64,000 nt of DNA from positions 32,388 through 96,387 of the forward strand of contig NIVC01003468.1 in assembly GCA_002269645.1 (NCBI GenBank), read 5' to 3'. Numbering within the stretch: the stretch's first letter is position 1; each line of letters opens with the position of its first letter. The DNA is from Macrostomum lignano (taxonomy: Eukaryota). Positions 1 to 64,000 of this stretch are shown in pieces. Under the pieces are notes generated by a model. It saw only the letters and a program-made list of their open reading frames with translations, was not told where the DNA came from and searched no databases. Position numbers and translations under genes: made by a program.

Positions 1-198
1 CTTGTCGTGGTGCTTCTCCTCGCACAGATTCTACTGACGCAGGCTGTCACAAGTTCAGGCCTCAACAATGGCACTCGCGTCAGAAACAAACGATTCTACT
101 GCCTGGGCCGGCACGAGCGGTGCGCCTACAGCAGGGACTGCTGCAGCCGGAATTGCCTGATGCTGCTGGGCTTCGTTGGCATCTGCATCCCTCGTTGA
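1..198 (+). CDS. Secreted inhibitor-cystine-knot (knottin / conotoxin-like) prepropeptide, 5'-truncated by window edge
   Basis: Frame open from base 1: hydrophobic signal-like LVVVLLLAQILLTQA, propeptide ending RNKR (82-93, furin-type site), then FYCLGRHERCAYSRDCCSRNCLMLLGFVGICIPR* with C-X6-C-X5-CC-X3-C-X9-C (C-C-CC-C-C ICK framework). Confidence 0.8.
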   Translation, partial: LVVVLLLAQILLTQAVTSSGLNNGTRVRNKRFYCLGRHERCAYSRDCCSRNCLMLLGFVGICIPR

Positions 199-643
199 GT
201 CATGATCGCTGCGCATGCAGCTTCGATCGTATCTTGACATGAATCTTGCCTACGGAGCCAATGTGGAAATCTTTATTTACTTTGAGAAACTATGAATGAT
301 TTTTTCTTTTAACTTGAAGTAAACTACACTTTGAAGCAATTAATTTGATCTAACAATACATTTAAAAAATAATTTGTGTCAATAGAAGGCGAGACTCGTT
401 TATCTTGTCTATCTTGACCTTTGTTTATCTTGCATTGCGCGGTTGCCTGATATTTGCGTGAATAATAATGCAAGAATGAAGATCCCACACGCAGATAGAA
501 ATTCAAAATCCTGCAACCAAAAGAATTATCGGTAAAAACGCTGTCATAGTACTGCTACTATCAGTAGTATAAAAATAAAGTATAGTATAAAAGTGTCGCA
601 TTTCGAGGAAGCGTACATGAAGGCGGTGCAGCCAGCCGCTCTG

Positions 644-2364
644 CTAGAGGCCGACCATCGCGCTGGCCGGGTGTCCAGCCGGGCACGGTCGGAACGCGAA
701 CCCGCCGCTGTCATCGTCGCTGATGCCGCCGTTGCCGCTACCGCCGTTGCCACCGCCGCCGCCGCCGGCCCGGCTTCGGCACCTGCAGCAGCAGCTGGCG
801 AGCTGGGCGGCCAGCAGACGCAGGGCTACGCGGAAGTCCCTCAGACAGGCGCAGTGGATGAGGAATCGCCAGCCGCAGTTGCCAACCGCCGTCCAGAAGG
901 AGAAGAAAATTGCAGCGGCTGGCAGCGAGCCACCCGAGCGGGCGTCGGCGACCTGGACGGAGGCCCAGACGGTCCAGGTGGCCAGCTGCACCGCTGTGGC
1001 GGCGAACACGTCGCGGTAAAATGCCTCACGAGTGTCTTCAAAGCTGCTGCCGTCGCCGCCGCCGCCGCCGCCGCCACCGCCGGAGCTGCTCGCTGCCGCC
1101 TCAACGCCGAGCTCGCCTTCGAAGGTCAGGTAGCGAAGTCGCATCCGGCGGAAGCTGGGCGTCAACAGGTAGCCGTTGGTTGCGCAGGCAGCCAACAGGG
1201 CGGGCAGCAGCACCACGGAGCAGACGGCCAGGTGGTAGCCCGACTCCTGCGGGCCGCGGCGAGGACACTTGAGCAGATGCCGAAGAAAAAAGCGGAAGTC
1301 GAATGGGGTGAAGCGGGAGTGGGATGGGGTGAAGCGGGAGTGGGATGGGGTGAAGCGGGAGTGGGATGGGGTGAAGCGGGAGTGGGATGGGGTGAAGCGG
1401 GAGTGGGATGGGGTGAAGCGGGAGTGGGATGGGGTGAAGCGGGAGTAGGATGGGGTGAAGCGGGAGTGGGATGGGGTGAAGCGGGAGTGGGATGGGGTGA
1501 AGCGGGAGTGGAATGGGGTGAAGCGGGAGTGGGATGGGGTGAAGCGGGAGTGGGATGGGGTGAAGCGGGAGTGGGATGGGGTGAAGCGGGAGTGGAATGG
1601 GGTGAAGCGGGAGTGGAATGGGGTGAAGCGGGAGTGGGATGGGGTGAAGCGGGAGTGGGATGGGGTGAAGCGGGAGTGGGATGGGGTGAAGCGGGAGTGG
1701 AATGGGGTGAAACGGAAGAGAAGCGGAAACGAAGGGAAGAGAAGCAGGTGAAGCAGAGGATGAATCCGAAACTGAAAGCTCAGTAGAGGCCAACGGGAAG
1801 CACTGTCTCTGTCTACCCCACGAGGCTCCCCCACCGCACCTGGCCCCAGTTCACGAAGCAGGCCCCTGTTAAGTTGGAGAAGGCGGTGGCTTTGGCGGGG
1901 TCGCTGGACACGGCGGTGGGCAGCGCCACCAGCACGGCCAGGCCGGTCAGTGCGGCCAGCCAGCAGGCGGAGCGAGTCCGGGACAGCAGCGTCGGGTAGC
2001 GTCCCGGCCAGCGGAAGGCGGCGAAGTGGTCGCAGGCGGCTGCCAGCAGCAGGTAGGCGGCCAGCTGCAGCAGCGAGACGGCCAGGTAGCCGGCCAGCTC
2101 GCAGCCCCAGTGGCCGGACAGGCCGGCCGCCGCCCTGGCCAGATTTAGGCGAGCCGCGGCGGCCGCGGGCAGCAGCGAAAAGCCAGTCAGGAGGTCGGCG
2201 GCGGCCAGGCCGACGAAGAAGACGAGGTTGGTGCGGCTGAGGGCCGCCCGGCAGCGGGGCGCGGCGGCCACGGCCAGGGTGGCCGAGTTGCCGGCCGAGC
2301 TCAGCAGGAGGAGGAACAACAGGTAGGCAAATTCCAGGCCGGCCAAGCCGCTGGCTACGGCCAT
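644..2364 (-). CDS. Rhodopsin-like (class A) GPCR, orphan, 2 coding exons
   Basis: Exons 2364-1840 and 1246-644, phase-0 intron (CAG|GTGCGG ... CCCGCAG|GAG). TM1 GN, TM2 LAAAD, TM3 Cys and DHF at the DRY position, P-x-RY in ICL2, ECL2 Cys, TM5 Pro, helix-8 DFR, Cys cluster. Seven hydrophobic segments after joining. An upstream exon cannot be excluded. Confidence 0.85.
1304..1712 (+). repeat. 21-bp minisatellite GGGGTGAAGCGGGAGTGGGAT, ~19 copies, in GPCR intron
   Basis: Direct tandem repeats; source of the GEAGVGW / SRFTPSH pseudo-ORFs. Confidence 0.95.
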
Positions 2365-2419
2365 CGTCTGACAGATGTCCGGCTGTGTCCGAGGGTCTGT
2401 CCGAGCTCTTGAGAGAAGC

Positions 2420-2925
2420 CTGAAGGACTCAATGGGTCAGTCTGAAGGACTCAGTGGGTCAGCCGGAATATTCAGTGGGTCAGTCTGTAGGACTCAGTGG
2501 GTCAGTCTGAAGGGCTCAGTGGGTCAGTCTGTAGGACTCAGTGGGTCAGTCTGAAGGACTCAGTGGGTCAGTCTGTAGGACTCAGTGGGTCAGTCTGAAG
2601 GACTCAGTGGGTCAGTCTGTAGGACTCAGTGGGTCAGTTTGAAGGGCTCAGTGGATCAATCTGAAGGACTCAGTGGGTCAGCCGGAATATTCAGTGGGTC
2701 AGTCTGTAGGACTCAGTGGGTCAGTTTGAAGGGCTCAGTGGGTCAATCTGAAGGACTCAATGGATCAGCCTGAAGGACTCAGTGGGTCAGCCGGAATGAT
2801 TCAGTGGGTCAGTCTGAAGGACTCAGTGGGTCAGTCTGTAGGACTCAGTGGTTCAGTCTGAAGGACTCAATGGATCAGCCTGAATGACTCAGTGGGTCAG
2901 TTTGAAGGGCTCAGTGGGTCAGATG
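2420..2925 (+). repeat. ~22-bp degenerate minisatellite (ACTCAGTGGGTCAGTCTGAAGG)
   Basis: Direct tandem repeats immediately upstream of the GPCR start. Confidence 0.9.
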
Positions 2926-3431
2926 GTCCAAAAGTGTCGGCGGGAATCGTAAATTGTCTCTGTAGCATCGAATGTTTAAAATTCGCGCAAATTCAAAAAC
3001 TCACAGAACTTCTCCAACCTTTCGGCGCAGAGTTTCGAGTTTATTGAACAAGTTGTCGAGCCTTGGGTAGGTAAAAAATCTTCACAAAATGAATTGATTC
3101 CCGATATTTTGTCGGACAGGTTGGGGCGTCAAAAAGTCAGGCCAGAGAGGCTTTGGCGTCCCCCTGCCGCCTGTCTCAGTCACGAGCTCTGTGCCGGGCT
3201 GCTTGGGAAGTTAAATATTTAATCAGGAGCCCCCGAACAGGCAGGGAGGGGGAGAGCACGGCTGGAGAGAAGATTGGGGGATTTGGGGACGGGGTACGGC
3301 CTGCACCTGCACCAGTTCCGCTCTGCCGCCTGTTGGGAATAAAAGAGTGGGAATAAAGTCCTGTTGGAAACCTGGAGCTTCACAATGCACTTATGGAGTG
3401 CGGCTTCGTTTGTATACAACTGCTTGCTGAC

Positions 3432-3914
3432 TCTGATCCCACTGGCTCTGATCCCACTGGCTCTGATCCCACTGGCTCTGATCCCACTGGCTCTGATCCC
3501 ACTGGCTCTGATCCCACTGGCTCTGATCCCACTGGCTCTGATCCCACTGGCTCTGATCCCACTGGCTCTGATCCCACTGGCTCTGATCCCACTGGCTCTG
3601 ATCCCACTGGCTCTGATCCCACTGGCTCTGATCCCACTGGCTCTGATCCCACTGGCTCTGATCCCACTGGCTCTGATCCCACTGGCTCTGATCCCACTGG
3701 CTCTGATCCCACTGGCTCTGATCCCACTGGCTCTGATCCCACTGGCTCTGATCCCACTGGCTCTGATCCCACTGGCTCTGATCCCACTGGCTCTGATCCC
3801 ACTGGCTCTGATCCCACTGGCTCTGATCCCACTGGCTCTGATCCCACTGGCTCTGATCCCACTGGCTCTGATCCCACTGGCTCTGATCCCACTGGCTCTG
3901 ATCCCACTGGCTCT
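3432..3914 (+). repeat. 15-bp perfect minisatellite CTCTGATCCCACTGG, ~32 copies
   Basis: No variant unit seen by eye. Confidence 0.97.
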
Positions 3915-4344
3915 TGCCCCAGATCCGCAGGCACTCCCAAGTGTTTCAAACACGCAAGCAAGTTTAGTGAACAATTTTTACTTTATTTTCATATGAGGCA
4001 GCAGCAATTAACAAAAATCGTCAATTGTAAATTAAGTTTGGATGGAGAAATCAATGGTATGATCAGAGATTTTCAGCTAATTAAAAATTGATTCTTTGCA
4101 AAGGAGTCACAAGGGATCAAAGCTTAATTAGTTCCCGACAAGTTGGCAAAAAGACAGATTTTCTACGCAAATATTGCTTCATTTTGTCAGCTAAATTTAG
4201 CACGAAAACTATGTAACTCTACTCGCAAGTGAAATACTACTGCTCTGTGCGCTTGTTAGTAAAGTAAAGAGAGTAAAAAGCTATAAAATATTGTTAAAAG
4301 AAGATTAGCCCTAATTAAGAAGCTGGACGTAATTTGGCTGGGAG

Positions 4345-4615
4345 ATAGACATGAGATGGCTGAGGGATAGAGATTAGATGTCTGACTAAGGGATAGACAT
4401 GACTATGAAATAGATATGAGATGACTATGGAATAGACATGAGATGACTATGGAATAGACATGAGATGACTATGGAATAGACAGGAGATGACTATGGAAGA
4501 GACATGAGATAACTATGGAATAGACAGGAGATGACTATGGAATAGACATGAGAAGACTATGGAATAGACATAAGATGACCGAGGAAGAGACATGAGATGA
4601 CTATGGAATAGACAT
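4345..4615 (+). repeat. 22-bp minisatellite (ATGAGATGACTATGGAATAGAC)
   Basis: Direct tandem repeats with variants. Confidence 0.9.
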
Positions 4616-4667
4616 CTATCGGGTAACATCAGACAGTGACGTCATCACTCGGACGGTCTGGGGGCCA

Positions 4668-4914
4668 TCAGACGCGGCAGAAAGCGATGGCCACGGCAGC
4701 CGGAGCTCCGGCAAAGAGGCCCAGCAGGGTGACGGCAGCCCGCCGCCGGCCTGGCGCAGGCGGCGCAGCAGCGGCAGCGGTGGCCTCGCCGTCGATCCCG
4801 ACGCTGTCGTCGTCAAGCAGGACGATGACAGCCGCGAAGGCGCAGGCGGTGGTGACCAGCAGCAGCAGGACGGCCGTCAGCAGGCGGCGACCGCCGATGT
4901 TGACTTCGGCAACC
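4668..4914 (-). CDS. Probable terminal exon of a small two-TM membrane protein, unidentified
   Basis: GC-rich coding-like codons; CTCAG acceptor before VAEVNIGGRRLLTAVLLLLVTTACAFAAVIVLL...AAVTLLGLFAGAPAAVAIAFCRV*; two hydrophobic segments. Upstream exon not established. Confidence 0.4.
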
Positions 4915-5365
4915 TGAGGTCCCGGCATCCACTGAGCAGCAAAAGGCTGGCAAAGAATAGTCTATTTACGAGCTACACGTGGAACGCATTCTGAGATTTG
5001 GTCTCGCGCTGCTCTGAGCACAAGCAAATTCCACAGACAGCCGCTGCTGCTTTTAATACATGCGAGAATTTTATCTCAGCTCTGCGCCCGTTATTGTTTG
5101 ATGAAGTAAACAGTGGCTGCTGACTGCAGTTTGAGAACCACGGGAACGCATGCAGCGACTTCTTGTGCGAGTAAGGGCTATTTCCAGCCCACTTAACCCG
5201 AAAATATTTGCATCTTTCAGTCCAGTGAGGAACCTTTTTCTTCACTTCAAGCAGATTTTTAATGTTGAGTCACGTTGATCCAACAGTTGGCTTCTGCTGC
5301 CTAACAATGCATTGGACAGGTGCCTTTCAGATAGCACATGGATTAAACAGCCAATTCCTGTTATC

Positions 5366-7152
5366 CATGATAGGCTAGATGAGCAATCCATTCTTTTTCT
5401 GCATCCATGATAGGCTAGATGAGCAATCCATTCTTTTTCTGCATCCATGATAGGCTAGATTAGCAATCCATTCTATTCCTGCACCCATGATAGGCTAGAT
5501 TAGCAATCCATTCTATTCCTGCACCCATGATAGGCTAGATTAGCAATCCATTCTTTTTCTGCACCCCTGATAGGCTAGATTAGCAATCCATTCTATTCCT
5601 GCACCCATGATAGACTAGATTAGCAATCCATTCTATTCCTGCACCCCTGATAGGCTAGATTAGCAATCCATTCTATTCCTGCACCCATGATAGATTAGAT
5701 TAGCAATCCATTCTATTCCTGCACCCCTGATAGGCTAGATTAGCAATCCATTCTATTCCTGCATCCATGATAGGCTAGATTAGCAATCCATTCTATTCCT
5801 GCATCCATGATAGGCTAGATTAGCAATCCATTCTATTCCTGCATCCATGATAGGCTAGATTAGCAATCCATTCTATTCCTGCACCCCTGATAGGCTAGAT
5901 TAGCAATCCATTCTATTCCTGCATCCATGATAGGCTAGATTAGCAATCCATTCTATTCCTGCACCCATGATAGGCTAGATTAGCAACCCATTCTATTCCT
6001 GCATCCATGATAGGCTAGATTAGCAATCCATTCTTTTTCTGCACCCCTGATAGGCTAGATTAGCAATCCATTCTATTCCTGCACCCATGATAGGCTAGAT
6101 TAGCAATCCATTCTATTCCTGCATCCATGATAGGCTAGATTAGCAATCCATTCTATTCCTGCACCCATGATAGGCTAGATTAGCAATCCATTCTATTCCT
6201 GCACCCCTGATAGGCTAGATTAGCAATCCATTCTATTCCTGCACCCATGATAGGCTAGATTAGCAATCCATTCTATTCCTGCACCCATGATAGGCTAGAT
6301 TAGCAATCCATTCTATTCCTGCATCCATGATAGGCTAGATTAGCAATCCATTCTATTCCTGCACCCATGATAGGCTAGATTAGCAATCCATTCTATTCCT
6401 GCACCCATGATAGGCTAGATTAGCAATCCATTCTTTTTCTGCACCCCTGATAGGCTAGATTAGCAATCCATTCTATTCCTGCACCCATGATAGGCTAGAT
6501 TAGCAATCCATTCTATTCCTGCACCCCTGATAGGCTAGATTAGCAATCCATTCTATTCCTGCACCCATGATAGACTAGATTAGCAATCCATTCTATTCCT
6601 GCACCCCTGATAGGCTAGATTAGCAATCCATTCTATTCCTGCATCCATGATAGGCTAGATTAGCAATCCATTCTATTCCTGCACCCATGATAGGCTAGAT
6701 TAGCAACCCATTCTATTCCTGCATCCATGATAGGCTAGATTAGCAATCCATTCTTTTTCTGCACCCCTGATAGGCTAGATTAGCAATCCATTCTATTCCT
6801 GCACCCATGATAGGCTAGATTAGCAATCCATTCTATTCCTGCACCCATGATAGGCTAGATTAGCAATCCATTCTATTCCTGCATCCATGATAGGCTAGAT
6901 TAGCAATCCATTCTATTCCTGCACCCATGATAGGCTAGATTAGCAATCCATTCTATTCCTGCACCCATGATAGGCTAGATTAGCAATCCATTCTATTCCT
7001 GCACCCATGATAGGCTAGATTAGCAATCCATTCTATTCCTGCACCCATGATAGGCTAGATTAGCAATCCATTCTATTCCTGCATCCATGATAGGCTAGAT
7101 TAGCAATCCATTCTATTCCTGCACCCATGATAGGCTAGATTAGCAATCCATT
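5366..7152 (+). repeat. 40-bp minisatellite CATGATAGGCTAGATTAGCAATCCATTCTATTCCTGCACC, ~44 copies
   Basis: Direct tandem repeats; ends next to a minus-strand GTAAAT donor-like site at ~7155. Confidence 0.97.
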
Positions 7153-7804
7153 TACCTCTCGGTAATTGCCGCATTCGCCAACTCAGACGCACTGTTTCCA
7201 AAACGAATAAGAATGGAAAATTAGTTCTACAAGTTTTCAAATTATAACAATTGAATTTTCGCCAATCTGTTCTGATTTGCCGCGAGCCGGCAGCGAGAGA
7301 CTCAGAATGAATTTTATTCACAGCAGGCGTGCAGCGCACAGGCAGCGGACAGGCGGATCGCGGGAATACTGGGAGGCGCAGGCCCTTGGGCGGCAGCCTG
7401 CACACATAAATAGCCAGCTGCGGCCACCTGCAGGGCCATGCGATCAGCAAAGCAGTTAGCATCAGGGGGGGGGGTATATTGGCAAACTGAACGAGCCAGT
7501 AAACGCAGGAAAATCCAGGATGTGCAATGATCTGCAACTGTCATCAGTTCTGCTGCTGCTGAAAACGCTATAAACACAAATATATAGTACAGGTGATCAA
7601 GATGCAAAACATTTTGCTATGTGATTTCAGGCTTCTCAATAGAGGCGTCAAATACTAAATGGCTAAGCTGGTGCGGTGCATTGTCATGGCCTGGGCCTGG
7701 GCACTGTAAACCTAACCACCTGTATCCCCACCCAACCTCATGCCTGCCCACCTAACCTCCCGCCTCCCCACCTAACAACCCACCCACCTCCTCAACTAAC
7801 AACC

Positions 7805-8338
7805 CGCCTCACCACCCAACCACCCATCTCCCCACCAACCACCCATCTCCCCACCAACCACCCATCTCCCCACCAACCACCCATCTCCCCACCCAACCAC
7901 CCATCTCCCCACCCAACCACCCATCTCCCCACCAACTACCCATCTCCCCACCCAACCACCCATCTCCCCACCCAACCACCCATCTCCCCACCAACCACCC
8001 ATCTCCCCACCCAACCACCCATCTCCCCACCCAACCACCCATCTCCCCACCAACCACGCATCTCCCCACCCAACCACTCATCTCCCCACCCAACCACCCA
8101 TCTCCCCACCAACTACCCATCTCCCCACCAACTACCCATCTCCCCACCCAACCACCCATCTCCCCACCAACCACCCATCTCCCCACCCAACCACCCATCT
8201 CCCCACCCAACCACCCATCTCCCCACCCAACCACCCATCTCCCCACCCAACCACCCATCTCCCCACCCAACCACCCATCTCCCCACCCAACCACCCATCT
8301 CCCCACCAACCACCCATCTCCCCACCAACCACCCATCT
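7805..8338 (+). repeat. 19-20-bp C-rich minisatellite (CCAACCACCCATCTCCCCAC)
   Basis: Direct tandem repeats; G-rich on the minus strand. Confidence 0.93.
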
Positions 8339-8984
8339 CGTCACCAGCTTAGCCAGCGTGCAAAACAGCAGCGCTACTTGAAGGTTAAGCAGAGAAAAAG
8401 ACGATCATATGAAGGACAAAAAGCTGCTGCAATCGAAGCAGTCTGACTAAGCAGATTTAAATACAAAATAATAAGCTGATTCGCTCGCACTGACTGAGAA
8501 AGCAAAGCTGAAGATTACAATTTTCGCGGCAAAAATCCTTTTCATACTACTTAATAAAACTCTACAAAACAAGCCAAGCCATTGTTCCCATATTTGATCG
8601 ACTAAAACAAATATGCAACAGGAACTTGTCCGCCCGGGCCGAGCAGCGGAGCGAACAAATGCAAAAGAGATAGAATACGCCGATTTGCAAAAGTACATTC
8701 AGTTTAAGTGCTGCGAATAACTGCGTAGTGAAGAATTTCAAATAATGCGATAGTTGCGCTCAGAAGGACATTCACTCAGAGGGATACTCAGAAGGATATG
8801 AACACTGTTGAGATTGGGATTAGCGAGATTATTGTGAGAAAAGGATGGTACTATATAAGATGTAGGGAGAAAAAGAGTGAGACTAATGGAAAATTGGGGA
8901 AAATATGTGAGATTTAGGTAGGAGACAACTAGCTAAAGAACTTTCGCCTAGCGAAATATAAATTGAGATTTCCAGGAAAGGGAA

Positions 8985-9420
8985 GGGTGAGATAGAGAGA
9001 TGTATGGAGAGATAAAGAGTGAGACAGGGAGATGTAGGGAGAGATAAAGAGTGAGACAGGGAGATGTAGGGAGAGATAAAGAGTGAGACAGGGAGATGTA
9101 GAGAGAGATAAAGAGTGAGACAGGGAGATGTAGGGAGAGATAAAGAGTGAGACAGGGAGATGTAGGGAGAGATAAAGAGTGAGACAGGGAGATGTAGGGA
9201 GATGAAGGGTGAGATAAGGAGATGTAGGGAGAGATAAAGAGTGAGATAAGGAGATGTAGGGAGAGATAAAGAGTGAGGCTTAGGGAGATGAAGAGTGAGA
9301 TAGGGAGATGTAGGGAGAGAGACAGGGAGACTTAGGGAGATGAAGAGTGAGATTGGGAGATGTAGGGAGATATAAAGAGTGAGGTAGGGAGATCTAGAAA
9401 GAGATAGAGTGAGATCCTCA
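8985..9420 (+). repeat. 32-bp purine-rich minisatellite (GAGAGATAAAGAGTGAGACAGGGAGATGTAGG), decaying
   Basis: 32-bp period between ATAAAG motifs at 9012 and 9044, continuing with decay. Confidence 0.88.
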
Positions 9421-9769
9421 AATGTACTCGTAGCAAGAGAAAAAGAGTAAGACAGGGAGATATGGGGAGAGAAAATGGGTAAGAGGGGTAAGATAGAGGG
9501 AGACAGGAGTGATGAGATTCAGGTGGATCATGAGACAAAACAAAATCAAAGACTTTCAGCCACAATTTGCCGGACGGGCACACAGCCGGGCTGCCAAGGC
9601 TTTCCATATCTAAGCTCAGGTTACAGCTAACAACAGGACAGCAAAGTGCTCACAATAGGCATCAAAATAAATCAGACTCTTAATCTGCGCGAGTCGCGAT
9701 TTACAGGTGCATTAAAAAAGTCTCCACCTGTGCCAGGGAAGTCCGGCTGCTGTATCACAGATGACCGTC

Positions 9770-12700
9770 TCAGCAGTCAGCCTCCGCCTCTGCCGTGACC
9801 TCAGCCCGCACAACCTGCACCTCCACCCGCGTCTCCGCTTCCGCGGCGGCGCCCGCCTCGGCCACCGCTGCCGCCGGCGTCAGTGCGATCGCCGAATCGC
9901 CTTCGCTGGAAGCCGCTTCGGCGCCAAACAGGCGCAGCGTGGCGTCGGTGAAGGCGGGCGCGTCGCCGCTGCCGCCGCAGCCTCCGGTCTCGTCGCCGAC
10001 GCACGAGTCGCCATCGTTGGCGTCGGCTCGGCAGCGGCGGCAGAGGGAGCGGCACTTGCAGCAGAGGATGAAGGGGGCCGCCAGCAGCACGAAGGGGCTG
10101 ACGATCACCACCAGCAGGGAGAAGCCGAAGAAGATGGCGCCAACCTGCACGGCGAATCGCTTGTCAATATTAGCAACACTGTGGGATTCGCTAGGGCTGC
10201 TTGTTGGGCATACAGTCCAGGACTGCGGGGACACGGAAGCTAAAGCACAGCGGAGATCGAGTCCAGGACTGCGGGGACACGGAAGCTAAAGCACAGCGGA
10301 GATCGAGTCCAGGACTGCGGGGACACGGAGGCTAAAGCACAGCGGAGATCGAGTCCAGGACTGCGGGGACACGGAAGCTAAAGCACAGCGGAGATCGAGT
10401 CCAGGACTGCGGGGACACGGAAGCTAAAGCACAGCGGAGATCGAGTCCAGGACTGCGGGGACATGGAAGCTAAAGCACAGCGGAGATCGAGTCCAGGACT
10501 GCGGGGACACGGAAGCTAAAGCACAGCGGAGATCGAGTCCAGGACTGCGGGGACATGGAAGCTAAAGCACAGCGGAGATCGAGTCCAGGACTGCGGGGAC
10601 ACGGAGCTAAAGCACAGCGGAGATCGAGTCCAGGACTGCGGGGACACGGAAGCTAAAGCACAGCGGAGATCGAGTCCAGGACTGCGGGGACATGGAAGCT
10701 AAAGCACAGCGGAGATCGAGTCCAGGACTGCGGGGACATGGAAGCTAAAGCACAGCGGAGATCGAGTCCAGGACTGCGGGGACACGGAGCTAAAGCACAG
10801 CGGAGATCGAGTCCAGGACTGCGGGGACATGGAAGCTAAAGCACAACGGAGATCGAGTCCAGGACTGCGGGGACATGGAAGCTAAAGCACAGCGGAGATC
10901 GAGTCCAGGACTGCGGGGACACGGAGCTAAAGCACAGCGGAGATCGAGTCCAGGACTGCGGGGACACGGAGCTAAAGCACAGCGGAGATCGAGTCCAGGA
11001 CTGCGGGGACACAGAGCTAAAGCACAGCGGAGATCGAGTCCAGGACTGCGGGGACATGGAAGCTAAAGCACAGCGGAGATCGAGTCCAGGACTGCGGGGA
11101 CACGGAAGCTAAAGCACAGCGGAGATCGAGTCCAGGACTGCGGGGACACGGAAGCTAAAGCACAGCGGAGATCGAGTCCAGGACTGCGGGGACACGGAGC
11201 TAAAGCACAGCGGAGATCGAGTCCAGGACTGCGGGGACACAGAGCTAAAGCACAGCGGAGATCGAGTCCAGGACTGCGGGGACATGGAAGCTAAAGCACA
11301 GCGGAGATCGAGTCCAGGACTGCGGGGACACGGAAGCTAAAGCACAGCGGAGATCGAGTCCAGGACTGCGGGGACATGGAAGCTAAAGCACAGCGGAGAT
11401 CGAGTCCAGGACTGCGGGGACACGGAAGCTAAAGCACAGCGGAGATCGAGTCCAGGACTGCGGGGACATGGAAGCTAAAGCACAGCGGAGATCGAGTCCA
11501 GGACTGCGGGGACACGGAGCTAAAGCACAGCGGAGATCGAGTCCAGGACTGCGGGGACACGGAAGCTAAAGCACAGCGGAGATCGAGTCCAGGACTGCGG
11601 GGACACGGAGCTAAAGCACAGCGGAGATCGAGTCCAGGACTGCGGGGACATGGAAGCTAAAGCACAGCGGAGATCGAGTCCAGGACTGCGGGGACATGGA
11701 AGCTAAAGCACAGCGGAGATCGAGTCCAGGACTGCGGGGACACGGAGCTAAAGCACAGCGGAGATCGAGTCCAGGACTGCGGGGACATGGAAGCTAAAGC
11801 ACAGCGGAGATCGAGTCCAGGACTGCGGGGACACGGAGCTAAAGCACAGCGGAGATCGAGTCCAGGACTGCGGGGACAAGGAGCTAAAGCACAGCGGAGA
11901 TCGAGTCCAGGACTGCGGGGACACGGAGCTAAAGCACAGCGGAGATCGAGTCCAGGACTGCGGGGACACGGAGCTAAAGCACAGCGGAGATCGAGTCCAG
12001 GACTGCGGGGACATGGAAGCTAAAGCACAGCGGAGATCGAGTCCAGGACTGCGGGGACATGGAAGCTAAAGCACAGCGGAGATCGAGTCCAGGACTGCGG
12101 GGACACGGAGCTAAAGCACAGCGGAGATCGAGTCCAGGACTGCGGGGACACGGAAGCTAAAGCACAGCGGAGATCGAGTCCAGGACTGCGGGGACATGGA
12201 AGCTAAAGCACAGCGGAGATCGAGTCCAGGACTGCGGGGACACGGAGCTAAAGCACAGCGGAGATCGAGTCCAGGACTGCGGGGACACGGAGCTAAAGCA
12301 CAGCGGAGATCGAGTCCAGGACTGCGGGGACATGGAAGCTAAAGCACAGCGGAGATCGAGTCCAGGACTGCGGGACATGGAAGCTAAAGCACAGCGGAGA
12401 TCGAGTCCAGGACTGCGGGGACACGGAGCTAAAGCACAGCGGAGATCGAGTCCAGGACTGCGGGGACACGGAAGCTAAAGCACAGCGGAGATCGAGTCCA
12501 GGACTGCGGGGACACGGAAGCTAAAGCACAGCGGAGATCGAGTCCAGGACTGCGGGGACACGAAGCTAAAGCACAGCGGAGATCGAGTCCAGGACTGCGG
12601 GGACATGGAAGCTAAAGCACAGCGGAGATCGAGTCCAGGACTGCGGGGACATGGAAGCTAAAGCACAGCGGAGATCGAGTCCAGGACTGCGGGGACACGG

Positions 12701-12888
12701 AGCTAAAGCACAGCGGAGATCGAGTCCAGGACTGCGGGGACACGGAGGCTAAAGCACAGCGGAGATCGAGTCCAGGACTGCGGGGACACGGAGCTAAAGC
12801 ACAGCGGAGATCGAGTCCAGGACTGCGGGGACACGGAAGCTAAAGCACAGCGGAGATCGAGTCCAGGACTGCGGGACACGGAAGCTAA

Positions 12889-12945
<57 letters not shown>

Positions 12946-14608
12946 GAACCCGGTGCAGCATCAGCGAAGCCCTTGAGTGGCCCAGTTTGTACCGGCACGG
13001 CCCGTTGTCATAGTGACGAAGAAAGAAGTCGCCCTGCAAAGTAAAAAAGGGCGCGATTTGAGGATTAAAACTAGCAGGCGCAGATGTTGGAGCCTCGGTA
13101 GCTTCGATCCCCGAAAGTGTAAAATCGGTACAATTTCTTCAGTAAAAAGCCCTATATGAAATACTAGACTTAGTGCAGTGCGCAGGCCGCGAATTTCGAT
13201 ACAGACACAGCGAATGCATTCCAATAGGGTAGCGGGCGGCCAGAAAGTGAACTAATCTGGCATGGCATCGGCTCTATTAATAGCAGCCAGACTGTTGAAC
13301 AGATCCAATGCCCAGAATTGAATGCTGCTATTTTTAAGGACTCTGGCACTCAAACCGACAATACAGGAAGCTGTGAGGCTGAGAGCAGCACAAGCATTGC
13401 AGACACGGGCAGAGTTCGATACCTGCAGCCAGCTGCGTGTTGTCAGATATGGCGGCTGGCCCCGGGGAACGGACACAGGCAGATGAAAGATATAAGAATG
13501 AAAGTGGGGGACAGGGAGAGGGGGAGAGGGAGAAGTAGAGACAGGGAGGGAGAAGAGAAAGAGAGAACATGTAGGAGAAGGTGAGAGGGAGGGAGAAGAG
13601 GGAGAAGAGGGAGAAGACGGAGAGGGAAAGGGAGAAGAGGGGGAGAGGGGGCAAGGAGAAGAGAGAGAGAAGAGGGGAGAAGAGGGGGGAGAAGAGAGGG
13701 AGGGAGGGAGAGGAGGAAGGAGAGAGGGATTCAGGGGAAGAGGGGAAACATTGGAAGGAGTAAGGAAAGGAAGGGAGTGGAAGGCATGATACACAATATA
13801 CGTAGGCACTGATAATAAACACAAACTCCAGAAGCAGAGGAGGGCAGAGCAGATCAGCAAACAACAGAGACGAGTGCAACTGATATGAAGAGTTCCGGCC
13901 AAAAGTACAGAGCAGAATGCGCAAAGTACACAGGGTACTCACATCCAGCTTGGCCAGGCAATACCAGCAGAAGATGTGCCTGCACCGTTTGCACATCATC
14001 TGGGCGCATCCGTGATCCCGCTCGATTGGGATGGCGCACACTGGGCACCGCTTCACAGGCGCGTCCTGCGGCTGCGTGAACAAGATGCCGTGCGTCCTGG
14101 CCAGCTGCTGGTCGCAGTCGATGCCGCGGTGCCACTCCAGCTTGCAGCGGGAGCAGAACACCAAGCCGCAGGCCGGGCAGGACACTCGCCAGCCGCGCTC
14201 CGGACGTTTCCGGCGACGCCGGCCTAGCGAGAATTTCCGGTCGCGAGGCCCGGGCACGCTGAAGACGGTCTCGCAGCCGGCTCTGGGGCAGAAGGTGCGC
14301 CTGGGGTCCATTTCAACTTCCTTGAGGAAGCACAGGTGCAAGTAGCGCCTGTACAGCTGGGCAGAGCACAGCGACTCGATCTCGCTGGGGAGCAGCTCGC
14401 CGATGCGGGAGCAGGCGCCGTCTGGGCAGCTGATGAAGCCGACGTTGCCCTCTCTGATCAACAGCGTCACGTAGCGCTCCATGCAGGGCCGGCAGAAGGC
14501 GCAACCGCAGTCTCTTAGCGTCATCATGTCCGACTTAGCAACGTCTTCCATACACAGCTTGCACTGGCTGCGGCCGCTGCGCTTCCTGCCTGACAGCCTC
14601 TGCAGCAT
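9770..14608 (-). CDS. RNF144: RBR-type E3 ubiquitin ligase with C-terminal TM helix, RNF144A/B-like, 3 coding exons
   Basis: Exons 14608-13943, 13033-12944, 10144-9770, all phase-0 GT-AG joins. RING1 [41 protein letters not shown]2 [22 protein letters not shown], then the RNF144-specific [22 protein letters not shown] and [33 protein letters not shown]. Confidence 0.93.
10214..12890 (+). repeat. 45/46-bp minisatellite (GGAAGCTAAAGCACAGCGGAGATCGAGTCCAGGACTGCGGGGACAC), ~58 copies
   Basis: Fills nearly the whole last RNF144 intron (10145-12943). Confidence 0.97.
12891..12942 (+). repeat. (CA)26 microsatellite
   Basis: Counted directly; on the minus strand its first GT is the RNF144 splice donor. 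Confidence 0.97.
13500..13780 (+). repeat. Purine-rich (GA/GGA) low-complexity tract
   Basis: Almost only A/G; within an RNF144 intron. Confidence 0.85.
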
Positions 14609-14624
14609 CTGTCGGCTGCGGGAA

Positions 14625-15480
14625 GGTTGGGCAGTGCAGAGTCAAGGAGGCTGGGTGATGCAGAGTCAAGGAGGCTGGGTGTCGGTGATGCAGAGGCAGG
14701 GAGACTTGATGATGCAGAGTCAGGGAGGCTGGGTGATGCAGAGTCAGGGAGGCTGGGTGATGCAGAGTCAGGGAGGCTAAGTGATGCAGAGGCAAAGAGG
14801 CTAGGTGATGCAGAGTCAGGGAGACTGGGTGATGCAGAGTCAAGGAGGCTGGGTGTCGGTGATGCAGAGGCAAGGAGACTTGATGATGCAAAGTCAGGGA
14901 GGCTGGGTGATGCAGAGTCAGGGAGACTGGGTGGTGCAGAGTCAAGGATACTGGGTGATGCAGAGGCAAAGAGGCTAGGTGATGCAGAGTCAGGTAGACT
15001 GGGTGATGCAGAGTCAAGGAGGCTGGGTGATGCAGAGGCAAAGAGGCTGGGTGATGCAGAGTCAAGGAGGCTGGGTGATGCAGAGTCAAGGAGGCTGGGT
15101 GATGCAGAGTCATGGAGGCTGGTTGATGCAGAGGCAAAGAGGCTAGGTGATGCAGAGTCAAGGAGGCTGGGTGATGCAGACACAGGGAGACTTGATTATA
15201 TAGTGTCAGCGGTTGGGTGATGCAGAGTCAGGACAATAGGTAATGCAGAGTCAGGACAATAGGTGATGCAGAGTCAGGACAATAGGCGATGCAGAGTCAG
15301 GACAATAGGCGATGCAGAGTCAGGACAATAGGTGATGCAGAGTCAGGACAATAGGTGATGCAGAGTCAGGACAATAGGTGATGCAGAGTTAGTGAGACTA
15401 GATGATGCAAAGTCAGGAAAGCTTTGGTAAATGCAGAGACAAATAGTTTGCCAATAGGTGATAAAGGCAAGTAGGCTAGG
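14625..15480 (+). repeat. 24-bp minisatellite (GGCTGGGTGATGCAGAGTCAAGGA) grading into a 23-bp variant
   Basis: GGTGATGCAGAGTCA core shared by both unit types; just upstream of the RNF144 ATG exon. Confidence 0.92.
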
Positions 15481-17208
15481 TGATGCAAAATTAAAAAGGT
15501 ATAATACAAATTCAAGTAAGATAAGCAATGGAAAATGAAGAACAATAGTTGTTAAAGAGAGTTGCAATATAATGGCTTTCAAATTAACTATAGTATTTAT
15601 AAATATTAACAATAATATGAAGGCTATAGTAGTGTTACTTTTCATTATATGTCTTGTTCTAATGATCCGAATAATATCATTTTCTACAAATTTTTAGCGG
15701 CAACTCTTTTCTTTATGTTAACTTTAACATCTTTAAAATCAGACAATGGAAACAAAAGTTATAAACTCAAATGTAGTAGGAGTTTGACCATAGACCTACA
15801 GTAAGTTAAAAAGCTAGCAAAATTTTGAAGTGGAAACTGAAAAAATGGGTAATTGGCTGCAATAAATGTGTACAATAACTGCAGTAAATGACTATATTAA
15901 ACCTATGAGGTCGATGAAAGTTGCTCATGAGTCTTGGCTGCACTGTGCCTTGTCCTCCAAAGGGTATAAATCCCACTTCCCTGAGCAACAGTTGAATGCA
16001 CATCCATGACTTTTGGTGCAGCAAAAGGAGAAAACAAAAAGCAATAAAGCTAAAGCCTAGTGGGAAATATTTGACTGCTTTAAAAGTTTTTGTTTTTCCA
16101 AGTTTTTCTATAGAAGTCTCTGTCAAAGCAGCCTAACAAATAAGTCTGAGTTTATTTAATCAAAAGTACTTTTGCTACTTTATACTAGCTTGTTAACTTA
16201 CTATAAGTTTATAGTCAAGCTCCTACTATATTTTAGTTCATAAATTTTGTTTCTAGTGTCTAATTTTAAAGATCTTAAAGTTAATTAAAGAAGAGAATTG
16301 CTGCTATAAATTTGTGCAAAATGATATTATTTGGATCATTATAATGAGAGATATAATGAAAAATAACACTACTTTTAGGACAGCCCTTAAATATTAAAAC
16401 TAAATAACTTTTCTTATCAAAATTAGATAATTTTTATAAGCTATATTATAAATAACTAAAAGGAATTTTAGTATATATATTTGATTTTATTAGAATTTCT
16501 TACAACTAGGCCTATATTATAACAATAAATAAAGATTAACTTTAGACCCTCGATATACATGTGATCTAGCTGGTCATAATGCGGATAAAGAGTAAGAAGT
16601 AATCCAAAAAACAAAAGTATCCACTTACTTGCTTAAGTTTTAGTAAAACTACTATGGACTTGATAAATTGTCTTAGCAAATGTACCACCACCAAATTATA
16701 AAATTGAAGTTGTATGTTTGTGAAAATTAATTAAAGCACGAAAATTAGATTTTTAGCTGAATTTTCTATTTATGTATTACTGCTATAAATGAAAAAAAAT
16801 GAATTTATTCTAAAGAATACTCATATCATATAGTTACACTTAAAAGTTACAAGTTTTTGTAGATTTGTTTTACTTGTTAATATATTTACAGCGATAACTT
16901 TTAACTTTTGTCCTGCTGAATTTTCAACGTCGATGTGCTTTTGGCTTAAGCCAGACAGGTGTTGTAGGTTAGTTCTCGGTCATCGAATCGCAGGTAATAA
17001 ATGCCTGCAAAAAGTATTATATTTACATATGTATGAACTATTCAGGTTAGATCGCCTCTATATAACTAAACCTGACACTGGAAGCAGGTTTTAACTGTCA
17101 ATTTTTTTTGCAATTGACATAAGTCGCTAAAATCTCGAATCCCTTTGAAAGAGTGTACAACACTTGCATCAATACCCAAGTTTGCAAGATAATCGTATAA
17201 AATATATA

Positions 17209-20200
17209 ATGGCTGACTTAGAAGCAGTATTGGCTGATGTCAGTTTTCTTATGGCAATGGAAAAATCAAAATCAACTCCAGCTGCCCGAGCTAGCAAGAA
17301 AATTACTCTTCCTGATCCAAGGTAAGTCAAAAACTTATTCAGAAAATTGATCGAATTCAAAACTAAATTAAGTTACTGATACTTCTAGACTGCTTTATAG
17401 AAGTTTTCTAAAAACTATTAGGTTTTTCACAACCAAAATATCAAAGAGTGAGTTATTGTTAACTACTTCCTTTGATTTTCTACTCCTTTTTCTTGCATTA
17501 GCAATGATGGCTTTTTCATATGACTTCACTTAGGGCATGTCAATAACGAAATAATTAATGAGCTCTGAGTTTGAACTCAGGATTTCTCGCTTTCACATAC
17601 TTTCTAGCTTAGAGTTTTTGTTTTTATTTTTAACTTTTTAATTTAATATTTAAAATTAAAAAGTGATATCAATGCGTACAAGCCAGGCTTGGGAAATATT
17701 GAATTTTTTGCTTTCAAATTTTTAGCATTCGAAGCGTGATGATCAAGTACCTCAGCAAGACTGGCGAAATCACATTCGACAAGATCTTCAACCAACGCCT
17801 TGGCTTTCTGCTCTTCAAAGAATTTGTAGAGCAGCAAATGGAGGAGCTCGCCCAGGTGCTCTCCTTCTACGAGGAGGTACAAAAATTCGAAGAGCTCGAC
17901 TGCGAAGAGATGCGCCTGAAGCTGGGGAGGAACATATACGACTCCTTCATCATGCAGGAACTGCTGGCTCAAAGCCACCGCTTCAGCATGTCGCTGGTGA
18001 AAAATGTCCAGGAACTGCTCACGGCCTCTCGTCGGTCCAACTTCCTGCCGCAGGACACTTTCCGGCCGTACACCGCGGAAATCCGCGACGTCCTCGAGAA
18101 GGAGGGCTTTGAGCCGTTCCTCAAATCGGACAGGTTCACCGCTTCTGCCAGTGGAAGAACCTGGAGCTGAACATTAATGTGAGCATTGGGCTGGTCCCAT
18201 CGGGTGCGGGTTGGCGCAGCACTCTGAGGTTGTAAAAGAGTTAAGTTTCCAATTTTGCTGTTATTGCCAGCAACAATTTCTGTTATCAACATCATACTTT
18301 ACAGTCACTCAGCCCTGAATATCTCGCGCTTTCAGGCTGTCGTGTAGTGAAGTTTCTCCATTGCCACTCCCGTCCAATTAGGCTTGATGCTGGTCAGGGC
18401 AAGTAAACATATTTGTAAACATTCATGGCGTTTTTTCATAAAATTCTGCACAGAGAGCTCTGAAGATAACCAATGTTAAGTTTAGAAGTTCCCTGCTCCT
18501 GGATCTGCTTCCAGCCAGTCTGAGCGGGTGAGTCATAAAACTGAGTGCAGGTGCAACAGCCTCCCCAAATTCCGTACCCAGATCCAGGGCCCTCCCCAGG
18601 CCCAGGGCAATTGGAAGTTTCCATAAAATTGCATGGCTGCGCGGTATCCCTTTTAGCTGACTTCGTGAGTTTGTTTTACCAGCTCATATTTTTTAATTTG
18701 AATTCGTGCAATTCCAATTCAATTCCCCCCTCGTGCTCAAATGCTCACCGGTACAGCTGCACTCAGGCAACAATTATAGAATTGAGTAAGGTTGTAAAAT
18801 CGTCATTGTAAAACTGCAACATTGCTGTTGTTGCTACTGCGCCATAATATCAGTGGCGGCAAGGGGAGGGGCGGCTGTTTCAGTCTGAGCAGGGCACGAG
18901 GATTCAATTTGCCTCCCCCACCCGCCGGTCTCAAGCTGCACTTCCGCCCTTGCCCGGCTTCCGGCCGACTACAAGAGGCCAAAAGTGTCTCCCCGAAGCG
19001 CCTGCCTGGACGCAGCCGGGCCCGCAGCCCGCCTTAAGCAGCTTTTGAGCTGCAGGGCGAAGAAAAAATTGCCAAACGAGCCCCATCCCCCCCCCAGCGA
19101 AGGGGATTAAAGAAGGCCGATGAGGGATTCGTTTGTGCGAAGCCATCAGAGTTGTCAGTCAGAGCTGCTAATGCTGGTCTGGGTTGAGGCCTCCCTCCCG
19201 CTGTCATTCTCGCCCCGCGTGCGCAACTTTGTCCTGCCTCAAGAGCCACAAAGCGAGCGAGAGGATCGCGAGTAGTCGGCAAAGTGAGAGGGTGGCAAAA
19301 TAAGGGAGGGGCCGCCGGGATCGGGCTCGCCTCCTTCGCCTTACCTGTCCGACTGCCTCTTTTTTTAGCCAATCGATTATCCGCGCCCTGCTCACAGGGG
19401 TGGCTGGCGATCGAGAGCTCGGTGCGACAGTGGGGGCGGGGAGGCGCACATAGCAGAGGGAGGCTCTGCTTCTCAAAGAAGCCGCTGCAGGCCACATCGT
19501 TCTCTTGTCCCCTTAGGAGAGACCCGCGTCTTTATGGGAGTCTGCATGAGACTCAACATGTCTCATTGAGTCTGCATGCGACTGAACATGTCTCATTGTG
19601 AGTCTGCATGAGACTGAACATGGTGCATTGTGAGTCTGCATGAGACTGAACATGTCTCATTGTGAGTCTGCATGAGACTGAACATAGTGCATTGTGAGTC
19701 TGCATGAGACTGAACATGTCTCATTGTGAGTCTGCATGAGACTGAACATAGTGCATTGTGAGTCTGCATGAGACTGAACATGTCTCATTGTGAGTCTGCA
19801 TGAGACTGAACATAGTGCATTGTGAGTCTGCATGAGACTGAACATGTCTCATTGTGAGTCTGCATGAGACTGAACATAGTGCATTGTGAGTCTGCATGAG
19901 ACTGAACATGTCTCATTGTGAGTCTGCATGAGACTGAACATAGTGCATTGTGAGTCTGCATGAGACTGAACATGTCTCATTGTGAGTCTGCATGAGACTG
20001 AACATAGTGCATTGTGAGTCTGCATGAGACTGAACATGTCTCATTGTGAGTCTGCATGAGACTGAACATGTGCATTGTGAGTCTGCATGAGACTGGAACA
20101 TGTCTCATTGTGAGTCTGCATGAGACTGAACATAGTGCATTGTGAGTCTGCATGAGACTGAACATGTCTCATTGTGAGTCTGCATGAGACTGAACATAGT

Positions 20201-23200
20201 GCATTGTGAGTCTGCATGAGACTGAACATGTCTCATTGTGAGTCTGCATGAGACTGAACATAGTGCATTGTGAGTCTGCATGCGACTGAACATGTCTCAT
20301 TGTGAGTCTGCATGAGACTGAACATGGTGCATTGTGAGTCTGCATGAGACTCACATGTCTCATTGTGAGTCTGCATGAGACTGAACATAGTGCATTGTGA
20401 GTCTGCATGAGACTGAACATGTCTCATTGTGAGTCTGCATGAGACTGAACATAGTGCATTGTGAGTCTGCATGAGACTGAACATGTCTCATTGTGAGTCT
20501 GCATGAGACTGAACATAGTGCATTGTGAGTCTGCATGAGACTGAACATGTCTCATTGTGAGTCTGCATGAGACTGAACATGTCTCATTGTGAGTCTGAAT
20601 GAGACTGAACATAGTGCATTGTGAGTCTGCATGAGACTGAACATGGTGCATTGTGAGTCTGCATGCATCAATACAGCTCAATATTCCACACGTTTCTGAG
20701 CGGAGACTATTCTGTTTCTGCGCATGTGAATTGGTGTGGGTGTTGCCTGTTCTGTAGGCGGTGCGATTTTGTATCATTTTGTGCTGCGCATGTTTGAATG
20801 GGCAATTAGGGGAACTGCTCAAGCCTGCACTTGTACAGAAAGGCCAACCATACCCGCCCGCTCAGCCCTGGTTCGGTCTCATGGCGCAGGCCGGACTCAA
20901 ACAAACACAGATGATAAAAATGGATGAACTGCTGCAGCGGGCAGCGGCAATTCTGCGCCCTTTTAAGGTCTGGCGAACAGCTTACTAAAAACAGCTGCTG
21001 TCTTACCCTCTCCAGACTGTGCTGATCCCCTGCCCCGGTCTTCCCTACCGGCCCTCGCCTGGCTCCCATAATGCCGCAATTTGATTTACTGCTTGCCGCT
21101 TGTTTGATCAAAATCGGGTGGCTCTGAGGGGCCGCTGGGAGCTGCCGGCGGGGGGGGGGGCAGCAGGCTCCGCCAGAGCGCAGGAGAAAGGGGCGCTGAG
21201 CCGGAGGGGGGGCGCGAAGTCGCAGCCGCCTTGCTGTTGTTGCTGAGAGAGCCGCCCGCCAGCTTTTATGATCGCGCCGGTCTCCCCTATTCAGCCCGGC
21301 GGCTCTATTTTTAATGCTCATTGATGCCGGTCAGGCTGATCGGTGCCGCTGCTAATGGAGAGCCGCTCTGTTTAATAATGAGTTCTATCTGTCCTTAATA
21401 TGCCTTCTCAACCCTGGGCTGGGGAGCCGCATTTTCGAGTAACAACACGCATGAAGGCTATGATGCTAGGGATGCAGGTGGAGAGTTCAGACCCCCAATC
21501 CACACTCTCACATCAGACGCACCTGTCTGCACACCTGGCCATCTTGCAGCGGCTTTGGTTGTGCATTCATGCACTTGCAGTCTGAGGTTCTACGGGGTTG
21601 TGGCCCCGTGGTCAGAGCGTCGGACTCACGACTTGAAGGTCGGGGGTTCGATTCCCGATCCCACTCGGAACTATATATTATGAGCAAGACATTATGTTGC
21701 TTCAGTTCACCCAGCTGTAAAATGGGTGCCAGCATTAGCCGGGGTAATTGAGGGTGAGTGTGGCGACCCTCCAGTCCTTGGACTGAACGGCCGCACGCAG
21801 ATACTTCAGATGCGCCGCGCAATAGCTGCGACTGAGCTGTCGGCTGCACATCTGGCCCAATTGGGCAATTATTATTTTAACGGGACGAAAACCCCAGCTA
21901 AAAAGGAGAACTTTCAAATTTTTCCCGCAGCTGACTATGAACGACTTCAGCGTGCATCGGATCATCGGTCGCGGCGGGTTCGGCGAGGTGTACGGCTGTC
22001 GCAAGGCCGACACGGGCAAGATGTACGCCATGAAGTGCTTGGACAAGAAGCGAATCAAGCTGAAAGGCGGCGAGACTCTGGCGCTGAACGAGCGGATTAT
22101 GCTCTCCCTGGTGAGCACGGGGGACAGCTGCCCCTTCATCGTCTGCATGACCTACGCCTTCCAGACCAACGAGAAGCTGTGCTTCATCCTGGACCTCATG
22201 AACGGCGGCGACCTGCACTACCACCTGTCCCAGCACGGCGTGTTCGCTGAGAAGGAGGTGAAATTTTACGCAGCTGAGGTCATCCTGGGTCTTGAGCACA
22301 TGCACTCCAGGTTCGTGGTCTATAGAGATCTCAAGGTGAGTCCGAAGGTGGCACCGAGAGTTGATAAACTGGAATTCAAATATTCACCGCTGGGTGACCC
22401 CAATGTTCAAGGTGCGATGCTGGTAGGTTGGGAACTGGGACTGCAGATAGACAATCCAAATGGTAGGTTGGGACTGGGACTTCAGATTGACATCCCAAAT
22501 GGTAGGTTGGGACTGGGACTTCAGATTGACATCCCAAATGGTAGGTTGGGACTGGGACTTCAGATTGACATCCCAAATGGTAGGTTGGGACTGGGACTGC
22601 AGATAGACAATCCAAATGGTAGGTTGGGAACTGGGACTGCAGATAGACAATCCAAATGGTAGGTTGGGACTGGGACTGCAGATAGACAATCCAAATGGTA
22701 GGTTGGGACTGGGACTTCAGATAGACAATCCAAATGGTAGGTTGGGACTGGGACTTCAGATTGACATCCCAAATGGTAGGTTGGGACTGGGACTTCAGAT
22801 TGACATCCTAGTTGATCATTGAGATTAGAATCAGGGAATTTTTCTGTTTAAGATTCAAAAGGTTTTAATTATTGCAATCACGGGTCGCGAATTCAGTCCT
22901 CAGATCTGGGCGGAGCTCCGGGATCAGGGCTCAGTATTTTTGCGGTCTCCAAGAATCGACCCTGGCATGCATGAGCACCGGGAAGTTTTCTTCGCACTGT
23001 GCTCCTTATGCCTCTGCATCTCTTCTCAGCTTCTTAGTTTCCAGCGCCACGAACCCGCACAGCCCTGCTGTCGGCTCCCTAATGATGAGAGCTAGTTTTT
23101 AAAAATTGTTCGCTCAACTGCATCTCCTGATCCACGGCCTCCCGTCACCTCCCGCTGTCCCCAAAGTGCGGCAGCCGCCCGCGTGAGCGCCTGTTTCGAA

Positions 23201-26200
23201 TCTTAATCTCCCTCACTGCTCCCGCGCCTAATCCTAATCCCTTATTCCTTGATCTGTTCTTATCCGACTCTCAGCCCCTGCCCCTCCCCCCCCCTGACGG
23301 AGGCGGGAGAGGGGTCGAGAGCGTTTCCTGAGCCCGGCCACTAGACTCCGGCACTGACTTCCGGCTCCTTCTCTGACGCTTTCTGACGCCGATCGCTGCG
23401 TTGAAAGAGAGGGAGGGGGTGGGGCCAATAAGGAAATTGGGAAAACGGGAAAATCTGCAGACTCCAATTCGAAGTGTTTTTGAGTTGTCTGACCTGTGAT
23501 TGGATTTATTTCGAAATTGTTTACGCCTTGAAGGTCACCAGTCTAATTGTTTTGAAAGACTTTTTATAGAAGAAAAACATGCTTGTAGTGCATTGGGCGA
23601 AACCCAGGATGGAATCTTACGCGGAGGCAGTGGCATCTCAACTAGAGGAAATGGGATCTCAATTAGAGGCAGAGGGATCTCCATTAGAGGCAGTGGGATC
23701 TCAATTAGAGGCAGTGGGATCTCAATTAGAGGCAGTGGGATCTCAATTAGAGGCAGTGGGATCTCCATTAGAGGCAGTGGCATCTCAACTAGAGGAAATG
23801 GGATCTCAATTAGAGGCAGTGGGATCTCAATTAGAGGCAGTGGGATCTCCATTAGAGGCAGTGGGATCTCAATTAGAGGCAGTGGGATCTCAATTAGAGG
23901 CAGTGGGACCTCCATTAGAGGCAGTGGGATCTCCATTAGAGGCAGTGGGGTCTCCATTAGAGGCAGTGGGATCTCCATTAGAGGCAGAGGGACCTCCATT
24001 AGAGGCAGTGGGATCTCCATTAGAGGCAGTGGGGTCTCCATTAGAGGCAGTGGGATCTCCATTAGAGGCAGTGGGACCTCCATTAGAGGCAGTGGGATCT
24101 CCATTAGAGGCAGTGGGATCTCCATTAGAGGCAGTGGGACCTCCATTAGAGGCAGTGGGATCTCCATTAGAGGCAGTGGCATCTCTATTAGAGGCAGTGG
24201 GATCTCAATTAGAGGCAGTGGGACTTTCATTAGAGGCAGTGGGACCTCCATTAGAGGCGATCTGAAGAAGACAGCAGCGGCAGGATCTCCTGCTCCCCGC
24301 AGCCCGCCAACATCCTGCTGGACGAGAACGGCCACGTCCGCATCAGCGACCTCGGCCTCGCTTGCGACTTCTCGCGCAAGAAGCCGCACGCGAGCGTCGG
24401 CACGCACGGCTACATGGCGCCGGAGGTGTTGCAGAAGGGCGCCGCCTACGACAGCTCGGCGGACTGGTTCAGCCTAGGCTGCATGCTGTACAAGCTGCTC
24501 AAGGGCCACAGCCCGTTCAGGCATCACAAGACTCGGGACAAACACGAGATCGACCGTATGACGCTGACCGTCAGCCCGGACCTCACCGACTCCGCGTCGC
24601 CGGAGATCCGCGCCCTGCTGGAGGGCCTCCTGGCCAGAGACGTCGATCAGCGCCTCGGCTGTCGGGGCCGCGGCGCCGCCGAAGTCAAGGAGCATCCGTT
24701 CTTCGCCGGCATCGACTGGACGCAGGTGTACCTGCAGAAGTACCCGGCGCCATTGGTGCCACCGCGGGGCGAGGTCAACGCACACGACGCCTTCGACATC
24801 GGCTCCTTCGACGAGGAGGACACCAAGGGTGAGGGAGAGCGTCTTGGTTCAGTGATGAAGTCGGAAAGCAGGGGTCTCAACTATCCATTATTTGTAAGTT
24901 TAGGATGATGGAGTGCAGAGTCTTAGATGGTGATGTTTTTTGAATATGGGACAATGAACCATCTGGGAGTATAGAGCCTATCGAGACTGGGATGATGCAG
25001 CTTGGAGAGGCTGAGATAACTTAACTATGGAGTCTGGGATGCCATAGCTGAAGGAGTCTGGGATGCCATAGCTGAAGGAGTCTGGGATGCCATAGCTGAA
25101 GGAGTCTGGGATGCCATAGCTGAAGGAGTCTGGGATGCCATAGCTGAAGGAGTCTAGAATGATGAGCCTAAGAAGTTTGGAGTCATGGTGGGCCTAGGGA
25201 GTCTATGATGATGAAGCTTAGAGAGATGTTGGATGATGGAGCCCTAAGGAAGCTGGAATGATGGAGTGAGGAGTCTGGGATGGTTGAGCTTAAAATATGG
25301 TGTGATAAAGCCTAAAGAATCAGTTGCAGTGATAGCCTAGAACTCCTGGCTCACTCCTCCCCATCCCAGGCATCAAGCTGACGGACATCGATCAGCAGCT
25401 GTATCGCAACTTCCCCCTTGTCGTGTCCGAGCGCTGGCAGCTGGAGGTATCCGAGACAGTGTTCAAGGTGGTCAACCAAGACATGGACAAGGCCGAACTG
25501 AAGCGCAAAGCCAAGCGGGACGACAGCGGCGAGCTGGCCGCAGACTCCGACTGCATCGTGGAGGGCGAGGTGCAGCGCCTGGGCGGGCCGTTCCTGCAAT
25601 CCTGGCAGAAGAAGCACCTTAAGCTGTTCCCGAACAGGCTGGAGTTCCACAGCAAGTCACGCGACAGCGTCCTGCTGAAGAAAAGCGCCGAGCTCATCAG
25701 CATGTTCGACATCAAGGACATTTGTCCAGAGTTTCAGAAGCTTAACAAGTACGAGAATTGCATCGTCATCAACTTGAAGTCCGACCAGAAGGTGTACATT
25801 ACATCGCCGGTAGGTTGCTGATAAAATGCAGAAAAGTATCGGAACTGAGGGAGTAGATGTACAATTGTACATTGCGAAGGGCAGAAAAGTATCGGAACTG
25901 AGGGAGTAGATGTACAATTGTACATTGCGAAGGGCAGAAAAGTATCGGAACTGAGGGAGTAGATGTACAATTGTACATTGCGAAGGGCAGAAAAGTATCG
26001 GAACTGAGGGAGTAGATGTAAAATTGTACATTGCGAAGGGCAGAAAAGTATCGGAACTGAGGGAGTAGATGTACAATTGTACATTGCGAAGGGCAGAAAA
26101 GTATCGGAACTGAGGGAGTAGATGTACAATTGTACATTGCGAAGAGCAGAAAAGTATCGGAACTGAGGGAGTAGATGTACAATTGTAGATTGCAAAGGGC

Positions 26201-29200
26201 AGAAAAGTATCGGAACTGAGGGAGTAGATGTACAATTGTACATTGCGAAGGGCAGAAAAGTATCGGAACTGAGGGAGTAGATGTACAATTGTACATTGCG
26301 AAGGGCAGAAAAGTATCGGAACTGAGGGAGTATATGTACAATTGTAGATTGCAAAGGGCAGAAAAGTATCGGAACTGAGGGAGTAGATGTACAATTGTAC
26401 ATTGCGAAGGGCAGAAAAGTATCGGAACTGAGGGAGTAGATGTACAATTGTACATTGCGAAGGGCAGAAAAGTATCGGAACTGAGGGAGTAGATGTACAA
26501 TTGTAGATTGCGAAGGGCAGAAAAGTATCGGAACTGAGGGAGTAGATGTACAATTGTACATTGCGAAGGGCAGAAAAGTATCGGAACTGAGGGAATGGAT
26601 GTACAATTGTACATTGCGAAGGGCAGAAAAGTATCGGAACTGAGGGAATGGATGTACAATTGTACATTGCGAAGGGCAGAAAAGTATCGGAACTGAGGGA
26701 ATGGATGTACAATTGTGCATTGCGAAGGGCAGAAAAGTATCGGAACTGAGGGAGTAGATTGTACAATTGTACATTGCGAAGGGCAGAAAAGTATCGGAAC
26801 TGAGGGAGTAGATGTACAATTGTACATTGCGAAGAGCAGAAAAGTATCGGAACTGAGGGAGTAGATGTACAATTGTACATTGCGAAGAGCAGAAAAGTAT
26901 CGGAACTGAGGGAATGGATGTACAATTGTACATTGCGAAGGGCAGAAAAGTGTCGGAACTGAGGGAATGCACGACTACGTGATAATCGGACCAATCTGTA
27001 CAAAAAAGTTTTAGCAAAGTAGTACTTTTAAGTTTTAGGGCTTGCCAAGATTGAAAAAACTGTAGGTAGCAACGGGAGTTAGTGATCGCAATTAAAAGAG
27101 CACTTTGCACTCAACCGCAAAAGTGCATGCAGTCGTAGGCATCCGGGCGAAATGCTCGTGCGTCACACGCGCTCTCTGACCTCACTGCCCCCCCCCCGTG
27201 ACGGCGGGTGCTGGCCGGCCGGGACGTGACTCAGCCACCGACTAGTTTTCATATCTGGCAAAGGGATTTGCCCTCGTGGGTTCAGCTCACACAGGATGGT
27301 GTAATATTGCACGGATTGATGAAAGGCAGACCCGGGGGATTCGGGGCTGGATAATATTGCCTGTTTGAGGCCTGCGCTGACAGGCCAGCTCCCGATTTCA
27401 ATGAGAAGCTGCTGTGCACTGCGCGAACTCGCCGCAACTCGAATCCTGCTTTCATTGGGATTATGAGAATGCTTGTGAATGCACTCGCGAGGGAATGTTT
27501 GTTTGCGTCCGATATGAAGATACTCGACTTCTTGGCTAGTTGGCAAACGGTTGTTATAAGAGCTAGGTTATTATTAATATGAGATAAGATAGGTGATATC
27601 AGAGATATTTGGTTTACGATTAGAGATCATTAAAAAGAGATTGGATAGGATTGATGCAAGATTAGAAATGGCTGGTGTGAGACTAGAAATCATTAAAAAG
27701 AGATTGGATAGGATTGATGCAAGATTAGAGATGGCTGGTGTGAGACTAGAAATCATTAAAAAGAGATTGGATAGGATTGATGCAAGATTAGAGATTGCTG
27801 GTGTGAGATAAGAGATCATTAAAAAGAGATTGGATAGGATTGATGTAAGATTAGAGATGTCTGGTGTGAGATTAGAGATCACTAATAAGCGATTAGATAG
27901 GATTGATGCAAGATTAGAGATTGCTGGTGTGAGACTAGAAATCATTAAAAAGAGATTGGATAGGATTGATGCAAGATTAGAGATGGCTGGTGTGAGACTA
28001 GAAATCATTAAAAAGAGATTGGATAGGATTGATGCAAGATTAGAGATTGCTGGTGTGAGATAAGAGATCATTAAAAAGAGATTGGATAGGATTGATGTAA
28101 GATTAGAGATGTCTGGTGTGAGATTAGAGATCACTAATAAGCGATTAGATAGGATTGATGCAAGATTAGAGATTGCTGGTGTGAGACTAGAAATCATTAA
28201 AAAGAGATTGGATAGGATTGATGCAAGATTAGAGATGGCTGGTGTGAGACTAGAAATCATTAAAAAGAGATTGGATAGGATTGATGCAAGATTAGAGATT
28301 GCTGGTGTGAGATAAGAGATCATTAAAAAGAGATTGGATAGGATTGATGTAAGATTAGAGATGTCTGGTGTGAGATTAGAGATCACTAATAAGCGATTAG
28401 ATAGGATTGATGCAAGATTAGAGATTGCTGGTGTGAGATTAGAGATCATTAAAAAGAGATTGGATAGGATTGATGCAAGATTAGAGATGGCTGGTGTGAG
28501 ACTAGAAATCATTAAAAAGAGATTGGATAGGATTGATGTAAGATTAGAGATGGCTGGTGTGAGACTAGAAATCATTAAAAAGAGATTGGATAGGATTGAT
28601 GCAAGATTAGAGATGGCTGGTGTGAGACTAGAGATCATTAAAAAGAGATTGGATAGGATTGATGCAAGATTAGAGATGGCTGGTGTGAGATTAGAGATCA
28701 CTAATAAGCGATTAGATGGGATTGATTCAAGATTAGAGATGGCTGGTGTGAGACTAGAAATTATTAAAAAGAGATTGGATAGGATTGATGCAAGATTAGA
28801 GATGGCTGGTGTGAGACTAGAGATCATTAAAAAGAGATTGGATAGGATTGATGTAAGATTAGAGATGGCTGGTGTGAGACTAGAAATCATTAAAAAGAGA
28901 TTGGATAGGATTGATGCAAGATTAGAGATGGCTGGTGTGAGACTAGAGACCATTAAAAGAGATTGGATAGGATTGATGCAAGATTAGAGATGGCTGGTGT
29001 GAGACTAGAGATCATTAAAAAGAGATTGGATAGGATTGATGCAAGATTAGAGATGGCTGGTGTGAGACTAGAGATCATTAAAAAGAGATTGGATAGGATT
29101 GATGCAAGATTAGAGATGGCTGGTGTGAGACTAGAGATCATTAAAAAGAGATTGGATAGGATTGATGTAAGATTAGAGATGGCTGGTGTGAGACTAGAAA

Positions 29201-31722
29201 TCATTAAAAAGAGATTGGATAGGATTGATGCAAGATTAGAGATATCTGGTGTGAGACTAGAGATCATTAAAAAGAGATTGGATAGGATTGATGTAAGATT
29301 AGAGATGGCTGGTGTGAGACTAGAGATCATTAAAAAGAGATTGGATAGGATTGATGCAAGATTAGAGATGGCTGGTGTGAGACTAGAAATCATTAAAAAG
29401 AGATTGGATAGGATTGATGTAAGATTAGAGATGGCTGGTGTGAGACTAGAGATCATTAAAAAGAGATTGGATAGGATTGATGCAAGATTAGAGATATCTG
29501 GTGTGAGACTAGAGATCATTAAAAAGAGATTGGATAGGATTGATGTAAGATTAGAGATGGCTGGTGTGAGACTAGAGATCATTAAAAAGAGATTGGATAG
29601 GATTGATGCAAGATTAGAGATGGCTGGTGTGAGACTAGAAATCATTAAAAAGAGATTGGATAGGATTGATGTAAGATTAGAGATGGCTGGTGTGAGACTA
29701 GAGATCATTAAAAAGAGATTGGATAGGATTGATGTAAGATTAGAGATGGCTGGTGTGAGACTAGAGATCATTAAAAAGAGATTGGATAGGATTGATGCAA
29801 GATTAGAGATGACTGGTGTGAGACTAGAGATCATTAAAAAGAGATTGGATAGGATTGATGCAAGATTAGAGATGGCTGGTGTGAGACTAGAGATCATTAA
29901 AAAGAGATTGGATAGGATTGATGCAAGATTAGAGATGGCTGGTGTGAGACTAGAGATCATTAAAAAGAGATTGGATAGGATTGATGTAAGATTAGAGATG
30001 GCTGGTGTGAGACTAGAGATCATTAAAAAGAGATTGGATAGGATTGATGTAAGATTAGATTGCACAAAGCGGATTGTTCCCAGCCAGCCAAACACTGCGT
30101 ACTTCTCTGTCAGCGTGAGGCGGAGGGCGGGCAGTCGGCAGTCGGCAGTGAGCGCACTGGTATCCCGAGGCAGTCAATGAGACGGATTTCATTAGGGCAG
30201 CCGTGAGCAGCTCGGGCCCCGCCTCAAAATCTATTATTCCACTGCGCAGCTGCTGCCACAGCCTCCCAGCCTGATGAAGATGATTAAGTTTTCTCCCAAT
30301 CTCCTCCCCCGTGCGCAGCTGCCTGCCTCCTGCTTGCGCTTTTCTATTCATTTTTTGCGAGTACCGCAAATTCGGTCCACGGTGCCGCAGCTGATGGCGG
30401 CGCCTTCAGCTCGCCAGAAGCGAACAGGTTCTGCAAATTGCTCGACTCGTCCGAGTGTTTAACTTCTAGAAAACTTTGAGCAGCTGGGGGCTGTTCGGCC
30501 TGGGGTTGAAGGAGGGTAGCAGAGGCAGGCGGAGGGTAGCAGAGGCAGGCGGAGGGTAGCAGAGGCAGGCGGAGGGTAGCAGAGGCAGGCGGAGGGTAGC
30601 AGAGGCAGGCGGAGGGTAGCAGAGGCAGGCGGAGGGTAGCAGAGGCAGGCGGAGGGTAGCAGAGGCAGGCGGAGGGTAGCAGAGGCAGGCGGAGGGTAGC
30701 AGAGGCAGGCGGAGGGTAGCAGAGGCAGATGGGGGATAGCAGAGGCAGATGGAGGGTAGCAGAGGCAGGCGAAGGGTAGCAGAGGCAGGCGGAGGGTAGC
30801 AGAGGCAGGCGGAGGGTAGCAGAGGCAGGCGGAGGGTAGCAGAGGCAGGCGGAGGGTAGCAGAGGCAGGCGGAGGGTAGCAGAGGCAGGCGGAGGGTAGC
30901 AGAGGCAGGCGGAGGGTAGCAGAGGCAGGCGAAGGGTAGCAGAGGCAGGCGGAGGGTAGCAGAGGCAGGCGGAGGGTAGCAGAGGCAGGCGGAGGGTAGC
31001 AGAGGCAGGCGAAGGGTAGCAGAGGCAGGCGGAGGGTAGCAGAGGCAGGCGGAGGGTAGCAGAGGCAGGCGGAGGGTAGCAGAGGCAGGCGGAGGGTAGC
31101 AGAGGCAGGCGGAGGGTAGCAGAGGCAGGCGGAGGGTAGCAGAGGCAGGCGGAGGGTAGCAGAGGCAGGCGGAGGGTAGCAGAGGCAGGCGGAGGGTAGC
31201 AGAGGCAGGCGGAGGGTAGCAGAGGCAGGCGGAGGGTAGCAGAGGCAGGCGGAGGGTAGCAGAGGCAGGCGGAGGGTAGCAGAGGCAGGCGGAGGGTAGC
31301 AGAGGCAGGCGGAGGGTAGCAGAGGCAGATGGGGGATAGCAGAGGCAGATGGAGGGTAGCAGAGGCAGGCGAAGGGTAGCAGAGGCAGGCGGAGGGTAGC
31401 AGAGGCAGGCGGAGGGTAGCAGAGGCAGGCGGAGGGTAGCAGAGGCAGGCGGAGGGTAACAACCCGATCAAACCCCTCCCCCTGTCAGGACCGGGTCCTG
31501 ATCTCGCAGTGGAAGGAGGAGATCCTGGCTGCATTCGAGGCCGGCAACGCAATCCTGTCGCGCATGAACGACAAGGTGGGCAAGTGGTACGGCGCCAAGC
31601 TCTCCACCGGCTCCTCTGACGGCGCCGCGGCCGCCGCTGCCGCCTCGCACTCGCAGCAGTCGGGCGGCTCGCAGAGCTCCATCGATGGAGGACGGCGCAG
31701 CAGCCACAGCAGTTTCAGCTGA
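17209..31722 (+). CDS. GRK2: G protein-coupled receptor kinase 2/3 (beta-ARK / Gprk1 type), 6 exons, with a 1-nt frameshift at ~18140
   Basis: Exons 17209-17321, 17726-18178, 21931-22335, 24303-24828, 25370-25809, 31489-31722, all [26 protein letters not shown]-terminus, RH domain, kinase [11 protein letters not shown] / YRDLK|PAN / DLG / APE, AGC tail [16 protein letters not shown] domain. Exon phases are consistent only if one base is restored in exon 2. GRK2 versus GRK3 cannot be distinguished in an invertebrate. Confidence 0.95.
19540..20665 (+). repeat. 32-bp minisatellite with alternating variants (64-bp higher-order unit)
   Basis: GTGAGTCTGCATGAGACTGAACAT followed alternately by GTCTCATT or AGTGCATT; in GRK intron 2. 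Confidence 0.96.
21594..21860 (+). mobile_element. tRNA-derived SINE, family A, fuller copy
   Basis: A-box TGGCCCCGTGG, B-box GGTTCGATTCC, acceptor stem does not pair; followed by TGAGCAAGAC..CACCCAGCTGTAAAATGGGT core and a tail TCAGATGCGCCGCGCAATAGCTG shared with the copy at 35860-36012. Confidence 0.75.
22420..22808 (+). repeat. 39-bp minisatellite (GGTAGGTTGGGACTGGGACTTCAGATTGACATCCCAAAT)
   Basis: Direct repeats in GRK intron 3. Confidence 0.93.
23620..24258 (+). repeat. 21-bp minisatellite (GGCAGTGGGATCTCCATTAGA)
   Basis: Direct repeats ending ~45 bp before the GRK exon 4 acceptor. Confidence 0.95.
25029..25150 (+). repeat. 24-bp minisatellite (GGAGTCTGGGATGCCATAGCTGAA), ~5 copies
   Basis: Direct repeats with decayed flanking units in GRK intron 4. 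Confidence 0.88.
25827..26965 (+). repeat. 53-bp minisatellite with 16-bp palindrome ATGTACAATTGTACAT, ~21 copies
   Basis: Direct repeats starting ~17 bp into GRK intron 5. Confidence 0.96.
27600..30060 (+). repeat. 63-bp minisatellite (3 x 21-bp substructure), ~39 copies
   Basis: GATTGGATAGGATTGATGCAAGATTAGAGATGGCTGGTGTGAGACTAGAGATCATTAAAAAGA; 252-bp higher-order repeat at the 5' end; in GRK intron 5. Confidence 0.96.
30512..31458 (+). repeat. 20-bp minisatellite GGAGGGTAGCAGAGGCAGGC, ~47 copies
   Basis: Ends ~30 bp before the GRK last-exon acceptor; a variant block recurs at 30721 and 31321. Confidence 0.97.
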
Positions 31723-32114
31723 CTCAGTGTGGCGGCACTCAAGGCTGACTCCACGCTGAGCAGCTCAAGTGCCCCTGCTCCAGTGTGTACAGGTACATTG
31801 TGTACTTCCTACCTTCCTCGACGTGATAGAAACATTGTTCAATCTTGAACAAGATCGATTTTCCGATTTGTAAATTATGCGTTCTGTCTGGGTGTTCTGA
31901 AAAACTGACTAAGTCTATTGCTGTCCATTATTAGCCCTGTCTCTGTCTCAAAATTATTGACGCAAATGTTTTTCGGCAATGCTTTGCACCGTTTTTTTGT
32001 CCTGCATAAGTCCTGTCTCCGTTTCTAGTCTCATTCTGTGATTTCTGTGATCGTGTTGGGGACTTGGGTTTGAAAACATTTTAACAAATACGTTTGGCTT
32101 TCTGTTTTTCTGTC

Positions 32115-32600
32115 AGCTGCAGAAGCCGCTATCTAACAGCTGCAGCAGCTGCTATCTAACAGCTGCAGAAGCCGCTATCTAACAGCTGTAGAAGCCGCTA
32201 TCTAACAGCTGCAGAAGCCGCTATCTAACAGCTGCAGAAGCCGCTATCTAACAGCTGCAGCAGCCGCTATCTAACAGCTGCAGAAGCCGCTATCTAACAG
32301 CTGTAGAAGCCGCTATCTAACAGCTGCAGAAGCCGCTATCTAACAGCTGCAGAAGCCGCTATCTAACGGCTGCAGAAGCCGCTATCTAACAGCTGCAGAA
32401 GCCGCTATCTAACAGCTGCAGAAGCCGCTATCTAACAGCTGCAGAAGCCGCTATCTAACAGCTGCAGAAGCCGCTATCTAACAGCTGCAGAAGCCGCTAT
32501 CTAACAGCTGTAGAAGCCGCTATCTAACAGCTGCAGAAGCCGCTATCTAACAGCTGCAGAAGCCGCTATCTAACAGCTGCAGAAGCCGCTATCTAACAGC
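32115..32600 (+). repeat. 23-bp minisatellite CAGCTGCAGAAGCCGCTATCTAA
   Basis: Direct repeats downstream of GRK. Confidence 0.95.
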
Positions 32601-32839
32601 TAGATATGAATAAACAAATAACTCTGACTATCAGATTGTCATTTGTGATGCTAAAATGTGTTTGAATTTGTGCTGCCGGCATTTTGTGTACGATTTCGCT
32701 TACCAGCATGTTGCTGCACTGTTATCCATCCCGTTTCTAGGAATGCTTGCGAACGTACCAATTCTCCTCGTGGAATTTACGGTAGATCTGGCGCAAATAT
32801 CCCCTTTAGGATTCCTCCCATTCCCAAATTTCTGTGTCC

Positions 32840-33012
32840 TATTCCCCGTTTCTGGTCCCCCGCCTCCGGTTCCCCGTTTCCGATTCCCCGTTTCCGGTTC
32901 CCCGTTTCCGGTCCCCCGCTTCCGGTCCCCCGTTTCCGATTCCCCGTTTCCGGTTCCCCGTTTCCGGTTCCCCTTTTCCGGTTCCCAAGATTTCCCGTTT
33001 CCCCGTTTCCGG
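32840..33012 (+). repeat. Short pyrimidine-rich repeat (TTCCCCGTTTCCGG-like)
   Basis: Degenerate ~14-bp units. Confidence 0.8.
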
Positions 33013-33162
33013 TAACCCTGATTGCCGATTGTGGCTGAAAGACATTTGTAAATTCTTTATCGCATCTTCGCGTTTCTGTGTTTTCAATTTTAATTTTTGT
33101 TTAAAAACATTGCGAAAATTATTGTGCAATTAGTTAGCTAGAGCTGACCCCTCATTTACTAC

Positions 33163-33852
33163 AGATGCCCCTGACCCTCACCCACCCCAGATGCCCCTGA
33201 CCCTCACCCACCCCAGATGCCCCTGACCTTCACCCACCCCAGATGTCCCTGACCCTCACCCACCCCGGATGCCCCTGACCTTCACCCACCCCAGATGCCC
33301 CTGACCTTCACCCACCCCAGATGCCCCTGACCTTCACCCACCCCAGATGCCCCTGACCTTCACCCACCCCAGATGCCCCTGACCTTCACCCACCCCAGAT
33401 GCCCCTGACCTTCACCCAACCCAGATGCCCCTGACCTTCACCCACCCCAGATGTCCCTGGCCCTCACCCACCCCAGATGTCCCTGGCCCTCACCCACCCC
33501 AGATGTCCCTGGCCCTCACCCACCCCAGATGCCCCTGACCTTCACCCACCCCAGATGCCCCTGACCCTCACCCACCCCGGATGCCCCTGACCTTCACCCA
33601 CCCCAGATGCCCCTGACCTTCACCCACCCCAGATGCCCCTGACCTTCACCCACCCCAGATGCCCCTGACCTTCACCCACCCCAGATGCCCCTGACCTTCA
33701 CCCACCCAGATGCCCCTGACCTTCACCCAACCCAGATGCCCCTGACCTTCACCCACCCCAGATGTCCCTGGCCCTCACCCACCCCAGATGTCCCTGGCCC
33801 TCACCCACCCCAGATGTCCCTGGCCCTCACCCACCCCAGATATCCCTGACCC
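33163..33852 (+). repeat. 26-bp minisatellite CAGATGCCCCTGACCTTCACCCACCC
   Basis: Direct repeats. Confidence 0.95.
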
Positions 33853-34294
33853 TCAGCTATCAGAGAGAGAGCAATTTTCACAATTTTCATTCTAAAATAT
33901 GAAGGCCAGAATTGCCACTGTTGAATTCTCTGCAGCTGTTTACCCAAATTTCTATCATACTTTGTAGACTTGTAACTATTGTTGTAAAATGCGTCAAACA
34001 GACCCCATGGTCCTAGAAGATATTCAACTGCAATTCACTTCTGACTGCCCAGATATTCCGACAGTTGCTCCGAGTCGGAACGCGAGCTCAGATCACAAAG
34101 ATTGTACACACTGATTTTCAATAATACAACTTTACATGCAAATGATTTTGGTAGTTAATTTATCGTTTTCATAATTTTAGCTGAATTTTGTACAGTAAAT
34201 TATTGCGGTTTGATAATTGAGATCACAGAGAGTGCACATTGGTTCTTGAATTTTTCTAACCTGAGTCCGGGTGAGAGATTAGATTATGGGTTTT

Positions 34295-35008
34295 GGGAAC
34301 CTGATAGAGGGTATTGTGAATCTGATAGAGGGTATTTTGAATCTGATAGAGGGTATTGTGAATCTGATAGAGGGTATTGTGAATCTGATAGAGGGTATTG
34401 TGAATCTGATAGAGGGTATTGTGAATCTGATAGAGGGTATTGTGAATCTGATAGAGGGTATTGTGAATCTGATAGAGGGTATTCGGAACCTGATAGAGGG
34501 TATTGGGAATCTGATAGAGGGTATTGTGAATCTGATAGAGGGTATTGTGAATCTGATAGAGGGTATTGTGAATCTGATAGAGGGTATTGTGAATCTGATA
34601 GAGGGTATTGTGAATCTGATAGAGGGTATTGTGAATCTGATAGAGGGTATTGTGAATCTGATAGAGGGTATTGTGAATCTGATAGAGGGTATTGTGAATC
34701 TGATAGAGGGTATTGTGAATCTGATAGAGGGTATTGTGAATCTGATAGAGGGTATTCGGAACCTGATAGAGGGTATTGGGAACCTGATAGAGGGTATTGG
34801 GAATCTGGTAACGGGTATTGAGAACCTGGCAGCGGGGTCGCAGTGCGAGAGTCGGATCCTCAAGATTCAAGAAACCTGATTCCTGGTGCAGGGAACCTGA
34901 TTCCTGGTGCCGCAGGGAACCTGATTCCTGGTGCAGGGAACCTGATTCCTGGTGCCACAGGGAACCTGATTTCTGGTGCCGCAGGGAACCTGATTCCTGG
35001 TGCAGGGA
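34295..35008 (+). repeat. 21-bp minisatellite (GAATCTGATAGAGGGTATTGT) followed by a 22/25-bp repeat (GGGAACCTGATTCCTGGTGC..)
   Basis: Two adjacent arrays, 34295-34830 and ~34873-35008. Confidence 0.92.
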
Positions 35009-35859
35009 GGCGAAAGTTGTTAAGTCAGTTCAAAGTAGAACCTCAAAAATTCACATTTGGCATTCGGCAAGCAATCAGAGGCGCTCTCTCGTGCAGCGCT
35101 ATTCGGCATGAAATCCGGAGGGAATGAGCAGGAGGGGACGGGCGGAGGTCGCGCAGCCTCAGCTCCCAGCAGATGTTCAGCGGCAGCTGCAGCTCTGAAG
35201 GGAAACCCAATTTGCGCCACGACTTCTCAAAGCAGCTGCCCCGCCGGCGGCCTTTGTGTAATGGGACACCCCGGCCTCTCGGTTCCTCCCACCCATCTCC
35301 CCCTCTCCCAGCCAGCCCTCTGGGCCAGACTGTCCGCGGGATTTCATCTCCCAGGCCCCGGCTGGGCTCAGCTGAAAAGTGCATCATGCGCGAGCTGCAT
35401 GGGCAGGGCAAGTCTGTAGTGAAGTGATTTGGGCGGGCGACCCTCTGCCTGACTGATTGAGTAACCGAAATCATGGGGGAGAGGCATTAATCATTCCGTC
35501 CTCTGACTGGTCTGGCAAAGATCCCCTAGTCAGCGACCTTTGCGGTTTAGTCAGCTCAGAGGCGTCGCTCGCATCGCGGCACTCGAACGCCAACGCTTCA
35601 GCATCGAGGAAAGACAGACAGGACGTAAAGAGAATCGAGAAAGTCAACGTCGATTTTCTACAAAATCATGCGCTGTACTGCCTACTAACAGTACGAGATT
35701 TATGGACATACAAATAAAGTAGTGTGCAGCGACAGAAAAATCCAGCAAATCATATTGTAGAATAATCACAGCCTCATGTAAGACAGACGGCACTATGTAA
35801 CGCATATAATATTTTCTCAATAGAAAAAAATAATATAATAATTGATTACACCTGCCCTA

Positions 35860-36012
35860 ATGGACACATGTGCAACCGACAGCTATTTCGCGGCGCATCT
35901 GATGGCTGCGTACGGCTGTTCTTGCTCAAGGACACAAGTTGTTCCGAGTGGGATCCCGAATCGAACCCTCGACCTTCAACTCGTGAGTACGAGGCCCTAA
36001 CTATTAGGCTAC
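35860..36012 (-). mobile_element. tRNA-derived SINE, family A, internally deleted copy
   Basis: Reverse complement reads GTAGCCTAATAGTTAGGGCCTCGTACTCACGAGTTGAAGGTCGAGGGTTCGATTCGGGATCCCACTCGGAAC..CCTTGAGCAAGA then jumps to the tail TCAGATGCGCCGCGAAATAGCTGTCGGTTGCACAT, matching 21594-21860. Confidence 0.75.
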
Positions 36013-36306
36013 TGGTTCTAAGTATAAGATATTCTATGGGTTTGAGGTCGGTATGTGATTAAACTACTTTAATTTTGCGGGATGTATTCAGATAAATCCC
36101 GGAGCCATACTTGTATGTCTATGGTTGAAGTTGGGGATGGGGGTGTGGGGGCGAAGCCTTAGGCCTGAGCCTACCGATCTCACCGATGCACTTTAAGTTT
36201 TTAAAACTTTCAACACATTTAAAAAACCCTTTAATTGTCAGTTACTTCTTCTTCCAGTGGTTTTTGGGAGGCTGAATTTCCACCTCATCAACTCGGGGCG
36301 GCGTCA

Positions 36307-39300
36307 TCACCAGTCATCGTAGGCCACGCCTGAGTCCGTGTCGCTCAGCCGCCACAACTTTGAGTCCGCCCGCTGTCGTCCCGGCTGCGGCTCCGAGCTG
36401 GACGCTGCTGCGCACTCGACCAAGAAGTTGGCCAGCGCCGCGAAGGAGTTGGGCTCGTCCGCCTCCGCGCAGCTCAGAGTCAGCCGGTAGAAGCCCGGCC
36501 GCAGAATCCGCGTCCTGATGGAGAGCAGCCTGCTGTTGGACTCTACGGTGCAGAGCTGCTGCTCCGTCCGGTCCTTCAGCGCCGGCTTCAGCACTGCCAT
36601 CGCTCGGACCGTCCCCAGCGTCGGCAGGCGCAGCTCGAACTCGCCGACTGGAGTTTTCAACCAAAACTCCTGCGAGTCGCCGAAGTTGGCGGAGAAGCCG
36701 AACTTTCGAGGACTGCTGCAGAGGCCGTAGAAGCCGCTGAAGTCGGGGAACGGACTGGCGGAGGAGGTCTGGCGGGCCAGGATCTGATAGGAAGCGATCA
36801 CGTCTGACGCGCTGGCCTCATCGTCAGTGCTGGCAAAGACCTGCAGCTCCCAGAAGGTGCCGCTTGTCGGCGGTCTCGCCGTCACGGTTGCTTCGTTCCG
36901 GCGATAGTCCAGCACCGCTGCAATGTGCTGGCCGCTCACTCGCTGCCCAGTTCTCGGGTGAACGAACCGGGCAATGAACTGCTTCAGCGGCTTTCCCGTG
37001 CCTTTGAACTTCAGCACCGCCTCAGTGTACACTTGGATCGATTCTTCCGTGTGGGACACCAACTTCACCAGGTGTCTGTGGTGCCACAAGCGGGGAAATG
37101 CGACCAGCTTCGGTAGCGGTTTTTTGCAGCGAATAAGGAAGTTGGCGAACTCGGTGTACGCGCTCGAGACCGAGTAGATGTCTTTGCAGTTCAGAGTCAG
37201 GCGGTAAAACCCCGCTCTGCTCATTCTAATCCTCACGGTGAGCATCAGGTAGTCCATCTCCACCGAGCAGCTGCTGCTTTGCTGGTCCAGGGCCTTGGCG
37301 AACTGCAGAGTGGGGCTCACCCGCACAGGCATGTAGGTGGGGAAGCGCAAGCTGCACTCGCCGCCGTCCACCTCGATGCAGAAGCCGTCACTGGAGCCGA
37401 ATTCTTTCTTGAAGCCGAAAATGTGCGGGTCAAGCTTCGCGCCGTAGAAGCCGTCAAAGTCCGGGAACGGTTCTTTGTCCACCGGCCCACTGGATTTCAG
37501 GTAGAAGAACGCCAGCCACTCGAGGTGAGCATCTTCGACAGAGGTCAACTCAATGGCGGCGAACAGCCGGAGCTCCCAGTAGGTGCCGCTAGTGGGCACG
37601 CGGACGAGCACCACGGCCTCCCTGCAGCGCCAGTCCAGCACAGCGGCCGCCAGGCTGCTGCGGCACCTCTCGCCTGTTTCCAAGTTGAAGAACGCGGCGC
37701 CGAAGTGGCTCAGCGGATTTTGGGCCGCCCAGAACCGCAGCTTCATCTGGCCGGAGCTGTCAATCAGGGCGCTGCTGTGGGACCTCAGCTGCACGCCCAG
37801 CCGGTAGCAGGCCTCCCGCCGCCTGACTCGGCTGTGAAATGTCTCAAGGTCGATGGGATCCTTCATGAGCTGCCACGGCTTGCTGGCCTCGGGATTCGAG
37901 TTCAGGAGCGGGAAGTGGTCGCTCAGAAAGACCTCGGGAGCAGGCAGAAAATAAAAGTCGGTCTGGCGTCTCTCGAAGACGCCGCTGTCGGAGAAGCAGC
38001 CGGAGCCCAGCAGGCAGTCCATGAAGCCCCATTTGCCGTCCACCCGCACCGCCAGCCAGTCGTGGTTGACTCGAGTGTCCACTGTCAGGGCTTTCAACGG
38101 GCTGTAGCCGAAGTCCTTGGCGAACCCGGTGATCTGCTTGGACGCTACGCCAAAGATTCTATGAAAATATTTAATATTTAAAAGTATGAGGGCGCTGTCA
38201 GGACACAGACAGAAGATTAACAATATCCTGTGCTCGTGCCTTACCTAAGCAGGCAGTGCGCAATGAAGTTGAATTCATTCTTTGCTCCGATGCCGCGCTG
38301 GAGCGCGGACTCGGCATCTCGCAGTGACAGTTGGGCCTTCGTCTCACTGGAGTCGAGTCTGCAGGTACAAGTAGAGTAGAGGACATTATCATCCAAGATC
38401 TTTATCACACCGGCTTCTATTATTTTGGTAATCGGGCGTTGATTTTTGATGAGGCAAAAGTGAAACTAAAAGTGAAGCAGCCTCACGTAATGTTTCCGGT
38501 GATCCACATGTAAACTGCGCGAACCTTCTCCAGCTCGGTGCTGGCAGCGGACTCGATGTAGGCAGCCAGCGATTGCAGCGTCTGCGCCGCTTCCGGTGGA
38601 GCCTGCGGGGTTGTTCGGGCTGGTTCTTTAAGATTTAGCTGTGGGTTTCTAATGATTAGCCACGGTGGGTTGAGAGTGATCTAACCACAGTGGGTTGAGA
38701 GTGATCTAACCACGGTGGGTTGGGAATGATCTTACCACAGTGGGTTGATAGTGATCTAACCACGGTGGGTTGGGAATGATCTAACCACAGTGGGTTGAGA
38801 ATGATATAACCACGGCGGGTTGAGAGTGATCTAACCACGGTGGGTTGGGAATGATCTAACCACGGCGAGTTGAGAGTGATCTAACCACAGTGGGTTGAGA
38901 GTGATCTAACCACGGTGGGTTGAGAGTGATCTAACCACAGTGGGTTGAGAGTGATCTAACCACAGTGGGTTGAGAGTGATCTAACCACAGTGGGTTGAGA
39001 GTGATCTAACCACGGTGGGTTGGGAATGATCTAACCATAGTGGGTTGAGAGTGATCTAACCACGGTGGGTTAGGAATGATCTAACCACAGTGGGTTGAGA
39101 GTGATCTAACCACAGTGGGTTGAGAGTGATCTAACCACAGTGGGTTGAGAGTGATCTAACCACAGTGGGTTGAGAGTGATCTAACCACAGTGGGTTGAGA
39201 GTGATCTAACCACAGTGGGTTGAGAGTGATCTAACCACAGTGGGTTGAGAGTGATCTAACCACAGTGGGTTGAGAGTGATCTAACCACAGTGGGTTGAGA

Positions 39301-42300
39301 GTGATCTAACCACGGTGGGTTGAGAGTGATCTAACCACAGTGGGTTGAGAGTGATCTAACCACAGTGGGTTGAGAGTGATCTAACCACAGTGGGTTGAGA
39401 GTGATCTAACCACGGTGGGTTGGGAATGATCTAACCATAGTGGGTTGAGAGTGATCTAACCACGGTGGGTTAGGAATGATCTAACCACAGTGGGTTGAGA
39501 GTGATCTAACCACAGTGGGTTGAGAGTGATCTAACCACAGTGGGTTGAGAGTGATCTAACCACAGTGGGTTGAGAGTGATCTAACCACAGTGGGTTGAGA
39601 GTGATCTAACCACAGTGGGTTGGGAATGATCTAACCACAGTGGGTTGAGAGTGATCTAACCACAGTGGGTTGAGAGTGATCTAACCACGGTGGGTTGGGA
39701 ATGATCTAACCACAGTGGGTTGAGAATGATCTAACCACAGTGGGTTGAGAATGATCTAACCACAGTGGGTTGAGAATGATCTAACCACGGCGGGTTGAGA
39801 GTGATCTAACCACGGTGGACAGAGAGTGATCTAACCACGGCGGGTTGAGAGTGAGCTAATACTCACCAGCTTGATGTGCTCGTCGATGCGTCTGAGCGAG
39901 CGAAGGTCCGGCTGATCCCCGATCGGCACCAGAGGCCCGAGCTTATTCAATGTAGGAGAAGTGAAAGCTTTATTGTTTCAGCAGCTCCTGTGACTCTCAG
40001 TTCCTGTTTCACCAGCTCCTGTGACTCTCAGTTCCTGTTTCACCAGCTCCTGTGACTCTCAGTTCCTGTTTCACCAGCTCCTGTCACTCTCAGCTCCTGT
40101 CACTCTCAGCTCCTGTCACTCTCAGCTCCTGTCACTCTCAGCTCCTGTCACTCTCAGCTCCTGTCACTCTCAGCTCCTGTCACTCTCAGCTCCTGTCACT
40201 CTCAGCTCCTGTGATTCTCAGCTCCTGTGACTCTCAGCTCCTGTGACTCTCAGCTCCTGTGACTCTCAGCTCCTGTGACTCTCAGCTCCTGTGACTCTCA
40301 GCTCCTGTGACTCTCAGCTCCTGTGACTCTCAGCTCCTGTGACTCTCAGCTCCTGTGACTCTCAGCTCTTGTGACTCTCAGCTCTGCTGCGGGCTGGCTT
40401 TTGCCCGAGCAGATTTAAGTTTATTTTTAACTGAAGTATGATCATAGACTATTTCATTTGCCTGTATTGAGCACAAGAGCCTAACTAAAGGCAAACCGCT
40501 TGGAAATAAGTAAAATAAAATATAAAGTTAAACGTGGCCAAGCAGACATTGGCAAAAGAAAGGCCGAAGGTATTACGGCGCATATTCAGGGCATTAAGCC
40601 CAGTGTTTCAGTACAGACCTGTAACAGTGGCGTCGCAAGCACTCCGGATTTAAATGAAGAGCAGCGAGCACCAGCAATCGGCAGCAGCAAAGTCTGCGGG
40701 CTCACCGTCCCTCAAGCATGCCAAGGTTGTGACAGAAGCGCCAGCTCATCAACAACAGGCAAAACTGGCAACATCGCCGTCTCGCCAGCAAGCCAAAGTG
40801 GTCTCGGGAGCAGATGGCCTGGTCTCGGGAACAAGTCAACCGACAAGGAGTGCAAATGGACCAACGCGCGCAATGGCAGGTGCCATGGAGATCGAGCGCT
40901 TGGAGGTAGGAAGCAACTTCTCCAGGTGGTTCGACAGATTTTCAATCGTTGCGCAGTTCTATGCATGGGATGCGACAGCGATGGCCCAGATGCTTTTGAT
41001 GCGTCTTTCCACGGCCCTGTATGACTCACTGGCCGACCAGGCCTCGCCCAAGAAGCCTAGTGAACTGTCATTCACAGAAATAGAGCAGAGTCTGCGTGGT
41101 ATCTTGGTTCCAGCCACATTCGTCTTGGCGGAGAGATATTCTTTCCAGCAGTGCTCTCGGAAGTCTGGGGAGGACGTTCGCGCGTACGCAGAAAGAGTCC
41201 TAAAGGCTGCCGAGAAGTGCCAATTCAAGGATAAAGATGAACGGCTAAGAGACCAGTTCATCTGCGGACTGGCTGACCAAAATGTGATCGGCAAGCTGCT
41301 GGTCAAGGACCATCTGGAGCTCAGCTTCAAGGATGCAGTTTCTGAGGCCGAGGCACATTCAGCACTCGTATCTACAGATATTATGAAAAGCGCGCCGAGA
41401 TCCGAGAGAGCCGCGGTCATGAAAATAGGGATGTTCAAGCCCAAGTCCAGATCGCAGCCCAAAGGAGCAAACAGGCAGCAGTCACAAAGCCAAAGTTCAT
41501 CGTGTTTGCGCTGTGGAACTATCCATGGAAAGGAATCGTGTCCAGCCTACGGAAAGACGTGCCGTAAGTGTGGAAAGCAAAATCATTTCCAGAAAATGTG
41601 CCGTTCAAAAATTAATGTCACCAGCCAAAAAAGGAATGCTTCGGTTCAACACCTAAGCGAGCAGTCAGACCCTGTCTTCATGATTGGAGCAGTTTCAAAA
41701 GAAGCTGTCTCTCAGGATGCCATCACAGTAACACTGGATTTCTTGTCATCAAATGACAAAACATCAATTTCGTGCCAAGTGGACACCGGGGCAGCAGTGT
41801 CCGTCTTGTCAGATCGAGTCTGGAGGCAAATCGGTAGTCCAGAACTGCAGCCTAGTGGCATCAAGCTAACGGGATACACGGATGCGCATCAGTTCAAAAT
41901 GTTGGGCCATTTCATCGGCAAAGTTAGCTATCAAGGAAAAGTGCATCGATTACCTTTTAAAGTTGTTCGATCTGATCGCTTGTTCGCACTACTCGGTAGG
42001 GATGTTTTAACCATAGAGATTGACTTCGCGAAGGCATATGCAAGCGATGTGGCTAATGGCAATGCCGGGTTTCAAGCGAGGCTACAACTCATTCCGGATG
42101 CACAACCTAAATATATCAAGGCGCGGCCCATACCGTTTGCTTACAAGGATCGCTTGAAGGAGGAGATTGACAAGCTGCAAGCAGATGGAATCATTGAGCC
42201 TGTGACTTTTTCTCAGTGGGCATCACCAATAGTTATCGTCCCCAAGGCTGATGGCAGGCTAAGAATCTGTGTGGATTACAAGCAAACATTAAACCCACAG

Positions 42301-45300
42301 TTAATGAAGGATAGTCACCCCACACCGACTCCTGAAGAGGCTTTTGGTACAGTGGCAGGATGCCGGCTTTACACGATATTGGATTTGAAAGCCGCGTACA
42401 ATCAAGTTGAACTTGATGAGGATTCCAAACCTCTCACTGTCATGTCTACGCCCTTTGGGAATTATCAGTACAACCGTCTGGTGTTTGGGATTCGGACAGC
42501 TCCGAGCATATTTCAACGCTACATCAGCCATGTAATCCAGGGTATTGAAGGTTCAATCGCCTACGTTGATGATATTCTGATTGGTGGTGAATCCGAGAAG
42601 CAACTTAAATATCGCGAGGATCAAGTGAGAGAACGTCTTGAGCAGCATGGCCTTAAGGTTAACGAAGAGAAATGCCAGATTTGTCAGTCTCGTGTGCGTT
42701 TCTTAGGGTTTATCTTGGACAGTGGCTTGATTCGACCGGATCCTGAGAAAGTGAGAGCTCTTCGAGAGATGGAAGTCCCAGAGTCGATGGCAGAACTGGA
42801 ATCATTCATTGGGCTCGTCCGTTTTAGTGGACGATTTGTGCCAAATTTTTCACACTACCTTGAACCGCTAACTAGATTAATGTGCAAAAGAAATGATTTT
42901 CAATGGGGATCTGAGCAAGATGAGGCATTCATGCGGATCAAGTCCATGCTGACGGAAAATACAGCTCTGGCAAATTACGACCCGAAGAAACCTGTGACGT
43001 TGGAGTGTGACGCTTCCCAAAAAGGACTGGGCGGAGTTCTGATTCAAGACAACATGCCCGTTTTGTACATCAGCAAGAGACTGTCGGAAGCTGAGAAAAA
43101 ATATTCTCAGATCGAGAGGGAGGCTCTAGCAATTATCTGGTCAACGCAAAGGTGCCAGCGGTTTCTTGCAGGGCGTCACTTCACTCTAATCACGGATCAC
43201 AGACCGCTTACGTACATTTTTGGTCCAAACGAAGGCTTGCCTATGCGCGTGTCAGCACGACTGCAGAGGTGGGCGATATCGTTGATGGCTTTTGACTTTA
43301 CTATCGAATATCAGAGGTCAAAATTTATGAAATCAGATGCCTTGTCACGATTGTTAAGGGATGATACAGTGCAGACATACACCGTCGGGAGTATCGAACT
43401 ACCTTCAACAATCATATCTGCTGAGGAGGTAAAAAAACAATCAATGGATTGCCCAGAAATTTTTCTGCTGAAAGAAGCTATTCGGTCCGGTAACTTCAAC
43501 CATCCTAGTATTCGTCCTTTTAAGGCAGTTGCGGATGAACTAACGATTGTGTCAGACATTGTCATCAGGGATACGCGAATCGTTCTGCCGTAGAGTCTGA
43601 GGTTTTCAGCAATTCAGACAGCACACAGCACCCATTTGGGCATAGATCGAACTTTGTCACTTTTGAGATCCCAGTTCTGGTGGCCCGGTTTGGATAAAGA
43701 CGTGAAACAGCACATCGGAAGCTGCGTAACCTGTAAGATGGTTAAGCCACGCAATCGAAGCTTCCTGACATCTTGGCCAACAGCCACGGAGCCATACGAG
43801 CGTGTACATGCTGATTTTGCTGGTCCTATAGACGGCCAGTACTTGTTAATACTTGTGGATGCAATGTCCAACTACCCAGAAGTACATTTGACAACCAATA
43901 TGGAATCGTCGACAGTAATTTCCAGATTTCGAAGGACGTTTTCGCAGTGGGGCGTACCAAAGACTCTTGTGACTGATAATGGGTCCAGCTTCGTCTCAGC
44001 GGAGACAACGCAATGGTTGAAAGCTATTGGTTGCAGCCATGTAACAACACCTCCGTACCACCCTCAGAGTAATGGGGTGGCTGAACGATTTGTCCGTACT
44101 GTGAAAGAATCCGTGTCAGCATTAGGTTTGAGTCAACAAAACATTGACAGATTCCTGCTGTTTTATCGATCATCAAAAGGAAACGATGGCCGGACACCGT
44201 CGGAGAAGTTTTTAGGTCGAAACATTCGGACTCCTTTGATGTCGGATTTTTCTGGAGATGACGAGGTCGTGTACAAGACAGAAAGAGCTACGTCGTTGGC
44301 TAGAGTCGTCTTACCGACTGGTCGAAACACGGCTATTATCAAGCTCGACAACGGCGTGTACAAAAAGGCACACCGGGACCAGATGCAAAGTTTCCAGTCT
44401 GGTGGCGACAAGGGCACTGACTCGGAACAACTGGTTGCTGACGGTGCTAGTGAGGTGAATCAACCTCTAGATACGTTCCCTAGAGAACCAGAGCCGGTGC
44501 AGGAGCCGGAGCAGCAGCAACCGCAACCTCGGAGAAGTGAAAGACTGTTGACTTAGCCAAGAGTGCATTACAAAGAATGAACTGTAAACTTTTGAAGTGG
44601 GGAGGTGCTGCGGGCTGGCTTTTGCCCGAGCAGATTTAAGTTTATTTTTAACTGAAGTATGATCATAGACTATTTCATTTGCCTGTATTGAGCACAAGAG
44701 CCTAACTAAAGGCAAACCGCTTGGAAATAAGTAAAATAAAATATAAAGTTAAACGTGGCCAAGCAGACATTGGCAAAAGAAAGGCCGAAGGTATTACGGC
44801 GCATATTCAGGGCATTAAGCCCAGTGTTTCAGTACAGACCTGTAACAAGCTCCTGTGACTGCTCTTGTGACTCTCAGCTCCTGTGACTCTCAGCTTTTGT
44901 GACTCTCAGCTCTTGTGACTCTCAGCTTTTGTGACTCTCAGCTCCTGTGACTCTCAGCTTTTGTGACTCTCAGCTCTTGTGACTCTCAGCTCCTGTGACT
45001 CTCAGCTTCTGTGACTCTCAGCTCCTGTGACTCTCAGTTCCTGTTTCACCAGCTCCTGTCACTCTCAGCTCCTGTGATTCTCAGCTCCTGTGACTCTCAG
45101 CTTTTGTGACTCTCAGCTCTTGTGACTCTCAGCTCTTGTGTCTCTCATCTCCTGTGACTCTCAGCTTTTGTGACTCTCAGCTCTTGTGACTCTCAGCTCT
45201 TGTGACTCTCAGCTTTTGTGACTCTCAGCTCTTGTGATTCTCAGCTCTTGTGACTCTCAGCTCTTGTGACTCTCAGCTCCTGTGACTCTCGGCTCCAATG

Positions 45301-45442
45301 GGCACTTTCAAACACCGATGCTAATTACCCGCGCACCTTCGACTCGACAGAACTTGATCGAGTTCGCAACTTGGGCTACTGAGGTGTACGATTTACTTAC
45401 CGAATGAGGCGGCTGGGCCGCCGCACTGGCACCGCAGCCCAT
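36307..45442 (-). CDS. KY/hillarin-like transglutaminase-fold protein 1 (catalytic Cys absent), N-terminal MGCGAS
   Basis: Exons 45442-45401 (MGCGASAAAQPPHS, GTAAGT donor), 39941-39867, 38602-38487, 38358-38245, 38158-36307; phases 0,0,2,2 are compatible. Motifs IDEH, ELEKVRAVYMWITGNI, GFAK, HDWLAVRVDGKWGFMD, FYFLPAPEVFLSDHFP, then repeated beta-rich modules. First exon assignment is less certain. Confidence 0.85.
38655..39858 (+). repeat. 25-bp minisatellite TGATCTAACCACAGTGGGTTGAGAG, ~48 copies
   Basis: Fills KY-like-1 intron 2; variant block duplicated at a 400-bp offset (39035/39435). Confidence 0.96.
39980..40384 (+). repeat. 16-bp minisatellite CAGCTCCTGTGACTCT, left half (split by Gypsy)
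   Basis: Same unit resumes at 44848. Confidence 0.95.
40654..43593 (+). CDS. Gag-protease-RT-RNase H polyprotein of the Gypsy element
   Basis: Zinc knuckle region CLRCG..H..C and CRKCGKQNHFQKMC, protease VDTGA, RT RICVDYK..LN and YVDD, RNase H ECDAS..EREAL..TDHRPL. Confidence 0.95.
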   Translation: MKSSEHQQSAAAKSAGSPSLKHAKVVTEAPAHQQQAKLATSPSRQQAKVVSGADGLVSGTSQPTRSANGPTRAMAGAMEIERLEVGSNFSRWFDRFSIVAQFYAWDATAMAQMLLMRLSTALYDSLADQASPKKPSELSFTEIEQSLRGILVPATFVLAERYSFQQCSRKSGEDVRAYAERVLKAAEKCQFKDKDERLRDQFICGLADQNVIGKLLVKDHLELSFKDAVSEAEAHSALVSTDIMKSAPRSERAAVMKIGMFKPKSRSQPKGANRQQSQSQSSSCLRCGTIHGKESCPAYGKTCRKCGKQNHFQKMCRSKINVTSQKRNASVQHLSEQSDPVFMIGAVSKEAVSQDAITVTLDFLSSNDKTSISCQVDTGAAVSVLSDRVWRQIGSPELQPSGIKLTGYTDAHQFKMLGHFIGKVSYQGKVHRLPFKVVRSDRLFALLGRDVLTIEIDFAKAYASDVANGNAGFQARLQLIPDAQPKYIKARPIPFAYKDRLKEEIDKLQADGIIEPVTFSQWASPIVIVPKADGRLRICVDYKQTLNPQLMKDSHPTPTPEEAFGTVAGCRLYTILDLKAAYNQVELDEDSKPLTVMSTPFGNYQYNRLVFGIRTAPSIFQRYISHVIQGIEGSIAYVDDILIGGESEKQLKYREDQVRERLEQHGLKVNEEKCQICQSRVRFLGFILDSGLIRPDPEKVRALREMEVPESMAELESFIGLVRFSGRFVPNFSHYLEPLTRLMCKRNDFQWGSEQDEAFMRIKSMLTENTALANYDPKKPVTLECDASQKGLGGVLIQDNMPVLYISKRLSEAEKKYSQIEREALAIIWSTQRCQRFLAGRHFTLITDHRPLTYIFGPNEGLPMRVSARLQRWAISLMAFDFTIEYQRSKFMKSDALSRLLRDDTVQTYTVGSIELPSTIISAEEVKKQSMDCPEIFLLKEAIRSGNFNHPSIRPFKAVADELTIVSDIVIRDTRIVLP
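43594..44556 (+). CDS. Integrase of the Gypsy element, in frame behind a TAG
   Basis: HHCC (AHSTHLG..CVTC), RVHADFAG, LVTDNG, SNGVAERFVRT; same frame as the upstream polyprotein. Confidence 0.92.
   Translation, partial: SLRFSAIQTAHSTHLGIDRTLSLLRSQFWWPGLDKDVKQHIGSCVTCKMVKPRNRSFLTSWPTATEPYERVHADFAGPIDGQYLLILVDAMSNYPEVHLTTNMESSTVISRFRRTFSQWGVPKTLVTDNGSSFVSAETTQWLKAIGCSHVTTPPYHPQSNGVAERFVRTVKESVSALGLSQQNIDRFLLFYRSSKGNDGRTPSEKFLGRNIRTPLMSDFSGDDEVVYKTERATSLARVVLPTGRNTAIIKLDNGVYKKAHRDQMQSFQSGGDKGTDSEQLVADGASEVNQPLDTFPREPEPVQEPEQQQPQPRRSERLLT
44848..45295 (+). repeat. 16-bp minisatellite, right half
   Basis: Continuation of the 39980-40384 array with more CTTTTGT/CTCTTGT variants. Confidence 0.95.
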
Positions 45443-46499
45443 GGTGCAAACGAGTGAGTACTCTGCTCCAGAGGTTAACTGGCACCATGCAGCAACCCTG
45501 CAGAGCCAGAACTGCAACTATTGAATCCTTTTCAAGTGGAACCGAAGAGAGAGAGTAGTATTGAGAAATAATGCAGACGTTAGATAAGGTTGGCAAAAAA
45601 ACTTAGGTTAGCTATCCACTTATTCAACTTGTGCTAACTGATAGCTGCATGGTTACCAGCCCAATGTACTGGAGCAAGGCCCGGCCTGCATTATCACGCT
45701 TGGAGCATAGGTAAGCTACGCATAAAACTCAGATAATTGCTCGTAAAAATATGGCTTGGAGTTTAATTAATGAATAGAATTATACTTTCAGCGCTATCTC
45801 GCTAACTTGGAGTCAGATCGGAGTTTGAGCTCGCCAGCAAGCAGATGCGGGCAATACCTTTTTGGACCAAAGTATGCAATCGTAAAAATATTATAATGTC
45901 TACTAATAGACAACATGTTAATTATGTCTAGTGCAGTGACCCGGGTCGGTTCGACTGCCCAGCCCAAGTACTCGTACTATAAGGTGGTACCAGCGGGCGT
46001 TGTGACACTCTGCCAATGTGATATAACTGCTAACAGGCGTCATGACGCTCTGGGTACGAAGTTACTCGTTTTGGCGTGATGACGCTCAAAACTCGCGTTG
46101 CTCCTAGAGGTCTGGTATATGCTCTCCCTGGCGTTATGACGCTCTGGCAAGAAGTTACTGTAGCCTAACAGGCATCTCAGAAAAGAATGAGTACTCAAAG
46201 CAGGCGGCTTATCAGTGGCCGAGTTACCGAACGGTGACGCTAACTGATCAGAACAGGGGCGGACTTGCACGTAGGTCTCAGAGCGGTGCTGGACTTGCTG
46301 ATCTTTTGGCTTCGAGTCGATGTCTACTATTTACTTTTCTGGCCCGTTATCGGGGTAACTTAAATATTTCGTCTGTTTAATTTTAACTGAAACTGACTCG
46401 GAGAATTGCTCAGACCGCTGTGAGTCGTGTGGCGTCGCAAAAGAAAAGCGGGCGCGAGAAGGAAAAACAAGAGCGCACGATAATCAATACCGACACAGG

Positions 46500-46620
46500 C
46501 CTGGGGGGCAGACGGTCCCACCGGCCAAGCTCACCAATAAAAGAGACGCGGCCCGGCCAGCCAATCAAAACCCCGCCTTTTGAGAGGGTCGCAGCCAACC
46601 AACTCAGAGCACGGGCCAGG
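46500..46620 (-). promoter_or_regulatory. Candidate promoter of KY-like-1 (CCAAT and GC boxes)
   Basis: AGCCAATC and CCCCGCC within ~20 bp, ~1.1 kb upstream of the MGC ATG. Motifs only, no transcript evidence. Confidence 0.3.
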
Positions 46621-46938
46621 GCGCACGGCTGGGGAGGGGTACGCACAAAGCCAGACCTTGCCACTTACGCCAACCCCCCAGCCAGCCCCAAAGTGCAACG
46701 CACTTTTATATTTCATTCAATTTGCTCGTCTGCAGCGCAATCAAACCCGGTGCAAAAGTGGGTTAATAAAAAAATACGCTCGCACCTGCGGCTCTCAGCT
46801 ACATATTGAAGAGCTTTTACAGGCCTCTGAAGCCTTTTTCAACCTGCAGCTCATCTGGATCTGAACATCCGAGTCGGCTGGCAGCTCGCCAACTCGCAGC
46901 CGCTCCAGCCTCACGTGCTCAGTTTGAGCAGCCGTGAA

Positions 46939-47191
46939 GCAGATCGGGTACTGCACCGGCTGCTTCATCGGCTGCAGGTACTCAATGAGGAAGTTGGCCA
47001 GGAAGTCCTACTTGAACTTTTTTAACAAATAAAGCTTGTGGAAACCAGACTCGACCATCAGTAGGCTGAGCACAAGACGGTTGCCAGCCAGTTCTGGAAG
47101 ACAAAACTCCTGCATCGTCTGCCCAGAGGCGATTGAAAATTTTAGTCCACAAGAACAGAAGCCGCAGCTCCAACTCGCCGGATCGAGCTTG
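46939..47191 (-). pseudogene. Decayed fragment of a KY-like C-terminal module
   Basis: SGELELRL then, after a frameshift, LVLSLLMVESGFHKLYL..K*DFLANFLIEYLQPMKQPVQYP, matching AGEHELRL..ISLRMFEAGFHKLEL..AIFLIECFNPMEKRRPFP of KY-like-2; in-frame TAG at 47008-47010. Confidence 0.7.
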
Positions 47192-47981
47192 CAGCCAACA
47201 GGAGCAGATAATTCACCATTTTACCCTCGATTTTGAACAAGGAGAACTTCGAAACCGACAAAACTACTCTTCAATATTGACACTCTATGGTCGGGAACTC
47301 AAAATCTGCAATCAATATTGACAGATCAAGCTTCAATTTTGATCAACTCTGGTTCAATTTTGACAATGCACGTTTAGTCAACTTCTCCTGGGAGAATTCG
47401 GTAACAAAGTAATCCAATGCAAACCTGAACGGGGCTGAAGTTATCTGTGCAAAATCAGCTGATTCTGACCTTGCTTTTGGAATCTACTAGTACAATTATT
47501 GATAAAAAATGTTTTTCTCCATCATTTTACACACACAAACTAAAATAGCCTGACTGGTTGGGCCGCAAAGTCCGATTCTACTCGTATTTTGACAGAGTTG
47601 CTTCAAAACTGACACTCTATTGTTTGTGTACCCCAAAAGTCCGCTTCATTTTTGACAACTAATCAATATTGAACAGTTTTCAATCCACTCCTTTCCGTCA
47701 CTGATGTTGTGTTGCGGTATTGTATCTAAAGCCCTTGCTGTAAGTAGCCCCACCGCTACCCGATGCCCTTGAATCTGCAACACCATATCGTTTGATTGAA
47801 TTTGTTCAAGTTATGCTGTGATGTGTTCAACTGTGTGTTTCGTAGCTAGGGACATGACTGACGGAATCACAGATTAACATTGAGTTTTACTTTCTATAAA
47901 CGATGTTGAATTTGCTCTGTTTCTAAAATTGGTTACTTGCGTCTTGAATAAATAAATATACGTCGTACTTTCATTTATTTT

Positions 47982-48101
47982 GGTCAGTGTAATCGACGCA
48001 GTTGTCTATGGTCCAGACACTGCGTCTCTTATACACTGACCTGCTTTTTGTTCACGCAGCCCGCGCGTTGTTTAATGCATTCAAACCATAGACAACTGCG
48101 T
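47982..48101. other. Nested inverted repeats (hairpin/MITE-like)
   Basis: 17-bp perfect IR 47996-48012 / 48085-48101 (ACGCAGTTGTCTATGGT) overlapping a GGTCAGTGTA..TACACTGACC IR. Confidence 0.65.
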
Positions 48102-48383
48102 TTCTAACACAGTAACAAACACGAGTTAAAACACGCACGGATTGTGAAATTTGGAACTTCGTTGATTTAAGTCTGGAGATGATTAAGTTTGGGATTGTCA
48201 AGTTTGAGGATTTTGAAGCTTGGGATTGAAGTTTGGGGACTTCGAAGTTTTGAATTATGTAGTTTGGGATTGTTCAGTTTAGGGATTGTGAAGTTTGGGG
48301 ACTGTAAAGCTTGGGAATTCTACAACCGCCATAAAGTGTTTAAAAAGCTTACTAAATATTGGCGGCATTTTCGATGGTTTTTA

Positions 48384-48516
48384 TCTGTAAAGTTTCAGCT
48401 CCAACTGATATTGCAACAGGATACCGTACTGGAAAGGCTGACAATGCAAATTTATCCCAACTTTCAGCCTTTATAGTACGGCATAGCAGTATCAGTTGGA
48501 GCTGAAACTCTACAGA
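48384..48516. mobile_element. MITE-like element with 31-bp inverted arms
   Basis: TCTGTAAAGTTTCAGCTCCAACTGATATTGC (48384-48414) versus GCAGTATCAGTTGGAGCTGAAACTCTACAGA (48486-48516), 2 mismatches; no TSD confirmed. Confidence 0.55.
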
Positions 48517-49230
48517 CAGAAACTTACAAGTGTTCACAATGACAGAACTATTGAGTTTTGAACTTATCCGATGTGAGGGAGTGTCAGTGTGAGGGAGGGC
48601 TTTGGGCACATACGGACTCGTTGAGTAACCTTGACGAACTTTTAGCAAACTGAATTAAAGAAAGAAACAAATTCGTCCTGTGTCCCCCAGGAACCTGACA
48701 ATTTTCTTTAGTAATTCTGGAATAAGGCAGTAAGTATATTTAAAGAATATATTCGCAGAAAATTTAAAACAATTTTTGGGTTTCTGTTGTGTACCAGCAT
48801 CAGTAAAGTGGTAGATAACTTTAAATTGTTTTGTTTTGTTTTGTTAGGCACAAAAAATCCAAGATATGAAGATTAAGTACTCTTAAATTAGTGCTTCAGA
48901 ATAATATAATTTTTGATCTCTGAATATAGTCGTAAAAACTGGGATTAATAGAAATTAGTCCGAACTGAATTTGAACGCAGGGGTTGTTAGAAAAGCTTTT
49001 CCGGATAAATAAAGGAGGATAAAGATACAAAGTTACCCAAGTTACCCAAGACTTCTTTAGGATTTTCGCCATTCGAAAGAAAAGTAGTGCACTGCATGCA
49101 CGTACTGCATGGACTTCTTTTTACTGCATACAGCTGAATAAACATTAAAAAAATTTAAATAAACATCAAATCCCATGCAATAACTCATCTTCAACATTAT
49201 TGTCACGTTTTATCAGCTTGATTGAACTAG

Positions 49231-52200
49231 TTACAACACCTTGAAGGTATACACCGCTGGCAGGGAAGCAGCATTCTCGTTTGAAGATCCGAATACGTTA
49301 ACAGCTTCGGTTTTAAATCCGGTTTTCACTCTCGCACTGAACTGCTCGCCATTCTTTTCAAAAGTTGTGCCATTTACCGTCGCCTTTCTGAGGCTGGGGG
49401 AGGCCAGCCTGATCTCAACCTCCGTGTTTCTCGGCAGCTCTCCATCACGCGGTTCCAGCAGCAGCACTCTTTCGTCAGTGGCTCCAAGATGCCAAGCAGG
49501 AAACGGACGCCGCTTCTCCATCGGGTTGAAGCACTCGATTAAAAAGATGGCCACTCTTTCGGTATGATAGTTGGTCCCCCCACTAGAATTTTCCTTTCTC
49601 GTGCCGATTTTCTCGCAGTATAGTTCAAGCTTGTGAAAGCCGGCTTCGAACATTCGCAGGCTAATCCTCATGAAGTCGCCATCGATCTCGACAAAACTCA
49701 TGTCGTTATTGTTGGCGCCGCTTTCCCCTGACATAAAGTTTGTTTGTGCAAAAACGCTTCGAGCCACTGGCAACCTGAGCTCGTGCTCACCTGCTTCAGC
49801 CTTGATGTGAAACCTGCGGTCGGTACCGAAATCTTTGCTAAAGCCAAATCTCTGCGGATTTGAATACAGACCAAAATACTCGCGTTCTTTGAGCTCTGGA
49901 AATTTCCAAGGGTCACGCAGCGGCTTTGTGCATTCAAGCAAGTATCGGGCCACAGGTTTGATGAAACCGTCGTCGCTGCAGAACAGCTTCAGCTCATAAA
50001 ATCCTGCGTGCTTCATCAGCAAGCTGATTGACACGAACTTGTCGGTGACTTCCAGTGCGCACGACTGTTTTTCCGGCTCATCCTCGCCTGAAAACTTCAT
50101 CTTGACCGATGCCTTGGGAGCGAAATCAGGTTGGATGGGAAATCTCATTTCATACTGACCGCCTTCCGGCTTGAGCCAAAAACTGGAAGTCTCTTTAAAA
50201 TCACTTTCAAATCCGAACCTCGCTGGATCATTGTAGATCCCATAGAACTCATACTCTCCGGAAGTGGGCAGGCGCCTGGTTTTGAGCAGTGGATTGGTGC
50301 ATTCGATGAGAAATCGTGCCACAGGTTTTTTGTAACCGAAGTCGTCGCAATACAGCACTACTGTGTAAAACCCGGAGCGTTCCATTAGCAAGCTGATGAT
50401 GACCGCCTTACTTGTGACTTGAAGAATGCAAGACGATTTTTCGGCGGGCTCACCCCTAGTGCTGAATGTGACTTGAGTTGATGCGGCCCCTTTCAGTGGA
50501 CGCGACAAAGGAAACACGATTTCGTGCTTGCCTTGCTCCGGCTTCATATAGAATTTCTGTTCCCTGGGTATTTCAAAGCCGAACGCTTCAGGACTGTGGA
50601 TGAAGCCGTAGTGGTCGTTTGAATCTGGAAATTCTCTTGTTCCAGAGTCGCGCCGAAGCTTTGGGCACTCGATGAGAAAGCGAGTCGCAAGATGCTTTTC
50701 AGAATCATCTGCATCGGCTTCTCTGAAGAAGACTGTGAGGATGTAGAAGCCAACACGGGTGAGTCGCAAGTGCACCGTCAGAAAATCGTTGGTGATCTCA
50801 AGCACACACAACTTCTTATCAGGCTCCGAGTCACCTGCGAATTTAATTGTAGCTGATGCACTAGTTCGAATCGACAGTGGGATCTTGAGCTCGTATTCGC
50901 TGCTCTCTACTCGGATCCAAAATTTCTGATTCGAGCAGAAGTCACTTGGATATCCAAAATTCCGCGGATCCTGATCGATTCCATAGTGGCCGTCAAAGTC
51001 TGGAAAGTCGGAGCGGCGCGAGAAGGCAAGAGAGCGCAGCTTATAGGACACCAGGCAGTCACTTTTCGAGGCGTTCTCGATGGTGGTCCCGAATACCTGC
51101 AGCTCATACTCGTTTTCGCAGTCCGGTGGCCTCGCTGTTACCGTGGCTTCGTTCGTTGCGCGGTTTAAAACAGTCGCAATGTACTTTCCACTACTAATTC
51201 TGGTTCCTGTGTTGGGATCTACGAATTTGGGTTTAAAAACTGTGAGTGGCTTGCCCGTTCCTCTGAATTTAAGGGTCACCTCTCCATTCACTTCAATCGA
51301 TGCCTTTTTGGTGTGGGAAACAAGCTCGACATTGTGCTCGAAGCAGCCTCTTCTTCGACTTGGTCGTTCGATGAAGGAGAGAAATTCAATTGGCTCGTTG
51401 AGCAGTTGCCATTTCTTGCTAGCTTCAGGGTTTGATTCCATACATGGCAGGTGATCCTCAATAAATATTTCCGGGTCGGTCAAGAAAAAGAAGTCAGTCT
51501 CATTTCTTATAAAATTTGAGTTGTTTTCAACGTACCCTGCACCCCAGGTGCTCTCTATGAACTTCCATTGATTGTCTATCTTCACAGCGTTCCAGGCATG
51601 GAGCTCTTTTAATTTGAAGTTGGCAGAGTCGCTGCTGTCTCCCTTCGAGTAGCCTATTATTACCTCGCACTCGATTCCCATAAGCCTAGAATGAAAAACA
51701 TTTTACAAGGGTTGGATTTTGACTAAAAATTTTTGAAAATGAACCAGATCAGCAATCTTCAGTAGCATTGCCTGAAGCGCTGAGAAATATTTACGTAAAA
51801 AGTTATGAAATCTTAACTCACTCGCAAAGCTTTTGCATTAAGCGTGCGTAGCCCTCACAGACGCATACTCGGTTTTTCAGCACTGACTCAGGATCATTGG
51901 GAAGACGCTGTTCAAAGTCCGAAAGAGACTTTACGTCGTATCTGATTGTTTTGGGTGTATTCTATATTGCTGATTGTGCAGTGGAGTTGTCTTTTTAATT
52001 ACAAATAAAATAAAAAAGCTTACGAAATGTTTCTTGTAATCCATTTATAAGCAGCTCGAACTTTTTCGATGTCGGTTTTTGCAACTTCGCACAGGTGAGC
52101 AGCCAATGACTCCAGTGACGTTGTGGCATGTCCTGGAGTCTGTTAAACGAGGAAAGAATCTTTGCAAAGACAACATATTTGGGTAGAATATGATTCAAAA

Positions 52201-54023
52201 AAACAAAACGTTACCACAAAAACATGTGAGTCGATTATTTGAAAAGCTTCAAAATCAATCGATATTTTTTTCTTGTCAGTTGACTGGGCCGAGTTTTCAA
52301 ACTGATTGGTCGTCGTTTCAGCTGAATTAGAGGGCTTTTCTTCAGTGGTCGGCGGACTCGGATGCACTTGATCCATAGCTGGATCAGAGGGCTTTTCTTC
52401 AGTGGTCGGCGGACTCGGATGCACTTGATCCGTAGCTGATTGAGCGGGCTTTTCATCAGTGGTCGGTGGACTCGGATGCACTTGATCCGTAGCTGAATCT
52501 GAAGCCTTTTCTTCAGTGGTCGGTGGACTCGGATGCATTTGATCCGTAGCTGATTGAGCGGGCTTTTCATCAGTGGTCGGTGGACTCGGATGCACTTGAT
52601 CCGTAGCTGATTGAGCGGGCTTTTCATCAGTGGTCGGTGGACTCGGATGCACTTGATCCGTAGCTGATTGAGCGGGCTTTTCATCAGTGGTCGGTGGACT
52701 CGGATGCACTTGATCCGTAGCTGAATCAGAAGGCTTTTCTTCAGTGGTCGGTGGACTCGGATGCACTTGATCCGTAGCTGATTGAGCGGGCTTTTCATCA
52801 GTGGTCGGTGGACTCGGATGCACTTGATCCGTAGCTGAATCAGAAGGCTTTTCTTCAGTGGTCGGCGGACTCGGATGCACTTGATCCATAGCTGGATCAG
52901 AGGGCTTTTCTTCAGTGGTCGGCGGACTCGGATGCACTTGATCCGTAGCTGATTGAGCGGGCTTTTCATCAGTGGTCGGTGGACTCGGATGCACTTGATC
53001 CGTAGCTGAATCTGAAGCCTTTTCTTCAGTGGTCGGTGGACTCGGATGCATTTGATCCGTAGCTGATTGAGCGGGCTTTTCATCAGTGGTCGGTGGACTC
53101 GGATGCACTTGATCCGTAGCTGATTGAGCGGGCTTTTCATCAGTGGTCGGTGGACTCGGATGCACTTGATCCGTAGCTGATTGAGCGGGCTTTTCATCAG
53201 TGGTCGGTGGACTCGGATGCACTTGATCCGTAGCTGAATCAGAAGGCTTTTCTTCAGTGGTCGGTGGACTCGGATGCACTTGATCCGTAGCTGATTGAGC
53301 GGGCTTTTCATCAGTGGTCGGTGGACTCGGATGCACTTGATCCGTAGCTGAATCAGAAGGCTTTTCTTCAGTGGTCGGTGGACTCGGATGCACTTGATCC
53401 GTAGCTGATTGAGCGGGCTTTTCATCAGTGGTCGGTGGACTCGGATGCACTTGATCCGTAGCCGAATCAGAAGGCTTTTCTTCAGTGGTCGGTGGACTCG
53501 GATGCACTTGATCCGTAGCTGAATCTGAAGCCTTTTCTTCAGTGGTCGGTGGACTCGGATGCACTTGATCCGTATCGGCAACAGGTCGCACCTCGTTTTG
53601 TTTTGATTTCCAAGGCTTTTGTTTATTTTTATGTTGGAGGGTTTTTTGTTTCACGATGTTACCTCTTCGCTAGAATAGTTTGTACATGTAGAGTCCTTTT
53701 CTGACAGTGGAAGAGGTTGCACTTTATTTTTTCTCAAACCTTTAGACTTGAAAGTATCGCCATAGTTTTTTTTGAGTCGACTGCTCATGATTTTCACAAT
53801 TCGTACCTCCTTTGATTGTCCGACTGAAGCTCGGTTGTCGTCGATACTCATTCTGAGGATCTTCATTAACGTAGCAAGAAATGTTGACAGGTGAATTCTC
53901 GCGACCTAATGATCCTGGTCCTATCGGCTCTTTCTGTGCTTTAACATTGATGACAATCTGAACACTCGGAGTTTCGAGGCCGTTGGAACTGTGCGGCGTC
54001 GATCGGCTTGGGTAGCAACCCAT
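49231..54023 (-). CDS. KY/hillarin-like transglutaminase-fold protein 2 (Cys-His-Glu triad retained), N-terminal MGCYPS
   Basis: Exons 54023-53807, (53518 or later acceptor, minimally 52321)-52215, 52139-52024, 51941-51822, 51685-49231; phases 1,0,2,2. Motifs IIDSH, DIEKVRAAYKWITRNISY, VCVCEGYARL, GYSKG, HAWNAVKID, FIESTWGAG, FFFLTDPEIFIEDHLP; four tandem C-terminal modules ending in FL(I/L)EC-like motifs. Confidence 0.88.
52330..53577 (-). repeat. 57-bp (19-codon) minisatellite TDQVHPSPPTT(E/D)EK(P/A)..SA, 22 units, 9-unit higher-order duplication
   Basis: Stop-free in the KY-like-2 frame; units 4-12 recur in the same order as units 13-21. Confidence 0.95.
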
Positions 54024-55289
54024 TGCACCTCACTGTTAGATGATACTCACGGGCAAATCCTGGACCCACCTTGGCGGAGAGCTTTTTTATATAAAAATTT
54101 TGACCTGACGGATGTTTCCGCCCATAAAAATTATGAAAACAATATCATCCGGTTTCGGCTAAAACAATCTGAAGTGCTGTCTTCTGTCAAGGTATACAGA
54201 AAGCCCAGTACACTAACCAGGATAAGAATTCTGTAGCAGTATAGATAATTTAAGCGCATTATTCACTGCTTATTATGCTCTGACATATCATTTTCACCCA
54301 GCAAGCCTTTTATTCAATGTATAAGCCACGCCGCCCACAGAGTTACTATCATGGAGATGCCAATTGAAAACAGGCTCATCCGAATGGCTGAGTCGTTGGG
54401 GTTTAAAAACTTAGTGTAGATCAAGGACTTTTTACTACTCGTAAACGCGCTGCATTCTCGAGGCATTCGTGCGCAACGACGCTTCATTTACATCTGCGTG
54501 TGTAGCGTTCTGTTCAGTTAAAGGTTAAACCCCAAAAGGGCTTTATATTTGTGTAAGCACTGGAAAAGCACTGGAACATTGGAACAAACAACAACAACCT
54601 CTACTTGTTCGACCTCAGCTATCCAAACAGACCAGCTCTTGGTCTTAACTAGCCGACCTCGAAATGCCCAAATGACAATAACGAAGCTGAGGTTTGAGAG
54701 AAAAAACAGCAGCCTGCGAACGCGTCACTGAAGACTCGCAGCAAAGGCTTTGGGGTTGATGATTGAATAGCAGAGGCACAGAGAGAAACTGCGTGAGCTC
54801 CACCCCGCTCAAACCATTCATTGCTTTGCATTGTGCCTATGCGTTCTTGTTGATTAAAAGATAGACTGCCTTGAATAATATATTCAGTAGCTACTGCGAG
54901 TTTGAGAGGTGAGCCTCACACCTATAATCGGGTCTTTAAAAGCCAGCGAGTTTGAAAGTCTTTCTGTTATGTAAGCAGATGACGAGAAAATAAAACATGT
55001 TGATTTGTATAAGGCTTAGCCATAGATACGAGAGTAATGTTTTGAAACGAGTGTCGTACATTTTTCACCATGATTTTAGTTTCCAGTCCTGAATTATTCA
55101 CCCTTTCACGTTAAATTTTGATCCGATTCCAGTTTTTTAAAAGCTTGCGAAAACTCAAATCCCACCCGATTTACCAGGCAGAAATGTTATAAAAATTTTC
55201 AATCCTCGGTATTAGCAGTATATTGGACCATAGGCAACAAGAATTTTTTTATAACGACTGTTAGAATTAGACGAAAACAGTGAGAAAAA

Positions 55290-55630
55290 CTGGAATACTG
55301 GAAGACTAAAATCGCAATACTGGAAGACAGGAAGGTAAGAGAAGTGGTAGACAGGAAGACCAGAGGATCCCGAATACTGAAGGACCGGAAGATCGGAAGA
55401 CTGGAAGACTGAAAAGCCAAAAGATCGGAGGACTGGAAGACCGGACGGCCGGATGATTAGAAGTTCGGAAGACTGGAAGACGGGAAGACTCTGAAACTGG
55501 AAGATGGGAGGAGTGGTAGACAGGAAGACCAGAGAATCCGGTAAAACTGAAGGACCGGAAGATCGGAAGACTGAAAGAACGCAGATCAGAAGGTCGGCAG
55601 ACTGGAAGACTGGACGACAGGAAGACTGCA
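55290..55630 (+). repeat. Degenerate short repeat (GACTGGAA/GGAAGAC) region
   Basis: Purine-biased decayed tandem units with an internal duplicated block. Confidence 0.7.
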
Positions 55631-56219
55631 ACAAGCTGCGGTAACACTGAATAATAATGGTGCTAAAAAAGACATGCCTCTGTCTCTCTTGTCACTTGAA
55701 TTCAGCTAACTCTTCTTGACGAGTTTGTCTATCACTTCAAGTAGAAGTTGAAGGAACAGTTGTGAAAGGGCCCGACCAGCTGTTAAGGCTCGCCTGTCAC
55801 GGCTCCTGCTGTGGCTTCTGACACGATGGGTACCAGGAGGGTGGAAAAGACGGTTACTTCTGTTCAGTCGATAGTTCAGGTCCGAAATCGGCAAGATCTT
55901 CAAGCAAATTGTGCAATTCTGAATCCAAAGCGTATACGTACATGTAGCTACATCCAACGCCAAGAACCGGTAATCCAGTCCAGTCCATTGGTCTATTATT
56001 CTGCCTTTGCCAACCAAGAAAGAAAGTCCAGTTCTTCGAGAAGCAAGCCGTGCATATCACCACCAAGTATGGATTTATGTAGAGCAGAAGCATGACAATT
56101 TGCGTAAAAAACGCATAAAAATATTGAAACACGGCCCTAAAGATGTTTCTTGGAATTCAAACCTTGACCATAGACTCTGAAAATGATTCCTTAGACCACA
56201 GATTCTAACATGTACGCTC

Positions 56220-56387
56220 GTATACCCCACTTGCCCCTGGCGAACGTCTATGGTCTCAGTGTAAATTTCATTTATTTACATCGGTGCAAATAAACGGTTT
56301 ATTTCACTGTGCAACTGCTCTTTCGATGCCAATAAATGAAATTTACACTGAGACCATAGACGTTCGCCCAGGACAAGTGGTGGATAC
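56220..56387. mobile_element. MITE-like palindromic element
   Basis: 38-bp perfect inverted arms 56239-56276 / 56331-56368, extendable outward with mismatches. Confidence 0.7.
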
Positions 56388-56392
56388 ATCAC

Positions 56393-56530
56393 ATATTCCC
56401 CATTAGTATCAAGTGTCTAGGGCAAAAATGCTTTCGTGCCTCGCTTATTGACCTAGCTCGGCTTCGCCTCGGTCAATAAACAAGTCACTCAAGCATTTAT
56501 TGCCCTAGCACTGGTATAAATGGGGAATAT
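56393..56530. mobile_element. Second palindromic element abutting the first
   Basis: ATATTCCCCATT..CTAGGGCAAAAATGCTT arms versus AAGCATTTATTGCCCTAG..AATGGGGAATAT, inner TTATTGACC/GGTCAATAA stem around GCTCGGCTTCGCCTC. Confidence 0.65.
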
Positions 56531-57612
56531 ATACCATTTATCCAGCGGGCCAAGAAACGAATCTCGTGTCCGATTCACATTGCAATCCACGGACCTTTAG
56601 CTCCCGGACATGAGCAAATCGGATGGGAATAGCTATATCGTACCATAGACCTTCTTCGTGCAGAAAGGCAATGCTATTGGTACATTTGATATTTCTGAGT
56701 CTTTTCTCTGCTGGTCTTAAACCGTTGAGCTGGGACCTCACCTCCGGACACACTTTTGAAATTCTATTTAACTATCAAACACTCTCTGCAATAGATTAAC
56801 TTCATATTATTTCCTTGCTACTATTTAGTAGACGATCTCTGACTTTAGGCCAGAAAGTGACACAGGTATGGACAGAGACGCATTTTATCTTATTTATCAA
56901 CGCATGTACAACACATGTAAATAAAGACATTTTTCAGATTGATACATGCATTCAGCATCTACGCATTGACACAGGACAAATTGTACAGCAGTTATTAGTC
57001 CATTGTTACAGGCGCTTAACAACAGTACATGCATGGGATGTGCGGCTGGTTAGCTATTGTGCTAGGGCGTACACGCGCTACTGACATCGAGTGAGAGACT
57101 GTCTACATGTGTGCTTTTTGTGATACGATGCACTTTACTGCTGCAGCCTACTGCTGAGGCGCAGTGGCTGTTGCGCAACTCTGCTGAGCGACAGCCTCGC
57201 CGCGCCGCGCCAGGAGAGTTAGCTGTGGCTGAGTGTAAACTTGACCCGCGACCACACCACCAGAAAGCAAAGGCGGCGGGATGGCAGCAAGCACTAAGCA
57301 GCGACGAGCAAGGGAAGGCGACTCAGACAAATAAAAGTCAGAGCAACTGCACACACAAGGCCAAATAAAAATCAAACAATTGATTTCCGGAGGGGCCGGA
57401 GAGGAGGGCGCAAGGGGGTGGTTAACACACCTTACACTAAGGCCCCACGGACTTTAAGTAGTCCGTGTAAGGCCCACGAAGCACGCCTAGTGTAAATGTG
57501 TAAAGTAGACAATATACTTGCACTTTTTCAATTCTAAATTTGACTGAATAAATCTGAAATCAGTCTAACTAATCACCTTACGAACTCCATGGGTAAAGGG
57601 GGCTCTCATGTA

Positions 57613-57909
57613 CTAGCGGCCCAGGCTCGATTTAAGTGCGGTCAAATTAATTTGGAGCTAAATTAGAATACCGGCTTGACCCTGCTCCTGCAATTAACGC
57701 CCAACCCCCTTGAGCCAACCCCCAAGGCACAGTGATCGAAGTGTACAAGCCTAACGATTAAATGAAGTTAGGGCCGCTGTACACTCCTGTGTGAGTGTGT
57801 GCCTGTGCGTATGACTGCGTACGTATCCTTGCGTTTGTGTGCCTGCTCAGGGGAGTCGGCGGAATGGGCAGTAATGCCTCTCGCCGGTTGTGTGACAATG
57901 TCGCCTAAA
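57613..57909 (+). mobile_element. SINE-like family B copy, head decayed
   Basis: Colinear over ~300 bp with the reverse complement of 62368-62658 (AGCGGCCCAGGCTCGAT.. to ..GCCTCTCGCCGGTTG..GACAATGTCGC). Confidence 0.75.
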
Positions 57910-59362
57910 CTATCAACTTTACATTGTCTACTAGGTTTTTTTACTTTCTCTGCAAAAGATGAGCGGCAGGAAGCCCAGCTAGCACTCCAGAATGGAAAAT
58001 GACTTGCAAAGTGAAAGCAAACAGCAAGCAGACTACTGAAGCTAAAGAGTCATTCATAGAAGGCATCCTAGAGCTGCCGTTCAGTTTTGTTATACGTGGC
58101 TGCATTTTGCTGTGTTTGAAGTGCTGCTGGAAGAGCGGCAGAAACTCTTACCTGAATAAGTAAATAAGCAGGTAGGATTTCCCTTCGGCTGAGAGTCTTC
58201 TCCAACTTCTATAAGAGTTGGCTTTGAGCTTTTTTGGGGGTGGGGGACTGGCTGATTCAGAGCTGAGACTGAACTCTCCTTAGCAACCACCTGGCGACCG
58301 CAGCATCTCATCTTTCTAACTTGAAGGTGCTTTAACAAAGCTAATTTTGCGCATTAGACGATACTGAACTATCAAAAAGGCTTTAGAAGTTCAAGGTTTT
58401 ATGCAGTTGACCACAATTTTTAAATAGATTTTTGCCTATATATATTTCAAATTATGGAGTTTGAAAAGACAGTAGAAAAATACCTGAGAATCCAAAACCC
58501 TAGAACTTTTACGCTCGTATTTATGTGTACGAGAGTAGTCAGTCAACTTTAACTAAAAAAATATATATTTCAACAGAGGAGCCGATAGGGATTGGAGAGT
58601 GCGGCATTCAGCCTATTCTTTCAATCTTCAGGCGGTAAAAAATGAAAAAAGAAGCTCAACAAGACGTCTCCGCACGACCTCAAGGGCATTCTTGCTTGAA
58701 CCCACCCTAAATCGCATTCTGTCCAACTGTTGCTGGGCTGAGAATGGAAAATGAGTAAGCAAAGTGGAAGCAGCACGGGCTGCTGGATCTCAACAATGAC
58801 AAGGGGCTGTTCAAAGCAGCCCCTTCAAAGCATTGTCAGAAGCCTGGCTCTTTTTCCTTCGATTTCATCGAGCCTGAACTCCCCTGCATCAATAATCAAA
58901 TGGTTTTTCTGCAACTTCTGCTGCAAGCTATTTTATGTTTTCCGTAAGCTTACTATTGGAAAATTGCATAATTTAAAGCTCCACTCTTGCCGATATATCA
59001 GCGAAAAGAAGCAAAAAAGCAAAAAATACAAGAAAGGATTTGACAGTCTGATGTGTAACTTGAAGTTCCAGTTCGGAATAAACATAAGAATCTATAAAAG
59101 TAAGAATCAACATAAATTGTATTTATTTAGTTTTATTGCCGATGCATTTCGTCTATTTGCATTAGGACATCGTCAGGGTCTTTTTATTTAAAAAACAATT
59201 TGAACGAATATTCAGTATATACAGATAGCTGAGAGTAACAAGAGTATTTGAATTGAGTTTTTAATTGATGATTTAAAACTTGTACATAGTAGTCAATTTT
59301 TTGATACAGTATTGGTTGGGTAAAGTGCATATCAGTTTCAAGCCAGTCCGGTCATTGACAAA

Positions 59363-61215
59363 TCAGCTAAAAATTCTGAGTTGACGGCTGGCCCCACCCA
59401 TCGCAAGCTGGTTATTTAACGTGGGCTGTTTGGTCTTAATGTACAGGGCTTCTAATAGGCAGAGCATGTGATCTCTATTACAAAAATCAATAGCCTTTAT
59501 CATTTCGTGTCGTTCAGCCTCACAACAAGAATTGCAGGTTAGCAGGTGTTCGTTAATAGCAGAGTTTTTAGCCAGTGCTCTCTGACCCTCGTGCATAAGT
59601 GTCGTTTAGTTTTTCCTATGTAGGAGAATCTCTGGTCCTCAGAGCAAACAAATTTATACACGACACCAGCCGCGAGAGGACGTGGAACACTGGATTTCAA
59701 CTTGCAGACGAACTTAGCAATCTTTTCGGTGCGAAACACAACACGGATTTGAGTGTTTAAGTCTTTACGGAGCAGCTTTTCTAACTTCTTTTTAAACTCT
59801 ACAGAACAAACACCAAAGTAAGGCAAAGTGATCAAGGGACATTCAGAGGTGGAATCACGAACTTTCATCCGATGATCCGAGTAGGTTCAGTCAGTTTGTC
59901 ATTGAGAAAAGAGTTGACAATTTTCATCACAAAGTTCTTAGGATAGCCATTGTAGCTGAGCAGATTGGTGAGGATTTCAACTTCGTTGTGGAAAAGTCTC
60001 CAAGAGCTGCAAGTGGAAAAAGCCCGGTGAAGAAAGCTACGAATCAATCCGGTTTTCCATTGTCTAGGGCACAAGGCGTCAAACCTAAGCATAAGCCCGG
60101 TAAAGCTAGGTTTCCTATACACGCTGGTCGAAATAGTTTCATCGGTGGCGTCAACGTCAATTTCTAAGAAAGGAAGTCTTCTGCCTCCTCCCTCCACCGT
60201 GAATTTGATATTCTCATGAGTAGAATTGATTAACTTAAAAAACTCGTCCTTCTTAGCTTCGTCCTCAAAGATCGCAAACGTGTCATCGACGTAGCGTTTG
60301 TAGAAGTGAGGCGCACAAGGGAGGGCCATCCAGTCCTTTTCCCAGTGGGTCATGCACAAATTAGCGAGGGTTGGGGCGAGAGGGCTGCCCATGGCACACC
60401 CATCAATATGTCTGTAATATTTGTCCCGAAAAAGAAAGATGCCGGAGGTGGCGAATTTGAGCATCTTCTTAAAAGTGGCTTTAGAGAAAGGAGGTGGATT
60501 GGCTTTTTCATACACAAGATCAGCAGCCAGCTCAATGGTGAATTCGAGAGGGATTTTGGTGAACAGAGGAACAACATCAAAGCTATAAAGCCTGTCAGTT
60601 TGATTAATCGTGGTATTGCTGAGGCTCTCGATAAACTGTTGATTGGAACTCACACAGTGCTCAGAAGGGATAACAGGTTTAATTAAATTGTCAAGGAATT
60701 TAGCTAGCTCATACTCCGTAGTGTTGATCATCGAAACAATAGGTCTTAAAGGGTGACCATCCTTATGAACTTTGCACAGACCGTACAATTGTCCAGGTTG
60801 GCTACCATTTGGGACAATCAACTTAAAGATCTCAAGGTCACGTGTGGCTTAACGTAAGTTCTCAAAAAATTCTGAAGAGATTTCTCATTTTTTAAACCGG
60901 GTGAGCCATAGTGACTTGATCATCGGTAGCAAGGCATTGAAACTTGAGTTTGTCCTGGATCACTTTCTCAAGTTTGTCAAAATAATCCTTACTATCTAAA
61001 GCAGCAACGCCATAGCCTTTATCAAAGCCAACAATCTTGATATTTTCATTGTTCTTAAGGCCGTTCAGAGCCTGGTGCACAGTCTATTGCTCCTCTTTTT
61101 AACGTATCCTTGAGCTTTACAGATAAACTTTTCAAATTCAGCTATGAGACGGTGTTTTAGCCTATCTGGTGGGACATAAGAATCTGCTTTCTAAGGCAAA
61201 GTAAAAGACGACAGA
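59363..61215 (-). mobile_element. Penelope-like retroelement (RT + GIY-YIG endonuclease), decayed and 5'-truncated
   Basis: FDKG, LYGLCKVHK..LRPIVS, SFDVVPLF, GCAMGSPLAPTLAN, RYVDDTF, LPFLEI, VYRKP; endonuclease GVVYKF..SYIGKTKR..TRVREH and LEALYI..PTLN. Broken into at least 4 frames. Confidence 0.92.
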
Positions 61216-61260
61216 ATATTCGAGTTCGACAGTTTTCTGTTTTTGATTTTGTTATTCTCG

Positions 61261-62031
61261 TTACTGCCCGAAAATCTCCACCTCGCACAGGGAGAGCTCG
61301 TGCGACTGCAGGTTGTACATGCCGAACCTACTGCCGAAGGCGTTGCAGCTGAAGTTGGCAGTTGAGAATGTCACGGCAAGATTCATTCGGCAGCACTCCA
61401 CATCGTCCACGCGCAACGACATCTTGTTGTGCCGGCTGCTGCAGCAGCAGTCCAGCCTGTTGACGATGGTGACGTGCGAGATGCGGGCGGCGGTGGCCAG
61501 CTCGGCCTCCCACCAGCCGGGCACGCCAACCTGGGTCAGGATGCACCCGAGGCCACCCCACCAGTTCTGGTTCTTATTTCCGTCGAAGGCTCTCTCGCAA
61601 ACTCCGCCTTGAGCTACGGTGCTCTGATTGCAGGTGACAAAGTTCAGTTTGGCTGCAATTTTCGTCAGACAAGAGAAGTCACTGGGGGTAATCACAGGTA
61701 CAAACAGGTACTACAATCAGATATGAAACTCCTACTTACTGAACTTCATTGTGTAAACATGGCAGGGCTCTGTGCTGTTCCAGGCAGCCTCATTATAGAA
61801 TGCCGACACGTTGAAAAAGCGGCACAAACCCCGCAGCCAGCTGAAGCCGAAGCAGAACGGCCTCAAACTGCAGCCTTCAGAGCACTTGAGCCTGCTGCTG
61901 CCCAGTGCCGTCTCCGTGGCCACGGGAGCCAAGTCGCTGTGCAATCTGGCGGAACTGAACACAGTCTGCAGTGCTTGACTAGAGGGCAAAGCCGTACAAA
62001 CCAGCAGCAGGAGCGCTTCGTTGCACCGCAT
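61261..62031 (-). CDS. Secreted PAN/apple-like + F-type lectin (fucolectin/FTP) domain protein
   Basis: Exon 1 from 62031: signal peptide MRCNEALLLLVCTALPSSQA, then KCSEGCSLRPFCFGFSWLRGLC (PAN-like). Exon 2: CNQST..AFDGN..C.LT..WWEAEL..VTIVNRLDCC..LSLCEVEIF. In-frame join possible via donor 61735 and acceptor 61682; the stronger GTAAGT donor at 61739 gives no in-frame join. Confidence 0.75.
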
Positions 62032-62367
62032 AATTTATTTTCTGCAAAGCCTTGCTGTTTCTCAGAATTGATGGGATGCCAGAGCTTTGTCTGTGCTGGC
62101 CTGATGCTTGAATGCAGCTCTGAACTTTTTATTGAATTTGCCCTGCAGATGCTTCTTTGATGTTCTGAATGATTTTATTGGGCAGCTCAACCAGCCAATC
62201 CGGGTGCGTGTTTATTTAGTTAGTTGGCTAGTTAATCTTAGAGGCAGTGCAGTCTAGAAACCACTTTGTAAATTCCGGTAAAATCTGCCATTTTTATCCT
62301 AAGGGACTTTTCCCTTAGGAAATTGATTTTAAATCAGAGGCAGGGGGCTGCGTGCACCCTGACGCAA

Positions 62368-62658
62368 TTTAAGCGACATTGTCACAACCGGCGAGAGGCA
62401 TTACCGCTCATTCCGCGACTTCCCTGAGCAGGCACACAAGCGCAAGGATACGTACGCAGTCATACGGACAGCCACGCACTCACACAGGAGTTCACAGCGG
62501 CCCTGACTTTATTTATCGTTAGGCATGTACACTTCAGTGTGTTTTGGGGTTGGTCCATATTCCAATTTAGCCCCAAATTAATGTGACTGCACTTGGAATC
62601 GAGCCTGGGCCGCTGGCGCATGCGAGCAGAAGAGCGCTGCGCTAGACCACTCGGTTTA
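62368..62658 (-). mobile_element. SINE-like family B copy with tRNA-like head
   Basis: A-box-like CCGAGTGGTCTAGCG and B-box-like GGCTCGATTCC, body matches 57613-57909. Confidence 0.72.
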
Positions 62659-64000
62659 CGAAGATTCATGCTACGTTAGATTTACGAAAAAGAATAGGTT
62701 TAATGTGTTTTGTAATCATAAGGCACAAAAAATCGAGTCGATTAAGAAAGCCAGGAAACTGATGTAAAGCTTTCGAATGTGACTTATACAGAAAAATGTT
62801 TAAACGTCGATTTAAAATTTCTATTAAAAATAGCTCGTAATTAGCTTCCGATAGAAGTTTCAATCAAGACTTTTGAGTATAACGATCAGGTCGGTGAAAA
62901 AATTGACCCAGTCAGCCTGGTTGTCACTTTTTAAAGCCTATTTAGCACCTTCATTCACTAGATGTTTGGAGTTGGAGGCATCGAGTAGTTTATTGATAGT
63001 GCTCAATAAAGTTTGTGGTCATTTGTACACTCCAATGCCCTTCATCTGTAGATGACTTTCATCTGTACATTCGCAAAGTTGATTCGATACCTGCTTAGTC
63101 TGAGTCCTTGACTTTCCTGTACTCGCTGCAAAATTTGCTCTCAATATTTCCTCTGTTCAGTCTAACAAGTGATTTTAACGGCTGCCACTGGCTGCGAAGC
63201 AGCTCCAGCATGTGAGGCGTCTATAATGACGTTTAAAACACTCGAAAGGAGTCAGCATCAGCTTCATTCATTAAACAATAGGCTTGCAGTAACTCCTAGG
63301 TCCCACTGCCATTAAATTTCTGAAGTTGCCTCCTGATCACTTGACTCACCATCCGCTTTGTCAACGTGGCCAAAAAATTAACTTCATGGAACTCCATTCA
63401 ATCCGTGAAATTTCGCAGTATTCAAATCATCGGAGCAGTGTCCGCTGAGAAAGCTCTTAAAAAGCTTGATCAGAAAAGACCGACAAACACTTTAAAATTT
63501 TTGAAGCTGGGTGGAGAAGCTGAAAGTGCCTTCTCACCCAATCATAGGAAGCGAACATTCATATTTCACTCGAGAGCTTCTTCTTCGTTTTGGCAAAATG
63601 CTGCTCCAAAGTGAATTGGAGGTCAATAAGTTCTACCAAGATGCAACCAGGATGCAACAGCGTCATTTAAGATGCATTTGTTGTTGGAATTTTCCTATTG
63701 TGTCCTTTAGTGTTTTTGTAATATCGATATTTACCCTGTAACAACCCGACCTTCTAGAAATTAATTTATTAAAAGTTCCCTACTAATTCTAACTCCCCAA
63801 TGCCCCCCTACTAACAGTAGGAATACCAAGCTATTTTTTCCGCCCGTCGAACATTGTTGCAACAGGATGTCCATAATCGTCTGGTGTCATCTGTTGAAGT
63901 TTTCGACGGCGTCCAGGTGATAACTGAATGCTTGAGAGACTATCTGAGGATGTCCAGTAGTTGAGGTTTGCCCACTGTCAAGGCTTGATCAGCGAAACTC

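Follow-up and report, generated by a model that had tools for sequence, protein, structure and literature searches.

Two neighboring genes of the flatworm Macrostomum lignano encode proteins related to the vertebrate protein KY (kyphoscoliosis peptidase), and in one of them a lysine stands where the catalytic cysteine is expected. This raises the question of whether the two genes form a distinct, undescribed system of an enzyme and a regulatory pseudo-enzyme, as a preliminary description had proposed, or whether they are the ordinary outcome of gene duplication. The genes lie in a 64,000-nucleotide stretch of contig NIVC01003468.1 (the window); because the contig belongs to a flatworm nuclear genome, we discarded the possibility that the genes are prokaryotic or viral. 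The locus carries two KY-like genes, both on the minus strand, in the same orientation and 3.8 kb apart: gene 1 (36307-45442), coding for 732 residues, and gene 2 (49231-54023), coding for about 1461.

Structure and family of the two genes

The exons of the two genes, and the relic of a third copy that lies between them, are as follows.

Gene 1
45401..45442, minus strand: exon 1, MGCGASAAAQPPHS, encoding a predicted signal for N-myristoylation of Gly2 and S-palmitoylation of Cys3; the NCBI RNA-based model P0001 begins identically
39867..39941, minus strand: exon 2 (75 nt), LGPLVPIGDQPDLRSLRRIDEHIKL; agrees with P0001
38487..38602, minus strand: exon 3 (116 nt), N-terminal helices of the transglutaminase-like core
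38245..38358, minus strand: exon 4 (114 nt), with the motif RGIGAKNEF, in which Lys104 occupies the position of the catalytic Cys
36307..38158, minus strand: exon 5, remaining core (H148, D163), four Ig-like_KY stretches and stop codon

Third copy
46828..47127, minus strand: relic of a KY-like copy, last Ig-like domain and C-terminal part (match to P0004, 36% identity, E 4e-10)

Gene 2
53807..54023, minus strand: exon 1, MGCYPSRS..., whose start is predicted to be dually acylated; L003, the second genomic copy, also has MGCYPS
53663..53739, minus strand: exon 2 (77 nt), in our reading the sole in-frame combination of acceptor and donor found
52215..53615, minus strand: exon 3, disordered Pro/Thr/Glu-rich linker, then ISIDFEAFQIIDSHVFV; the exact acceptor (53615) is uncertain
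52024..52139, minus strand: exon 4 (116 nt), with 0 differences from L003
51822..51941, minus strand: exon 5 (120 nt), with the catalytic Cys (VCVCEGYA)
49231..51685, minus strand: exon 6, remainder of the triad (His and Glu), five Ig-like_KY stretches and, before the stop codon, the conserved C-terminal domain

The introns of gene 1 contain a very young LTR retrotransposon and satellites.

Both proteins exceed the Pfam gathering scores for the transglutaminase-like core, PF01841 (47.1 bits for gene 1 and 65.7 bits for gene 2; cut-off 23), and for PF23265 (Ig-like_KY), found C-terminal to the core (101.8 bits over four stretches in gene 1 and 140.1 bits over five in gene 2; cut-off 27). The domain and motif pattern is far above chance, and the membership of both genes in the KY-like family, as first suggested, was borne out. 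The top non-flatworm matches were kyphoscoliosis peptidase-like proteins of Haliotis, Mizuhopecten, Saccostrea and Branchiostoma (E 1e-78 to 1e-60). Vertebrate KY and the KY-like proteins of molluscs, amphibians and amphioxus share the same architecture, a PF01841 core followed by PF23265 domains, although only about 30% of residues are identical to those of the mollusc proteins. Gene 2 differs from all of these by the linker encoded in exon 3, in which a 57-nt (19-aa) unit is repeated in tandem 22 times (52320-53574). A literature search for KY or transglutaminase proteins of Macrostomum gave nothing relevant.

All splice sites in the two genes are GT..AG, and three introns around the core domain fall at identical alignment positions and in the same phases (0, 2, 2). 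The earlier picture of two same-strand paralogues with matching introns thus held, a 116-nt exon in both being followed by one of 114 nt (gene 1) or 120 nt (gene 2). The exon aligned to gene 1 exon 3 is present not only in gene 2 (116 nt) but also in a homologue from the bivalve Mactra (inferred length, 116 nt). Because the 116-nt exon is ancestral and is found in a bivalve, we rejected the matching introns as a mark of a recent or special duplication. The two proteins are only about 35% identical, and in a neighbor-joining tree gene 1 sat on a long branch as sister to the remaining M. lignano copies (P0004, P0099 and gene 2).

The second genomic copy, L003, holds gene 2, the relic and gene 1 in unchanged order; it is about 95-98% identical to the window, within one recently duplicated genome. 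The relic carries an in-frame TAG in the window and TGG at the same place in L003. Tandem KY-like arrays also occur in abalone, in amphioxus and at another M. lignano site; the models P0245 and P0108 each fuse two units, and KY-like proteins of Haliotis have consecutive accessions on one contig. Very probably, genes 1 and 2 are members of a flatworm-lineage tandem array of KY-like genes and owe their adjacency to duplication. The array would hold genes 1 and 2 plus the decayed third fragment, the two genes having been born by duplication at the DNA level with the ancestral exon structure of the family kept. Their products would consist of a variable disordered linker, a transglutaminase/papain-like core and a rod of Ig-like_KY domains, in this order.

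The catalytic site and its loss

Gene 2 has the motifs VCVCEGYA, LHAWN and FIESTWG, with C/H/E at the aligned triad columns (Cys632-His673-Glu688), as in 27 other family representatives. Its triad is complete, as originally noted, and on the strength of these residues gene 2 is predicted to be catalytically competent. The triad of human KY is Cys225/His267/Asp282 (PMC13434911); the positions are shared with gene 2, which has Cys/His/Glu at the aligned columns, and in our reading Cys236 and Cys243 of human KY are matched in gene 2 by Cys at +11 and +18. At the third triad position gene 2 has Glu, as do the Haliotis and rotifer homologues, whereas Asp takes this place in others, some molluscs among them. 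The catalytic core also aligns by sequence with bacterial transglutaminase-like putative cysteine proteases (such as PDB 9crn and 3isr), the alignment of gene 2 with 9crn_A (E = 9e-11) including the VCxGYA and HAWN motifs. These proteins, however, are prokaryotic and lack the MGC start, and the core of gene 1 is no longer a significant match to them, nor to any PDB entry in the sequence search.

In gene 1 the motifs read GIGAKNEF, NHDW and FMDCLLG. The alignment places K104 opposite the catalytic Cys, with H148 and D163 in the other two columns, so that the triad is incomplete; the replacement of Cys by Lys with His and Asp retained, reported in the preliminary description, was confirmed. The conserved residues nearby (the SYD and TWG motifs) have also been lost, as has the family's conserved C-terminal domain; in lacking the nucleophile and this domain, gene 1 differs from KY and the KY-like proteins. 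The idea of a hidden exon restoring the Cys was rejected, because a search of the gene 1 introns with the regular expression Cys-x-x-[YFW] found no alternative Cys-bearing exon, and Lys at the nucleophile position stands. K104 is retained in all gene 1 copies. AlphaFold2 predicted the core of gene 1 with a pLDDT of 86-97; helix 106-117 follows just after K104, and H148 and D163 lie on or beside adjacent strands. The model also contains beta-sandwich repeats, and its Foldseek matches were all of the Ig type; since generic Ig folds dominated when the full model was compared with the PDB, nothing was returned on the core and the search was uninformative on it.

Judging from sequence comparisons, loss of the Cys is common in the KY-like family: several other members have A, S, T, K or a gap where the nucleophile is expected, and its loss recurs in Mytilus, Solemya and Mactra. 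No KY-like neighbor of the inactive Mactra homologue was found within 10 kb upstream or 6 kb downstream. Cyk3 of yeast, hillarin of leech and Drosophila, and LTD-1 of C. elegans are also transglutaminase-like, with catalytic sites that are inactive or untested. Like them, gene 1 would be a eukaryotic cytosolic protein with a core devoid of catalytic residue(s) and acting by binding; Cyk3, for example, binds Rho1-GDP (PMC3718969). By comparison with the inactive domain of the Cyk3 type, a non-catalytic role in binding or scaffolding is the most likely one for the gene 1 paralogue; a role for it in Rho signalling or cytokinesis would be pure analogy. None of the three proteins was among the close matches of genes 1 and 2, and their accessory domains are SH3 (Cyk3) or LIM and W180 (hillarin, LTD-1), in contrast to the Ig-like_KY repeats of genes 1 and 2. 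Catalytically inactive transglutaminase-like domains are an already described class (PMC3718969), which speaks against a distinct, undescribed system.

Constraint and transcription

Across all 732 aa, the gene 1 model agrees with PAA51300.1, an NCBI protein derived from RNA-seq (100% identity; BOX15_Mlig003007g4; for the annotation method, see PMC5730564), and for this reason the objections that gene 1 might be untranscribed, or might have a first exon without MGC, failed. Concern over the expression of gene 1 was in fact met by the reverse situation, in that the pseudo-enzyme has an RNA-based NCBI model and the putative active enzyme has none.

Gene 1 might nevertheless be a decaying paralogue under relaxed selection, becoming a pseudogene rather than a functional pseudo-enzyme. 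Its long branch in the tree, the loss of the nucleophile, of the SYD and TWG motifs and of the C-terminal domain, the very young LTR retrotransposon and satellites housed in its introns, and a 1-bp deletion in a C run that truncates the L003 copy to 521 aa are all in line with decay. The 732-codon frame in the window, however, is intact and has an RNA-based gene model, every copy keeps K104 and MGC, and the core is predicted by AlphaFold2 with high confidence. Moreover, comparison with the second copy gave an omega of 0.39 (binomial p = 0.01; from 26 differences), and gene 1 apparently has fewer non-synonymous changes than under neutrality. The frameshift, which may be an assembly error or real decay, sits in a homopolymer, where long-read assemblies often err. 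We consider it quite unlikely that gene 1 is decaying. Rather, it is a fast-evolving paralogue, predicted to fold and apparently under constraint, which would have lost its nucleophile, the neighboring conserved residues and the C-terminal domain, and have evolved faster, while still being transcribed.

The reading frame of gene 2 is intact and conserved in L003. Exon 6 showed 8 differences over 2455 nt and 0 indels, as against 1.5-3.3% mismatches and 3-7 indels in the flanks, so that the coding exon is 4-10 times less diverged (Fisher p = 7e-4 for the 3′ flank and 8e-10 for both flanks). The repeat array has 22 units in the window and 12 in L003, and since the two differ by whole 57-nt units, the array stays in frame. 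No gene model in the NCBI annotation covers gene 2, either in the window or in the second genomic copy. An exact look-up of its large-exon ORF found it not on record, a database of 5.8 billion proteins held no stand-alone exact or near-exact gene 2 protein, and in UniProt it occurs only inside P0254, a fused ab initio model.

These absences would be expected if gene 2 were silent or recently inactivated, the locus expressing the non-catalytic gene 1 alone and the intact frame reflecting youth or gene conversion. The adjoining decayed relic also fits this explanation, as does an omega of 0.83 against L003, a value that comes from 8 differences and is uninformative. Against silence, however, the 816-codon exon is stop-free, the six exons have canonical splice sites, exon 6 is free of the indels seen in its flanks, and the repeat array varies with the frame kept. 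Tissue- or stage-restricted expression would also account for absence from a whole-worm annotation in which novel transcripts with an RPKM < 0.5 were dropped (PMC5730564). Inactivation of gene 2 is, in our view, unlikely, and the M. lignano reference, as annotated at NCBI, lacks an intact, conserved gene of 1461 codons.

The Met-Gly-Cys start and the question of pairing

Both proteins start with MGC (MGCGASA in gene 1 and MGCYPSR in gene 2), as the preliminary description stated, and both starts fit the myristoylation pattern G-{EDRKHPFYW}-x-x-[STAGCN]-{P}. With G2, C3 and S6 in both N-termini, the proposed acylation signal is present at the sequence level, the attached lipid being a prediction only. 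In textbooks, M-G-C-x-x-S marks a protein for N-myristoylation during translation and for subsequent palmitoylation of Cys3. Because both proteins keep this ancestral motif, both are predicted to be N-myristoylated at Gly2 and palmitoylated at Cys3, and dual acylation would anchor them at the cytoplasmic face of membranes. Src-family kinases (Lck, Fyn) and G-alpha i/o subunits share the M-G-C-x-x-S N-terminus with genes 1 and 2, but the likeness is confined to the anchoring motif, with no homology past the first six residues.

The start codon of gene 1 has A at −3 and G at +4 (Kozak context), and the RNA-based model begins at Met-Gly, with an out-of-frame upstream ATG 46 nt before the start. 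This start is conserved in the copies P0251 and P0252, and MGC is found in every copy; P0252, a model from another assembly, has an in-frame N-terminal extension that would bury the motif. The MGC start is common to invertebrate KY-like members, whereas the amphibian KY-like proteins found here start with MGR. Among the 40 best homologues, 24 start with MGC and 32 with MG, and 45 of 158 matches conform to the PROSITE-type pattern for myristoylation; their sources are scallop, oyster, abalone, mussel, rotifers and amphioxus. Since the 24 include molluscs, rotifers and amphioxus, the MGC start is, on this sequence evidence, ancestral to the KY-like family, and its conservation in flatworm, mollusc, rotifer and amphioxus proteins points to ancestral membrane anchoring. 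We found no mention of the MGC start of KY-like proteins in the literature, and the conserved, putative dual-acylation motif of the invertebrate members is apparently undescribed so far.

Could the two genes form a functional module, in which a membrane-tethered, active gene 2 is regulated by its neighbor through heterodimerization or competition for substrate? They are adjacent on the same strand, 3.8 kb apart, with MGC in both; the whole arrangement is kept in L003, gene 1 seems constrained, and inactive transglutaminase-like domains can regulate, as Cyk3 does for Rho1 (PMC3718969). However, the pairing of an active with an inactive member is conserved as a unit only between copies that are about 95-98% identical and belong to one recently duplicated genome, and its persistence therefore says little. 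In the other M. lignano tandem pair (P0245) both units appear active, the MGC start and the loss of Cys are independent, recurrent traits of the family, and the two proteins are only 35% identical, gene 1 being without the C-terminal domain. Also, gene 1 has a transcript model and gene 2 has none, so that co-expression is unsupported. We therefore regard a functional module as very unlikely. The proposal of a distinct enzyme and pseudo-enzyme system was not upheld, as MGC and Cys loss are both family-wide and recurrent and tandem arrays are usual. Adjacency of the two genes would reflect their origin by tandem duplication, functional coupling being undemonstrated.

What is new here is minor, namely the unannotated gene 2 and an apparently undescribed dual-acylation motif in an otherwise known family, and current understanding of the KY-like family is unchanged. 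The vertebrate member, KY, causes myopathy, and to our knowledge its biochemical activity is still unproven. Because the nucleophile has been lost repeatedly, the family offers natural experiments on what the KY fold does apart from catalysis. There is also a slim chance that the invertebrate KY-like proteins represent an undescribed, bilaterian-wide class of dual-acylated, membrane-tethered, transglutaminase-like proteins, in which recurrent non-catalytic paralogues would regulate, or compete with, active enzymes at the same membranes. If so, the two M. lignano genes would serve as an example of this class that is tractable and ready for transgenesis.

Gene models of the KY-like pair

Gene 1 and gene 2 encode two proteins related to kyphoscoliosis peptidase (KY) in Macrostomum lignano, a free-living flatworm. 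Between 26307 and 55442, the window matches M. lignano contig NIVC01003468.1 (assembly GCA_002269645.1, Mlig_3_7) at 100% identity. Both genes were rebuilt from the sequence and lie on the minus strand; their products are 732 and about 1461 residues long, respectively, and every intron in both is bounded by GT..AG.

Exons of gene 1 and gene 2, as rebuilt from sequence (window positions)
45442-45401, minus strand, gene 1 exon
39941-39867, minus strand, gene 1 exon
38602-38487, minus strand, gene 1 exon of 116 nt
38358-38245, minus strand, gene 1 exon of 114 nt
38158-36307, minus strand, gene 1 large exon
54023-53807, minus strand, gene 2 exon
53739-53663, minus strand, gene 2 exon
53615-52215, minus strand, gene 2 exon
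52139-52024, minus strand, gene 2 exon of 116 nt
51941-51822, minus strand, gene 2 exon of 120 nt
51685-49231, minus strand, gene 2 large exon

The three introns that flank the core-domain exons occupy the same alignment positions and have the same phases in the two genes, which bears out the preliminary description of same-strand paralogues with matching introns. The 116-nt exon is also present in the bivalve Mactra, so that the gene structure common to the pair is ancestral.

From end to end, the rebuilt protein of gene 1 matches NCBI PAA51300.1 (BOX15_Mlig003007g4) without a single difference (100% identity). Since the NCBI annotation of M. lignano was derived from RNA-seq and transcriptome mappings and not ab initio (PMC5730564), the first exon, encoding the Met-Gly-Cys (MGC) start, and the exon bearing Lys104 (K104) are both supported by transcripts. 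Moreover, no alternative exon supplying a Cys emerged when the introns of gene 1 were scanned by pattern. Thus, none of three departures from the proposed gene, a different Cys exon, a different first exon or lack of transcription, was found. An upstream ATG (45486-45488, minus strand; 9955-9957 in L003, the second genomic copy of the region) precedes the start of gene 1 by 46 nt; it is out of frame, and its context is weak (T at -3). In P0252, a protein model from another assembly, a 1-nt difference brings this ATG in frame, giving MVPVPSGAECSLVCT-MGCGAS, and the MGC motif would then become internal. Two UniProt models of gene 1 copies differ in the core region. In P0002 two exons are left out, each in frame: that of 75 nt and the K104-bearing one of 114 nt. 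P0253 retains RGIGAKNEF with K104 but is missing the end of the 116-nt exon, from VRAVYMW on, and most of the 114-nt exon, as far as ALQ. These skips may be real isoforms or prediction artefacts.

Gene 2 is not called as a gene in either NCBI copy (the window contig or L003), and no stand-alone protein was found in the databases searched; it is present there only within P0254, a fused ab initio UniProt model that chains gene 2, a decayed third KY-like copy (the relic) and gene 1. Because the NCBI annotation discarded novel transcripts with an RPKM below 0.5 (PMC5730564), expression of gene 2 may be weak or limited to a tissue or stage. The gene contains a coding tandem repeat (52320-53574, minus strand) of 22 units of 57 nt, ATDQVHPSPPTT[E/D]EKP..., with a higher-order period of 513 nt. 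About 12 units are found in L003, so that the copy number varies in frame between the genomic copies.

Domains, catalytic residues and possible mode of action

Against the Pfam gathering cut-off of 23 bits for Transglut_core (PF01841), gene 1 scores 47 and gene 2 scores 66; for Ig-like_KY (PF23265), where 27 bits are required, their scores are 102 and 140. Their top non-flatworm homologues, from abalone, scallop, oyster, amphioxus and frogs, are named kyphoscoliosis peptidase-like. In the alignment, the gene 2 segments VCVCEGYA, LHAWN and FIESTWG match the columns of the human KY triad, Cys225/His267/Asp282 (PMC13434911). Gene 1 has K104 in the Cys column and retains H148 and D163, in agreement with the earlier claim that the triad is kept in gene 2 and that in gene 1 the nucleophile is replaced while His and Asp remain. 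In addition, gene 1 is without the conserved SYD and TWG residues beside the triad and without the C-terminal domain of the family. AlphaFold2 models the gene 1 core with pLDDT values of 86-97, with a helix (residues 106-117) directly after K104 and with the His and Asp on or beside adjacent strands. Judging from this predicted structure, the gene 1 protein looks like a folded pseudo-enzyme and not a wreck.

An MGC start is incompatible with a signal peptide and would place both proteins in the cytosol, where a myristate attached to Gly2 and a palmitate attached to Cys3 would anchor them to membranes. Possibly, the gene 2 product is an active cysteine-dependent enzyme, set off from the membrane by a disordered linker of 22 units of 19 residues. 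The gene 1 product probably acts non-catalytically. Transglutaminase-like domains without catalysis are an established class, as exemplified by Cyk3, which binds Rho1-GDP (PMC3718969); its domain is catalytically inactive, and the gene 1 core likewise has no nucleophile. The proposed coupling of an enzyme to a regulatory pseudo-enzyme found no support, as no evidence links the functions of the two genes.

History of the locus and its second genomic copy

In a neighbour-joining tree of the core domain the M. lignano copies cluster; gene 1, on a long branch, is sister to (P0004, (P0099, gene 2)), P0004 and P0099 being two further protein models. By this grouping, the duplication is specific to flatworms, and gene 1 changed at a faster rate afterwards. 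The relic (46828-47127, minus strand, 300 nt) lies between the two genes and corresponds to the last Ig-like domain and C-terminal part of a KY-like gene; one of its codons, TGG (Trp) in L003 and P0254, is an in-frame TAG in the window.

L003 (contig NIVC01001391.1) has gene 2, relic and gene 1 in unchanged order, at about 95-98% identity. Its gene 2 retains MGCYPS, the Cys-bearing exon and an undisturbed reading frame, and every gene 1 copy retains MGCGAS and the Lys. At L003 13137, the gene 1 copy (BOX15_Mlig003007g1) lacks 1 bp of a CCC run and the annotated protein is cut to 521 residues; either the sequence was misassembled here or this copy is truly decaying. The divergence counts between the window and L003 are small. 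In the large exon of gene 1, 11.5 differences are synonymous and 14.5 non-synonymous, an omega of 0.39 and a non-synonymous deficit (binomial p = 0.01). The large exon of gene 2 has 0 indels and differs at 8 of 2455 nt (omega 0.83, uninformative), as against 1.46% divergence and 3 indels in the 3' flank (Fisher p = 7e-4) and 3.3% and 7 indels in the 5' flank (both flanks pooled, Fisher p = 8e-10).

For tandem paralogues, the two genes are strikingly unlike in composition, with about 59% G+C around gene 1 (36001-38000) and about 42-47% around gene 2 (48001-52000); the former accounts for a spurious antisense ORF of 300 codons (37279-38181). Intron 1 of gene 1 holds a Ty3/gypsy-type LTR retrotransposon (40385-44847, plus strand, antisense to the gene) with 242-nt, 100% identical LTRs (40385-40626 and 44606-44847), a 5-bp target-site duplication (AGCTC), a gag-protease-RT-RNaseH ORF (40654-43593; in-frame TAG at 43591-43593) and then an integrase ORF (43636-44556). 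It is absent from L003 and thus inserted very recently. The element interrupts a 16-nt satellite (39982-40384 and 44861-45295), and intron 2 contains 48 copies of a 25-nt satellite (38653-39859); both arrays are shorter in L003. Elsewhere in the window are an ORF with IBR (RBR E3-ligase-type) domains (13334-14608, minus strand), a reverse-transcriptase fragment (59865-60821, minus strand) and, downstream of gene 1, a protein-kinase gene (about 26307-31722, NCBI record annotation), the counterpart of which at the same position in L003 has kinase and RGS domains.

The pair within the KY-like family

An exhaustive HMMER search returned 13,376 representatives at E <= 0.001, and 441 at E <= 1e-30. 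The MGC start is found in 24 of the 40 best homologues (MG in 32/40), and a PROSITE-type N-myristoylation pattern fits 45 of 158 hits. These sequences belong to bivalves, gastropods, rotifers and amphioxus; a Met-Gly-Cys-x-x-Ser start is thus ancestral to this KY-like branch. The catalytic Cys was replaced independently in several representatives, by Thr in Mytilus, by Ala in Solemya and by a gap in Mactra; others have Ser, Ala or Lys in this column. Adjacent units also recur: Haliotis asinina has two KY-like proteins with consecutive accessions on one contig, an amphioxus "KY" model is a fusion of two adjacent units, and so is the M. lignano model P0245, both units of which appear active from their sequences.

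Thus, neither the MGC start, nor the loss of the nucleophile, the tandem arrangement or the gene structure is special within the family. Since these features recur and inactive domains have already been described, the view of the pair as an undescribed system was not upheld; the observations of the preliminary description stand, its interpretation only in part. We conclude that gene 1 and gene 2 add two new members, with family-typical features, to an already known family. No description of an N-terminal acylation motif in KY-like proteins was found in the literature searched. The small additions made here are an unannotated gene, gene 2, and a conserved, predicted acylation motif of KY-like proteins.
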